64,000 bases of DNA from Lingula anatina. Its lineage: Eukaryota; Animalia; Brachiopoda. The stretch is from assembly GCA_051362555.1 (NCBI GenBank), contig CM120642.1:7812001-7876000 (forward strand), read 5' to 3'. The translations under genes were made by a program, and so were the position numbers. Below, in pieces: positions 1-64,000 of this stretch (positions within the stretch are counted from its first letter, which is position 1; every line of letters starts with the position of its first letter). The notes below the pieces were generated by a model. It did no database searches and was not told the DNA's origin. It was given only the letters and a program-made list of their open reading frames with translations.

Positions 1-104
1 ATTATTATTCCGCATTGTTGGATCAGTGTTGGAAAAAGACATACACGTACATACATATCTATTTCTGTTTGATTATTCACCTAATAATTTTTCTAATGCG
101 ACCC

Positions 105-142
<38 letters not shown>

Positions 143-1443
143 AAGAGTATATTGCAGCCGAAACAATCAAATTTATAAAAGTATTCCTGTACTTTCTGCT
201 TTCAGCATTTGAATGCTCATTGTTTGGTTCTCTCAGCATTGCCCTTTTCAGCACTGCGTTTTAATGGCATTTTACAAATGTGATGAGATCTGAAACATGA
301 TGCTCACGACACCCATTTGCATTGCCTCATGTACTTTTTTTTAACAACGAACCCGATTTTACCATTTTATCATTTATTTATTTCATTGTTATCGAACATT
401 TCTGATATGTGAAACGAGGTGCTAAAATGACGAAAACAGAGATCTGCTATCCACCAACTACATTTTAAACCGGCTGCAAGAAGAGGTCTGAAACTGGTCG
501 TTGGCTATCGTTTTTTGAGAGAATAAATGCTCATCAAAATCTTAATCACGCATGCATTTTTACTTGTTAAAACACAAATGAGCACATCGATGTTATACAT
601 AAATAGATGACCATATATTTACAGGTTGGACATCACGACTGTCTGTTATGACGTATGCTACATAAAGTTTCAAAATATCGTAACCCGCGATAGTAGCCCT
701 GACTTCATTGTGATAGATGCGACAGGTAAAATAGCGCACTCGCCTCTCAAAAATACAATTTCATAATTTTCGGTAACAGTCGTACGCTTTAACCATAAAG
801 TTCTTGGAGCGGGAATCATATATCTTGCAGGTTAGCCATTTACAAGATGAAGACATAAGGCATGCTGTATTTAGATACGGATGCCGTAGGTTGCACAGTA
901 GTGGGCGCACAGGTGGCTCACAGTTTTATAGGTAAAGTTCAGATTCGGTCGTCCAAAGGACGAACAAGGGACGCAGAAGCATTTACACTGGGACACGATT
1001 TAATTGCTTTGGCGACCATTGATTGGCCTGACCACAATTTTGATCGTAGATGGGACACTGAAAGAACGCCTTCCAGTGAAAAGGGGGCTTAAAGGAATTT
1101 GTTCTACGTACACGGTGTGATCTAATTAAGAGTGTGATAAATGTTGAATCAATTCATTGCAATCTACACATTCCTAACTACAAGTGTGTGCGTGTATTGA
1201 ATCAAGTGCGATACACGCATAATAACTTGCATACACATGTGCTAAGCGAAACTGGTATTCCAGTAATTTCTCCTTTTCGACAAAATTCGACGTGAGCTAG
1301 TTAAATGTTAGTATTTCTAACCATGTGACATTTTACCAAGCGTGTACCTTTACTGAAGAAGGTATCATCAAAGCGTTACCAGGCAACTGCGTTGCGTCTC
1401 TAGTGAACCAAGTGCTAATAACGTCTTCCAAACCAAGCGCGGG

Positions 1444-4241
1444 TTAATTGTACACAATCCAGTCAGCTGTGTTACCGAATCCTGTGGCAGCGTGTATTTC
1501 CGTCACCTCATTAAATTGTTCCTTGTCCCACCGGATGCTTCTTTGCCATCCGGGGACACTGCCTCTTCCAATTACAATAGTGGACGCCGTTGTATTCCAT
1601 TTCAACCAGAAGGAATAATATTTCTTAGAACTTATGAGGTCTCGAAATTGAAATGAACTAATATGTGTGTCGTTGTCATTGATTCCCGGGATTTTTAATA
1701 TCATGGCTGGACTGGTGATGTTCAAATCGACGGCATACTGGCAACAGGTAATGACGAACGCGAAAACACTTTTTACACGTTCTTTTACTATGATGTTTAC
1801 TTCATCGCCTGAAAATGAACACAGAATTGGATGAAATAAATATAAATCATGATCAGATATTCAACAACAAAATTACAACGAAGTCACGATGAAAACTTTT
1901 TTCGTTCTTCGTACCTTTTACGTCAAAACGAACGCGGTCCCGCCTCGAGAGATCAGATATGGGGAACCTGACAGAATAAGTGATGTTATCCGGTGTGGAA
2001 AAGTTGAAGGAAGATCTAGTAACACCTGGAAACAAAAAAGCATTATCAAAACGTTTGAATCCACAAAGAAGGTGTAGGAAAATCAAAGCAGGAAAAGCAC
2101 TTCGTAAAGGTTTTAAAACCACCAGTTTTCTTACCACACGACACGAGGCCAGCAGTTTTTTTATGTTGACACTTATTAAAGAAAATATCAAAACAACGCT
2201 TGTGAACAAACAAAGTTGGAATGTTTAAAAGTAGTCTGTCTGAAACCGACCGGAATTAGGACCAAAGATACATACGCTCATTTCATTTATTATTAACCGA
2301 AGTGGAATGCGGTACTTAAGAACCAGACGTGGTCCAAGCTGTGATAAATGCCATTGGAGGTTACCAGCACATTACTTACCAATTTTTATTTTGCTTGATT
2401 TACTCCCAAATTCTGCAAAGAAATATATTTAGAAAAAATGAAGATGCCACAAATTATAATTATGGGACGACGTTTTTTATTTTTAAACTACATCTTTATA
2501 TATATTAATGATTTGCGGGCATCTAGTGGCGATGAAAACGAGACAAAACATAAAATCATCATTTCTTGCGTTTTGATAAACCATTTTTGACTCACCTGAC
2601 ACCACAATTGCAGTTATTCCGCCAACAATTAAAAGAAGTGCCAAAGCTGCCATTATCTTCATTTTTGCAGTAAATATAGCGGGCGGTTCTCTAATGTCAC
2701 TATCCTGTCCACGCGGGTCTTAAAAACAAAACAATCATGTCAGAACATAAGCCAATATAGGTACTTAGCCAGTTGTCAACCATTACCGCCAGCAAGCAGC
2801 ACAGGTAATGCCACATTTTTTGTTTTGACCACAGTACTTTAAAATGGCCAAATATGCACACATTAGCATGGTCCCTGTATTCAATGACAGACCACCATCT
2901 CAGTCCTCGAGTAGAGTGCTGATTCACTTGAGTGATTTCAGACAATGGCTTACTTTCGATTTTCCGACATTTCGTCTGAACACAAATTGGGACAAAATTC
3001 TTGCAGAAATCATTTTATCAACAATCAAAGAATTAAGAAGGATGCACACAGCTCCACATTCGAGGTCTCGTAGGGTTCATCAGGAGGAGGGTACTAGCCT
3101 GTATTGCAGCCAGGGGAGGGCACACATGCTACTAAACAATAAGCTACCATTTATGCAACATTATTGTAAGCAAAAGCATATAAAACCCATACAGATAAAA
3201 AACATGCGTTTTTTTTGCCCAATAAAAATATTACACCAACACTATATACAGACTTGACATTTAATATGGAATATTTCAGTTTCGAAGGTATGCCTAGGTA
3301 AAAATGTTTTCTTTTTTCCAAAAAAAATCAGATCTCACATAAGATACGAGAATGGAGAAGTGTGTTGTCAGGTGTGTCGCTACCAATTAACAGACTACCT
3401 TGCCTGATGCACTGCTGCATTGTGTTATATGCAGTGATTTTATTGGGTAGTGCTTTTTTGGGCTGGTCAAAGCTTGGCTTTGGCGAAGCATGGTTCTGTC
3501 AAAAAAGTATCCATATGTCGGCAACTACTGCATAGAAAAAATTGAAATTTTGCATGCGAGCGGCAGTTTTGCAGTTCGTAAAATGAATTAAGCAGTGTTT
3601 TACAAAATAGTATATCTGTGCCAGAATGGCGCGAAAAAGACAAGCATTGCCAGACAGATTATTGTGTCACACGGAATGGTGGCCCGCACAGTTTTATAGA
3701 GTTAGGCCCAGATTGATGTACGTACACAAAGGCCACGTCCAATGTATCTAAATATTACCGCCAGGGTACAGGACTCACTGTCCTTTCGGTAGAAGACTGA
3801 TACTGTGTGGCTTACTTTATTGAGGTAAGATTTCACCTGTACCGCTCAACAAGTCAATACAGAGTTTACAGACATCCTGGGGAAGCCTACGATGAAGCGT
3901 GTGCTGCGTTTTAAGTGACTAGGGTCATTGACAATGTCGACATCTGGAGTGGATACCACATTGTATGTATGTATGTATGTATGTATGTAGTAATTAGGGA
4001 TAATAATGGCCTATATTTGTACGTTGAAGCCTTTTGTCGGTTGGCAGGACGAGGTATCGCTTTGCCTTCCATACGATTGCTTGTTCTATGTGTCTGTGAT
4101 CAAATAAGAAAGTATGTTCTTACCATTTTCATTGAAATCACCGGCAATGGTGTCATTTACATCGTGGCAAAGTTTGTCATTACAGAAATCTTCCGTCACA
4201 TAAATATTCTCAACGGCACGGGTACTACTAGATGCATTCAT
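1444..4241 (-). CDS. Family gene G1: predicted type II membrane protein (~249 aa) with Methyltransf_FA-like ectodomain; exons 4241-4124, 2718-2596, 2412-2380, 2025-1915, 1808-1444
   Basis: All introns are GT-AG and phase 1, and the exons total 750 nt of open frame. Translation: MNASSSTRAVENIYVTEDFCNDKLCHDVNDTIAGDFNEN|DPRGQDSDIREPPAIFTAKMKIMAALALLLIVGGITAIVVS|EFGSKSSKIKI|GVTRSSFNFSTPDNITYSVRFPISDLSRRDRVRFDVK|GDEVNIIVK...ITCC...FWLKWN...IVIGRG...ATGFGNTADWIVYN. The FWxxW..IxIGRG..TGFG...W pattern resembles Methyltransf_FA (PF12248). The same exon structure occurs in three paralogs. Confidence 0.85.
2835..3035 (+). repeat. Dispersed repeat (probable Tc1-derived 5' fragment) in G1 intron 1
   Basis: Aligns by eye with ~18930-19120 (CCAAATATGC...CTGTATTCARTGACAGAYCACCATCT...AGACAATGGCT...ACAAATTGG). 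Confidence 0.6.
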
Positions 4242-5268
4242 CTTTGATATGGTTCAAAATCTTAATGTCAATTTCAAATCCAACTTGGACAGCAAACCAC
4301 GACAAAATAGTAACCCAATCTGTCTATCTATCTATCATATAAAAATTGTCACAGACAACTTCAGAAATACTCTTGCACTCCTAGTCACATCAAAATATTT
4401 GACAAAAATGATACAGTACCAGTATTTGTCGTACAAAGGTTAAGATACTGTATATCACTAAGATTGACATTCGATCAGATAAAATCCTTTCTGGCCAAAG
4501 TGTTATTTACATTTGTATATTTAACCTGTCCATGATATGTCATTTTTGTGAACCGCATTCCTCCACATTTGTCATGGTCATTGTTGTCCCTTTATATTGT
4601 GACAGCTGAATTAAATGCATTCAGCGTCACGTTTCACATCCGAAACATGAGGCTTACTACATAAAATTGCACTACCCCTTGTAACTGTTTTTAAAACGAA
4701 ACTGATTTTTCCAGCGTCATGCGTGAACCATTCAAATATGGCATTGTTCTCGAACATACTTGATATTTGATACGAGGCACTTAAATGATGAGAACACGCC
4801 ATCATATTTGCCTGTCATTAACGCAATGTCTTAATCGACTACAACAAAGAATTTTAAAATTGACTGTGTATATGATTTGCAGTGTTTTGAATTAAAAGGG
4901 CATTTTTGCAAGATTAAAAATGCTGACCGAAAACTAAATTAGGTTAGCGCACACACAGAGTTTAACCCTACAATGCATCAATAGAAGAAGCATATTAAGA
5001 ATATAATGGATTACGACAAAATTTCATATGTATGGAATGTTTATTGAGAACTATGTTAGATCGAGACTTTTTCAATCTGACTGCGCAATCTTGTTTGTGT
5101 ATATATGACAGCAGGTATTATGCACTCGCCTCTCAATACAATTCCAAAATTTCTGTTAAGCTGTGATCTCTACCTTTAGAACGAGAATCAATTTTTGCAA
5201 TCTTTGCATTTGGAAAATGTCGATAATGAAGACATAAAACATGGTTGCTCTTAGATACTGATGAAAAG

Positions 5269-5308
<40 letters not shown>

Positions 5309-5680
5309 TTTCAGTTTCTCAATTTTAATTGTTGTTCATTAGTAAAACAATATCTATCCAATTTCAAGGTAAAAATACTAATAATTGATTATCTTCAGTC
5401 TTGACAAAGGTAACGATAAACGGAATAGATATCAAATAAGGCAAAAAGTCTAAAAGTTGCATTATGTAGGTTAAAACAATCCTCTTTGGAAAACATTGCT
5501 GAAAAATTGTAGCTTTCAGACTCTCAAATAATTTTGCCTTTCATACATTGCAATTAACTAAATAAACTTAAAATAATCACTTGAACGAAAAAAATTGTGT
5601 CATAATAACACGAATAATTGCAGGTGGATGTTTAACACTGAAGGGAATAACACATGCACGCCGTGGGCCTGACAAATATA

Positions 5681-6122
5681 CAGCATTGGTCAAAAAGGTT
5701 GTCCCACCCCCATTTCCATGTACTTTTATTTACAAATGATCACCTTACAGCTGTAAATTGTTAGAAATAGTGCCTTTTATTACGGATACCGTGTCTAACA
5801 TGATTAATGGTTTAAAAAATACAAAATAGTGGTGAAAATATACATATTTTATACCATTTAGTAAAATTTATAAGAGGTACCCCCTCAAATCGACTGTTTC
5901 ACTGTGACTTCTACAGATGTAAAGAAATGTCTATAAAATTTAAAAGACGCCATCAAATGTCACCAAATTCACACACAATTAGCATTAGGGTGTGCTCGTT
6001 AAAGATCACGTGCCTAGCAGCGTGTGCGTCTACCGCTGCAGTACGCGTACAGCTGTGAGGTGATCATTTGTAAATAAAAGTACATGGAAATGTGGGTGGG
6101 ACAACCTTTTTGACCAATGTTG
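5681..6122. mobile_element. Tc1/mariner-type MITE (~440 bp)
   Basis: Near-perfect terminal inverted repeats of ~75 bp (CAGCATTGGTCAAAAAGGTTGTCCCACCC... and ...GGGTGGGACAACCTTTTTGACCAATGTTG), flanked by TA on both sides, with no ORF. Confidence 0.9.
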
Positions 6123-6404
6123 TAAGTTTTCGTGTTATTGATTCAGTGTGATATACTATAGTACCTGGCAAAATAGTTTTGTGCATGCTCTCGGGCCCAA
6201 GTGTGATCTTGAACAGTGTTTGGTTAATGCTTACCACAGGGCACCTGAGACTGGTATTTTTATTTTTTGTTCACAACAAAAAATGGACACATAAAAACAA
6301 CGCATGAATAAAGCCGTCAAACTGCTCTTAAACAAAAACTATGATATATTCTGTTGGAAATTACAAGCACATGATGGATCTGCAATATCGTTCGTATCAC
6401 TTAC

Positions 6405-7340
6405 CAGTTTTTACTTTGCTAGCTTTACTACCCACTGCTGTAAGGAATTAGCGAATCAAAACATCGTACGTTAAACAACAACACTTTCTTTTAAACTAAC
6501 TAGAAAAGCACTCCGAGAGCGCAGACCTCCGTCAAGGCAGCAATTTTTTATTATTATTGATTATTGATTATTGATTGATTATTGATACAGATCACCACCA
6601 AATCATCATCTGTTCCTTGGCCCACTTTTGACAGTTCCTGAAAATTTCATCAATATCGGTCCATAACTTTTTGAGTTATGTTGATGACAGACAGACAAAC
6701 AAACAAACAAACAAACAGGGGTGAAAAAATAACCTCCTTGGCGGAGGTAAATATACATTTTAATAATTTGGCGACTCCTAGCGGTGATGCCAACAAGTCA
6801 ATTTGATTGCCTTTCACGAAAACTTTTCCAGCAGACTTTTACTCTATGCAAATGTACTTTTATAATTTCATACCGAGTCATCCCTCTTCTTGTGTTTTGA
6901 CAAACTATTCTTAGACTCACCTGACAACACAATTGCAGTTATTCCGGCAATAATTAAAAGAAGTGCCATTATTTTCAGTTTTGTAGTGGGTAAACTAATC
7001 TCACTATCTTGTGCGCTAGGGTGGGTAAATTGTCCGACTAGAGATATAAGCACTAAACTAAGGCATTACATGTATATGGTGTTTTCCATTACGGTGATAT
7101 GATTTTTCCTTTATTATCCCTGTCAAGAGAAAGTTGGCTTAGTAATGTTAAAGTCAGCAAAAAGAATATGACATTCGTATGAACAGTATGCATTCTTTAT
7201 GCATTAATGTGTTTGCGTGCGTATGTTTGTATGCTTAACTTACCGTTTTCCTTGACATCCTCAGAAATACTGTCATATATATCGTCCCAACGTTGATTAT
7301 AAACATTTTCTACGACATAAACACTTGCAAGTGCACTCAT
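6405..7340 (-). CDS. Family copy G2: tail, TM and stalk exons only (7340-7244, 7037-6921, 6437-6405); ectodomain exons absent. Either a truncated paralog or an alternative 5' cassette
   Basis: Translation MSALASVYVVENVYNQRWDDIYDSISEDVKEN|VGQFTHPSAQDSEISLPTTKLKIMALLLIIAGITAIVLS|AVGSKASKVKT, with intact GT-AG sites and phase 1 junctions. I found no counterpart of exons 4-5 between 6400 and 4300. Sequence at ~6130-6160 and ~5100-5260 instead resembles the 3' flank of G1 (~1190-1220 and ~720-880). Confidence 0.7.
6497..6750 (+). mobile_element. Short non-autonomous element, Helentron/HINE-like, copy 1
   Basis: Starts AACTAGAAAAGCACTCCGAGAGCGCAGACCTCCGTCAAGG, has internal ACAG/ACAA microsatellites and ends in the hairpin ACCTCCTTGGCGGAGGT, which is also an inverted match to the 5' subterminal motif. 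A second copy lies at 12815. Confidence 0.7.
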
Positions 7341-8491
7341 ATTTTGACATGTAGAGATAAGATCCAAAATGTTCCTACAAATTAAAACCCAGCTGGAATG
7401 GCGGGCCAGCTCAAAGTAATGAAACGACTAATGCATGAAGGCTACAATGGACTGTGAAACATGAAGCTGAACAGATCAATGCACCACTTGCCCTCCATTT
7501 TAACCATATATGGTATTTGTTTCTTTTAAATGCGATTTACGCATCATTCATACATTTGCCGCTCCAAATGACTGTCTGTTGTGATAGCCGTGATTGGTGA
7601 TATCAACGTCATGTTTCAGATCACACTGTATAAAAGTACTGGCATTTGAAACGTTTAAATCCCGGCATCAAATTACATTGCCTCCTGTTATTTTTTACGG
7701 CGACACTGGTTTATCCAGAATCATGCTTGCATTATTCTATTTGACTCACCTCATTCTATTTGACATTGTTTTCGAACTCACTTGGTTTTTAAGGGGAACT
7801 ATAATAATGAAAACACGCCAATAACATGACTTCTTATCAATGTTCATTCTAGAGCGACTACCAGATGTTTCATAGAATGAATTTGACATAGATTTTAATG
7901 AAAAAATTCTGATCGATCTGTGGAAATGAACTGGTCAACCCTGTATGCATATTTTGGATGGATGTATAGAATGCAGAAAAAAACAGTGGTAGAATGTTTT
8001 CTCAAAATATTTTTAATCACACAGATCTACATATTCAACAGTGTCTGTGTAATTTTTAAGAAGTCTATTGCAATATGCACGTTCCGAAAAATGAGTCTAT
8101 GGAATCAAGCCTGATGCAAGCGGAAATGCTAATGTTGGACATGCTAATGTTAAGACAAAAGTTGCATCCAGCAGAAACAATGTTCGAAATTTGGCCTAGG
8201 ACTGCATTTATTAGAACGCCCCACTCATGAAATTGGAGTTTGAAGTTAGGTTACATGTAGCAATAAATTGTAGCAAATAAAAATGTACTTTTTTTTATTC
8301 ATCATGATATAGAAACAAATTGACGCCGGTCGAGTATCAGGAATTCCAACATACATGTAGTAATTCAAGTGCTGTGTGGAATTTTACAGTGCCTGTACCT
8401 TTATTAAGGAAAGGGCCATCAAAATGTTACTGGGCAACTGTGACGCGTTCTGAATGAACCAATTACTCATGTCCTCCAAACAAAGTGTGGT

Positions 8492-10324
8492 TTAGTTGTA
8501 CACAATCCAGTCAGCTGTGTGACCGAATCCTGTGGCAGCGTGTATTTCCGTCACCTCATTTAAGTGTCCCGTTGTCCACCGGATGCTCGATTGCCATCCG
8601 GGGACAGTACCTCTTCCAATTACTATAGTGGATGTCGATGTATTCCATTTTAACCAGAAGGGATAATATGTTTTTGAGCTTATGAGATCGCGTTTGAAAT
8701 ATGCATTAGTAAGTACGGCGTTGTCATTCATGCTCGGAATTCTTAATACCACGGCGGGAGTGGTGATATTCAAATTGCGAAAATGCTCACAGCAGGTAAT
8801 GACGAATGTGAAAGCACTTTTTCCACGCTGTTTGATTATGATGCAAACTTCCTCGCCTGAAAATCAGAGATTTGAGTGAAATAAAAGTAAATTATAAAAC
8901 ATATCAGACTATTTTAAATACGAAGAGAGCCAAAAAAACTTTTTTATTCAAATTTCGTACCTCTTACGTCAAAACGAACACGGTCCCGTCTGGCGAGATC
9001 AGATATGGGGAACTTGACGGAATAATTAATGTTATCCGGAGTGGAAAATTTGAACAAAGATCTCGTAACACCTGGAAACAAAAGAGTGCATCAAAAAAGA
9101 TAATCAAAACATTGAAGTCAACAAGAAGGCTTAGATATTCAAACACAGAAAATCCACATAATACAAAGGAGTATTTCAACCACTGGTATACGTACCACAG
9201 AGCAGTCTTGATTGAACTTTTATCCTTTAATTTGAAAAAAAAAAGGATGTAGCAAATGAGCATATGTGAAGAAACAGACACAGACTCCTCTTAAATCTGC
9301 ATCTGTAATAAATGCCGTCGGAAGTAACCCACCCTAGAGATATTGTTTGTGTTGTAGGCAAAAACGTTTTTGTTACTTACCAACTCGGCTTGATTTACCA
9401 ACTTCTGAAATAAATGAATTTTGATAATTCAAGATGCTGTACGAAATAGGGCAACGCAACTTTTTCTGAAACTGCACATGCACGAAAATAGATTCAGTGA
9501 CACCTAGCGCCAGTGACAATGAAGTACTATAAATAATTTCCTTCTAAAAAAACTTTGTCCAAAAATTCTTACATATAAATTTATTGTTTTCTTAAGCCAT
9601 ACTTAAATCTATTTCTTTTTGTGTTATGAAAAACTATTTTTAACTCACCTGACACCACAATTGCAATTAATCCGCCAACAATTAAAAGAAGTGCCAAGGC
9701 TGCCATTATTTTCAGTTTTGTAGTAAATAGAGCAGGAGGTTCTCTAATCTCACTATCCTGTCCACGTGGGTCTTAAAAACACAAACGTTCATATCAGAAC
9801 AAACGCCAGTGCAGTTACATGGGGATGTGCCGCAGCACAGGTAATGTGGAAAGTTATGTTAATTTGCCTGTCAAGCTGTCTGCAATTTCACTATACCGTC
9901 TTTCCCCTCGAATCTGTTTTTTTAATCTCGGTCTACATGAAACAATGATCGTTGTATTGCTTCAAGTTTTAAAATTGTCAGTATTCGTGTTTTAAATGAA
10001 CCATGCTTCACAAAAAAATGACAATTTAAACACCTTTGTGTCCACAAGCAACTGTTGTATACCTGACGGATATGCAAAAAGGGGAGTCTCTTTTTTCACG
10101 TTTTGAAGATAACTTAAAGGTACCAAACAAAAATAAACACTACAAGATGAAGGAAGTAAAATCAGCAGAAATCAAACAACAGTATGTATGTATGTATGTA
10201 TGCGAAACATACCATTTTCCTTGAAATCACCAGGAATAGTGTCATCGTACCGTTGTTGGTCATTACAGAAATCTTGCGTCACATAAACATTTTCCACAGC
10301 ACGAACACGTTGAGGAGCACTCAT
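8492..10324 (-). CDS. Family gene G3: predicted type II membrane protein (~244 aa) with Methyltransf_FA-like ectodomain; exons 10324-10213, 9771-9649, 9404-9381, 9071-8961, 8856-8492
   Basis: GT-AG phase 1 junctions, 735 nt open frame: MSAPQRVRAVENVYVTQDFCNDQQRYDDTIPGDFKEN|DPRGQDSEIREPPALFTTKLKIMAALALLLIVGGLIAIVVS|EVGKSSRV|GVTRSLFKFSTPDNINYSVKFP...|...ATGFGHTADWIVYN. Exon 4 and 5 lengths (111 and 365 nt) are identical to G1. Confidence 0.85.
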
Positions 10325-11450
10325 CTTTGGTATGAAAATATGTAGTTTGAAATATCTCTCCAATTTTAAAGCCAGCTTGGACAGTGAGTCACATAAAAAG
10401 ACGAAACAACAAACAAGTGTTTTAACGATGTGGGAATGCGACAATGGTTTCTGAAATGTGAGACTGAATGAATCAAATGATGGCTTGTAGCTCATCATAT
10501 TTTAAACGCAATGTGCACATAATTCATATTTTCCACCATTCTCTAAGCTTAAACCACTGCATGCTTTGATCGCTTTCGTGTCAAAATGTCGCTTACTTCT
10601 TTGTTTCCTGAGTGGGGTAACTGTGTATGGTGACATCAACATCATGTTTCACATCGCATTATATAAATTGTATGGCCTTTGAAACTTGTTTTGGTCCCTG
10701 TATTAAACTGCTTCGCCTAGTATAGTGTTTTAAATCGAATCTGATTCACCTGGAATCGTGCTTGTGTCATTCTTATTTGACATTGTTCTCGGGCTCGCTT
10801 GATATTTGGAACTAAAATGATGAAATCACGCAAAACAAACAAAAAAATGAACATGCTTCTCATCAGTGCCCGCTCTAAATCGACTATAAGTTGGGTGAAT
10901 TTGAAATCTAGCGTTGGCATGGTTTGAAGTTTATTAGGGAAAATTTCAGTAGGCCATCATTTGTCATATTAATATTAATACAAAATGGTTCAACAACTGC
11001 CAGTGAGATATATATATATATATATATATATTATTATATATTATTATATATATATTATCCACTGTAAAATAAAGTTTGTTCTTAGCGTTTTCCATATCCT
11101 GATTACCTTATGACATATATCTAGTGAGTAACAAGTGTGAATTCTTGGTTATTTTGTCACAGGGATACATGGGTTCAGCTTGCAGGGAGATACATTACAC
11201 TTTATCCGACAATACACGTGCACACAATACCACACACACACAAACACACACACACACACACACACATTGCTATTAGATTTTAATAGGTCATTTTAGTAGT
11301 TATGAATTGAAGTAAGAAGATTAGTTTAACTCTCGGGGAATTTTTCCATGATATTTTATTCAAAATTTGCCAATTTTCAAAAAAGATCCAAGTGAGGTAT
11401 GTTTATTACATAATTGTGACATAATGTCCACACAATTAATGTACTAAGCT

Positions 11451-14400
11451 CTAACATGCTGTTGCTTGTAATGATCTTTTTTTTTTACATTGGGTGATAG
11501 GAGCACAGGAATAATCCAGCTGATTTGCTGGGTTTCCTAAGGCAAATATGTTCAATATAACGTTCCATGCAAGGCGATCGAGCGTGCAGGCCACAGTTGG
11601 AAGCGGGGCACGTTTTTCCCTTGATTTAGCATTATCCATGGACAGAAACTCCTCTCTCATGGAACTTTTGGCTTCGCTTCTAGTTTTCCTAGACAGCACC
11701 GCCTTCAACCGGGAACCTTGGTCTCCCTCAGAAGTTTCAGGTGGGTTGGACACTGCAAAAAGAAAAAAAAGATAGAAGGCACAGAAGTGAGAATAATTTG
11801 TTCAATGAGTCCTAGTGATTGAAAACATGTGACGAATACGCTCTACCGGTGGATGTTAGATATGACCAACAGGTGGGCATTTGTGGCCATTTCTCTATCC
11901 CATCACGTTATATATATATATATATATATAACTTTTCGTGGTCTGAGTTTGGAAAGACACTGCTTGGACCGAAAAGGACTATTTTGTTAAGGAGTACTTA
12001 TTATGTTATTGATATAAAAACATTTAAAAAGTTAATCCGTTGTCTGTAATACTACATTAAATACTCGTAAATATGAAGAGTTGGCGACCTGGTCAGGCCC
12101 ATTCTGAGATCCAAAGTACACGTAAGGCATTTTCCCTCACTTCTTATGACTTTATATATTTTATGTATCTACTCTCAAGGTCAATTTAGTCAACATTTGG
12201 CCACACAAGGATCTTTGTAAGGGGGGACCAAAAGCCCTTTCACTACTGGTTAAGATAAGAAGCCTCATCAAGAGGCATATGTAACTGATAAAGTCTGTGA
12301 CGGTTCACTTTTGGAGGTCCTAATAGGTAATCGCGCGACAGAGGGTTATACTCGAGCTCTCAACAAGTCCGCAACCTGCTGCGTAGCCGCTTAGGTGACT
12401 GTGGGTTTCGCCAGGCAGGCCATAAATGTGTTATTCTCGCAATGTGAACCAGTACAGTGTGTCGCTTAAGTATAGGCCTAACGCTCGATATGAAGAGGAC
12501 CTGATTGAACGCCGGTGTTGTCACTCCTACCTTCTCGTTTTCGTCTCCCAGGTGGCGGCACCAGACCAGGTGTTATCGACAACGCCCCAGTTCCCACCAG
12601 GTTGCACGAGTCTTCTACGCATGCCCATTGAGGTACTTGGAAATTGTATTCCACCGTTAGCTGACACAACAACAGCACGATAGGCTGAAATTGGAACATA
12701 GGCAAGTAGGTAAAATATATGCTGATCAAGAAACATGGGCAAAGCAGATGGAATGAGCTGATAATGAATAAAAGAAAGACAATAAATTGCAGTAAAGTAG
12801 TTGAAATGCATTGATAACTAGAATAGCACTCAGAGAGAGCAGTCCTCTGCCAAGACAAATGATAAACTTATAATTAAGCATTGATTAATTAAAGGTCATC
12901 ATGTTTGACCTATCCTGAAAATTTCCTCAAAATCCGCCCATAACCTTTTGCATTATGATGCTAACAGCCAGTCAAGCTAACAAACTAATGGAACCAAAAG
13001 ATAACCTCCTTGACGGAGATAATGAACTGTCTGGTAGGGCTCATTCCTAAAGAAACTATCGGTCTACGTAGATCTATGCAATTCTGCGGGGAGTCTCGCT
13101 GTATGCAATCAGTTTAACATATAAACACGCCCCTCTTGATTCCAACAGCTTTTCTGTATTCTACTCAACGTCCGGAGGTGTGTAAATGTCTTAATCTGAT
13201 TGCATTCAACGAGAGTCCCAGGGAGTTGGATCGATCTACGTAGACCTATTGTTTCATTGGCAATGGGCCCTTAGCGTACTAATGTGAGGAGATGCTGTAG
13301 TTTTACCAGCGGTCATCTTTTCGCTCTTCCTGTTAGATAAAATATTCTCTTACAGGGCATTTACTTTACATCATTTTATAAGAACTCGTGTTTCAAAAAT
13401 AAATTGAAATATTCATATCCAGTACGTTACAATTTTCATCACTTAACTCAACATGTAGGCCTACATACGTAATTTGAATTATGTCTCCCAAAGAGGAATG
13501 TGATGCTCGTGCTGCTTGCATGAAAAGGTACAAAGATTCCGTGTAAAATTTAACAAATGATTAACTGCTCATCTACAACTAGTGTATGTGTGTGTGTGAA
13601 AGTCTTGGTATCTTCATACACATACCGTAAAAAATTCAACGAAAATCTGCGGCAATCCTAGACTGTTTAAACCAATGCAATCAAAGGTCTTCGTGTTGCA
13701 GTCTTGGTCATTTTGGCAGGATGATCCTTGAACTACAATGATATGCACACCTTAAACATCGTGTAATCAATTAACTTCGTGAAACTTCAAATATGTTAGA
13801 AAAAGTTAACATTAAATGTTGTTTTATCATAAGCAATCAAGAGAAGCAGTGACATCACGGAGAAAAAACACGGAGTATACTGCTAGAAGATGTGCCGCTC
13901 TGTAAACGTTTCTGAGTTTTTTTTTAACGTTTTAAGTTCACATAAAAATGTTATTAACTTTAAACACATTTTGCTTTATATTTATCTTGATGTATTATTT
14001 GTTGTTTGTATTTCCGGCACGCCCCCGCCATGCGCTATTGCACCCTGATTACATGCATGTATTAGATCACAAGATTAGATATATCTTGTCGAAATTAATT
14101 CAGTGCACGAAATGAGTATACGAAATTTTTGGCCCAGAAATGTCCTTCTGTAAAGTAGTTCACGCATCTTGGATGTCGGGGATGTGAGATGTGAGCTTCT
14201 CTCACATTTTGTGGCCGTTGTTTTTCTCTCGCCCACTTTTTTCTCCATTGTATGGAGGATGTATGTGTCACAATTAGTTTCATGCTGTTTTGATCATCCC
14301 CCATAACTTTATATTTAATATATTTTCGTCATTTGAATAAATGAAAGATTTCAGTCATGTGCACTTAGTATTATTTACTTTTGAGCAGAAAACAGCTCTG

Positions 14401-14717
14401 CTGAGCTTGTGAACATTTGCCTACATGAATTCAACACCATGAAACTACAGAGAAGACAAAATGACCTGCACAAATTCACTAAAAGACACAAAATGCGCGC
14501 TAGACCTAAACATAGCAAAAAATATCCTGGAAAATAAAACTGTTTTTAAAAAACTTTTCATATATAGGTATACCATATTTGAAACTGTTAACGAACTTAC
14601 GATCTGCATACAACCCAAGTTTAAAATTTCTGCATGTTTGGTCACTCTCGTAAAGAAGATAAAACCTGGTGACTTTTTGCACGTAAAGGTATAAACAGCA
14701 TATTAGACCCCCCCCCC

Positions 14718-14758
<41 letters not shown>

Positions 14759-14959
14759 TACTGTTCTGGCACGTTCCATTCGGCAAGGGTACAGTGGTCA
14801 GCGGGCAGAGACACGCCTGAGGGGAGCCGACTATAAACGTGAACAGCAGCGGATTCCGTACACAGCGTGTGTTATCGCCACAAGCCAGTGGTGGAGTTCC
14901 GATCGCTTCTGTACTCGAACAAGCACTGAAAAGGCTTGTACTGTTATCGTTTGTATACC
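11451..14959 (-). CDS. Unrecognised cysteine-rich protein with proprotein-convertase-like sites (at least ~253 aa, first exon unresolved); exons 14959-14762, 13732-13626, 12684-12531, 11752-11451
   Basis: Four GC-richer blocks with polypyrimidine-AG acceptors and GT donors join in frame (phases 1-1, 1-0, 0-1, 1-stop): YTNDNSTSLFSACSSTEAIGTPPLACGDNTRCVRNPLLFTFIVGSPQACLCPLTTVPLPNGTCQN|IQGSSCQNDQDCNTKTFDCIGLNSLGLPQIFVEFFT|PIVLLLCQLTVEYNFQVPQWACVEDSCNLVGTGALSITPGLVPPPGRRKRE|VSNPPETSE...SREKRAPLPTVACTLDRLAWNVILNIFALGNPANQLDYSCAPITQCKKKRSLQATAC. Confidence 0.65.
12815..13023 (+). mobile_element. Short non-autonomous element, Helentron/HINE-like, copy 2 (more diverged)
   Basis: AACTAGAATAGCACTCAGAGAG...CCTGAAAATTTC...CCATAAC...ATAACCTCCTTGACGGAGATAAT aligns by eye with 6497-6750. 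Confidence 0.7.
13037..13270. mobile_element. Palindromic MITE, possibly PIF/Harbinger-type, copy 1
   Basis: Long imperfect inverted arms (GGGCTCATT...GGTCTACGTAGATC...TGCAATCAG and CTGATTGCA...GATCTACGTAGACC...AATGGGCCC) followed by TTA. A related copy lies at 16525. Confidence 0.7.
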
Positions 14960-16524
14960 CTGAAAATATAGGATACTCCTCTGTATGAATTGGCTTCCAT
15001 GGCTTTCACTTATCTCCACAGAAAGTGCTTTTTGGTGTTGCATTTGATATCACATGCTTAGCTTTGAAAAATACTACTACACGGTTTAACGAACCCACCC
15101 AGCATAGAATTGCATACTGTTTAAAATTGCTAGAAATTGTGAAGGTAAATCATTTATTTAAGTTTATAATTTTAAGAGACAATACAGAATTGTTCTAGTC
15201 TCCATGTTTCCTGTAGATGGACATATCTATGTATAATAAAGGAAAGTCAAAGTGAGTATACCTATAAGTGGCGGGATGACGGACATGGCTCACTTTAAAA
15301 TGCTGGTCTGAAACAAAGAATAACACTTACAGATGAAGAAAGATGTATACCCCATGTTACACAATAGAAGCCTCTGTCAACAAAGGAAACATGGATAAGA
15401 ACTTTTGATTTGAGAAAAAAACTTAGATGCAGTGCGTGAAAAGTAATGAATCGTAAAATTATATTGTTTGTCTTCTAAGAGACACCGAGGCCAGCTGAGA
15501 AATGACGTTAATTCTACGCAAAACTTCTCGCTGGACATGTACACTGCAATGCCATCTATTTCTAACCGGGAGTAAATAATTTGGCTTGGCGCCGTTAGAA
15601 ACTCAGCGTAGCGCTTGGGTGGTAAACGCTCTTTACATTCTGTGTTTCTTTGCATGATTGTCTGGCAAACGTCACGTTTGGAGGAATTTCCCAAAACTGC
15701 ACAGGCGATATTGCATTGTTATGCAAGCGATTACTGCCAGAAAAAAATAGTTAAAACTATTAATAGCCTACTTCTTGGAGAAGGGGGGTCGTCAAATGCC
15801 AGTGCCATATTAATTTTGTAAAATGTGATCATAAATTTTACTCGCATATCATCGCCGGCTTACAGTACAGAGTGTTTAGAATTATCTAATTAGTTATATT
15901 AGGAATATATAAAGTGAAAAAATCAGCCTGTGACCAGGTAGAGAGCATCTTGTATTTACCTGTGAGTACTTGTGCTTGCGAGTAATCGGATGGAGTAGAG
16001 TGTCTCCTGTCACTTCAAGCTCCTGAACGTCTACTGTAGTCGTCCATTACAGTCATGCGATCACTTACCTAGAAGATCAAATCAATGCTCCTCTCTCGGC
16101 CGGTAAATTTAAAGCCGCTTCCGTTTATTTGATTGGATACGGCGTATTCATTAACAGTAATTTTGCAAGGAACATACCTCAACCTCTTAACGGTGCATGT
16201 ATGCATGCAGATGATAATGACTATGTTGGTGAGTTTCATAGTCAAGATATCATGCCGGGTTCTTGCTAATTACGTTAATTATATTGCAGAGAATGTCTTT
16301 AACTACCGTTTATCTCTAAAATACTAAATGTCGTGTAGAAAATTATCATACAGTAAGCCTAATATGTGTACAGATAAACGACGCATCCTTATCGTTAAAC
16401 ACAGAACTTTATTGTTTGACCATAGTAGTGCTAGTAATAAACTGCGACCATCAAGTGACTTTGGCTGCGGTATTCTAATCAAAGCATTACATCTGCGTTT
16501 TATCGAGAGAAGTACTTGTCTTAA

Positions 16525-16780
16525 GGTGCATTCACAATGCAGCTATTGCACGAGGTAGATCGATCAAACTCCGAGGGTACCTTAGCCGAATGTAGTCAGA
16601 TTAACTAATTCACACGCCTCTTCTTTTTTACAACGTGCGCGTGTAATTAACAGCTTTTCTGTTTTCTATATACTTAGCGCCAGGGAGGAATGCTAAACTT
16701 TTAATCTGATGCATTCGGTGAGAGTCCCCGCGGAGTTGGATTGATCTACCTAGTACGATGGTATCATTGTGAACGCACCC
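16525..16780. mobile_element. Palindromic MITE, possibly PIF/Harbinger-type, copy 2
   Basis: TAA-GGTGCATTCACAATG...AGGTAGATCGATC and GATTGATCTACCT...CATTGTGAACGCACCC-TTA. It shares the internal AACAGCTTTTCTG core with 13037-13270. Confidence 0.7.
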
Positions 16781-17807
16781 TTATTCTTAAGCATTCGCCT
16801 GTCATTAAAAATAAAATATTACTGTAAAAAATGAAGAGGAAATAGAAAACGGTAAACAGATTTTAATAACGGCCAGATTTGACCATTAAAATGCACGCTT
16901 TACCTGAAGCACCATTAAGATCAGCTTAACACAGGTATTTACAAATAATTTTATACTTCAGCAGCAGAGCTGGGTAACGTAAAAGTAAAGAATGCACGAT
17001 ATAAACGTAGGCTTCAAAATATATGTGGGTGTCTGCGACGCAGACATAGTTTCCAGGACAAAATTCATCTCTTAACTTCGGTTCAGAACCGAGCCTTGAA
17101 ATTACTGTATGTCTTACGAAAATATCCCCTAGAAATCAATTCGATCATAATGAATTCTTGTCTTTAAGCAATTACAGACAATACGGATATTTTAATGTTT
17201 TAAAGATACACCTACGTATCTCTATTCCACTATTATACTTTGAAAGCACGTGCGTCGAACACTGAAGTAATTGTTTAAGTATATTAATCAGCGTATATTT
17301 ATTTTTAAAGTGCGGTGTAACAAGTCCTAAACAAGTGTGATTTAGGTGTTACAAATAGTTTTTTTTTTTGCGTGTAACTAATTTGTTGCCAACATACGAT
17401 TCAAATACCTTTAACTATTGACCTGAGGTCTATACGTCTGAATAGGTACATGTGATACCTCCAAACTTTTAAGAGCGATATTTCATAGTGCTTGTTTACC
17501 AAATCCAACACAATCTACACGCTTTGTACCTCTATAGGGTTTGTGCATGTGTATTAAATCAAGTGTGATGCAGGCACGGTATGTCAGTTCAAATGTGCAA
17601 TTGGTTTGATTAAAAATCACAAACTGTGCCTGCCACTGATCCTGACGCAGAGAAAAACCAGTGTGAGGTCATATATTGTTCCCATGGCAGTTCACGTGTC
17701 AGTTGTAAGTCTGAACTAAAGGAAATGCCAGTGAAGTCTTCCCAGGCAATGGCTATGCATTGCTAGTGAGCCAAGTGAACCAGTTCGTCTTCCGAGCCAA
17801 ACTTTGG

Positions 17808-20293
17808 TTAAATGTACACAATCCAGTCAGCCGTGTAACCGAATCCTGTGGCACCGTGTATTTCTGTCACCTCATTAAACTGTTCCTTTGTATACCGGAT
17901 GCTACTTTGCCATCCGGGGACAATACCCTGTCCAAATGCTATAGTGGATGTCGTTGTATTCCATTTTAACCAGAAGGCATAATATTTTCTTGAACCTATC
18001 AGGTCTCGAAATTGATACCCATAATTAATAACAGGATCGTCGAACATGCTTGGAATTTTCAATAAAATGGCTGGATTGGTAATATTTAATCCATAAACAT
18101 ACATACAACAGGTAATGACGAATGTGAAAGCACTTCTTCCACGCTCTTTGATTATGATGTAAACCTCATCGCCTGAAAATTAAGGCAGAATTCAATTTAA
18201 TAAATATAAATGCTAATCAAAAATCGGCCATTATACCACTATGTTGTGCCCTTTGAAAGCAGAAAGAATACTTACTTAACTGTACCGTACCTTTCACGTC
18301 AAAACGAACGCGGTCCCGCCTGGAGAAATCAGAGATGGGGAACTTGATAGAATAATTGATGTTATCCGGTGTGGAAAAGTTGAATGTAAATTTGGAATTA
18401 CCTAGAAAGGTAAGTACATCAAAACATCAGACTTCACAAAGAAAATGAAGGGAATTCCAAGCAAGAAAATCATTTAAGAAATAAAAGTCTCTGGGAAAGT
18501 CTTACCACAAAACATCCGAGACTGGCACTGGCAATGTTACTCTAAAAACAGAATACATCTAAACAAGACATGGCAAGCAAGAGAATCCCGTTGATCGAAA
18601 CGTATTATTAATGCCCTTGTTATATGGAAAATTATTGTGATAGATAACGCCAGAAAACGTACATGCCACTTACCAATGTTTACTTCAGTCGATTTACTGA
18701 TGAGTTCTGAAAGGAAACACGGATAGATGATATATTAATGTAACATTTTCTGTTTATATATATTTCAAAATAACTTGTCGGCACCTATTGCTGATGACAA
18801 GAGGCACTGTGAGTGATTTCCTTCCATGGAAATCCTAGTAACTCTTACTTAAATAGATGTATTATTTAAGGCATACTAAAATATACTAGCCAAATAAAGA
18901 AACGCAAGTATATGTTTTCACCACAGAGCTTCAAAACGACCAAATATGCGTATGTGAGTATGGCCACTGTATTCAGTGACAGATCACCATCTGAGACCTA
19001 TAGCAGAGGACTGATACGCTTGTGTGACATTAGACAATGGCTAGCTTAGATTTTCAGACGTCTCATTTGAAAACAAATTGGCACAAGGTCTTGCATTATT
19101 TTGTTGTCCACCATCAATGCTATATGACACTGGCATCATAATCCGAGTTAGAAGACTTAATTACAAGTTAACATCATGCCGCGGCCATCTGATCTGGACA
19201 AGTTTCGTACCATTGGCCATTGCTTTTGGTACAGTTTTATGATTTTGGCGGTCACAAGTGGCAATTTCCAGACTGGAATTGTGGTGATTGTGTCATGAAA
19301 GCATCAACACCCAACCCTACTTTTGCTCCAGCAGGACAACGCCCGTTGTATATATTCCATTTTGTGGTTTAGGGCACTATCTTCTACTAGTACTAACCTG
19401 ACATCACAATTGAAGTTATTCCACCAGTAATTAAAAGAAGTCCCAAGGCTACCATTGTCTTCAGTTTTGTAGTTTGTTTACCAGGCGTTCCACTGACTTC
19501 ACTCCTTTGGTCTTAAACGAACAAATAATAATAATAATAACAATAATAATAATAATTATTATTATTATTATATCAGAACATACGTGTAAAGTAGTGCGCA
19601 TGTTGAAACAAGTATATCTATTCTTCCAATAATAATAATAATAATAATAATAAGTTTCTTATTTGGCCCTTTATATACTACCTCAAGGCGCCTTACAATG
19701 AAAATATAAGTAACATCACTAAAATCACTACAATGTTTTAATCTAAAACACTCATCGGAACCATTTAAACTTAACACTACTAAAAACTCAATCTTATTAA
19801 AACTATATAAAAAATTAAGAGCAATAGACAGATTTAAAAATGTGGGTCTTTAGAAGGTACGGATTATGTAACAAGCAATGAATGGCACTAAAAATGTACA
19901 TTCATCACAAAAAAAGTCCAACACAAGTTCAAACGGGAATCTCCATCTAGCTGTTGATAGTAAATAAGCTCGAAAATTGCTTATCAGCAAAGCAGTTTGT
20001 TGGTACAATTTATAAAATGAGGACACTTAACTACGAATCGTTTTACACAATACACAGGTGTTTCAGAAGGCGCTTTGTATTTTCCATCTGGTCCAACTAT
20101 TAAACCAAAGACTGCACATTATGCACTTCTTAACAATTATATTGTTGCGTCCATTTTACTAATGTGTGTATTTTTTTAACTTACCGTTTTTATTGAAAGT
20201 GCCAGGAATAGTATCATATATAGCGTACCTATTTTGGCCATCATCGTATTTCATATCATATCCCACGGGATTAGCCCCTCCAGTGGAACTCAT
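17808..20293 (-). CDS. Family gene G4: predicted type II membrane protein (~243 aa) with Methyltransf_FA-like ectodomain; exons 20293-20185, 19511-19398, 18706-18674, 18401-18291, 18172-17808
   Basis: GT-AG phase 1 junctions, 732 nt open frame: MSSTGGANPVGYDMKYDDGQNRYAIYDTIPGTFNKN|DQRSEVSGTPGKQTTKLKTMVALGLLLITGGITSIVMS|ELISKSTEVNI|GNSKFTFNFSTPDNINYSIKFP...|...ATGFGYTADWIVYI. Confidence 0.85.
18930..19350 (+). repeat. Dispersed repeat (probable Tc1 remnant) in G4 intron 2
   Basis: Homologous to 2835-3035. It is followed by a degenerate transposase-like start (MPRPSDLDKFRTIG) and a CAGCAGGACAACGCCCG (QQDNAR-like) fragment. Confidence 0.55.
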
Positions 20294-23200
20294 CTTGGGT
20301 ATGCAGAGATGTGATTGAAATATAAAAATCTTCCTGGCAATTCTGATCCCCACTTGGACAGACAGTCACATCCAGACAATGACGCAACTGCGCTGTATAG
20401 GTAGGCATGGGATGATATAATACATACCAAAACATGAAGCTGATTGGATCAATAAATACTTGTAGGTAGTCACAAGAGTGCTCGATTTTTATTTTATACC
20501 CAACACGATGTATGCATCACTCATGTTTGTCAATGTAATGATTTACATGAGGGCATATTTACTTTATACACCATATGGGTATTTCTGTGGTCCATTGTGC
20601 GTTTATAAAACGCTTGTATGACACTCATTCTTTGCTAGTGGTGCACTGCAGGGGGGCCATAACAAGAATGTTATTTAAATTTAGATAGCCAACCAAATTC
20701 TCATGACATCGTTGTGTATGTTTCAATAACAAATCAAAGAAGCTGCATGAGCAAGGAGGATGTTGTTATAAAAGCAAAAAAATAGAAAAAGCAGAAAATA
20801 TATCGAAATAACCCTCAAAATGGCGTCCTTTTTTGTGGAATTTTGACCCTACCTCTATTTAAGAACAGTTTGTTTAGGGTTTGAATGGATTATTGAAGCA
20901 GGAAATACATCTACTGCAAGAAGATATAATAAACAGAATGTGCAAATTGTTATTTAAATAAAAATTTATTTGAAGTCACTGAAAAATGATCACAAAATTA
21001 GCTTAACTTACGATACATGCGGTGTCCCACCCCGATGAAAATTTCATCTAATCCTATCTTTCCGTATTAAAACTGTTCAATCGTCCAAAGTAGTATGTCG
21101 GTTAGTTTGTGTCACGAAATCCAAGATAATATCAGTTTTCTTAAGAATTTCACATTTATTGCTCAGCAAGGTCGATTTTTCTTCACCGCGTCCCAATATA
21201 ACGTTCGCAACGCTGAAACTTCAGAGATCGATTTTTATCAGACGACTTTAAAATGCCGCGTGAAAATTATACATCGATAGCGATCTTCTTCCATACTCAC
21301 TAACTGATGACGTCTTACACACGAATGGCTTCTTTTGCACACTAAAAAAACCAGCTCAAACTGGCGGGTGGCCCATTCTGATAACGCATAACGCAATGAC
21401 GCTGTCGAGATAGGATGCAGGGCACAGGTGTAATTCCCTCGATTTAACCGTCACAGGATTGTTTATTGGGATCTTCTTTGTATGAAGGTGAGAAATAATG
21501 AGTTTCGTTTCATTTTTCTTCAATTGTTTCAACATATTTGTGTACCGATTGATTTTTACCATTTTATAAGTAGGGTGACTTCGTCTGAACTTTCGTTTTG
21601 CGTCTGTTTCACATGGGGGACTAAAGGTCATATTGAACATGGTGACGCGGTGATACCGTATTCATGTTCTCTTGTTCTCGAAAACTCAATCATCGAAATT
21701 GAATTACTTTTTTTTAGTTTTGTCTTAAATTAAGCTGCTACACTGTATTCCGTGCGTTTAAAATTTAACCGTCTGTAAAAACAGCAATAATGGATTACTA
21801 GCAACACTTACGTTACGCAATGAAGCACCGAAAATGGGTGAAGAAAATGTGTCTCAGTAATGCGTGTTTGCCACTCATAATGCACTGTACTTTGTTTGAA
21901 TAAGCAATAAACTATTTGTGATCTTAGGTTATCCATTGTTCGTTATCAGAGTTAACAGATTCTTTGTGTGATTTTTTTTCAGAATCCCAAGAGTGGATGC
22001 CTTAGTGAGCACAGAACAGATATCACCATTGGTCTACATATGTCAGGAAGAATGTTATAATTATGAACTTTGTGTTACACTGAACTTCATTTTGTTAAAT
22101 TTTGTATTTAACTGAACTTTATTGTGTTAAAATAATAATAAAAAAGTAATAGTTCTGATAAAAAACTACAATCTGGAACATTCTTTAGATCAACTTTGTT
22201 CAGTGTGTGTCCCATATGACAGAGTTACAGTAAATAAAATATGTGAATTATTCCTCTGTGTTTGTCAATTCCATTTTAAAAGCATGTGAAAGTGGTGTGC
22301 CCCTCATGAATGAAGTGTGTATGGATAATAGCAAAAATATTGTTATTATTTACATGATTATAAAAAGTTTTCGACCCGCGTCAATAACGTTACCATGACC
22401 CACATATTCACCATTTTTATTAATTATGAAATGTGGATTAAATTCTTCAAAACCAGTTTTGAAGCATTGAGACAACACCCCCTTATGATTTAAACTAAAA
22501 CTGAAAACATTCCATTAGACTTTCATTAGTTTGTGCAAAATATATTACCCAGGGTAACGCGTCTTGGATTTGGTGGGTATAGCTGTTCAACTCTCCTGTG
22601 TGCCCTAAAAAGGGCAGCTGCTGTTTTCCTTTTTATGAAATGATAAACTGTGATGGTGTAGCTATCACATCGCAAAATTACAGCTTCCCAGAGAAAGTTT
22701 GAAATTTTCGGTCAAATTCAACATTTTGTAACCACTAGCAAAGAATGACAGATGATCTCTACAGTAAAAAATGCTTTCAATATACCGTACTATATAATAT
22801 TCTATGTACAAAAAAGAACAGCTCTTTTACAAAATAGCTGTTCTTTTTTTACTTTTGTGCAAATCAGAAAACGCTATTTTCCATGTGTGACATCATTTTG
22901 TTGTTGTTGTTTTTTCTTTTTGAAAAATGTTCTCCATATACACACACGAATTCGTATTTTAATAAAATAAAATGTAAGACTTTTCATGTGTTGTATGCTA
23001 CGTGTATACACGTGACCCAGTCTCTAAATGTCTAGGAGGCTCTGACTCTAGATTGTCTGGCGTCATATACATGCTGTTCATATAATCTGCTGTTATTCCT
23101 GTTTCAATGCTTTCAGCATCACGTTTCATATTGCGGTAGGGAAACTGATTTATCGAACATTTTTACGTATCATTCGTACTGTATATGCCATTGTTCTTGA

Positions 23201-23469
23201 ATTGTAATTATTATAACAATAAAAATTTCTTGTATAGCGCATTCTTTTGTCCGTGTTTTAATGAAAATTATCTAAAATGCAAAACCTAAATCATCTTAAA
23301 TTACAACCGATTTAAAGATACAAATGAAGTCTATTTTTGCCACAAAAGCCAACCAAATGCCGCCATATAGTTTCAAGTAGTGTAACTAAGAGGATTACCA
23401 AAAGACATTGTTTAATTTTACTCGAAAAATTATATTTGAACGGATTTTTCTGCCAGCATTCTATGCTGT

Positions 23470-25265
23470 ATATCAATGGGGCAGAAAAGTAGGTCACGAA
23501 AGTAGGTTAAATTTCTGATTAAAATTTTAAACAAAGGAGCAGACTGAAGCGCATTTATGGCTGATCTAGTGATTTATTCAGTTTATCCCTTGGCATGTCG
23601 AATTTATTTGTGTCGTATACGAAACTAGCAGAAGTGGTTTACCTGTATATGTGTTACTGGGAATCCACGCTCCAACGATGCTCGGTTCATATGTGCCTTT
23701 AAAACTACTAAACTGCAAAAAGAAATACATAATACATAAAGGACTTTTAATAATGTTAGTTTTAAACGATTCTCAATGTTATAATTAGTTTTATCCCTGA
23801 AATAAAAAGCTTGTAGTTCCACAATTTTTACAACAGGTTTAAAGAATGGGTTCGTATGCTCCTTTTCGTCCTTTTTCGTCTCCTTTTTCGTCTATTTAGT
23901 AAAGTCTTTTCACAATCAAAGTGGCAGGCATGAAGTACACATATCTAAAACAACAATACATGTATTGTTTCTGCTCACGACAGCTTTTAACCATTCCAAT
24001 ATTTTGGTATCTGCAAAGGTACACTCATCAGACACCAAATTACTCGCGTGGTATTGACTTTAACTTCGTGCATAAAACTTGTTTGAAAATGTTTGCACCC
24101 TTTGCTTCAATATCAAATAGAGGGTAGATAAACAATTCCATAAAAAGGCAATCAAAACATTCACGCTATGACACGAACACAATGTGCGATCTTCACAATA
24201 GCCGCACTGCAATAGGAGATGGGTATATGTGTTAGACTCACCACAAACACATTATTGTTATTGAATTGTAATTGTCTGGGTTCACCTGCGGTTCAGAGTT
24301 TGATGAAATCTCACTCATGCCTAAGCTGTTTTCAGCATCAGTATCAAAGTGTAGAGGTGAGATGAAAATGACGGTTATTAAATTTCCTGTCATCTGACAC
24401 TCGGATGGGCTGTTTCGCGAAGCAGCCTTGATCTAATTCAAAGATACATAAAAGTGTTGTCCTGTAGAAGTGTTGTCCTGTGACCTACTACTTTCTTACA
24501 AAAAATTATAAAAAGAACATATGAAAAAAAATTAAAAAATCATCTCTCGGGTAAAGTAGAAGACTTTAAAATTCCCCTTTTTTTAATTTCTGGTCGTGCA
24601 TTTGATCCACCTTACCCCTCCAACCAGTAAGGCACTAAAAATAAGCAGAAACTATGTGCACAAATATCATTTGTATTCTACAGAAAGTCAGTGGTAGTTT
24701 TTTAAGCTATACCATTTGAAACAGCAAGGTGGCGTTTGGTCGGGCTTAGTGGCAATATTTTGACATGTCTATTCGCTTAATGAACATCTTACTTAAAGCG
24801 GTGCACAGCCTTTCGATACATTCACACGTGTATGTGAAACGGAGAAATAGAAGGAAACGGCCACTGTGACGAGAAGTCATCAGGTAAAACGGTTTTCTTG
24901 GCACGGAAACCTGAATCGATAACCAGAAACTTCAAAGCATGTATCAGTGGCTTTTACGGTTATCTTCCTAGTGTGTTCGTTAAAATTCAATTCTTTGCTT
25001 CAAAAACCGGCTGAATGCCACTGTATAGTTTTAATAGTATAACTATAACACTGATCTTTCTGCTTGCTTTCTGTGCTTTATATAAACGGGGCAGGTAAGT
25101 AGGTCAATACGTCAATACGTTCTTTTATGGGTGATCGAGTTTTTAATTAGGTTTAGCCCTTGGCATGTTGAGTTGATTTGAGTCAAATAAGAAACTAGTA
25201 GGAGTAGTTCATATGCGTTACCTGCAACCCACACTCCACCGACGCTCGGTTTAAATGTGCCTCAA
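23470..25265 (+). repeat. Two diverged direct copies of a ~200-bp element (~23470-23700 and ~25085-25265)
   Basis: Shared blocks GGGGCAG...AGTAGGTCA, CCCTTGGCATGT, GAAACTAG and CCAC.CTCCA.CGA.GCTCGGTT.A.ATGTGCCT. Confidence 0.6.
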
Positions 25266-25659
25266 AGCGAAACCAACGAATTTGTTACTTTCCTACCCAG
25301 AGCGTACTTACTAATAATGAAAAAGAGCGAGAATTACAGAGAGAGATTTACCACTTTTGCAATTTTTATTGTACGAAACAAAAGAGATGTTTAATATACC
25401 CCTCTGTACTAACAGTATATGCAGATTACACTAAAAAGTGAATAAGTAGAACACAGATAAAAAAGTAGCAACCTTGAGTGATTCCAAATTCTCGCTTGAT
25501 CAGTTTATATAACTGGGTTATTTTTTTGTGAATTTAACGCAATTTTTGCTTTCGTTACCTTTCTTCAATCAGTATTTTCTCAAAAATCTCTCACTTTCTA
25601 ATTTGTCTTTAAGTCTGATGTTCATATTATAGTGTAAGATAGCAAGTATGAGATGATAT

Positions 25660-25857
25660 CCCTTGGCAAAACTAAAAAAGTTTGCAGCAACGAGTTTGAA
25701 GAAGTTTGCAAGAAAATTGTATTGTTGCTAATTTACGGCCATATTGCTGCAAATTTCTGCAAATTTGAAAGAAGGAATTGCAGTTTGCAGCAATATTGCA
25801 GCAAATTTGCTGCGAATTCGCTGAGAAGTTGCAACAGGCCTGATATTTTGCTAAGGG
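25660..25857. mobile_element. Small MITE-like inverted-repeat element
   Basis: Termini CCCTTGGCAAAA and TTTTGCTAAGGG, with internal reiterated TTTGCAGCAA/TTGCTGCAAA units in both orientations. Confidence 0.55.
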
Positions 25858-25985
25858 ATGGTGGTAATAGATAATTTTTCAATTGAACAAAGTTGTCCTT
25901 ATCACTAGATGCTATCAAAAAATCGATTTTGACAACCAAAGTATCTACAAATCTGATGGAAGACTTTATCTTCTCATGTTCTGCT

Positions 25986-26027
<42 letters not shown>

Positions 26028-27930
26028 AGAGAGAGAGAGTAAAAATAGAGTAAAAATAGACTGAAAACCAGACCCAAAGTAAAAGAAGGCTACATATTGC
26101 AATTACGCTTGAGAGCGGTATATACATATGCTATTGCAACAGACAAAAACCATTACATCCAACGGGTAAAAACACTTGGATAAAATTTTAAGTATGTACT
26201 TGATAATTAAAGAAAAGGTTTTCGTGCTATCAACCAACACTTGTTTCAATAAACCGAAAGATGTTAATCAGTGCTTGACAGGATTCCGTTAATCGTAAAC
26301 ACACTTAAACACGCTCGGCCTTTATTAAATGTTCGAGGGCTTCGAGCTTTCGAGTTACGCTACCTGCGCATATTTAACCTTGTTCCCATGCACATTTGGT
26401 TCAAACAAACATTAAATGTGACAATTAAAAACTCACAAAGATTAAAAGTCTTCAGAGTTTATTGGATTACTGTACCAAATGCGACCTGTAATAGTTATGA
26501 CCATATGTTTTATGGTCGGTATACATATGCCTGTTTCTGAAGTTTGACTGTATATCCTGATGCACACACTTGATTCAAAGAGATCGATACCTTGTGAACA
26601 TCGAGAAAGAAAATCCACAGAAGTGTCAATTCAGTTATCTGATATTGGACTAACATTACATAGGGCGAGATAGATTTATACAACATGACATTTAGTTATA
26701 CGCCGAGCAGAGTATTATTCACCGATAGCATCTCCCAATGGGCGCATTATCTCATTTGAAAAAAAATACCCGTCAAATCCATTGCTGTATGTCAAATCCT
26801 GCATTGTCTTTGTTTATGCAGGCGTAGTAAACTCCTTCAAGCTGTTGCCTTTTTTATTCAAGGAGATAAACATTTAGGGTTTCTGCTCAATGGAATGAAT
26901 TGCCTTTCTGTCAAAATCTCGCACTAAGCAATATTACAAGATTGAAAGCAATAAATGTCAGATGCAGAATGTACCCTGTCGGTTGTCGTATTAGCAAACA
27001 TTGTCCAAGTCACAAGAATACCTAGAAGGCTTACAATAGCGTTTTCTTGTGTCCAAATGCATATGTGTTATATTCTCTTTTTGTATAAAATAAGCTAATG
27101 ACTGTCTTAGGCTACGGATTGTAACGTTAATTACGAGGCAGGAGAATTGTAGTAAAAATGTGTTTTGTTTTATACCGTCTGCCGCATATATGACCTATTG
27201 ACACTTTTAAAAGTATCTGCTTGTCATGGCTTTCCATAAAGGCTTAACTGTGTTCTGGTGGGCGAGTGTTTATGTGGGCGTGACATGATAAATTAAGGAA
27301 CAAACAATAAATGGATAGACGCAAATAATTAACGAAATGCCTCAAATGGACAATCAGGATTGTTTATTTTTCCTCTTGACCCCCGATAATATAATTCATA
27401 CGGCGAATAGCATTGCAATATTCGATTTGTGCAACGACAGAGACTAGGTAATTATATTTGACGTTTCAATTCATGTGGTCAAGCCGCAACAAAAAGCATG
27501 CTTTCTTTCAGTGCCGTGATAAGCACCGCGTCACTTAAGGAGCGTCTTCGGCTTTGCACACACAAACGTCGAATCGATGAGATAGATTTAAACCAACACA
27601 TATAAAGTCTACATGCTTTTGGGTAAAGGAGAACAAACCATACAGCAGAGAGATATATCCTGATCTGTCCTGCAGTTCATGATCGGAACCGGGTTTCCAC
27701 AAATTTAATCAAAGCGCTGAAACACTTCTGAAAGTATTTGAACAGGAATCAACAGTGTTTATTTCCCAGTGTGACACTATCCGCAACGGGAATCCTAATT
27801 TAACCAACGCTTGTGCGTGCAGAGTTTGAAATCTGACCTTACCACTCTTTAGTTTATCACAGGACATCGGACATTGCAAAATTCTTTTAAATTCTCCTCC
27901 AGCAATTCAGGTTTGGCACAGTCACGGACG

Positions 27931-29037
27931 ATGGTAAGCAACGTTAGTACCTTCAACTACATCAATTATAACTTGTCCATCCTCTACCCAGATTTGAACG
28001 AGGGGCATTTTTGTTGGTTTACGCACGAAGCGTGCTGGTGCACTACAATATACATCATTGCCGCCATTGGGCTTCTTGCTAACGGAACAACGTTTCTCGT
28101 CGTCCTGTGTAGTCGAAGGCTTAGAAACAAGTCTACATTCACGTACATACTGTTTTTGGCCGCCGCAGATAACTGTGCGTTACTTTTCCAAGCTTATGAA
28201 TGCGTGACATTCAATAGTGTACGGCCGAACACAAGGGACTTGTGCTTATTTGACAGCATTGGGACATATTTCAACGATTGTTTTCTGTACTTGTCCATCT
28301 TCTACGTGTTGGCGGTGACCGTAGAACGGTTAATCATCGTGAAAAAACCGCTTCAAGCGTCGGTTTTATGTACTAAAAAGATCGCTGTGATTACTTGTTT
28401 AAGCATAGCTGCAGCCGTGGTGGTTTTAAATACCTACGATCTGGCGCGCTGCTCCGTAGATCCAGTAGTCCGATTGAGCATGAGAGACGTCGGAAATTAT
28501 GTGTATACGTTTGGCCACACGGCCATATCTATTTTCCTTGCAGTGGTCGCTGTTCTGATAGTTTGGAAACTCCGTAACGTCAGCAAGTTGCGTAAGGAAA
28601 TGGCGCCATCGTCCATCGGTGTTTCTTCTCACAGGAGAACACATGCGCTTCTCTTGGTGACGACTTTCAGTTTCATTATCCTTAATTGGCCTATTTATGG
28701 GTTCGAAATCTACATGTCCACTCTCGAAATGCAAGGGCACCGGATCCGAAAGGACATACCTAACATTTATCTGGTGATCCGAGAAGGTTTGTTTCTCCTC
28801 AGCAAAACCAATCACTGCGTCAATTTCTTTCTGTATGTTGCCTCCGCCAAAATATTCCGGGACGAAGTGAAACACGTGTGTTGCCGCACCGTTGTAGCTA
28901 CCTGGCAAGAACGTAGCATTGGAAGCAGTGTAGGCGGGGCGAGGCGTCCGAAGCGAGCGACAGGGGAGGCCTACAAGAGTACACACGAGGAATTTGGTCA
29001 GCGGGGGTCAAGCTGGACAATCACTACGTCTCTGTAG
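27931..29037 (+). CDS. Rhodopsin-like (class A) GPCR, intronless CDS, ~368 aa, resembling the invertebrate FMRFamide/sex-peptide-receptor-like orphan group
   Basis: Seven hydrophobic segments with GLLAN (TM1), LAAAD (TM2), TVERL (DRY equivalent), FIILNWP (TM6) and NHCVNFFLY-ASAKIFR (TM7 and helix 8). N-terminal NVS and NLS sequons and a CC motif after helix 8. First in-frame ATG at 27931, just after a candidate splice acceptor near 27910. Confidence 0.92.
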   Translation: MVSNVSTFNYINYNLSILYPDLNEGHFCWFTHEACWCTTIYIIAAIGLLANGTTFLVVLCSRRLRNKSTFTYILFLAAADNCALLFQAYECVTFNSVRPNTRDLCLFDSIGTYFNDCFLYLSIFYVLAVTVERLIIVKKPLQASVLCTKKIAVITCLSIAAAVVVLNTYDLARCSVDPVVRLSMRDVGNYVYTFGHTAISIFLAVVAVLIVWKLRNVSKLRKEMAPSSIGVSSHRRTHALLLVTTFSFIILNWPIYGFEIYMSTLEMQGHRIRKDIPNIYLVIREGLFLLSKTNHCVNFFLYVASAKIFRDEVKHVCCRTVVATWQERSIGSSVGGARRPKRATGEAYKSTHEEFGQRGSSWTITTSL

Positions 29038-29856
29038 GACCTTACTGGAATGGCTGATATGAATTAACATTCTGTCTGACCTCTTAGGCAATAACATAGG
29101 TTTGCTGATGGTCAAAGATTACTACCATGGCCTGTTTGTATATGGAACCTTTGGGCGACCGTAAAGATCATTGCTTTTTATGTAGATTTTTAATCGCCGA
29201 CCCCAAAATTAGTATGAAGCAATTTTGACATTTTTTTTCCAATTTAATTCGCCCCTAGGATAAGATAGTATGAACCGTTATGAAGGCAGAAATTAAATGA
29301 CACTAAAGAAACTGTGCTTATGAATATAAAAATTTAATCTATAGCCGTACTTATATTTGCTGTATCTCTATTGTAATTATCTTAAACTTGGATGGTTTGT
29401 TAATTAGACACACAAACAGACAGGACTCTTGAAAAATGGTTGTAAAATGAACGATTAAACAGGATAAGAACTGTAGTCTTCACTAATACCTGTCGAACGG
29501 AAACTGTTGTAGTGTAATTGTTGAAAATGCGTTTAAACGTATATATTTTTTCTTTTTAATCCGTACGGCGTTACATACTTGTGAGTTTAAAAAGGTGAAT
29601 AAACGGTACTTCATCAAACTTTGCTATAAGTAGTATTTCACGTTAAATGTAGTGGTGAATGAGCAGCAACCATGTCGACAGCCTTGAGACTCGGCTGGAA
29701 TATTAAAACAATATTTTGATAAGCTGATGTAAATGTTACGTTCAATCTCACCGTGTACAGAAATAAATGAAAGCGATATCGAAATGAATAATTACATGTG
29801 TACCGTTTCTGTTCCAACTAACTGCTGCTGTATTGGCGTCACCAATTCGCTGCCAC

Positions 29857-29889
<33 letters not shown>

Positions 29890-32722
29890 CAGTAAGCTCC
29901 CTGTCTGTAGCGGTCGTTTTTTAATACAGTTGGTCATTTTTAGGCTTGTCATGGTGTGGTACATGTAGCGAGACTTCGCTACAATTTTACTCGCCAAATT
30001 ACCCAACATAAGGAAATTGAAGTATTATGAATCTTGATACTGCCATACTGGAGAATTATTCTGTCATCATATCAGCCGTGTGTGCGGAAGTAATTTACTT
30101 TTTTTGCATTACTTTTTTACTCTCCGGTGGTTTAGACTTTACATGAAAAGGTAATCTCGATGTAAAATGTCAGACTTCACCGAAAGCAACGCAGATGTCA
30201 TTTCCATTTACTTGTGATATGCTTCTCATCTTTGCCTCTCGAGAAAAAAGATTAAGGCATACGTTCTTTCTATTTTGGTGAAAAATCTTTCTTAGTTAAA
30301 AGATAACTGCCCACAATACAAAAAAATGACGTAATGGCCATCTCAAGGAAGGGCAACTAACTGAAAGCGACTCTGATATGCCGTATGGTGCCAATTCATC
30401 ATTTAAAGCAATTACTATTGTAATATTAATCTTCTTTATTTCACATGTATTTTGTAAGTCTCTGAAGCATTCGTCTTTCAAATGACACTAATGTGTCTCA
30501 TCTAGATCTGGGCCTCTTGTCTCTGTGTCCTCCTTGGTCCAAGTTGGTGATACATTTTTATTAATTTGGCATAAAAGCACCGTCTCTCAAGAGGATTGAA
30601 CTGAGTGAGATTTACATGCCCACCTTGTCAAATCAATTGATGGAGACATAGATAATTTTGGTCGTAGTTACAGTAGCAGTGGAGTTGAACCATTGTACTC
30701 AAAGCAGAAATCATGCTGGGTGGGGCCGTGATTCATTGCGCTATCGCACGCGAACAGGCAATAATTCATTTGTATGTACACACCACAGCGCTCACACACA
30801 CACACACACACACACACAAACGCACACACACACGCACTGAAGGACACAGGATTACCCTAAGGGAGGAAGGGATCCTTTCCTTCGTAAGATTTTTTTTTTT
30901 GGGGGGGGGGGAGGGGATGTGGAGGAAAGGATGGGCTCGTGATAAGGGAGTGGTTCATGCCCCATAAACACTGCACACACCAGTACACATGAGCACGAAT
31001 TTTCTAGCAATGACTCATAGCATTTGATCGAACTTTATTTACTTGAATAGCTCACTTTCGCAAGATACCATATCACATTACTTTATTTTACTTGACAAGG
31101 CCTTAATGAAGATATACTACGTGACTAGGAATACTTCTTGAAATTTGGTGATAAATGGAGTATCAAAGTTCGAAATCAATCGCTTTGAACAAAGTCTTGT
31201 CTGAAAAACAATTTCGACAACCGTTTAACGGATACTCGTAGAAAACTTACAATATTACATGTACATCCGAGCAGGAGAGCTTTCAGACAATCTGGGGACG
31301 ATGTATTTGTCAAACACCACGTGTATGCGTATAAGGAGGCTTGTATGTTTTCGAGTGGCAGATGCAAATTTTGTGTAGAATTATCTGAATCAGAGAGATA
31401 TCATGATGACGTTCTTCCTGTCTGCCCAGGAGGATTCGATAAACTCTTAATGTCATATACCTGGGACCCTCAGCATCCGAAAACTAAAGTTTCAGTGACT
31501 TAATCTTGGCCACTAACCTGATAAGTTGATTAGAAAATAATTATCATTAAATGCACCATTTATAGGTCTAGAAATAATTGAAATAAACGTGCACGCTCAA
31601 AATGATCGATTACATTAACTTATACTGTAGGATGATAGGATGGTGGCAATTTAAAAGAGTGTTTTATTTTGCATCAGAAGATCAATATCACTTAAATGTT
31701 GGAATACCGTGGGTTTTCACTAATTTTTGTTGATATTCGCCCCTTTCAATTTAACCATATCATAATTCCTACACCTCAAAGAATATCAACAAATTCTACT
31801 ATAAGCTGCTGGAAACAATGTTTTAGCTACAATATATGCAACCTTTTGTAAATAAAAATACTGACAAAAAATTGCATTTTTACCTTTAACAATGACATGA
31901 AAGGGGGGGGGCAAATTATTAGACGTACAAAAAAACCCTTAATTGCTATATGGATAATCGATAAGAGCTAAACAAGCCAAGTTGCTAGATTTCTCGTCTC
32001 ATAAGACTTCACGTAGTACTGATATTCTCCTTTAAGGCTATTCCCATTGGTTATAAGCTTTATCTCAAAATCAGCTGAGAAGCATTGTCGTTAAGGTTGT
32101 TAAGATAAAGACGAAGGGTGTCTCAGATTTTTTTATCAGACCTTATGTTGCAAAATCTGAACTCTATTCGCCGGAGAACAAAAGCAGACAGAACTGCATA
32201 ATGCGGATTTCTCCATTCTTTTTGCTTCTTTATACTTCAGTACCAGCCAATATGGAAAGAAACCGAGAAAAAGTAATGAATAATTGCTATAAAACAGTTG
32301 TGCAAATATTACACACAATACGTGCCCCTGACGTAACCAAAATATTCACTTTTTTTAATAAACCACACTATCGTTACAATTTCAAAGATCAAAATATAAA
32401 AATATGAAATATTAAGTCAAATTCTAATCTGTTACTTACATATCTGTATGTGCACGTGTGGGTTTTTACACAAATACGCGTACATGCGTGTCATACTAGG
32501 GTGAAAATTAATCGGGGCAGTTTTAAAACTAGTTTAGCTAGCATTCTTGGCCAAGATTTTACTTAATAAAAGCCAGCTTAATTCCAACTGAACCACCTAC
32601 TTCGTTAACGGTGCATAATCCCCTTGAGCTTTTATTAGATTAGTGCATGTATGAAGTAGTGATTTAAAGGTACTCATTTGAATTTCCGTTCGATCTTACT
32701 ATTTCCTATGATTAAGCTTGTC

Positions 32723-32764
<42 letters not shown>

Positions 32765-35700
32765 CGTGCGAATGCTATAAACCATTGGTGGACTTTGCTA
32801 ACTGATGGCAGAGTTAAGGGAGGCACAAAATTATTGCTGAAAACAAGTTAACGGTCAGTTTTTATCGATAAATTCATTTGACCGCGAGGCATATGGTCAA
32901 TTCGAGTCACAGTTCGTGTTTTGCTAATTCCCAAGGTTTGAAATTGTGTTTTTGTTGCACATCGTGCTTTTCTGGGAAAAGGCATTACTTTTCCCCGATT
33001 ACCATTCTGTAAATGTCCAAGGTAATAGCACTATCTAGTAAATGTAAATAATGCGAATTAGCTTCACTCAAACTGTTGAAATTAAAGCTGTCACTTGTAA
33101 ACAACTCGCCAATAGATCGAGAAAGAGAGAGAGTTTTAATCTCCAAGAAAAAAAGAAACCTAATACCACTAAAAAGCACTTGTTGTACTATCTAAACAAT
33201 ATCACATTTAAATTGATCGTAATTATGCTCTATGAACTCTTATCGTGAGTCTCAGAAAACGGATGACAGGTGGAGTGGGGAGAAGATTAGGGAGATTAAA
33301 ATAGGAAAACCCAATACCACCTGAAAGTACTCGTAATACCGTAACACCGTGATGTAGTATACTTAATCATAAGTACGCTCTTTGAACGTTGTTAACGTGT
33401 CTCGGATGACAGATCAAATTCGACGTCAATTATTGTTCATGATTGTGTGAGGTTGATAAATAAAACATGATATGGGGTCGTGGCAGAGAAATCTGTTATC
33501 TATATTTCCTTTTAATCTTTTCGTGCGGAGGCGGGCTTTGACCGTGCAAAATCGTACGGATTCACGGCCTCTGTGACCTCTACGGTTTTTGTCAAGCTGA
33601 AACTTTCGACAACTTAAGCTTAGATTACATTTTTCATGCGATCTCCGTATGGTGCTCGTGTACTGCCCGAAAGTCCTACCCATACAATGTAAAGATATAA
33701 CATTAACTTAATCGGTAGCATGTCTTCACTTGCGATTAAAAAAATCGCACGGAATATCGTATATGATTTCATCGTACGTCGCCCGTGGGAAATGTAACCT
33801 AGACTTAATATTAATAGTCTTAGCTCAGAACAAGTTTTGACTTGAGGTGGTCGAGTCTAATTCAGAAATATTATTTCTCTGGGGATTTTGTCTTTCTTCA
33901 AAATATGGAATCTGATCACTTAATGGGTTAATTTTTCATTTATACATGTACGAAAGGGTCCAGAACGACTTGACTTTTCTGACATGGATCTAGGCAGTCT
34001 ATCAAATTTTGACAGCATATGTTCAAAGCGAAATTTCATGTCAGGAATTTAAAATTATCTCCCCGCAGACAAATAGTCGTGTAGAAGATTAAAAAAAGGT
34101 TGCGGCGCGGACAGCAGTTGAATTAGGTTAACAAAATAAAGATAATTCAATTTACTCCTTTTTTTGCCTTGTTCAAGTGCTAATCAAGAAACCATGCGGA
34201 CATGATAAAAATACACCAGTTGGCCTTTGACCGTCAGAAGAACATGTGAAATATGAAAAAGGTTCACGTAAATGTGTGCGTGTGTGCGTGCGTGCGTGCG
34301 GGTTTGGTCAACAGCCCTTCTCGCACCTCAAGGTAGTTAAGCACGAAAACAAAACATTGATTCGTGCCCTCGTTATGAAACCAAGCCACAAGCGGGTTTC
34401 GATGGTCTTGATTCACATATTATCTTAAAAGTTCACCCTTGGCAACTTCATCAAATCATTCAAGTATTTAAATTTCAACTGTTTCTTTTAAAGAAAATTA
34501 CAGAGTTTGGCAATTTTCTGTTGTTTTTTTAATGTCCATGTTTAGAGTAATTTACTAGTATAAATTTCAAGTGGCGTGTCTCCTTATTCTGACAACGTGG
34601 GTATTATAGAAAACAACTCAACAAACTAAACGTTGTTGTTAATCTAAGACAACACCTACAAAATTTGTCTCAATCTATGAAAACACAGAACCCATTGTAA
34701 TTGCCAATATGCAAAAACAAGAAAATAAATGACTGAACGAATACATAAAAAGCAAAACAAATGAGTGCACAATTGAACAAAAGGTGCACTTGTATAAAAA
34801 AGTCTGAGAAAACGAAACTTGTCCATGAATAAAATTCCGAACTAATGTACTTGTATAATTGGGACTCATGTTCACGTATGTCTCTTGAATCACAGAATTT
34901 AGAGAGTTCAGGTTGACAAGGGTGCCACGATTCACGAATTTTACCAAGCTGAAGGGGTTCAAAATGTGTATACTGCTTTACCTACAGAGAGAAAGTTTGT
35001 CGCGCTTCTATACATTTGGTCGATAACCAAACCGAACCGTTAATGTTTTTAGACCAGTCTCGAAATAAAATCCATTTTTTTTCTCTTAGACATTCCCGAA
35101 AAAATTGGACAGTTGACGAAGACGGATTGCAAAAATTACCGATTATCATCACAAATATATCATAATCAGTTAGGTAATCGGCTTCGTTTAGAATACATCA
35201 GGAAAATGAACCAACTTTTAGTGCAACAGTAATGGAAATTCTGAACGAGTAATGAATAAGGGTTAAAGGGTATTACAGTTGATTTGAAATAAAGCAATTT
35301 GAAGTAATCATCTTTTCCTCCAGAGACAGTCAGCCATGGTTTTACTTCTAGGCAACAGTTTGAGTCCGTGTTCACCATCTGTAATGTAGAAACATGACTT
35401 AGAGCTCTAGATGGCCGTGTCACTTTTAATAGTACAACATTGTGTTCGAGTCTATTATATTTAACTTTTCTTTAAGTCAAAGTTAAATTTCATTCAGTGT
35501 TTAATCTGATATTGATATGAGTATTGTAAAATCTGATTCTACGCATTTTATTTGTCGCACTGGAATGGGTTGTGCAGAGAAAATGTATAACGCCATGCCA
35601 CAGTCAGGTTTTCTGATATTAAGCAATGTGACTTTGCAACTGATGATTTTTCCAACTGTTGATACGACAGCTCAGCAGTCCTTAGAGTACTTACTGCATC

Positions 35701-36937
35701 TATCCACGGCTGAAGCTTCTGACAGAATAATCAATACATGTGTTTTGCTAGAAAATTATTCTGTGTGGGTAGGGAGAAAGGTAGTGGGTGGGGTGGATGG
35801 GTGCATTTTTGATAATAAAAAGACACGACCAAGTCTTTCGGCGCAGTCAAGCGGTCGTACAGAGGTACATGTAATTTTTTTCTTCTTTTTATTTTGCAAA
35901 AGAGCAATTCTTGGCGTTGGTTTTACAGGTACATGTACAATGTATTAGGAGCAGACTATTCTTGCTTTTATCAAAAAAAAAAAAAAATGGGGGGGGGGGC
36001 TCTAAACATAGACATTAAAGAAGATATTTACCACAGAAATTCAAAATGGTTTTCATTTTATACATTCGAACTATATAGAAAATGGGAAAGGAGATGCTCT
36101 CGAGTGTGGAATATTTTGCATTATCTATCGCCAGATCTTTGTATTGACAATTTTGCAGATCGAAGGTCATATCAAAATTCTACGTATAAATACAGTTTTA
36201 GTATCAACTTCAAAAAATCGTCGCGCTTCACAACATGTATTTGATCTCTGTGGGCTAGCTGTTTATGGCTATTTAGGATTTAATGATTTGATGCGAGCAC
36301 ATATGAGTTCCAATTTACTCTTTCTTTATTGATAAATCTTGTCTCTGTCATTGATAATCTCCGACTCCACAAGTTAAATGTTAACTTTACAATCTAGGGT
36401 AACTAGAATAGGAGATAGATTAATGATTTTCAGAAAAGATGATAAATAAATAACGCATTTCATAATAAGCTTCTGAAATGACCGTTATCAGAAAAAAAAT
36501 GGATTACTTTGCTTGTCGCAAAATTGACAATTTAAGATCGTGTTAGTCAGGTATATATTTTCGGTATATATGTTTCAGTTATGTGTAAAAGAAAAGGCTG
36601 GTTAGGTTATCTAACCATAAAGTTACGTAAGTGCACATGGAGAACGGTTAAATCCACCATATTTGTCTTAAAGACATATATAGTAGAGCGCCGTATCGGC
36701 GATATCTTGTTTCAAAATTAGTGCCGATATAGATTAAATGCATATGCCAACACTGTTGAACATATAGCGCCCATAGGTATAGGCACTAAATACTTAAAAT
36801 TCCCTTTAAACTCTCACCCATTAAAACTGTCATGCCTAGGATGTACAGAATGTCATCGTCATAGATAATGCCTTAGTTTATCTGTTTCGTCAATGGTACT
36901 GGTAAACTGGTGCATTATTTCAATAAAAATACCCAAA

Positions 36938-37752
36938 TTAGTAAAAATCTTCTTCTTCCACCTCTCCTTCTGGTATACGCAGATACAGACTCAGCGTGCT
37001 GTGAGGGACCTGCGTTGCCTCGGCGACATCAGTACTGATTAACTGGCAGTTGGTGTCTGTATCTCCTTGCATTGGTCTGAAATGGAACCCGGTACATTCA
37101 GCCTCCCCCGTGCACTGTCCCATGCATATCATCGGGTTCTTTGTCGTTACGGATTTCAACGCGGCAGCGTTTTCAACGACGATGTTCTTTTGTACCTTGT
37201 ACTGGGCGCTCAGTTTCTTATTGCCTGGAAAAAACCAACATCATTTTGTTGACGTAATTTGTACATTGGAATGTATAAAAAAGGAGGCGATACAAAAGAA
37301 AATATGTTAATATATTTTGATGAGAAATATGGATTTGTGTTTACATTTAAAGGTGCAATATACTAGAGAATTTTTTAATAACTATTTCGTGATATTACGA
37401 AAAGCAATGTGATACCAAAGACAGGTGGGAAAATGTGTTAAATAATTACCTGGCATTATTTGGTAAAATTGCTTTGCGTGACTCCCACCTTTCCCGTTGA
37501 TGTAACAGGTAAATGAACGTTCCTGTCTCCTTTTGAGAATCAGGTGAGCCGATGCAGACGACAAGCACTGGCCGCCATTTTTAAGAGCAAACACTTTAAA
37601 TCCGCGTGCTTTGGCCGCTTTGTAGCATTTATAAACTGCGTCTTCTCGAGTTTGATAGTTGTCCATCAGCCGAGGGTCAGTCCCTTCTAGTGTTTCTAAA
37701 CCCACAACTGTGGAGTCAGCCCAACAACCAAGATTCTTGAACTGAGCGTCAT
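36938..37752 (-). CDS. WSC-like domain (37752-37450) and terminal PAN-like domain with an acidic tail (37224-36938)
   Basis: LGCWADS...LEG.DPRL...[25 protein letters not shown]; then [17 protein letters not shown]...NCQL...[10 protein letters not shown]-stop. No C-terminal hydrophobic anchor. Confidence 0.8.
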
Positions 37753-39700
37753 CTAAAAGTAAACAATTCAAACATTAAAACTGAACTTTCACATCTTATC
37801 GTGAGTCAGGTAGTGATATAAATCATGGGGTATTCCAAATACACATTTTTTTTTTGAAAAGAGAAATAAGACTGATTCCTTTACAAAGGGCAACAATGTT
37901 TACAATCTTTGTGAATTCCTTGATCCGCCGGTGCAAATCAACAGTCACCATAGCAGACATTTAATTTAACTCATTCGTGTATTTATAAAGCGATGCCATA
38001 TACAATTCCACATACAGGGTTACTAATTAATATGGAATATTTTTATCATTGTTATTTTTGAGTGCTGATTAAATTTTTATTTGGCTTGAGTTATTAAAAA
38101 AGTATGTCACTGAGTGATAATAACATATAGTCTTCTGTTGTGATATATTTTGGTCAATCATATCAAATCTGACATAAGATGCCATTCAAAAGAAAGGAAC
38201 ACCCCCAGAAAACCATATCAACAGCTTGATGTCAGTATAAACTTTAAGATAAGATATTAAAGAAAATGATAGCCTCCGGACAGTGATATGTTACACAGTC
38301 AAAGAACTCACTACAGTAAATCATGAAAAGTCAGTAATTGCGAGTATGACCTCCAGCAGCCGCTTGCAGCGCCCTCATCCTATATGGCATACCCCGTGAC
38401 ACGTTTTTTAGAGTTTGGGTGGGGATATCATTCCACGCAGTGATATTTGCCTGTCGCAGTTCATCACTATTTACCGGCCAAGGACCATAGCTATTAATTC
38501 TGTGAGTTACTTCCGCCCACAGATTTTCAATTGGGTTCATATCTGGAGAGTTTGCAGGCCAGGGCAGTTGCTGAACCCATTGGTTTTGAAGAAAAACAGT
38601 GATTCTGCGGCCTCGATGTGGGGTTGCGCAGTCGTCTTGGTACACAAAGTTGTTCCTGAAGATGACTCTTACCAATCGAAGCATTGTTTGCTGTAGAATG
38701 TCTCTGTAGGAATCCTGGATGAGGTTGCCTCCTAGAAAAACCAACTGGTTCTGGGCACCGACATGAAATGCTCCTCAAACAGAGACGTTACCATCCCCTG
38801 CTTGCACCCTAGGCAGTACACAATCATTGTTTTATGCCCCTCGTACACGTCGGTGGACACGGATTCGACGATTAACCCTAAAAAATCCATATTTGGCCTC
38901 ATCACTGAAAACAACGTGATTCCAGTGTTTTGGCTGCAAACGCACGTGGTCCCCAGCCCATTGCAGACGTCGCTGTATATGACCTGCTGTTAACAGTGGT
39001 TTCCCTACTGGCCTTCGTGCAAAATAACCGGCTTGCAGAAATCTCTTGTTCACGTGGGACCTTGAAACGGGCGTTTTAATGACATTCTGACTCTCTTTTC
39101 TGAGGACACTGGTTGTCTTTGTACGACCAGTACGGCGTCCTCTAAGGAGAAGGCGATCCTGTCTTCTTGGTGTGATACGCGGACACCCTGGTCGAGGTAT
39201 TGGAGTAGGGGCCCCTGTTACAGAATTTCTTTGGAGGACTTCACAAACGGTTCCTGATAAATGTTGAATTACCTGACAATGGCTGTCCGTTTCTGGCCAT
39301 TTTCTCTGAGAGCAAGAATCCCATAGTAAGCTGCGTTGCTTAGCTGTCGAACCATATCTTCACTAAGGTACCTGTCAAGTTTCAGAGCGATCTCTTTATT
39401 GCTTCTCTAAACACACTCCAAAGATTGACCAAACCCATGCGTTTTTATACAAGGGCAGAAATTGCCGAAAAGACCACCCCTCACATTTCTGACCACAGAA
39501 CATGCAACTGCATGCATCAATTGTTTCGAGAGTTGTGTGGTAATTAGGTAACACACCTGGCTACACATGGAGTGACACCTCAGCTTTGGATTTAAGTAGT
39601 TAGAGAGAAATTATATATTTTGTAGAAAATTTACTCGCCAAAAAATAATATTCCATATTAAGTGGTAACCCTGTAAGTTGGCCGTGCAAAATTTCCCTGT

Positions 39701-39735
<35 letters not shown>

Positions 39736-42700
39736 ACCGTGAAAAAAAACTAATACGAGTAAAGTACAACATGTATCTTTATTGTGCACTTACTATATTG
39801 GCATCTGTCTCCATGGATACCACGCGAACAGTAGCACTGCCTTTGACCTCCGTAGAAATAGCATCTTCCGCCATTTTTGCAGTATCTATAGAAACACCTG
39901 ACACCAAATATCGTCTGCTTCGGAGAACGCATCCACAGGAATATTGTACTCCTCCCTGAAGTATCAGTCACCGCGTTGCTGCAATCTTCTCCAAAGTGAA
40001 AGTTATTGTTGTCACTTAAAATGCTGCCATCGTTCAAACCCTACAATTAAATACATGCATGTATTATAGCCAGCAATTTTGTTCAAAATTAAATTTCACT
40101 GCAGAAAGCCTGAGAGCAATGAACTTAACAAAGTATACATTCCGCCTGACACAAGCGCAGATGCTTTTATCTGAGTAAACGACATTTATCTTAAACATTT
40201 AACCTTATTGCAGACAATTATTGCTACTGTATGACTTCACAATACGTCACTTATAAGTATGACATCACATTCATCTACCCAAATCAATATTGCACACGAC
40301 ACGACGGTATGTAGCAAACCTTAATCTGTCCTGCAATAATTGTCTTCATGGCGCTCACACCGATGTGATGTCGTCTTCGGACTCGGGCCTCTATATACGT
40401 CTTAGGTACTATCCACCAATTTCGCCACCTTCGAGCTGGGTTACTGTCTTCTGCGAAGAACTATCGGTGAAACGAAACGACGTAATTAAGAAATAATATT
40501 TAAGCGTCATTTACAAAATGAAAATGACACGGTTCGTTAAAACAGTATGGGAGTTAAGGGGCAGTGCGCCGCGAGGTTCAACCATTTCCTTTTCTTCACC
40601 CCCATAAAAACAGTTCAAAAAGCAAAACATTTTCCCCTGTGCCCTGCATAAACATATAAACATATTAATCGTCCTCGTCAACTTTTGAATATAGTATATT
40701 TGCCAAAGTAATGAATAAAAGTAACCTTATATATTCTTTTCTGGAACCGCCAGTGCGTTTATACTCACCTCCACGTGGTCAGTTCGAGACTTGCCTCGCA
40801 GTGACTCTATGTGCATCAGTATGGAGTAATCTCGTACCATGGGGGTATGGGCGCTTGTCGCCAACAGTGGCGTCGACTGGGAGCAAGATCTACATATAAT
40901 AAGAATGCATGATGGATCAGAATTTGAAAAAAATATGCGAAAAACATTTCATCAGGCTTAATGTTATATTGTGCCAAATGTTGGTCAAATTGATATTAAC
41001 ACTGAGTTTGCAAAGAGCCGGTAGATTTACTATGCCGGTTCTAGGATCCAAGATAGGATCGTAGGGTAGTTCAATCAAAATACAAAAGCTTCAAAAATGT
41101 ATGAAGAAACTTAGAGTTATGTTAATTGTAAGTATTTGTTAATTTCGGGAAAGCAATGGCTAAGCCTTTCATAATTTCATAACATCTTGTTTTCTATAGT
41201 TTGCTAATTACAACATGTTTCAGAATGCTAGTTAAAGTTGAATTACGAGAAAGGTAATTCAGGTTGAAACACTTAAGACAATAGTACAGATACCGTGAAC
41301 TTGTTGCCAGCAACAGCGTCCACCCTCCGCCATATCGTCTCATCTCGCAAAACGCCATTATAACGTGAGTTTGGGTGCGCAGACGATACCAGCCAGTCAC
41401 AGGGCGAGAGCCTTGAGATTCTCGAATCTCTTGACAGGAACCAGGAGCGGATGCTTGAAGAAAAGACAAGTTTTACCAAATAAAATAGGCGTTAGGTCAC
41501 ATGTTCTTTTAGATTTTCAAATAAATTTCATTATTTAAACAGAGTATATCGGACTTAAGTGTACCAAGGATTCCCAAGAGAAGAGAGCGAGTGTTGGACG
41601 AAACATAAGAAGAATAAAAAAATGCGATAAAATGTAGGACATACATGTTTAAACCCTTGCCTTTGTCTCACTTTTTTGTCACGCTATTAATTGCACTTTT
41701 ATTTCTGGGGAGGGGGGAGCTAGGGTGTCCTGTGAAGCTGCGAATGCTCCAACGCCCAAAAAGACATAATGATTAGTTTACTTAGCATCTTGTCTGAGTA
41801 ACTGACAAATTTTGTACTTGTTCCATAATATATATTTTAGGAAATATACTCCACATATTTCGCTCCGGTTAAATTTCATGTCAATTCATACCTTCATAAA
41901 AATTTGTTCCAGCTTCGGTTATAAGAGATATTTCACCGGAAGTCGCTGAATGTAGTGTACACCGTCCCCCACTGGACCGGAAGTCAAACGAGACACAAGA
42001 TGGCCGTCGTCTGCATTCTTCTTTACAATGGTCTAGTGTGATATCGGTTGTTGTGGAGAGAAAGGCACTGTTCATGGAGCGTCCACTGTGGGATATCCAT
42101 TGTTCATTCCAAGCTGAAAGAAAGGCGTGGCAACCAACGTGACTTATCAACATGTAAAAAATAGACATTGTGTTATATTTAACTGGACATGGACGGTTGC
42201 AAAGCCACCAAGTAGAGATTTTTTAAAAAGAAATTCTGCACATAAACATGTACCAATGTCACATGTACCAATGTCAGTGGCATTTACGTAGCATTGTGAT
42301 CAGTTTGATACTTATGTTTCCTTAGTAACTGTTATATATCTTACGAATTCGGATAATGGATAAATAATCAATTATTTGAAAACGTGAACGGAATGAAGTA
42401 GGAAATGACTCCGATCAGCCATTATAATATCGTACCTCTACTAATACATAGCTTCACATAACGCATTAACTGTACGTCGCTGTAGCTTATATTGTCACCG
42501 ACGAACCCAAGAAGCTTCATATAACATTTGGCATTGGCGCTGTCGTAAAACAGCTGGTTACAGAAATTTTGCCTGTCGCACTCTAACTGGCATGCGGATG
42601 CATTTTCCATTGTTCGCACCATGAAGTCCCTGCCGTGTAAGCTGGTCACATTGCCTTGAAGTGTCCACATAGTAGCTCCAGCACAATCTGGTGGGGAAGA

Positions 42701-43614
42701 ACATATATAAATCCCATGTTTCTTAAAGGATTTGGCGTTCCATAACAGATGACATGTTGCATAAAAGTGCATGTAAATTTATCAACAATGTAAACTTTTG
42801 ATCGTTATATGCCACCTAAGGAGAAGTCACTGAATTATTTAAACGTTAGTCCTTTTTATGCATTGCACCATAAAAATAACTAATTTTGATATATGTCTAC
42901 ATTTTTTCTAGGTTAACTTCAACCTTTTAAGCCAAATACGAATAATACAATCTATATGCAACCGCCATACACGTCTTCCTGTTAATGGACTAAAACGTTT
43001 TTCATTTTTACACTCTATTCCTGCAACAGTGTCGTGGGTCACAGGATTCTTAACATTATAAACTTTTAAACAAAAACAGTACATGGGTCAGCTGCTATGG
43101 GAAATGATCAAGGTCGTATTTTCCTTTTAATTACAAAATTGATTAAATACCAACCACTTTGGAAGTATGCAGCCACGCCATAGTCTCCAGTAGCAGAATT
43201 GGTGACAAAGTGCACGCGCATTTGGTTGGCAGACGACAGCACGGTTCCGGGGTTGTCAGTCCCGCAGAAATGCTGCACCACACCTGGTGTGCGTATCTCT
43301 AGATAGTCGTTAGCGCAGTTAACAGAGCTCTCAATCTATAGCAGGCAAAAAAAGATAATAAAACACATTTCTTTTCCATGCTATCGTTATGGGCCACAGG
43401 CTCTGGGGAACGGGTGGAGGGGGAGGAAAATTTTTTGAAAAATAATTTGTCCGAGGTCTTTTACAAGGATTTATATTTTCTTCCTCCCAATTCATTAAAA
43501 GCCTCGCCCTTCACTTTCACTCAGCGTCCAGAGTTAAGTTCCACAAGCATTTTTTGTCCCCAAGTGTTTTCTCAACATACGGTCCTGTATTCTGATTGTC
43601 TTCAATTTCAATTT

Positions 43615-43685
<71 letters not shown>

Positions 43686-46600
43686 TGTGTACGATAGAGA
43701 ATGAAAATTAGAGAATGATAATTGAAAGCATTTAAATTCTTTATATATGTAAATCTTATTTCATACAGGTACATGCACAGTATAAATAAGAGTTAGAAAT
43801 AACAGATAAGAAGTAGGTAGAGTTTGAGGTTTTCTTACCCTTAAATCGGTAATGTGCAATGCCACGCGATACCCACGTGGCACTAAGATATTATATTCGC
43901 ACTGAAGATCGTTTCCATACACTTCAAAGGGGTTCCCAGGCGTTCTAAAGAAACCAGCTTCCCCTTTAAAAAGTCTGGGCTTATCGCACACTGAAAAGGG
44001 AATTGATTTGATCGTTGGGGTAGAAATCAAAACTGTATATTTAGGTAAAGAAAGCGCATTGGACCTGTATTTAGCCGGAAAGTTGACATTTCTTTAGTAA
44101 TTTTAATTATTGAAAAAATTCTGACCTACATGTACAATTGCTTTTTGAGTTCTAAATATCTCCGTTATGAGTGAAATTTACCAGTCTCTTCCATTCTGAG
44201 AGTCATACTTAGAGCTTAAATGGATTTAAAGATCGTATTTATGTCAACGTTTTTCGAAATAATGTTAATTCGATGACCGAAAAGCGTCAAAATTTCCAAG
44301 AAAAATGCATTTCTTCCACAAAACTATATAACACTCACTATGAGCCTTTCACGCAAGATAATCAGATCAATAAAGTGCCTGTATATGATCTGCACATTCC
44401 ACACACTGAAATGGGCAATGGGATAAAAAAAATACAACAACACTCCTTAACCAAATGCTATTCACAAGCCAGAATTGTACTCACCTTGATCTACATTCCG
44501 CCGGCAATCAAAGCCAGCATCCTGTCCGTGATTGCAGTGGGTGAAACCGTAGCCATATCTATTACAATCGTGGATATTGCTCTCTGTACAACTATGGTAT
44601 GTTCGCATCCAAATGGGACCAGTACCTTGACCGTCGGTGTACATCTGACCGTCATCAAACCCAACCTGTCTGAAGACGGGAAATGGAAAAACCAGATAGA
44701 GTTGTGCAATATTCAATTTAAACAGAAATAATGAATGTTGCAAATACTGTTCGGAAATACTGAACAAAGACAGGTATATCAGATGCGCACTTAACTTGAA
44801 ATCTGTATTAAGCAGAAGTGTGAACACTGGTTGATACAATTAAAAGATATAGCAAGTGGGATGCTTCAATTACCACAAATTATTAGACTATAGTATGATG
44901 ATTGCCTATATCAAAATAAGTTTTGAACGAATGAAGCATGACCTGTTTGTGTTCTGTGGCGAGGTCGAAGCGGACAGTTTTTTAAAATGTGCCTGCTAAT
45001 GAGAGCACCATGACCTTAAATCGAGTTTGGAAAAGGTGTGGCAAGACATGCTCGCTGCAGTGTTAAATTAATAATGCCACCCTAAGTATCTGAATGTGAA
45101 CAGTGATTGAATTGATTCTCTACCCAGAACATGCTGCAAGTTACCTTTGCAGATTTTCAAGCAGATTGCAAATCCAGCGTGCTAAGTACTTCCCGACAGT
45201 ATATACATGTATATATATATGTATGTGAGAAGTATCGATATACGTGTAGCAGATTGTGAATCCCAGGGGATAAATACTTAGGTATTGACATGCAGAAACT
45301 ACGTGATCTATCGATATGAGAAGTGGTCAGTGAAATCCACGGTGGAAACTACTTACTGGCAGTATATATCTATGTGAGAACTATCAATATGTATACACAC
45401 TGTTCCCCACACATAGTTCATGGACATCTCCATCCTACCACGGTATGGGTGCCCATCTGTAAGGCGGTATTCTATGACGCTTGATTCTGGAAATTGGGAC
45501 AGAACATAAGAATAAAAGATATGTGTTATATTAATTTTTTCTTGCGCCAGTCTCCATCAGTCAGTTGGTTCAGTTTCTAAATTAAAATTATTCATAATAT
45601 AATTCTTCAAGTAAAGCCATACCAGCAGAGTCAAAGCAGACCACCCCAGCAGGAGTTCTGTGATCTCCAAGATAACACAGGTCAGGATCTGCCGAAATGG
45701 ACCATGGGCAATCAAATATGCTGGCTTCATTCCCAGTGCATTCCACCTTAGTCATGAAAATAGGTCGCCAGTATGAGTAGGTCCGCCTCGGTAAACCTTG
45801 ATTAAGAAGACAAGAAAACAATGTCACTGAAATCAACATAAACAAGTACTCTTGTTATTAGAGTCACACGTATACGCTGGTCTTAATAAACAAGACCATT
45901 ATGTGGATTCGACAGATTCAATACCCTATAATTTCTTGGTACGGACATCAGCGAGTGTTTGGATTTATAAAATAAGACCGATCTAAAAGATCTCCTTTCT
46001 CAGTCAAAACTTGCCTAAATTTTCAGACCAATTATCGTGTCAACGTTAGTTTGTACAAGTAAAAGCCGCCCTTTAGCCATTAACGTTTTATAGCGTTACC
46101 ATCACGTGGCCATAACGTTTTTTTTTTTTTTGTAAAATTGACGTTATGGTAACGTTATAATAACGTTATGTGTTTGCTGGGTACTAAGCATGTCACAATC
46201 GACCGTCTCACCTGATGCAACTCCGCCATAATATCCTAGTGTTCTACACAACACAGTAGCATCGGCGTCATCCCAGCCGTCTTGACATATGATTCCAGCA
46301 TGATCGCTACCGTACTGGATATAGACTCTACCATAATAACCGTTGGATAGGCTGATCGTTATGTCTGTAAAAGGTAATTTTTTTAAATCTATAAGTCATA
46401 ATAATAATTATTTATATTATCACCATCATCATCATCATCACTTTTTTTATTATTGGTTCTCACAATGGTTCTCTAACACTTTTAACATTCATCTCATTTT
46501 GAAACTATCATTCCATGATGCAACTGGTTAAATTTAACAAAACAGAATCGTTACCTGGCGGGTTGGCGTTATTCCAACACACCATGCTGACATCAAGTCG

Positions 46601-49600
46601 TCGGTCCCAGTGCGCAGCCTCGCTCATTGGCGCTCTCTGGCACTCATCCAAAGAGGCCTCACTTCCGGTGCACGTGACATTGTAAAACCATATGGGTCGC
46701 CATGGATAACCCACTGGGTTACCGAAGACCACAGTGCCATTTTCAAGGCCCACTGATTTGCAGGCCACCACGGCTAGGTTGGCCAGGCTGGTGGGGGAAA
46801 GGTTGGGGTCCGCTCCGACTGCCCCCCATTCCCCGAGAGTGTTCACCTCGAGGCGGCCGTACGTAGATGTCCTGTCAGCCAGACGGAAGCTATACGCTGG
46901 TTTGAAATAATTTGGAATACTATGTAAGGAATATGGAGCGCATGCAGGAAATGTGTATTCATGTTCACAGCATTAGGTGTAAGAAAGGGTAATGTTGATA
47001 AATAGCCGTTAAGCTCTTATCTGAGGGGAAGGGGTATCTACTAGAACTCTATGCTTCCATTCATTATTTAAACAATAGCAAAAAATACTCACACGAGGCC
47101 GCGCCTGAATCATAACAATAAACACCAACCCCTCCAACCATGTGGTCGCATGTCGGGTAGTAGCCGCCACCTATGCTTCCCAACGTGCACTCAAATATAC
47201 TGGCCTCGTTCCCGTTGCAGACAGGATTTTGAATCCAGAAGATCCGTGGCCCCCAGTCTCTCCCTAGGCCGCCGTTACCGTAAGGAATAGCACTGTCAAA
47301 ACCCTTAGCCCCACAGAGAACCATCGCGTCGTTTATCGTCCAGTCATCGTCGCAGACGATCCCCCAAGCATTCTTGTACTTCACCTGCAGGAACCCCCAG
47401 TTGCCGCGTGAAAGCTTCCACTCATTGGCTGAAACGAAAAATATGTAAGAAAATTAAGGCATCTGTTCCTAAAATGCCAAAGTGAGTAAAAAGAGGTTCA
47501 ATAAATGATAAAGTGAGTTCCTATGTCTGTATGTTACTTCAAAATTTTATTTGACTGGTTAAGTGAAAATTTTTAATTCAAAATTCAAAAATAAATATCT
47601 TATTTTTTGACTTAAATGAAATGAAATTATTTATAATTTATCTACGGACCAAACGGCCAATCAACTACAATGAAATACAAAACAAATAAGTACTAATGAA
47701 TGACTGAATAAAAAAACAAATTCACTACTTCGGATATTACTTTGGGTTAAAAGAATGGCTGGTACATGTACATCAGTTTTGCCCTTCAGAAATTCATACA
47801 ACACATGGAACAAATTGATGAGATAGGGGTTTCATTGCCACGTGTGTAAAGGTGACCAAGAGGTTAATCGTTTCTGAAGAGACTAGAGGTATGACGTTTA
47901 CACCCTTCATCAATGCGTCTTGATCACATGACACAGCAACGTGAGCCCTGGAAGTTATGACGTCATCGTTGAGGGTAAAAACTCCACGCCGCACAGGTAC
48001 AAACAACAGTCTCTTAAGAAACTTAATTTATTTTTTATCGTCAACCATTTGTTAGTGAAGTACTTACGCCATGTCTCTTTAAAAACTTTGGACTTCCTTT
48101 TATACCATCAACCATTTGATAGCTACATGTAGGCCTACTTACGTCATTCTTCATAGGGAAAAGCACGTTAAGTTTCTATGAGGACTTTAGATTTACATTT
48201 TATACCATCAACCAGTTGTGAGTTACTCACCGTACGTTATAGAAGACTGGTAACACAACACAGCTGCTGAGTGATAGTGAGAGCAGTGAGAGTCGGTATG
48301 TGTACAGTCCAGAAGATAACTCTCTGAGCCAGTGCACTGCCAGTTGCTCTTACTCGAGCTATGTCCCCAGGGTGAAGACGACCCACAGCAAACGGCGTGC
48401 CCGGAGTCAAAGCCGCGTTCGCTGCAGACGACCGTCGCGTCGGTGTCGTCGAAACTGCCGTCACACACTGGACGTCTGTGATTGTAGACGCCGTTTATCC
48501 AGAACTCCACGCGTCCAAAGTGACCGTACAACACAGCGCCTGTCAATCAAAATGATGGATTAAGCTTAGCCGATTTCTCATACTTCCTTGTTTAACTTAA
48601 TTCCTAGATCTTTTATAAAAATGTGTTGTAAAAGCACCCAACGTTTCTTATTTTCAAGCTGAAGGAAATATTATAAGATCGTTTGGGGGATTTCATACAT
48701 GATATTTGTATCTCGGCGCAAAGTATATTTAGGTAAATGCAGTTGTGATATAGACAATAAAATTTGTTTCATTGCAGTTTTAATCAAAAACAATAAAAAG
48801 ATAAAAATAAAAAATAACAACGCGCACAGAATATCTCGACTCACTCAACAAATGTAATAGAAAATATATTAAACCTACTGTTTGACGTCGACACAAAGCA
48901 AAATATAGCAACGTCTAAAGCATGGTTGCCACCGCAGGCGTTTTCCTTCATTCCTTCGTGATAGAATGGGCAGTCCAGGATAGAGGCCTCGGACCCGGTA
49001 CAAATAGGGCCTCTCATATAGATTCGTCCACTCCCCTGTCCATAAGCATCTATCTCAGTAATAACGTGACCATCTGGAAACATGATTTGACAAGGTCTTT
49101 AATAGTATCCCTGAAAATTAAACTCGGTACAATAATTTACCTCTGCTTCGGGCTCTCACTACATATCCATACGCGTCTACGTCAGTTAGAAATATTGAAG
49201 CAGGAAGAGTGGTTTTCGAAATTGATTTTTGAAATAGATGACCTGAATTTCAATAGACCGTTAACGTTAGGATAGACAAATTACATGCGCAATTGAAACT
49301 TATACGCGAAATCATTTGAGCAAGTATCTTAATTTGTCAATTTTTTTTCTTTTCATTCTGACTGATGCAAAATGACAGATACATTCAGAAATTTACATGA
49401 TGTTCTCCAGCACATCAAATATCTGTCAGTCTTTATTGGCGTCGAGTCATTTAATCGCAGTTGCGAGCGAACATGAACAAACATTCAAATGAGAATATAT
49501 CAAATTTCAATTTTAGAGCTTTCTTTCTCTTTATCACTGCACATCTACATGTATCTATCTATCTGTCTGTCTGTCTATCTGTCTATCTATCCCTTAACCA

Positions 49601-52600
49601 ATGACATCATGTTCGATTGGAACCAATCACTAGGCGCATGCACGTACCAATGTACCCCATGTTGCGGCAAATCATCCTAGCTTCATGCCAGTTAAAGTGC
49701 GACCAGCAAATTGTCCCCCAGTTCTCATCAATCGCCAATTCAAGGCGCCCATAGTTTGGACCAGGGACCAGTCGAAATTCAGGACCTAGTATAAAAACCA
49801 AGTTGAACACCAACACGTGATTGTATCGGTGACACATTTTACAATGAAGGAGAAAATATATGTTATTAGTCAAAATAAACGATCTTGCCCAAAGAGGGTA
49901 ATATTTTCGCACGTACCGAACACAATTAGAAAAAAAGATGTAGGGTCTGCTTTCTGATTCGTTGCTTTGAATGAAAGGAATGGGTCCAATTGGTTATGGT
50001 AAATGTTTCCATGGAAAGAGTATTCTTAATGCAATCAAGAACATTTTAATATGGAGTATTTTGCGACATGAAATCCGTTATCCCTGTACATTTCAACTGA
50101 AATAAGAAAATATATAAAGAGTGCATAGAAAACTCTCCAGTGTTAAAATGTAAATGTTCCCTCTAAAAACGAACCTAAAACATGAACTAAAAGGCACGAT
50201 TAAAAAAGGGAATTCCCGACAAAAATTGATATACCTTTTTCTTGCCAGCAGTAGACAGCGGCATCACTGCATGCGCCAAGGACTGTCCAATCAGAGTGGC
50301 GGAACTGTACCAGTCGACTCCCATGGTACATGCACTGCTCGATAGATGTCTCTGCGCCAGTACAGTCCACGTGGTCAAGATACACAGGGATACTGGAATC
50401 AAACTTCTCGTTTCTTCGACCGCCGAAAAACCCCAGTTGTCTGCAAACGACATCTGCTTCCTTGTTGGTGAAGTATGTCTGACATATGGTTCCCCAGGTA
50501 TTAGTTGCGTTGTTAAATACTTCCACTCGGCCGTACCAGGTACCACCGTCTTGTAATCGTACTGTCACAGCTAAAAGTGAAATGTAATTGTAAACAGTTT
50601 CCCCATCTTTCCATTACACAAATAAATTAATCAAACACATGTCTGTGACATGCCATCATATGGAGAAATTGCAACGGTGAAACAACGAGTATGCGCTAGA
50701 GAAAAGAATACGATAGTCTTATCGTTTTGAAATTAAGCTGAAAAGCAATCGCTGCAAAAGAGAGGAATGTTTTACAGCTTACATCATGTTTTGAAACCAT
50801 GAAACATTAAAAAGTATTTATTACATATTAAAAACATTTTGCATCAAAGGGAAAATGGAGCAATAAAACATGATCGAGAGTGCTTACTGTTACTTCATGA
50901 TGAAAATTTACCAATGACATACCTTCACAAGATGTTTCATAATGAACATAGGCGGCGTTAGTGTTAAGCGCTCCTCCAGTGGCGAGGCTTCCGTATCGTA
51001 GGTAACATCTTTGGTTGCCATCGAGATAATCGATTGATTGACAGGAGGGCGTGTCCTGACACCATTGTTTACAGTCATCCAGCGTCATCTGGTCACGACT
51101 GTCCAGTAAATGTGTGGTGTAATAGCCAGTGGACGATGTCCAGAGACGAGAACAAGCTGTAAAAAGTAAAAGTTTTGCATGAGTACATGGTAGTATCTCA
51201 TGTTTTAAAATATTTGATATATTTCTTCTCCTATCTTTATCAATGAATCAATCTTCCAAAGAATTACAAGAGTTTACAAGCCTGTTTAAATCAATCACTC
51301 AATCAACCAGTCTACTCAAGCACTGTAAATATTTCTAGCAACCATATCACCAATTTGAAATTCCTATACAACTTGTGTATTCCCCATCATTCTATCCTAT
51401 GACTTCCAAAATGTTCGAGTATGCATACAGTTTAAATTATAAATATGCAATAAGCAACAATCCCTTCCCTACCTTGACACTCATGCTCGTATTTCTCCAA
51501 ACTGACACCCCCCAGTTGCACCCTCATGCCGGCAAGCCCTCTCAGCTGCATGTAGCACATGGCGTTAGCAGAGTCAAAGTACACCGCGTAACACGTGTAG
51601 TCCTTGTCACAGGCCATCTGACAATCTGCGACTGAACTGGCTGTCCTCACCATGAAATCCTTGCCGGACAGACTGCTCAGGTCGGCGGTTTTCGTCCAGA
51701 CGCTGCGCTCATATCCGACTCCACATTCTATTTAAAAGAAAAGTTAATCCCATAAAGACTGACTATATTGGAAAATTCTTATTTTGGGAAGATGGTTTCA
51801 GTAGTTGTTCTTGATAAAACATGCATTTAATGTAAGCAATCCGTGAGATATTACGATGGTACCGCACAGAAATTTGTTTTTTAATAATTCGACGTATAGT
51901 TAAATGTTCACTGTAAACGTATCGCTTTCAGCATGATATGTGCTACAGTATGTACTGGAAATATAACAAAAACTGACATATACAAAAATAAAGGTGATAA
52001 CCCGCACTATGGATTCACTGCCCAAACAAGTCTTTCGTTAATGACTGTTGGTTGGGGGTGTGGTGCAATTCTGAGGCATGTTTACGATCTGCCTGATAGA
52101 AATAATTTTTGGGAGGAAGAAAGGCGTATCTCCGAGGTGAAGAGAGGAGGTGAGTGACCATATGTACCGCTACTCCCCTGCATAGATACATGTACGCTAT
52201 GAGTTAATACAAGAAAACATAAACGTAAGGGCATATCAGCTGCTTACCTGCCACAATGGACGCGGCGAACCCCTCCGAGGTGGTGTCCCCGTCTGAGACA
52301 AATTTAACCCATAGCTTATTGCTACTGGACCTGATCAATGGGATCATGACGTCACCGCAGTACTTCCCTATGATGGCCGCATTACTGTCATGGCCGTCAC
52401 GAACCTAAAATATGTTTATGTGATACAATGTTAGACTTTTCAAAAATAAATAAATGAAAAAAAAATTAAATAATAAATGAAGATAATGTGTTTTGTACGC
52501 CATTTAAAGCGAGCATGTACGCTTCGCAGTAAATAAAAAAACACTTCTTTGTATACATCTTGTGTGCGTCTATAATTTTATGCTTTTCATGGTTTTCATA

Positions 52601-53399
52601 TGGCTTTAGTTGTTGTTTGCGCACTTGAGCTTGTGTGAATAATCAAATATTCCCCCCCAAACGTTTACATCAACATACCTCGACATAATCCTTGGTACAC
52701 GCCCCATTCGTTCCCTCCAAACTGATTCGTGCGAACTTCAAGGCCACGTGTCTCTCCTTTGGTACCCGGATGTACCAGTTATACGTCACACTGACAGGGT
52801 AGTCAGACAATGGGTAACCAGGGGAGCGAATGTCGCCCCAGCGGTACACAAACAGACGCTGGGTATTTCCTGTGATAAATGTGAGCAAGATTTTTTAACC
52901 AGAATAACATTTCACTGCACATTGGTAATTTTTAAATACTGCGTGAATAACAAAGACAACAATAGCAACAAGAATAATAATAACAATAAAAAAGGCTCCC
53001 TAAATTAAACCTATGATATCTCTAACAAATGAAATCCGTTTGAGGATCCCTTTGAAAAAAAGACTTGACCTTGCATTTTATATACCCGTATTTGTTAGTT
53101 TATTCAAAGGGCCATCGTTACTGAAATATCAGAAATCTTACCTCTCGGTTTTTTACACGTGTACTTCAAAAGGTCGCTGCACACACAGTCACTCAACATT
53201 GCGTTTGCATCATTTGAGTCGCTGAGCGTCCGTATGCAAGCACCATCGCCATTTGGCTCGTTGGACTCCCATTTCCTATTTTTAAAAAATTGGTTCAACT
53301 TGTTCTGCATACCCTGCATCATGCAATGCTATATATCGTACTGGTACATGTATAAGCATGTGACTATATATGCATATCTCAAAAATGTAAAGAAAACGC

Positions 53400-53480
<81 letters not shown>

Positions 53481-56400
53481 AAATACTTGCCACCAGTGTC
53501 TGCTAAACTTGAAGACTTTGAGCTAGGACAGTTTTTTAAGCCTATATAGGTGCAATGTCGGTCATTTGTTTGAGACACGAGAAGATTCTACGTGTATAGC
53601 TAGATTGTATTCATTTAAGCTAAAACTAAAATCAAAGAAAAAATCGGTTTCACAAGAATTGCTCGACATAAATATCAATTAATATAATGCGTGACATGCA
53701 AGGGATGCCCATATCAAGAAATCACATAAAGTTAAGTATCCGTTGTCCGAAATGGAAAATAAAGGAATGTTTTATTTTATTCATGGAAAAAATCTTTTTT
53801 TTATTTTGAGAGAGAGAGACTTGTTCAACTGATAAATGTTGGTAAAAATGGACTTTTGAACTTACAGGATAGAGTCAACCATGGCTGTGCCATCTACCCA
53901 TTGGAAGTCTCCTTTCTCGTTACCAAGGTAACTCATTCCAATATGCCACCACCCGCCGCCATTGTCCCGCATGCGCGCTTCTGCCCACAGCTTAAAAATC
54001 ACAATTATGGAAAAAATTAACAAACGAACGTTATTTGAACCTATGTTTCAAAGAGTGTGATTAATGTCTAACCAGCGCCTGACTAAAAGAGAGGCAACAT
54101 TGTGTTGTTTTACACATGAACAGCATTTATCTGAAAGACTATATGAAAGACTATATCTGTTATGCGGTGTACATCTTCTATTTACGACAAAAATAATTGA
54201 CTTCAAATCAAATGTACATAATCTTTAACCAATTATATTGCATGTATTTTAAAAAATATCCGCCATCTTTGATATTGATGTTATGAAAAATAAACGCGAA
54301 AGAAACGCGGTATGCCATTAAATCTGATATCCTTAACATCAGAAAATGGACAATGGCTATATTGTCATCATATACAGTGTATCATTATAACATCTAACGA
54401 CATATTAATTTTCCTTTAATTCGTCACGTCAAATGTCTAAGCCTACCCTCTCGACATCACTTGCATACGTCACGAGATCGGCGTTGTCATGCCAACAGTC
54501 TCTCTGAGCATCCTGGTGACTTGCTGCCTGGGTAACAAACTTGTAACATGCATTGGTAGACAGAGGGCCGGGGTAATAGCCATGTGGACAGTCCGGCAGG
54601 CGAACTGGAGAGAGAAAGAAGTGTTATGTTTCAACAGGATTGACCACCTCAAGTAGGTCTAAATGTTGTAACTTTACTGGTAATATTCAGTAGGTCTAGA
54701 TTTCAAGTAAAGATAAGTAGTTTTTCTGGCGTACAAAGGGTGACAATAGTTTTCAACGACCCTGTCTTATGATGTGGCGAACTTAGGAGGAGGGGTTATT
54801 GCATCATCTTAGTTTACATGTATATCCCTTTTCCCTACCCCTTTATAAGTACAGCAAGCAACAAAGGAAAGAAAGATAAAGAAAGAAATAGATGAAACAC
54901 TTTCAACCCCTATGTTTTATGTTTTCCATAAACGTGTCTCTGTTTTCTTCTTAAAAATTGCAGAGTGAATTGAGGATTACGCTTCTTTATCTACGCACCC
55001 GCCCCAATCCTTTTGCAAAATGCTGGATCCTCAATGTTATTTTCAATATCATACGCAAAACTTATCTTGTTTTTCCTGATCAAAGTTTCAAAAATTGTAG
55101 AAAAGAGTTAGGTAAAGGAAACAGTACGCTCATGCACAGATCAAATATTATATCACCGTACTTTTCCAATCACCAGCAATGGTAAAGCTGTTGACGGCTA
55201 CGTAAGAAATTGGTCTTGGCTGTTGGTCTTGGTGGAACAGAAACCGATTTTCTCCGTACGTTTCTCCCTGCCCCACCTCCAGTTTGTTATTGTGCCATCC
55301 GAACCAAAACGTCCTAAACTGGTTGCAGTTAACGAAGCCACTGGTGCTTGCGACAGCCCTTTGGTCTGTGCCAAGCTCTCCACGTATTGCACTCTGTGTG
55401 TTACCCCACCCGCTTATGACAATCTCGTAGATGTTCGTCTGCGAAAGCGATCACAAATATGATTGCAAATATAGACAACATTCATATACATGTTGGTGGC
55501 ATATTCAAATGAGGCAAATAACACGATTTTATGAGCGAAACATAAAGAGGTACCTGTTCCCAGAAAATTGAAGATGCCTGAACATAATCTAAGTTAAACT
55601 TTATCCTTCAGATCGATCACGTTAAAGAATATAAGGCGGCTGTGCGTGTGTCACCTCCGGCTTAGAATGACGGGCCGAGGCGAGATGCACAGTATCTGAA
55701 CTGCAGTAGAGCAGCAGGGAAACCCGAGTGTTCACCCTTAATAATGCCATAAAATGTCCTTTTACTAAAGTATGTTAAGGTACATGTATATATTAACACA
55801 TGTCCATTTTGTCATATCTGTTTTTAAACTTTAAAGTTAACTGTCATTGGTTGTGACGAGTTTAAGTGGAGGATTTCCTACCTTACAGCACATGTTATTT
55901 TTCGTACTTTGAGTCTCTTTTTGGCCGAGTTTGAAGCACTGAGGCTGATTATCCGTACAAAAAACCTACCTGTTCACCCCAAAATTCCGCCAAACCAACA
56001 TGCATGTCGTTACAAATCTTGCATTCAATGATGATGAAGTTTCTGTTTTCCACATTCATATCTAGATATTCGTAAAACCTAGGATTGTGGCCAATGGTAG
56101 AAAAGGTCAATGTTTGATCTGAAAGACAAAAAGGAATAGACACAGGATAGATAAAACATTTTGCAACTGTCCTATCCGAGCTTATTTGTGTCTGGACATA
56201 ACATTTAGTCTCTTTGCATTTTATTGGTCTGAACAAAGTTCAATTGAATTACTGTTTAACATAGATTACATGTATTTGGCTTGATTGATTTCATGAAATT
56301 GATGCAAAAATACATTTATAAAACAAGATCCCCCAAAGATTGTCCATTTTATAGATACTATTGGAATAAAATATCGCACAGGCATTTTAACCCATGTAAC

Positions 56401-59376
56401 CCTTCAGTTTATATTCCATTTTGCTCATTTGTGTCCACAAAAAAAAAAAACGATTTAAAGAAACTGGCATTTACAGTACGGGGGAGGGGGGATACAGTTA
56501 AGCAAGATGAGTGAAGAATTTTTAGTACACGCTGGGAGATGTATGGATATCATTAAGGAACACCGCAAGGCGACTCTGACTTCCATGTAAATAAAGTGCC
56601 CTAAACAACACTTACCTGCATCATGGTTGAAACAAACAGCCGAAGCAGCCTTACTACTGTACTGGGACCCGCAATAGTTCCACCCATAACCATAATGATT
56701 ACACGCACTCAGGGGGTGATCATGGCGGCTCGGGGGACGCCCACAGCCGTGGTCCATGGTGTACCTGAAGGGCCGATAGGGCGTCTCAAACTGCGTGTAC
56801 GCGTATGCCTTCCATCCAGTGTAGCCCAATTCTTGGCAGAGTCGCTGGGCATGCGTGCTGTCCCAGTACGTTCGGCAAACTGACCCCCAATGACCGGCGA
56901 TAGCCGCCTCAACCGGACCGAAGTTGACGCCTTTCCCGCCGAACCGAAAGCTGACGTCGTCTGCAACAAAACATTTTTGTGCGTAAGCCCAAATCTTATT
57001 ATTTCACTTGGCGATTTTCAATACTACATCTTAAACGGAAAATAACATAACTGGTTGTACATGTAATTATTTGACCCATTTTCATAATAATTTATTCTCA
57101 GTATAACAATAACAATAATCATCAATTTTATCCAGTCAGTAATTAAACATGTACATCAAACAACTGGAAATAATTTCAGTTTTCCCACAGAGTAGAATGA
57201 CAAGGGGTGTATTACAAAAAAAGTTAAAAGTTAAAGATTGGGGCTTTCCATGCTTACAGTTTCATAAAAAAGAAATACGACAAATGGATAAAAACATTTT
57301 TTTAAAGAACCTTAAGAAATAATTAGATATAATGAGGCTACGAAAAAATATCAATAAATTTTAGACAACGGCTAATAGAGGCCACAGGCTTAAACTCACC
57401 TCGCTTCTTCTCGCATACAAAATTACGCGTGACTCCCGTGCATGCTATCACGTGAAGCAGGTTTGTTGTGCGCGCTTCGACACAATGCGTCGCTCCAGTT
57501 GGCTCCCCACTACCCCATGGGCTGAAGAAAATTTAAAGTTTTAGATAAAAAGACATGTTTTCTTGCTGCAGTAGTATTTTTGTACACATTATGTCAGTAC
57601 ACTGCGTAGTAAAGTCGGCGGGATGTCACACTGGAATAACTGTTCTACATGTATCTATTTGACTTTTAAGTTGAACATTGCGTAAAATAAACCAGGTTCA
57701 GCATTAGAAAATGCGGGCCCTCACATTGTATTGGCCAGCCAGTTGGCCGTCCCGTCCAGCCATATGAAGTAGCCATGGTGGTCCTGGTCACTCAGACCGA
57801 TCATGTAACCACTGTTAGCTGTGGCCAGCATGGTGGACATCACCCAGGTCTAGATAATCAGAATAAAAACATATAAAATAAAAGTTTCTCACCGCATTCA
57901 ATTTAGGTATATCATTACACAGAGACATTCATCTTCTGTTTTCAATCACGTATCAGTTAACATTATTTCATTCATTCTGCTGTAACTTTATTCGTATTTA
58001 AAAAAAGCTTTGGCGATTTGAAGGCTACTAAAACACAGAATAAAACACTTCCGCCAAAGAAGACTCCTTAACTCCGAAACATGGAATGTTGTTAAAATAT
58101 CTTGACACTGCACAAGCTGGTGTCGTTTCTTTCCACTTTTATTAAAATTTAACTTATGTCATATTGAACCCAGAGTGACAAGCACCGACCTTTTCTTCTT
58201 CAGAGCCAAATGACACCAGCTCCGCGTTGAGGTTGTTACAGTGGTCGTGTGCTTGTGTCCAGTCCTTAGGTCCCGTAGTATGGAACAGGTAACACGTGTT
58301 GTTGAATACTTTCCAGCCAGCTGGACATGCGTCCAAAACTAACAGAAAACATAATAATATAAAAATTGAGTAGCAGGACGAAAGCATATTTAAAATGAGA
58401 AGAAAATTAACCTTTTATTAACTGTGCAAATGGTTATGTAAGCTGCATGATTTTAAGCGCAGAGTCCCATCTGAAATTTCTACCGGGGCTGCAATCGACC
58501 GACAAATGTAGTTTCAGGTAAAATATTTGATATTCATTGTATTTCTGCGATCTGGATTTCAGCTAAATTCTCAAATGGGATCATGTGTTTCCACCAATTC
58601 AACAAATCAGTTAATTTTATTTTATATTATGATTTTAGGGGTGGCTGGGAGTGGGGTTACATGTGCAACATTCCTACATCAGAAATCCTCACCTTGTGTA
58701 TCTTGCGTACAATACGCGACTGCTGAACGCGTGGTATCCGTGCACCGGCTAGTGGCACCAAAAGACCCCACACACTGGGACAAACTGCCCTCAGTTCCTG
58801 CACAACTGAAGTCCTTGACGAACGTCGGCCACGGCGCCTGCTTCCAGGAACTGGCATACCCCGTGGAGAACCCTTTCTCCTTACAAAACACCTTGGCTTG
58901 GTTGTCGTCCCAGTTGTCGACGCATGTCTTTCCCCACCGTCCAAACTTGTGAGCCTCTGCGCGGCCGTAATAGCTGCTTGTCAGTCTGTAGGCAGTGGCT
59001 TAAATGGAATAGAAAACGTATATGAAATCAGCCTAGCTACAGCCAATATCATAGCAACATAACAGTTACGAGCAATCAGCATATTATTATGTACATTGCC
59101 TCCAACTGAACTTATCGTACTTTTTATTACAATATGTACGCTTTTACAACAGGAAATACGTTATCGTGACGAACTTTATGCAATTTCTATGATACAATTT
59201 TAAGACGTGGATGGTAAGATTTCCGGCGTTAATATTCCTCTTTACACAATCTCATCATACCCAAACCCACATGCATCAACATGAATAAAGGTCGAAGATC
59301 TTCATACACTTTCACAAACATGAACATCTCTAAACTTAGAATGCATCAAAAAACACGCACGCACGAACACGCTCAT

Positions 59377-59418
<42 letters not shown>

Positions 59419-62400
59419 ACACTAAAGACACAGGCTCTCATACGCACAAACACTACAGATCAGGGAAGCCAAAATTTAAGATCATTGATCAGGGCATGAC
59501 TTACTGTCATCCGTGTCATAGCATATCACCCCAGCGTCTTGTTTGTGGTCACACGTCACCCCGTGTCCACCCCACGCACTAACAGAGCAGGCAGTGAGTG
59601 ACCCCTCTGTCCCTCCACACTGGACATCCTTCAGCCATATTGGACTGTCCAAACTGTTGGAGATCTGACCAGTGAACACTGGGTAGCCATGTTGGTAGCC
59701 GGCCATTTTGCAAGCCACCGTGGCATCTTCCACGGTCCAGTTGTCGTCGCAGATGGTGCCGGGGACGTTGTAGTAGGTAATTAAGACTGTTCCGTAGTTG
59801 TTACTGGTTTGCAGGCTCACTGTGCTCGCTGAAATGGTTCAATATAAAGAAACGTGTGTCTTTTACAAGTTCTTATGCTATGTTTTTTTTATTCATTATG
59901 TTTTATATGGAGATTCTTCTATTTGCATGACTTATTAAGTTACTTTTTGTACTTCTTATGCATACCAAAATATTTTATTTAATTCGGATGTAAGGTGTAT
60001 ATAAGCCACAATACTTAAGTTGTTATATCGAGTTGATTATCTGTTTAAGAGTGCACTACTGCTCATTCTATACATAAATGGACTGACAATAATCGTTAAA
60101 TAAAAAAGTTTAATAAGTGATGATAGATGATAATGTCACAATGCAAAACCGAAATTTAAAAAAAAAATGGAAGCTTACTGTAAGTTATGCTATTTTTGTA
60201 GCAAACAACTGACGCCGCCCTGTCAATCCCTCCGCTGCATGTTGTTGAATGAGAACACGCCCCCAGGGAGCTTTCACTGCCCGTACACGCCAAATCACCG
60301 TACGTGAAAGACGTATAGCCGTGGAAGGTTTTACAGCAGAAAGCCTTTCCGCCGTCATAGCCTCTTTCCTTGCAGATTACGTTGGCCTCGTTATCGTCAA
60401 AGCTGGTGTCACAGATGCTGTTGAGAGTGGTGCCGACGTACTGCATGACGCGGCCGTACCAACCGTGGGACAGCAAACCTAAAAGTATACACATAGTGTT
60501 TGAGTTAAATGAAAGGCCAAGTTTCTATGTGATATTTGTCATTTTATCAGTATCATTACATAATTTTTGATTGTACTTTTTCTTGTAGAAAAAAGTTTGG
60601 CAAAGTAATTGACAATTTCAATTACAAAGCTACATGTATATTGCAAAAACAAGTTCACTTAAAATACATTCAAACTTACTTAGACGTTAATGAAAAACTT
60701 AAATAAACAAACAAACAAATAAATAAGAACACACTTACTGGATGTCGATCCATAGCAAAACACCGCCGCATCACTGGCGTGCGTAGCGCTGGTGTGACCG
60801 CCCCATATTTTAGGCGGACATTCTTCCAGAGAGTTCTCATTTCCTGTGCAGGACAACCCCGAGAGCCAGATTTCCCCAGAGCCAACGCCGTACATGTCTG
60901 CGCTGTGGAAGCTGCCTATACCGCCGGTGTAGCCAAGAGAGCGACAAAGCACGTCCGCCTCCTCCTTGCCGAAGCCGTCCACAGAGGCCGTACCCCAGGA
61001 GCCCTGGTATAGGGTTTCCACGCGGCCATAATGGGGACCGGGAACAAGGCGATAGGACGGCGCTGAAAGACAGTGAACATGATTCGTCATGTGGTTGACA
61101 AAACAACTACCCAGTACATGTATCGACGCAAGACTTTGAACAACCTTGCTTTTGGTGAACAAATATGTCCATACTCGGAAATTGGTTATTCAGTGACCTT
61201 AATGTTGGCCACCACCCTCATGTAACGTCATTCAATCACGCCCATTAACATGCACTAGTATTTGCGCTTAGGCAGGGTGACTTAAAATACCGAAAACGTC
61301 ATCAGACATCAACGAGTCTGGAAGATGGTCAATACTATAGGTATTCTGTACGCATTTTGATAATAAGTTTGTTTGTTTGTTTGTTTGTTTGTTTTTTGAC
61401 TATGTTTCCTGCAAATATCTTAAAAACTATCCTTCTGAAATGTATAGGAGGGCATGGCAATCTAAATGACTGACCAGTCTAAGAAATAAATCACCAAAGT
61501 AAACGTGGAATAAAACATAGAACCCAAGTTCTCAGACAGATCGGGCAATGATTCGCGAGAACAGAACAGAAAATTGCCTTTTTGTACGAGGAAAATTTGT
61601 TTTGGAGACTAAATCCCGTATAGATTACCTTTAATTCTTCACGCATAAACTAAAAAGTGCATCTCGGGTCTCACCTGTTTCACAACGTGTCCCTGCATAT
61701 GGCACTGGGCATGCGCAACTGTAGCTGTTGACCAAATCGACACACGTGCCGCCATTTTGACAGGGGTATGAACTACACTCGTTGATATCTAATTATGATA
61801 AGTAGATAAAAAGATATATTTAAACAAAAATTATTTAAACAACAGAGATACCAAAATGTAAAGAACTACAAAAATTATCACACCAATTACCAAATGAAAT
61901 ACCTGTTCATTTTGTATTAGAAAGGTTACATGCAGCTCGGTTGTAATATATTTGAAAACAAATAGATTCTTGATAGAAATGTTATGTAGAAATATTCCAA
62001 CTAATTTTAGTAATAAATGATTTATAGTGCGAAGCCCTAGTGGCTCTAAGTTATCACAAATGGAACACTGATGTATTGTATTGCATTGCTATTGAATTCA
62101 GTCTGCTCATACTGAATATCTACGTGTACATGGACATGTATTTACTCGAAATTAACCTACAGTAGGAGTTTTGTCCTATTCACGCGTATAGGACTGATCT
62201 TATATAAACGGGTTATTGTAAGAAACTAAGTATCTTAATAGGACCTTCCGATTTAATAAACAAGATCGCAAATGGACAAAATGCATTGTCTTGCCTGGTT
62301 TTCGGGCAAAATAAAAATCAATCTCTGTGTACTGTTTTTCTCTATGAACTCACAAGTGCATTGATCGGACATTGGGAATTGATTACAGTTTTTGAAATTG

Positions 62401-64000
62401 TTCAAAGCCCAATTAGCATGCGGTTGTGGAGCAAGAAAGAACTCAATTACGGTGATGTATTTCTACTTAGTTCTATAAACAAATGTGTTAGCTTTACGTT
62501 TCAACTTCAATACCTGCAAATATTTCTATTTCAGTGAGCAATACCCTGCACTCTACGCCTAGTACAAGCTTAACAAACAACCTGAAGAACACTTAACTCA
62601 CTCACAGGTTGATTTCTGCAGGTTGCAGATTGTTTTTGCTTTTTTAATTCAGTGGAAGAGCAGTTTATATCGGGTGGCATGCAGAAATTGTTATCGGCCA
62701 AGCCTGATCATTAAACACCCGTTATACATCGAGTGTTCGCGACGGCTTCGAGAGCGCAATTGGCCTCACCTTCACGATGTTGATTGTGGGCAATTCAAAA
62801 TCAGTTCTGGAAGAGGATGCTAGTACCTTAAACATAAGACACAGCGCCAATCACACATAATGCGTTTGTTGAAATAGAAGCATGGCCCAGAATTCGATAT
62901 CCGTGGACAGATGGGCGCACTTTATTTGCATTTATCACAACTCTGATTGTTTTCATTCTCTTTGCCCATTTACGTTTGGATTTGTCTATTAATTTTTTCG
63001 ACGATACAGCTTTGTCTTTCAGGTGTACAATGTTGTGTTTAATCACACATTAAGTGTATACACAAGTATTTGACTTATACTACGAGTTACATTTATAAAA
63101 AAAGGACTTGGGTTCTAACACATGTTTGATATTCCTCTGAGTGGTACATTTTACGTGTACAAATATATCGTTTGTAGGCTCTGTTGTATCAAATAATCTT
63201 CTATAATCACTGCTGTTTTGATATCATAAAAATCATCAGATTTCGGCTAAGAGAAAGAGCAAATGAAAGCATTATCCATCCCCTTCACATAAGTTGAATA
63301 GCAGGCAAACTCTTTTTACATTACATTAATCGATACAGTCGGAAATTCAAATACAAACCTTTAGTTAATACTCGAGCCTAGGCTTGGCCGAATTTTTTTG
63401 CGGCTTTTCATACAATATACATGTATATGTATATGTATCTTAATTCTGGTGTATTTGTTTGTAATAAAAACTGATTCTGTTGTACAAAACATTCTGAACA
63501 CGTATATGTACGTGTAGCAGTAACTTGACGTAGCTAGATTACAGCCCTAATACTGGCATTATATATGGAATTGTGCCATTATATAGCAAAAGTATAATTT
63601 TCAGAAAGATTTCAAAACTTTTCCATTAATCACCAACATATATCATAGCCACAACCTGTCACAGAATTACGCTCCATGCAACCGTTTTTTAGTTCTAAGT
63701 TTCTGATTTTTTATTTATTCTCTTAATGGACATACATATAATATATCACACACGTGGAAATAAAACTCAAAAATAGGTTTGTACATAATACTTTTCCAAA
63801 TCGTTTTGAAGAGGGCATACCTTGGTGATGAGAAGGTAAATTGATTAATTTGCTATTAACGTCTACCGCACATTGTTGTCCTTTAAAACTGACTTTGACC
63901 TACTTATTTCACATCTTATCCCGGCGAATCCTGCGACGCATGAACACGAGAACTGGTTGTCCCCATCCGTGCACGTTCCTAGGTTTAGGCATGGGTTACT
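36938..64000 (-). CDS. Large mosaic SRCR (DMBT1-like) extracellular protein: 3' 39 exons, ~2750 codons in window, 5' end beyond the window
   Basis: Exons: 64000-63904, 61788-61675, 61062-60739, 60478-60179, 59828-59505, 58998-58693, 58338-58190, 57849-57725, 57521-57400, 56960-56616, 56118-55970, 55438-55162, 54604-54447, 53990-53866, 53275-53142, 52869-52679, 52404-52248, 51727-51473, 51156-50923, 50570-50235, 49785-49648, 49073-48879, 48539-48231, 47428-47093, 46896-46555, 46364-46212, 45796-45623, 45486-45357, 44669-44485, 43990-43839, 43335-43155, 42687-42436, 42113-41892, 41453-41294, 40889-40769, 40460-40320, 40040-39794, 37752-37450, 37224-36938. All introns are GT-AG and phase-compatible. 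The hand-summed length is 8250 nt, a multiple of 3, ending in TAA at 36938. Confidence 0.88.
38015..39673 (-). mobile_element. Full-length but decayed Tc1-family (DD34E) DNA transposon in an intron of the mosaic gene
   Basis: TA target duplications at 38013-14 and 39674-75. TIRs of ~27 bp: CAGGGTTACTAATTAATATGGAATATT and AATATTCCATATTAAGTGGTAACCCTG. Transposase remnants at ~39355-38331 include [23 protein letters not shown] and [15 protein letters not shown], interrupted by a stop and frameshifts. Confidence 0.95.
39794..41453 (-). CDS. Fibrinogen-C-domain N-terminal-like module with a divergent continuation, then an EGF domain
   Basis: SCQEIRES...TGWYRL...[16 protein letters not shown], then two unrecognised exons, then [12 protein letters not shown]...[14 protein letters not shown]. 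Confidence 0.75.
41892..43990 (-). CDS. CUB domain 2 plus two PAN/Apple domains
   Basis: [20 protein letters not shown]|[14 protein letters not shown]...FCG...[11 protein letters not shown] patterns [19 protein letters not shown]...CYM and [17 protein letters not shown]...RCTL. Confidence 0.88.
43616..43682. repeat. (AT)n microsatellite; others are (AT)n ~53405-53477 and ~11008, (CA)n ~5272, ~30793 and ~59377, (GA)n ~25989 and ~32728, and poly-A/T runs ~105, ~14719, ~29857 and ~39702
   Basis: Directly visible simple repeats. Confidence 0.95.
44485..50570 (-). CDS. SRCR domains 6-12 (three of them split over two exons)
   Basis: Repeated GRVE/GRLE, WGTIC, A.V.C..LG, C.G.E.SI..C and AGV.C motifs in ten exons. 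Confidence 0.92.
50923..52869 (-). CDS. CUB domain 1 plus two PAN/Apple domains
   Basis: [11 protein letters not shown]...CTKDYVE|VRDG...IGKYCG...LWVKFVSD...GF. PAN patterns [19 protein letters not shown]...CYM and [17 protein letters not shown]...RCYL. Confidence 0.88.
53142..54604 (-). CDS. C-type lectin domain 2 (3 exons) with an EPN motif
   Basis: [20 protein letters not shown]...AQRDC...ADLV; WHIGMS...FQWVDGT; [13 protein letters not shown]...LSDCVC...YTCKK. Confidence 0.88.
55162..56960 (-). CDS. SRCR domain 5 (56960-56616) followed by a Methyltransf_FA-like domain (56118-55970, 55438-55162)
   Basis: [15 protein letters not shown]...[16 protein letters not shown]|[19 protein letters not shown]...[14 protein letters not shown]...LEVGQGE...[17 protein letters not shown]. 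The motifs NDxHxxL, YEIVIxGWGNTxSxIR and FRxFW are typical of this domain. Confidence 0.85.
57400..58338 (-). CDS. C-type lectin domain 1 (3 exons)
   Basis: [15 protein letters not shown]...WTQAHDHC...AELVSF; YMIGLSD...FIWLDGT; [13 protein letters not shown]...C...NFVCEK. Confidence 0.9.
58693..61062 (-). CDS. SRCR domains 1-4 (in-window numbering), one exon each
   Basis: YGRVE...WGT, ICDDNW...ATVACK, IWL..V.C.G.E.SL..C and H..DAGVIC motifs in exons of 300-324 nt. Confidence 0.92.
61675..64000 (-). CDS. Two Notch-type EGF exons of the mosaic gene (64000-63904 partial; 61788-61675)
   Basis: [32 protein letters not shown] and [37 protein letters not shown]. The complete exon is a 114-nt phase 1-1 module. 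Confidence 0.9.

What the first reader, a model, noticed from the sequence alone, without database searches (positions are those of the whole stretch)
1444..20293. Tandem family of candidate type II receptors using a Methyltransf_FA-like fold as ectodomain, with tyrosine-motif cytoplasmic tails
Seen in sequence: four copies share an exon plan of tail, TM, micro-exon and two domain exons, all with phase 1 introns. The hydrophobic stretch looks like a signal peptide, but it follows ~55-60 in-frame hydrophilic residues, starting in an upstream exon with ENIY/ENVY and YDSI/YDTI motifs. The C-terminal domain has 3-4 N-glycosylation sequons (NFS or NYS, NIT, NTT or NTS) and a conserved vicinal CC. 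Established knowledge: Methyltransf_FA domains lack a SAM-binding motif and occur in extracellular proteins such as CPAMD8. Tail-TM-stalk-ectodomain with matching exon boundaries is the layout of NK-complex C-type lectin receptors such as Ly49 and Dectin. Inference: this is a clustered, diversifying invertebrate receptor family in which that domain is the ligand sensor. I do not know of such a family having been described.
Basis: partly seen in the sequence, partly recalled or inferred. Interest (0 to 1): 0.85.

Follow-up and report, generated by a model that had tools for sequence, protein, structure and literature searches.

The report
Membrane-anchored galectin-fold FAMeT gene cluster
Three intact tandem genes and one partial copy in this animal genome encode likely cell-surface proteins whose outer part is a remodelled 'FAMeT' domain predicted to fold like a sugar-binding galectin; they likely bind something outside the cell, but their expression and any signalling role are untested.

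Summary
Mostly real, but overstated. Three minus-strand copies (A, B, D) give open five-exon models of 243-249 aa: 54-60-residue tail, one hydrophobic helix, micro-exon stalk, two domain exons, all introns GT-AG phase 1. The fourth copy (C) has no domain exons. Exon 1 looks coding. The domain is a divergent PF12248 member: below Pfam's cut-off, but significant on custom profiles. A canonical PF12248 domain models as an all-beta sandwich matching CBM66 and galectins, not a methyltransferase. The family's signature residues are replaced here, and paralogue differences concentrate in that segment. The tyrosine claim is weak: no tyrosine is shared by all copies, there is no ITIM, and YxxI occurs only in D and the partial C. 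All four copies have a second strong-context ATG at the helix start, so a secreted form is a live rival. Four RNA runs laid on A, B and C showed no splice junction. No close relative and no type II PF12248 protein turned up in the searches. Verdict: an undescribed architecture, a new variant of the type II lectin-like receptor cluster; immune signalling unproven.

The parts
4124..4241 (-). Copy A exon 1: start codon and N-terminal tail (ENIY; the YDxI site reads NDTI)
   Evidence: open, 118 nt, phase-1 GT donor
2596..2718 (-). Copy A exon 2: rest of tail and hydrophobic helix; second ATG at 2653
2380..2412 (-). Copy A micro-exon (stalk, 11 codons)
   Evidence: AG/GT, phase 1
1915..2025 (-). 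Copy A domain exon 1 (first strands of the PF12248-like domain)
1444..1808 (-). Copy A domain exon 2 with vicinal CC and stop codon
   Evidence: Pfam PF12248 E 0.061; hhalign 97%
7244..7340 (-). Copy C exon 1 (ENVY and IYDSI), open
6921..7037 (-). Copy C helix exon; paralogous acceptor lost, in-frame alternative AG at 7037 (others at 7052, 7007)
6405..6437 (-). Copy C micro-exon; no domain exons of its own follow
10213..10324 (-). Copy B exon 1 (ENVY, YDDTI)
9649..9771 (-). Copy B exon 2 with hydrophobic helix; second ATG at 9706
9381..9404 (-). Copy B micro-exon (8 codons)
8961..9071 (-). Copy B domain exon 1
8492..8856 (-). Copy B domain exon 2 with stop codon
   Evidence: a trace of RNA (mean depth 0.85 in one bin of one run)
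20185..20293 (-). Copy D exon 1 (four Tyr, including YAIYDTI)
19398..19511 (-). Copy D exon 2 with hydrophobic helix; second ATG at 19455
18674..18706 (-). Copy D micro-exon (11 codons)
18291..18401 (-). Copy D domain exon 1
17808..18172 (-). Copy D domain exon 2 with stop codon

Best explanation
Copies A, B and D are intact tandem paralogues that likely encode type II membrane glycoproteins (tail likely inside the cell, one helix, short stalk) displaying a remodelled PF12248 domain that is predicted to fold as a galectin/CBM66-like beta-sandwich and likely binds extracellular ligands such as glycans. Shown: open five-exon frames, one hydrophobic helix, homology to PF12248, purifying selection, and the all-beta fold of a canonical family member. 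Inferred: translation starts at the exon 1 ATG, so the helix acts as an uncleaved signal anchor; the domain is glycosylated outside the cell; the segment that lost the family signature and differs most between copies is the binding face, so the copies bind different ligands. The tails most likely serve trafficking or uptake, with kinase-dependent signalling possible for D (YDTI) but not shown. A likely origin is a secreted signal-peptide + PF12248 gene that gained an upstream coding exon and then duplicated; the conserved ATG at the helix start would be the old start codon.
Confidence: 0.5

Rival explanations
1. The main products are secreted: translation starts at the ATG at the helix start (leaky scanning or a downstream promoter), or a long signal peptide is cleaved, releasing a soluble single-domain glycoprotein of mucus, matrix or body fluid.
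For: Strong-context ATG in 4 of 4 copies; the hydrophobic run ends V-x-S at a phase-1 exon boundary, as signal-peptide exons often do (the -3/-1 rule is recalled). 6 of 127 homologues have an N-terminal signal-like run. FAMeT domains occur in secreted sea star footprint proteins (PMC9382459, passages) and in an abalone shell protein with a signal peptide (PMC6003135, one passage).
Against: Exon 1 keeps its frame through length changes in 4 of 4 copies, has dN/dS below 1, and starts with an ATG with A at -3.
Confidence: 0.24
2. The proteins are type II membrane proteins but work as adhesion, matrix-anchoring or biomineral-contact molecules, with no role in recognising non-self and no signalling through the tail.
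For: No conserved tyrosine motif and no charged residue in the helix. The published contexts of the domain outside arthropods are adhesive footprints and shell matrix. No kappa-B or ISRE match within 800 bases upstream of any copy (a crude pattern scan).
Against: Tandem duplication with differences focused on one part of the domain, and a neighbouring SRCR/lectin mosaic gene, fit recognition roles, though weakly.
Confidence: 0.14
3. The cluster is decaying or silent: recently duplicated copies that are no longer expressed.
For: Copy C lacks its domain. Exon depth was 0 in the 4 runs laid, apart from a trace in one bin.
Against: Three copies have no stop or frameshift at dS 0.34-0.50, with dN/dS 0.52-0.69 over the whole protein. 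Only about 6%, 6%, 25% and 6% of the runs were read, and their tissues are unknown to me.
Confidence: 0.06
4. The orientation is reversed (N-terminus outside, domain in the cytosol), making the domain a SPRY-like protein-interaction module, as in butyrophilins.
Against: Three sequon sites are kept in 3 of 3 domains, there is a vicinal CC, the lysines lie immediately before the helix, and B and D have no sequon in the tail.
Confidence: 0.04
5. The proteins are membrane-bound farnesoic acid O-methyltransferases, as the domain's name implies.
For: Only the Pfam name.
Against: The family model is all-beta, and no methyltransferase appears among the 40 Foldseek rows or 50 VIA rows shown. [quoted passage not shown] PMC3016881 (passages) notes the missing SAM-binding motif.
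Confidence: 0.02

Closest known systems
PF12248 (Methyltransf_FA / FAMeT) proteins: arthropod FAMeT (2x PF12248 or PF12248-DUF3421), sea star Sfp adhesive proteins, abalone shell UP5, proteins auto-named CPAMD8
   Same: Homologous domain, collinear over the whole length; FWxxW, GxG and TGxG...W of the C-terminal half are kept.
   Different: Here the domain follows a 54-60-residue tail and one helix. The NDAH, YEIVIGGW and N..S.IR signature is replaced (GG-W aligns with T-C-C), there is an 8-residue insertion after CC, and there are 3-5 sequons. None of 127 homologues examined has a clear long tail + anchor + domain layout; 4 of 127 have an internal hydrophobic run that looks like a mis-started signal peptide or a gene-call artefact.
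NK-complex type II C-type lectin-like receptors (Ly49, Dectin-1, CLEC family; features recalled)
   Same: Tandem cluster; tail, helix, stalk and ectodomain on separate exons; variable tyrosine content between paralogues.
   Different: The ectodomain is a beta-sandwich, not a C-type lectin domain. There is no ITIM, no charged helix residue and no stalk cysteine in the five-exon models. The resemblance is an analogy, not homology.
Galectins and CBM66 / legume-type (ConA-like) lectin domains
   Different: 6-13% identity, no galectin sugar-binding motif and no sequence hit in the PDB. Deuterostome and bivalve galectins typically lack a signal sequence (PMC10343441, passages), whereas these proteins carry a helix and sequons.

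Membership tests
PF12248 Methyltransf_FA | Score above Pfam's gathering cut-off (24.2 bits) | tested here: inconclusive
   Last exon alone: A 13.5 bits, B and D no hit. The spliced domain was not scanned against Pfam itself.
PF12248 Methyltransf_FA | Significant profile match to family members | tested here: met
   27-38 bits against 10.5 for the best control; hhalign 97%, E 6e-11; 4 of 6 library hits are PF12248
PF12248 Methyltransf_FA | Collinear full-length domain of about 140-150 residues | tested here: met
   Global alignment over 141 columns, though confidence is low in the middle third
PF12248 Methyltransf_FA | Signature residues D46, A47, E60, G64, N68, R74 (90% or more conserved in 94 members) | tested here: not met
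   NDAH aligns with DEVN/EEVC/DEVY, YEIVIGGW with FAFVITCC/FTFVITCC, and R with K/R/K; so a divergent subfamily
Galectins | ConA-like beta-sandwich fold | tested here: inconclusive
   Met for a canonical PF12248 member; the window's own exon model failed at pLDDT 36
Galectins | H-x-N-x-R ... W-G-x-E-x-R sugar-binding motif (recalled) | tested here: not met
   Not present in the three domain sequences (by eye)
Galectins | Beta-galactoside binding | not testable with these tools
   Needs a glycan array
NK-complex type II C-type lectin-like receptors | C-type lectin-like ectodomain | tested here: not met
   No Lectin_C hit at E up to 10 for the three last exons; the domain is PF12248-like
NK-complex type II C-type lectin-like receptors | Type II topology with an uncleaved anchor | tested here: inconclusive
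   Coding tail, proximal lysines and sequons favour it; the second ATG and 15-residue charges do not; no transcript seen
NK-complex type II C-type lectin-like receptors | ITIM, hemITAM or charged transmembrane residue | tested here: not met
   ITIM 0 of 4; YxxI 2 of 4; a loose hemITAM-like pattern only in partial copy C; no charged residue in the helix
NK-complex type II C-type lectin-like receptors | Stalk cysteine for disulfide-linked dimers | tested here: not met
   No Cys between helix and domain in the five-exon models
NK-complex type II C-type lectin-like receptors | Tandem gene cluster with module-by-exon layout | tested here: met
   3 full copies and 1 partial within 19 kb, same strand, same phases
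SAM-dependent methyltransferases | Rossmann-like alpha/beta SAM-binding fold | tested here: not met
   The family model has 12 strands and one 4-residue helix

The most novel reading that the evidence does not exclude
An invertebrate lineage has independently built an NK-complex-like cluster of type II recognition receptors from a secreted galectin-fold FAMeT gene, with a rebuilt and diversifying binding face and paired tails (YxxI-bearing versus YxxI-less). The domainless copy C is an alternative promoter/tail/anchor module that splices onto copy A's domain exons and gives the same sensor a tyrosine-bearing tail.
Probability: 0.2. Interest if true: 0.75.

Novelty: new variant of a known kind. 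Interest (0 to 1): 0.46.

Why it matters
PF12248 is widespread in invertebrate extracellular proteins, misnamed as an enzyme, and has no known ligand. A small, single-domain, membrane-anchored family with three natural variants is a simple test bed for finding what the domain binds. If these are recognition receptors, they would add a new ectodomain to the type II receptor-cluster layout known from vertebrate C-type lectin receptors, and would show a secreted protein turned into a receptor by gaining one exon. As it stands this is one locus in one genome, with no expression or binding data.

Tried and rejected
No whole genome is held, so copy number elsewhere and orthologues in relatives were not tested. 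RNA search: no RNA holder listed; 9 same-species raw-read runs were offered. 4 of the 9 were laid on 1001-10900 only: reads fell on interspersed repeats, no exon junction appeared, and copy D stayed untested. A homologue search with A's last exon among proteins of 210-2000 aa gave 0 hits among 101 candidates. The profile search of 1.84 billion representatives gave 6 hits, none at E 1e-10 or better; 2 of the 6 (P0001, P0003) are tandem-repeat artefacts and were set aside. A mixed-profile word search gave 4 hits. AF2 on the last exon with 3 sequences gave pLDDT 36 and was not used. PDB sequence searches found no relative: 0 hits, and 6 Sir3 chains at E about 0.9. The protein atlas gave no answer. 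A second micro-exon ending at a TGTG|GTA site shared by all four copies was considered and left out, because no phase-1 acceptor is shared and A and D would hit a stop. Positive selection was not found. The upstream scan for kappa-B and ISRE sites found none. The neighbouring GPCR is not in the protein collection by exact match, so the animal's phylum remains unknown to me. Nine literature searches listed no paper on a membrane-anchored PF12248 family or on the fold of PF12248; the library lacks most subscription journals, I read passages of 6 papers only, and no supplements were opened. SignalP and DeepTMHMM were not available. No complex prediction was run.
Full report
Observation. I read 1-22000 on the minus strand and rebuilt the genes by coordinates. 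Copies A (4241-1444), B (10324-8492) and D (20293-17808) each give five exons and open frames of 249, 244 and 243 residues, with 12 of 12 introns GT-AG and phase 1. Pairwise identity is 61-72%, dS 0.34-0.50 and dN/dS 0.52-0.69. Copy C (7340-6405) has exon 1, a helix exon and a micro-exon but no domain. A DNA profile finds 3 domain matches and 4 exon 1 matches in the window. C's paralogous acceptor is lost, but in-frame AGs exist at 7052, 7037 and 7007 and the three exons stay open. So there are three genes and a 5' half, not four genes.

Is the tail real? Exon 1 is open in 4 of 4 copies. Its lengths are 118, 112, 97 and 109, all 1 mod 3, and the other two frames hold 2-12 stops. Random intergenic stretches of these sizes are open 15-20% of the time, and a neutrally mutated exon 1 stays open 29-50% of the time. 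dN/dS is 0.43-0.69. Together this says coding, with moderate strength. ENxY occurs in A, B and C, and YD[ST]I in C and D. A has one tyrosine in its tail, and no tyrosine aligns across all four. There are 0 ITIMs and 0 NxxY motifs. What all four share at that site is D-[TS]-I and a following N. An isoleucine before the tyrosine with acidic residues nearby resembles Src-family substrate sites (recalled, untested).

Topology. Each model has one strong hydrophobic run, beginning at residue 55-61. The five residues before it carry two lysines and the five after are neutral in 3 of 3, which favours N-in/C-out. With 15-residue flanks the balance flips in A and B. The domain has 5, 3 and 4 sequons, against a mean of 0.74 in 110 canonical domains. 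Three sites are kept in all three copies, one of them by shifting two residues. The helix has a small-xxx-small pattern in 4 of 4 copies and no charged residue (sequence). Against the anchor reading, all four copies have an ATG with A at -3 and G at +4 at the start of the helix, which would give a 16-19-residue signal-like peptide ending at the exon boundary. Either a secreted isoform exists, or this ATG is the relic start of a secreted ancestor.

Expression. No RNA holder was listed, and 9 same-species raw-read runs were offered. I laid 4 of them (9.5-12.4 million records each, about 6-25% of each run) on 1001-10900. Reads fell on repeats. Exon bins had depth 0 except 0.85 in the bin 8591-8920 of one run, with first mates on the + strand, which is about two reads over B's last exon. 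No junction appeared. Splicing is therefore unconfirmed.

The domain. Pfam gives PF12248 at E 0.061 for A's last exon and nothing for B or D. A three-copy profile against 1.84 billion representatives returned 6 hits: 4 PF12248 proteins and 2 repeat artefacts, none close. No protein of 210-2000 aa matched A's exon (0 of 101 candidates). Using one hit, I collected the best 120 of 147 short family members and built a profile from 110 of them. The spliced models score 37.9, 36.5 and 27.1 bits, and the best of 1,503 shuffled or reversed controls scores 10.5. hhalign gives 97% and E 6e-11 over the last 64 columns, and a global alignment is collinear over 141 columns. The N-terminal TPD..Y and F-x-V-K strands and the C-terminal half are kept. 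The family's most conserved middle (D46, A47, E60, G64, N68, R74; NDAH, YEIVIGGW, N..S.IR) is replaced: the vicinal CC sits where the family has G-W, followed by an 8-residue insertion. It is a divergent subfamily.

Comparison with what is known. Among 127 homologues examined, 94 have no N-terminal extension, 23 have an extension without a hydrophobic run, 6 have a signal-like start and 4 have an internal hydrophobic run. None has a clear long tail plus anchor. This set was collected by similarity to one query and is mostly under 260 aa, so it is a sample, not a census. Published contexts are arthropod FAMeT proteins (PMC10015273, passages), secreted sea star adhesive proteins, where the domain's role is called unknown (PMC9382459, passages), and an abalone shell protein (PMC6003135, one passage). 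A shrimp FAMeT is reported as responsive to Vibrio and WSSV (PMC3982035, search listing only). Nine searches listed no membrane-anchored family. The layout works like NK-complex type II lectin receptors, but it fails membership on the ectodomain, the ITIM or charged residue, and the stalk cysteine.

Mechanism and verdict. Most likely (0.5) these are type II surface glycoproteins presenting a rebuilt galectin-like module that binds extracellular ligands, each copy with a somewhat different specificity, with tails used for trafficking and perhaps signalling in D. Rivals are a secreted product (0.24), a non-signalling adhesion or matrix anchor (0.14), silent copies (0.06), reversed topology (0.04) and an enzyme (0.02). 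The architecture appears undescribed, but it rests on one locus without expression or binding data. Interest 0.46; new variant of a known kind.

Noticed in passing
window 36941-61189, minus strand: A large mosaic gene or genes with many SRCR exons, a C-type-lectin-like exon, PAN, CUB, fibrinogen-like and WSC pieces, and a canonical PF12248 domain at 55151-55450 (E 3.8e-20) whose first half lies near 55952-56239. A canonical and a remodelled form of the same domain thus sit about 35 kb apart.
   Followed up: partly
window 6405-7340 and 1444-2412: Copy C's three exons are open and end in a phase-1 donor about 4 kb upstream of copy A's micro-exon and domain exons, so C could act as an alternative 5' half for A.
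   Followed up: partly
window about 2134, 6234, 9195, 18505: A donor-like TGTG|GTA site preceded by codons reading Q-S-x-x-x-C in B, C and D, with synonymous differences between B and D; no shared in-frame acceptor. It may be a dead or unrecognised cysteine-bearing stalk micro-exon.
   Followed up: partly
proteins P0012, P0013, P0034, P0041: Homologues with a signal-like start, a coiled-coil-like segment (in three followed by CC) and one PF12248 domain, the layout of soluble collectin-type recognition proteins.
   Followed up: no
window 27931-29037, plus strand: Single-exon rhodopsin-family GPCR, 368 aa (7tm_1 E 2.7e-10; Srw E 1.1e-13).
   Followed up: partly
window 38334-39359, minus strand: Broken Tc1/mariner-like transposase (DDE_3 E 2.3e-06) inside the mosaic gene region.
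   Followed up: no
window 13036-13271 and 16649-16783: A 240-base self-inverted element with a related copy, MITE-like.
   Followed up: no
window 7595-7821 and 10628-10834: Upstream regions of C and B align at 68%, about 300-500 bases before the start codons, with a weaker match upstream of A; a possible shared promoter.
   Followed up: partly
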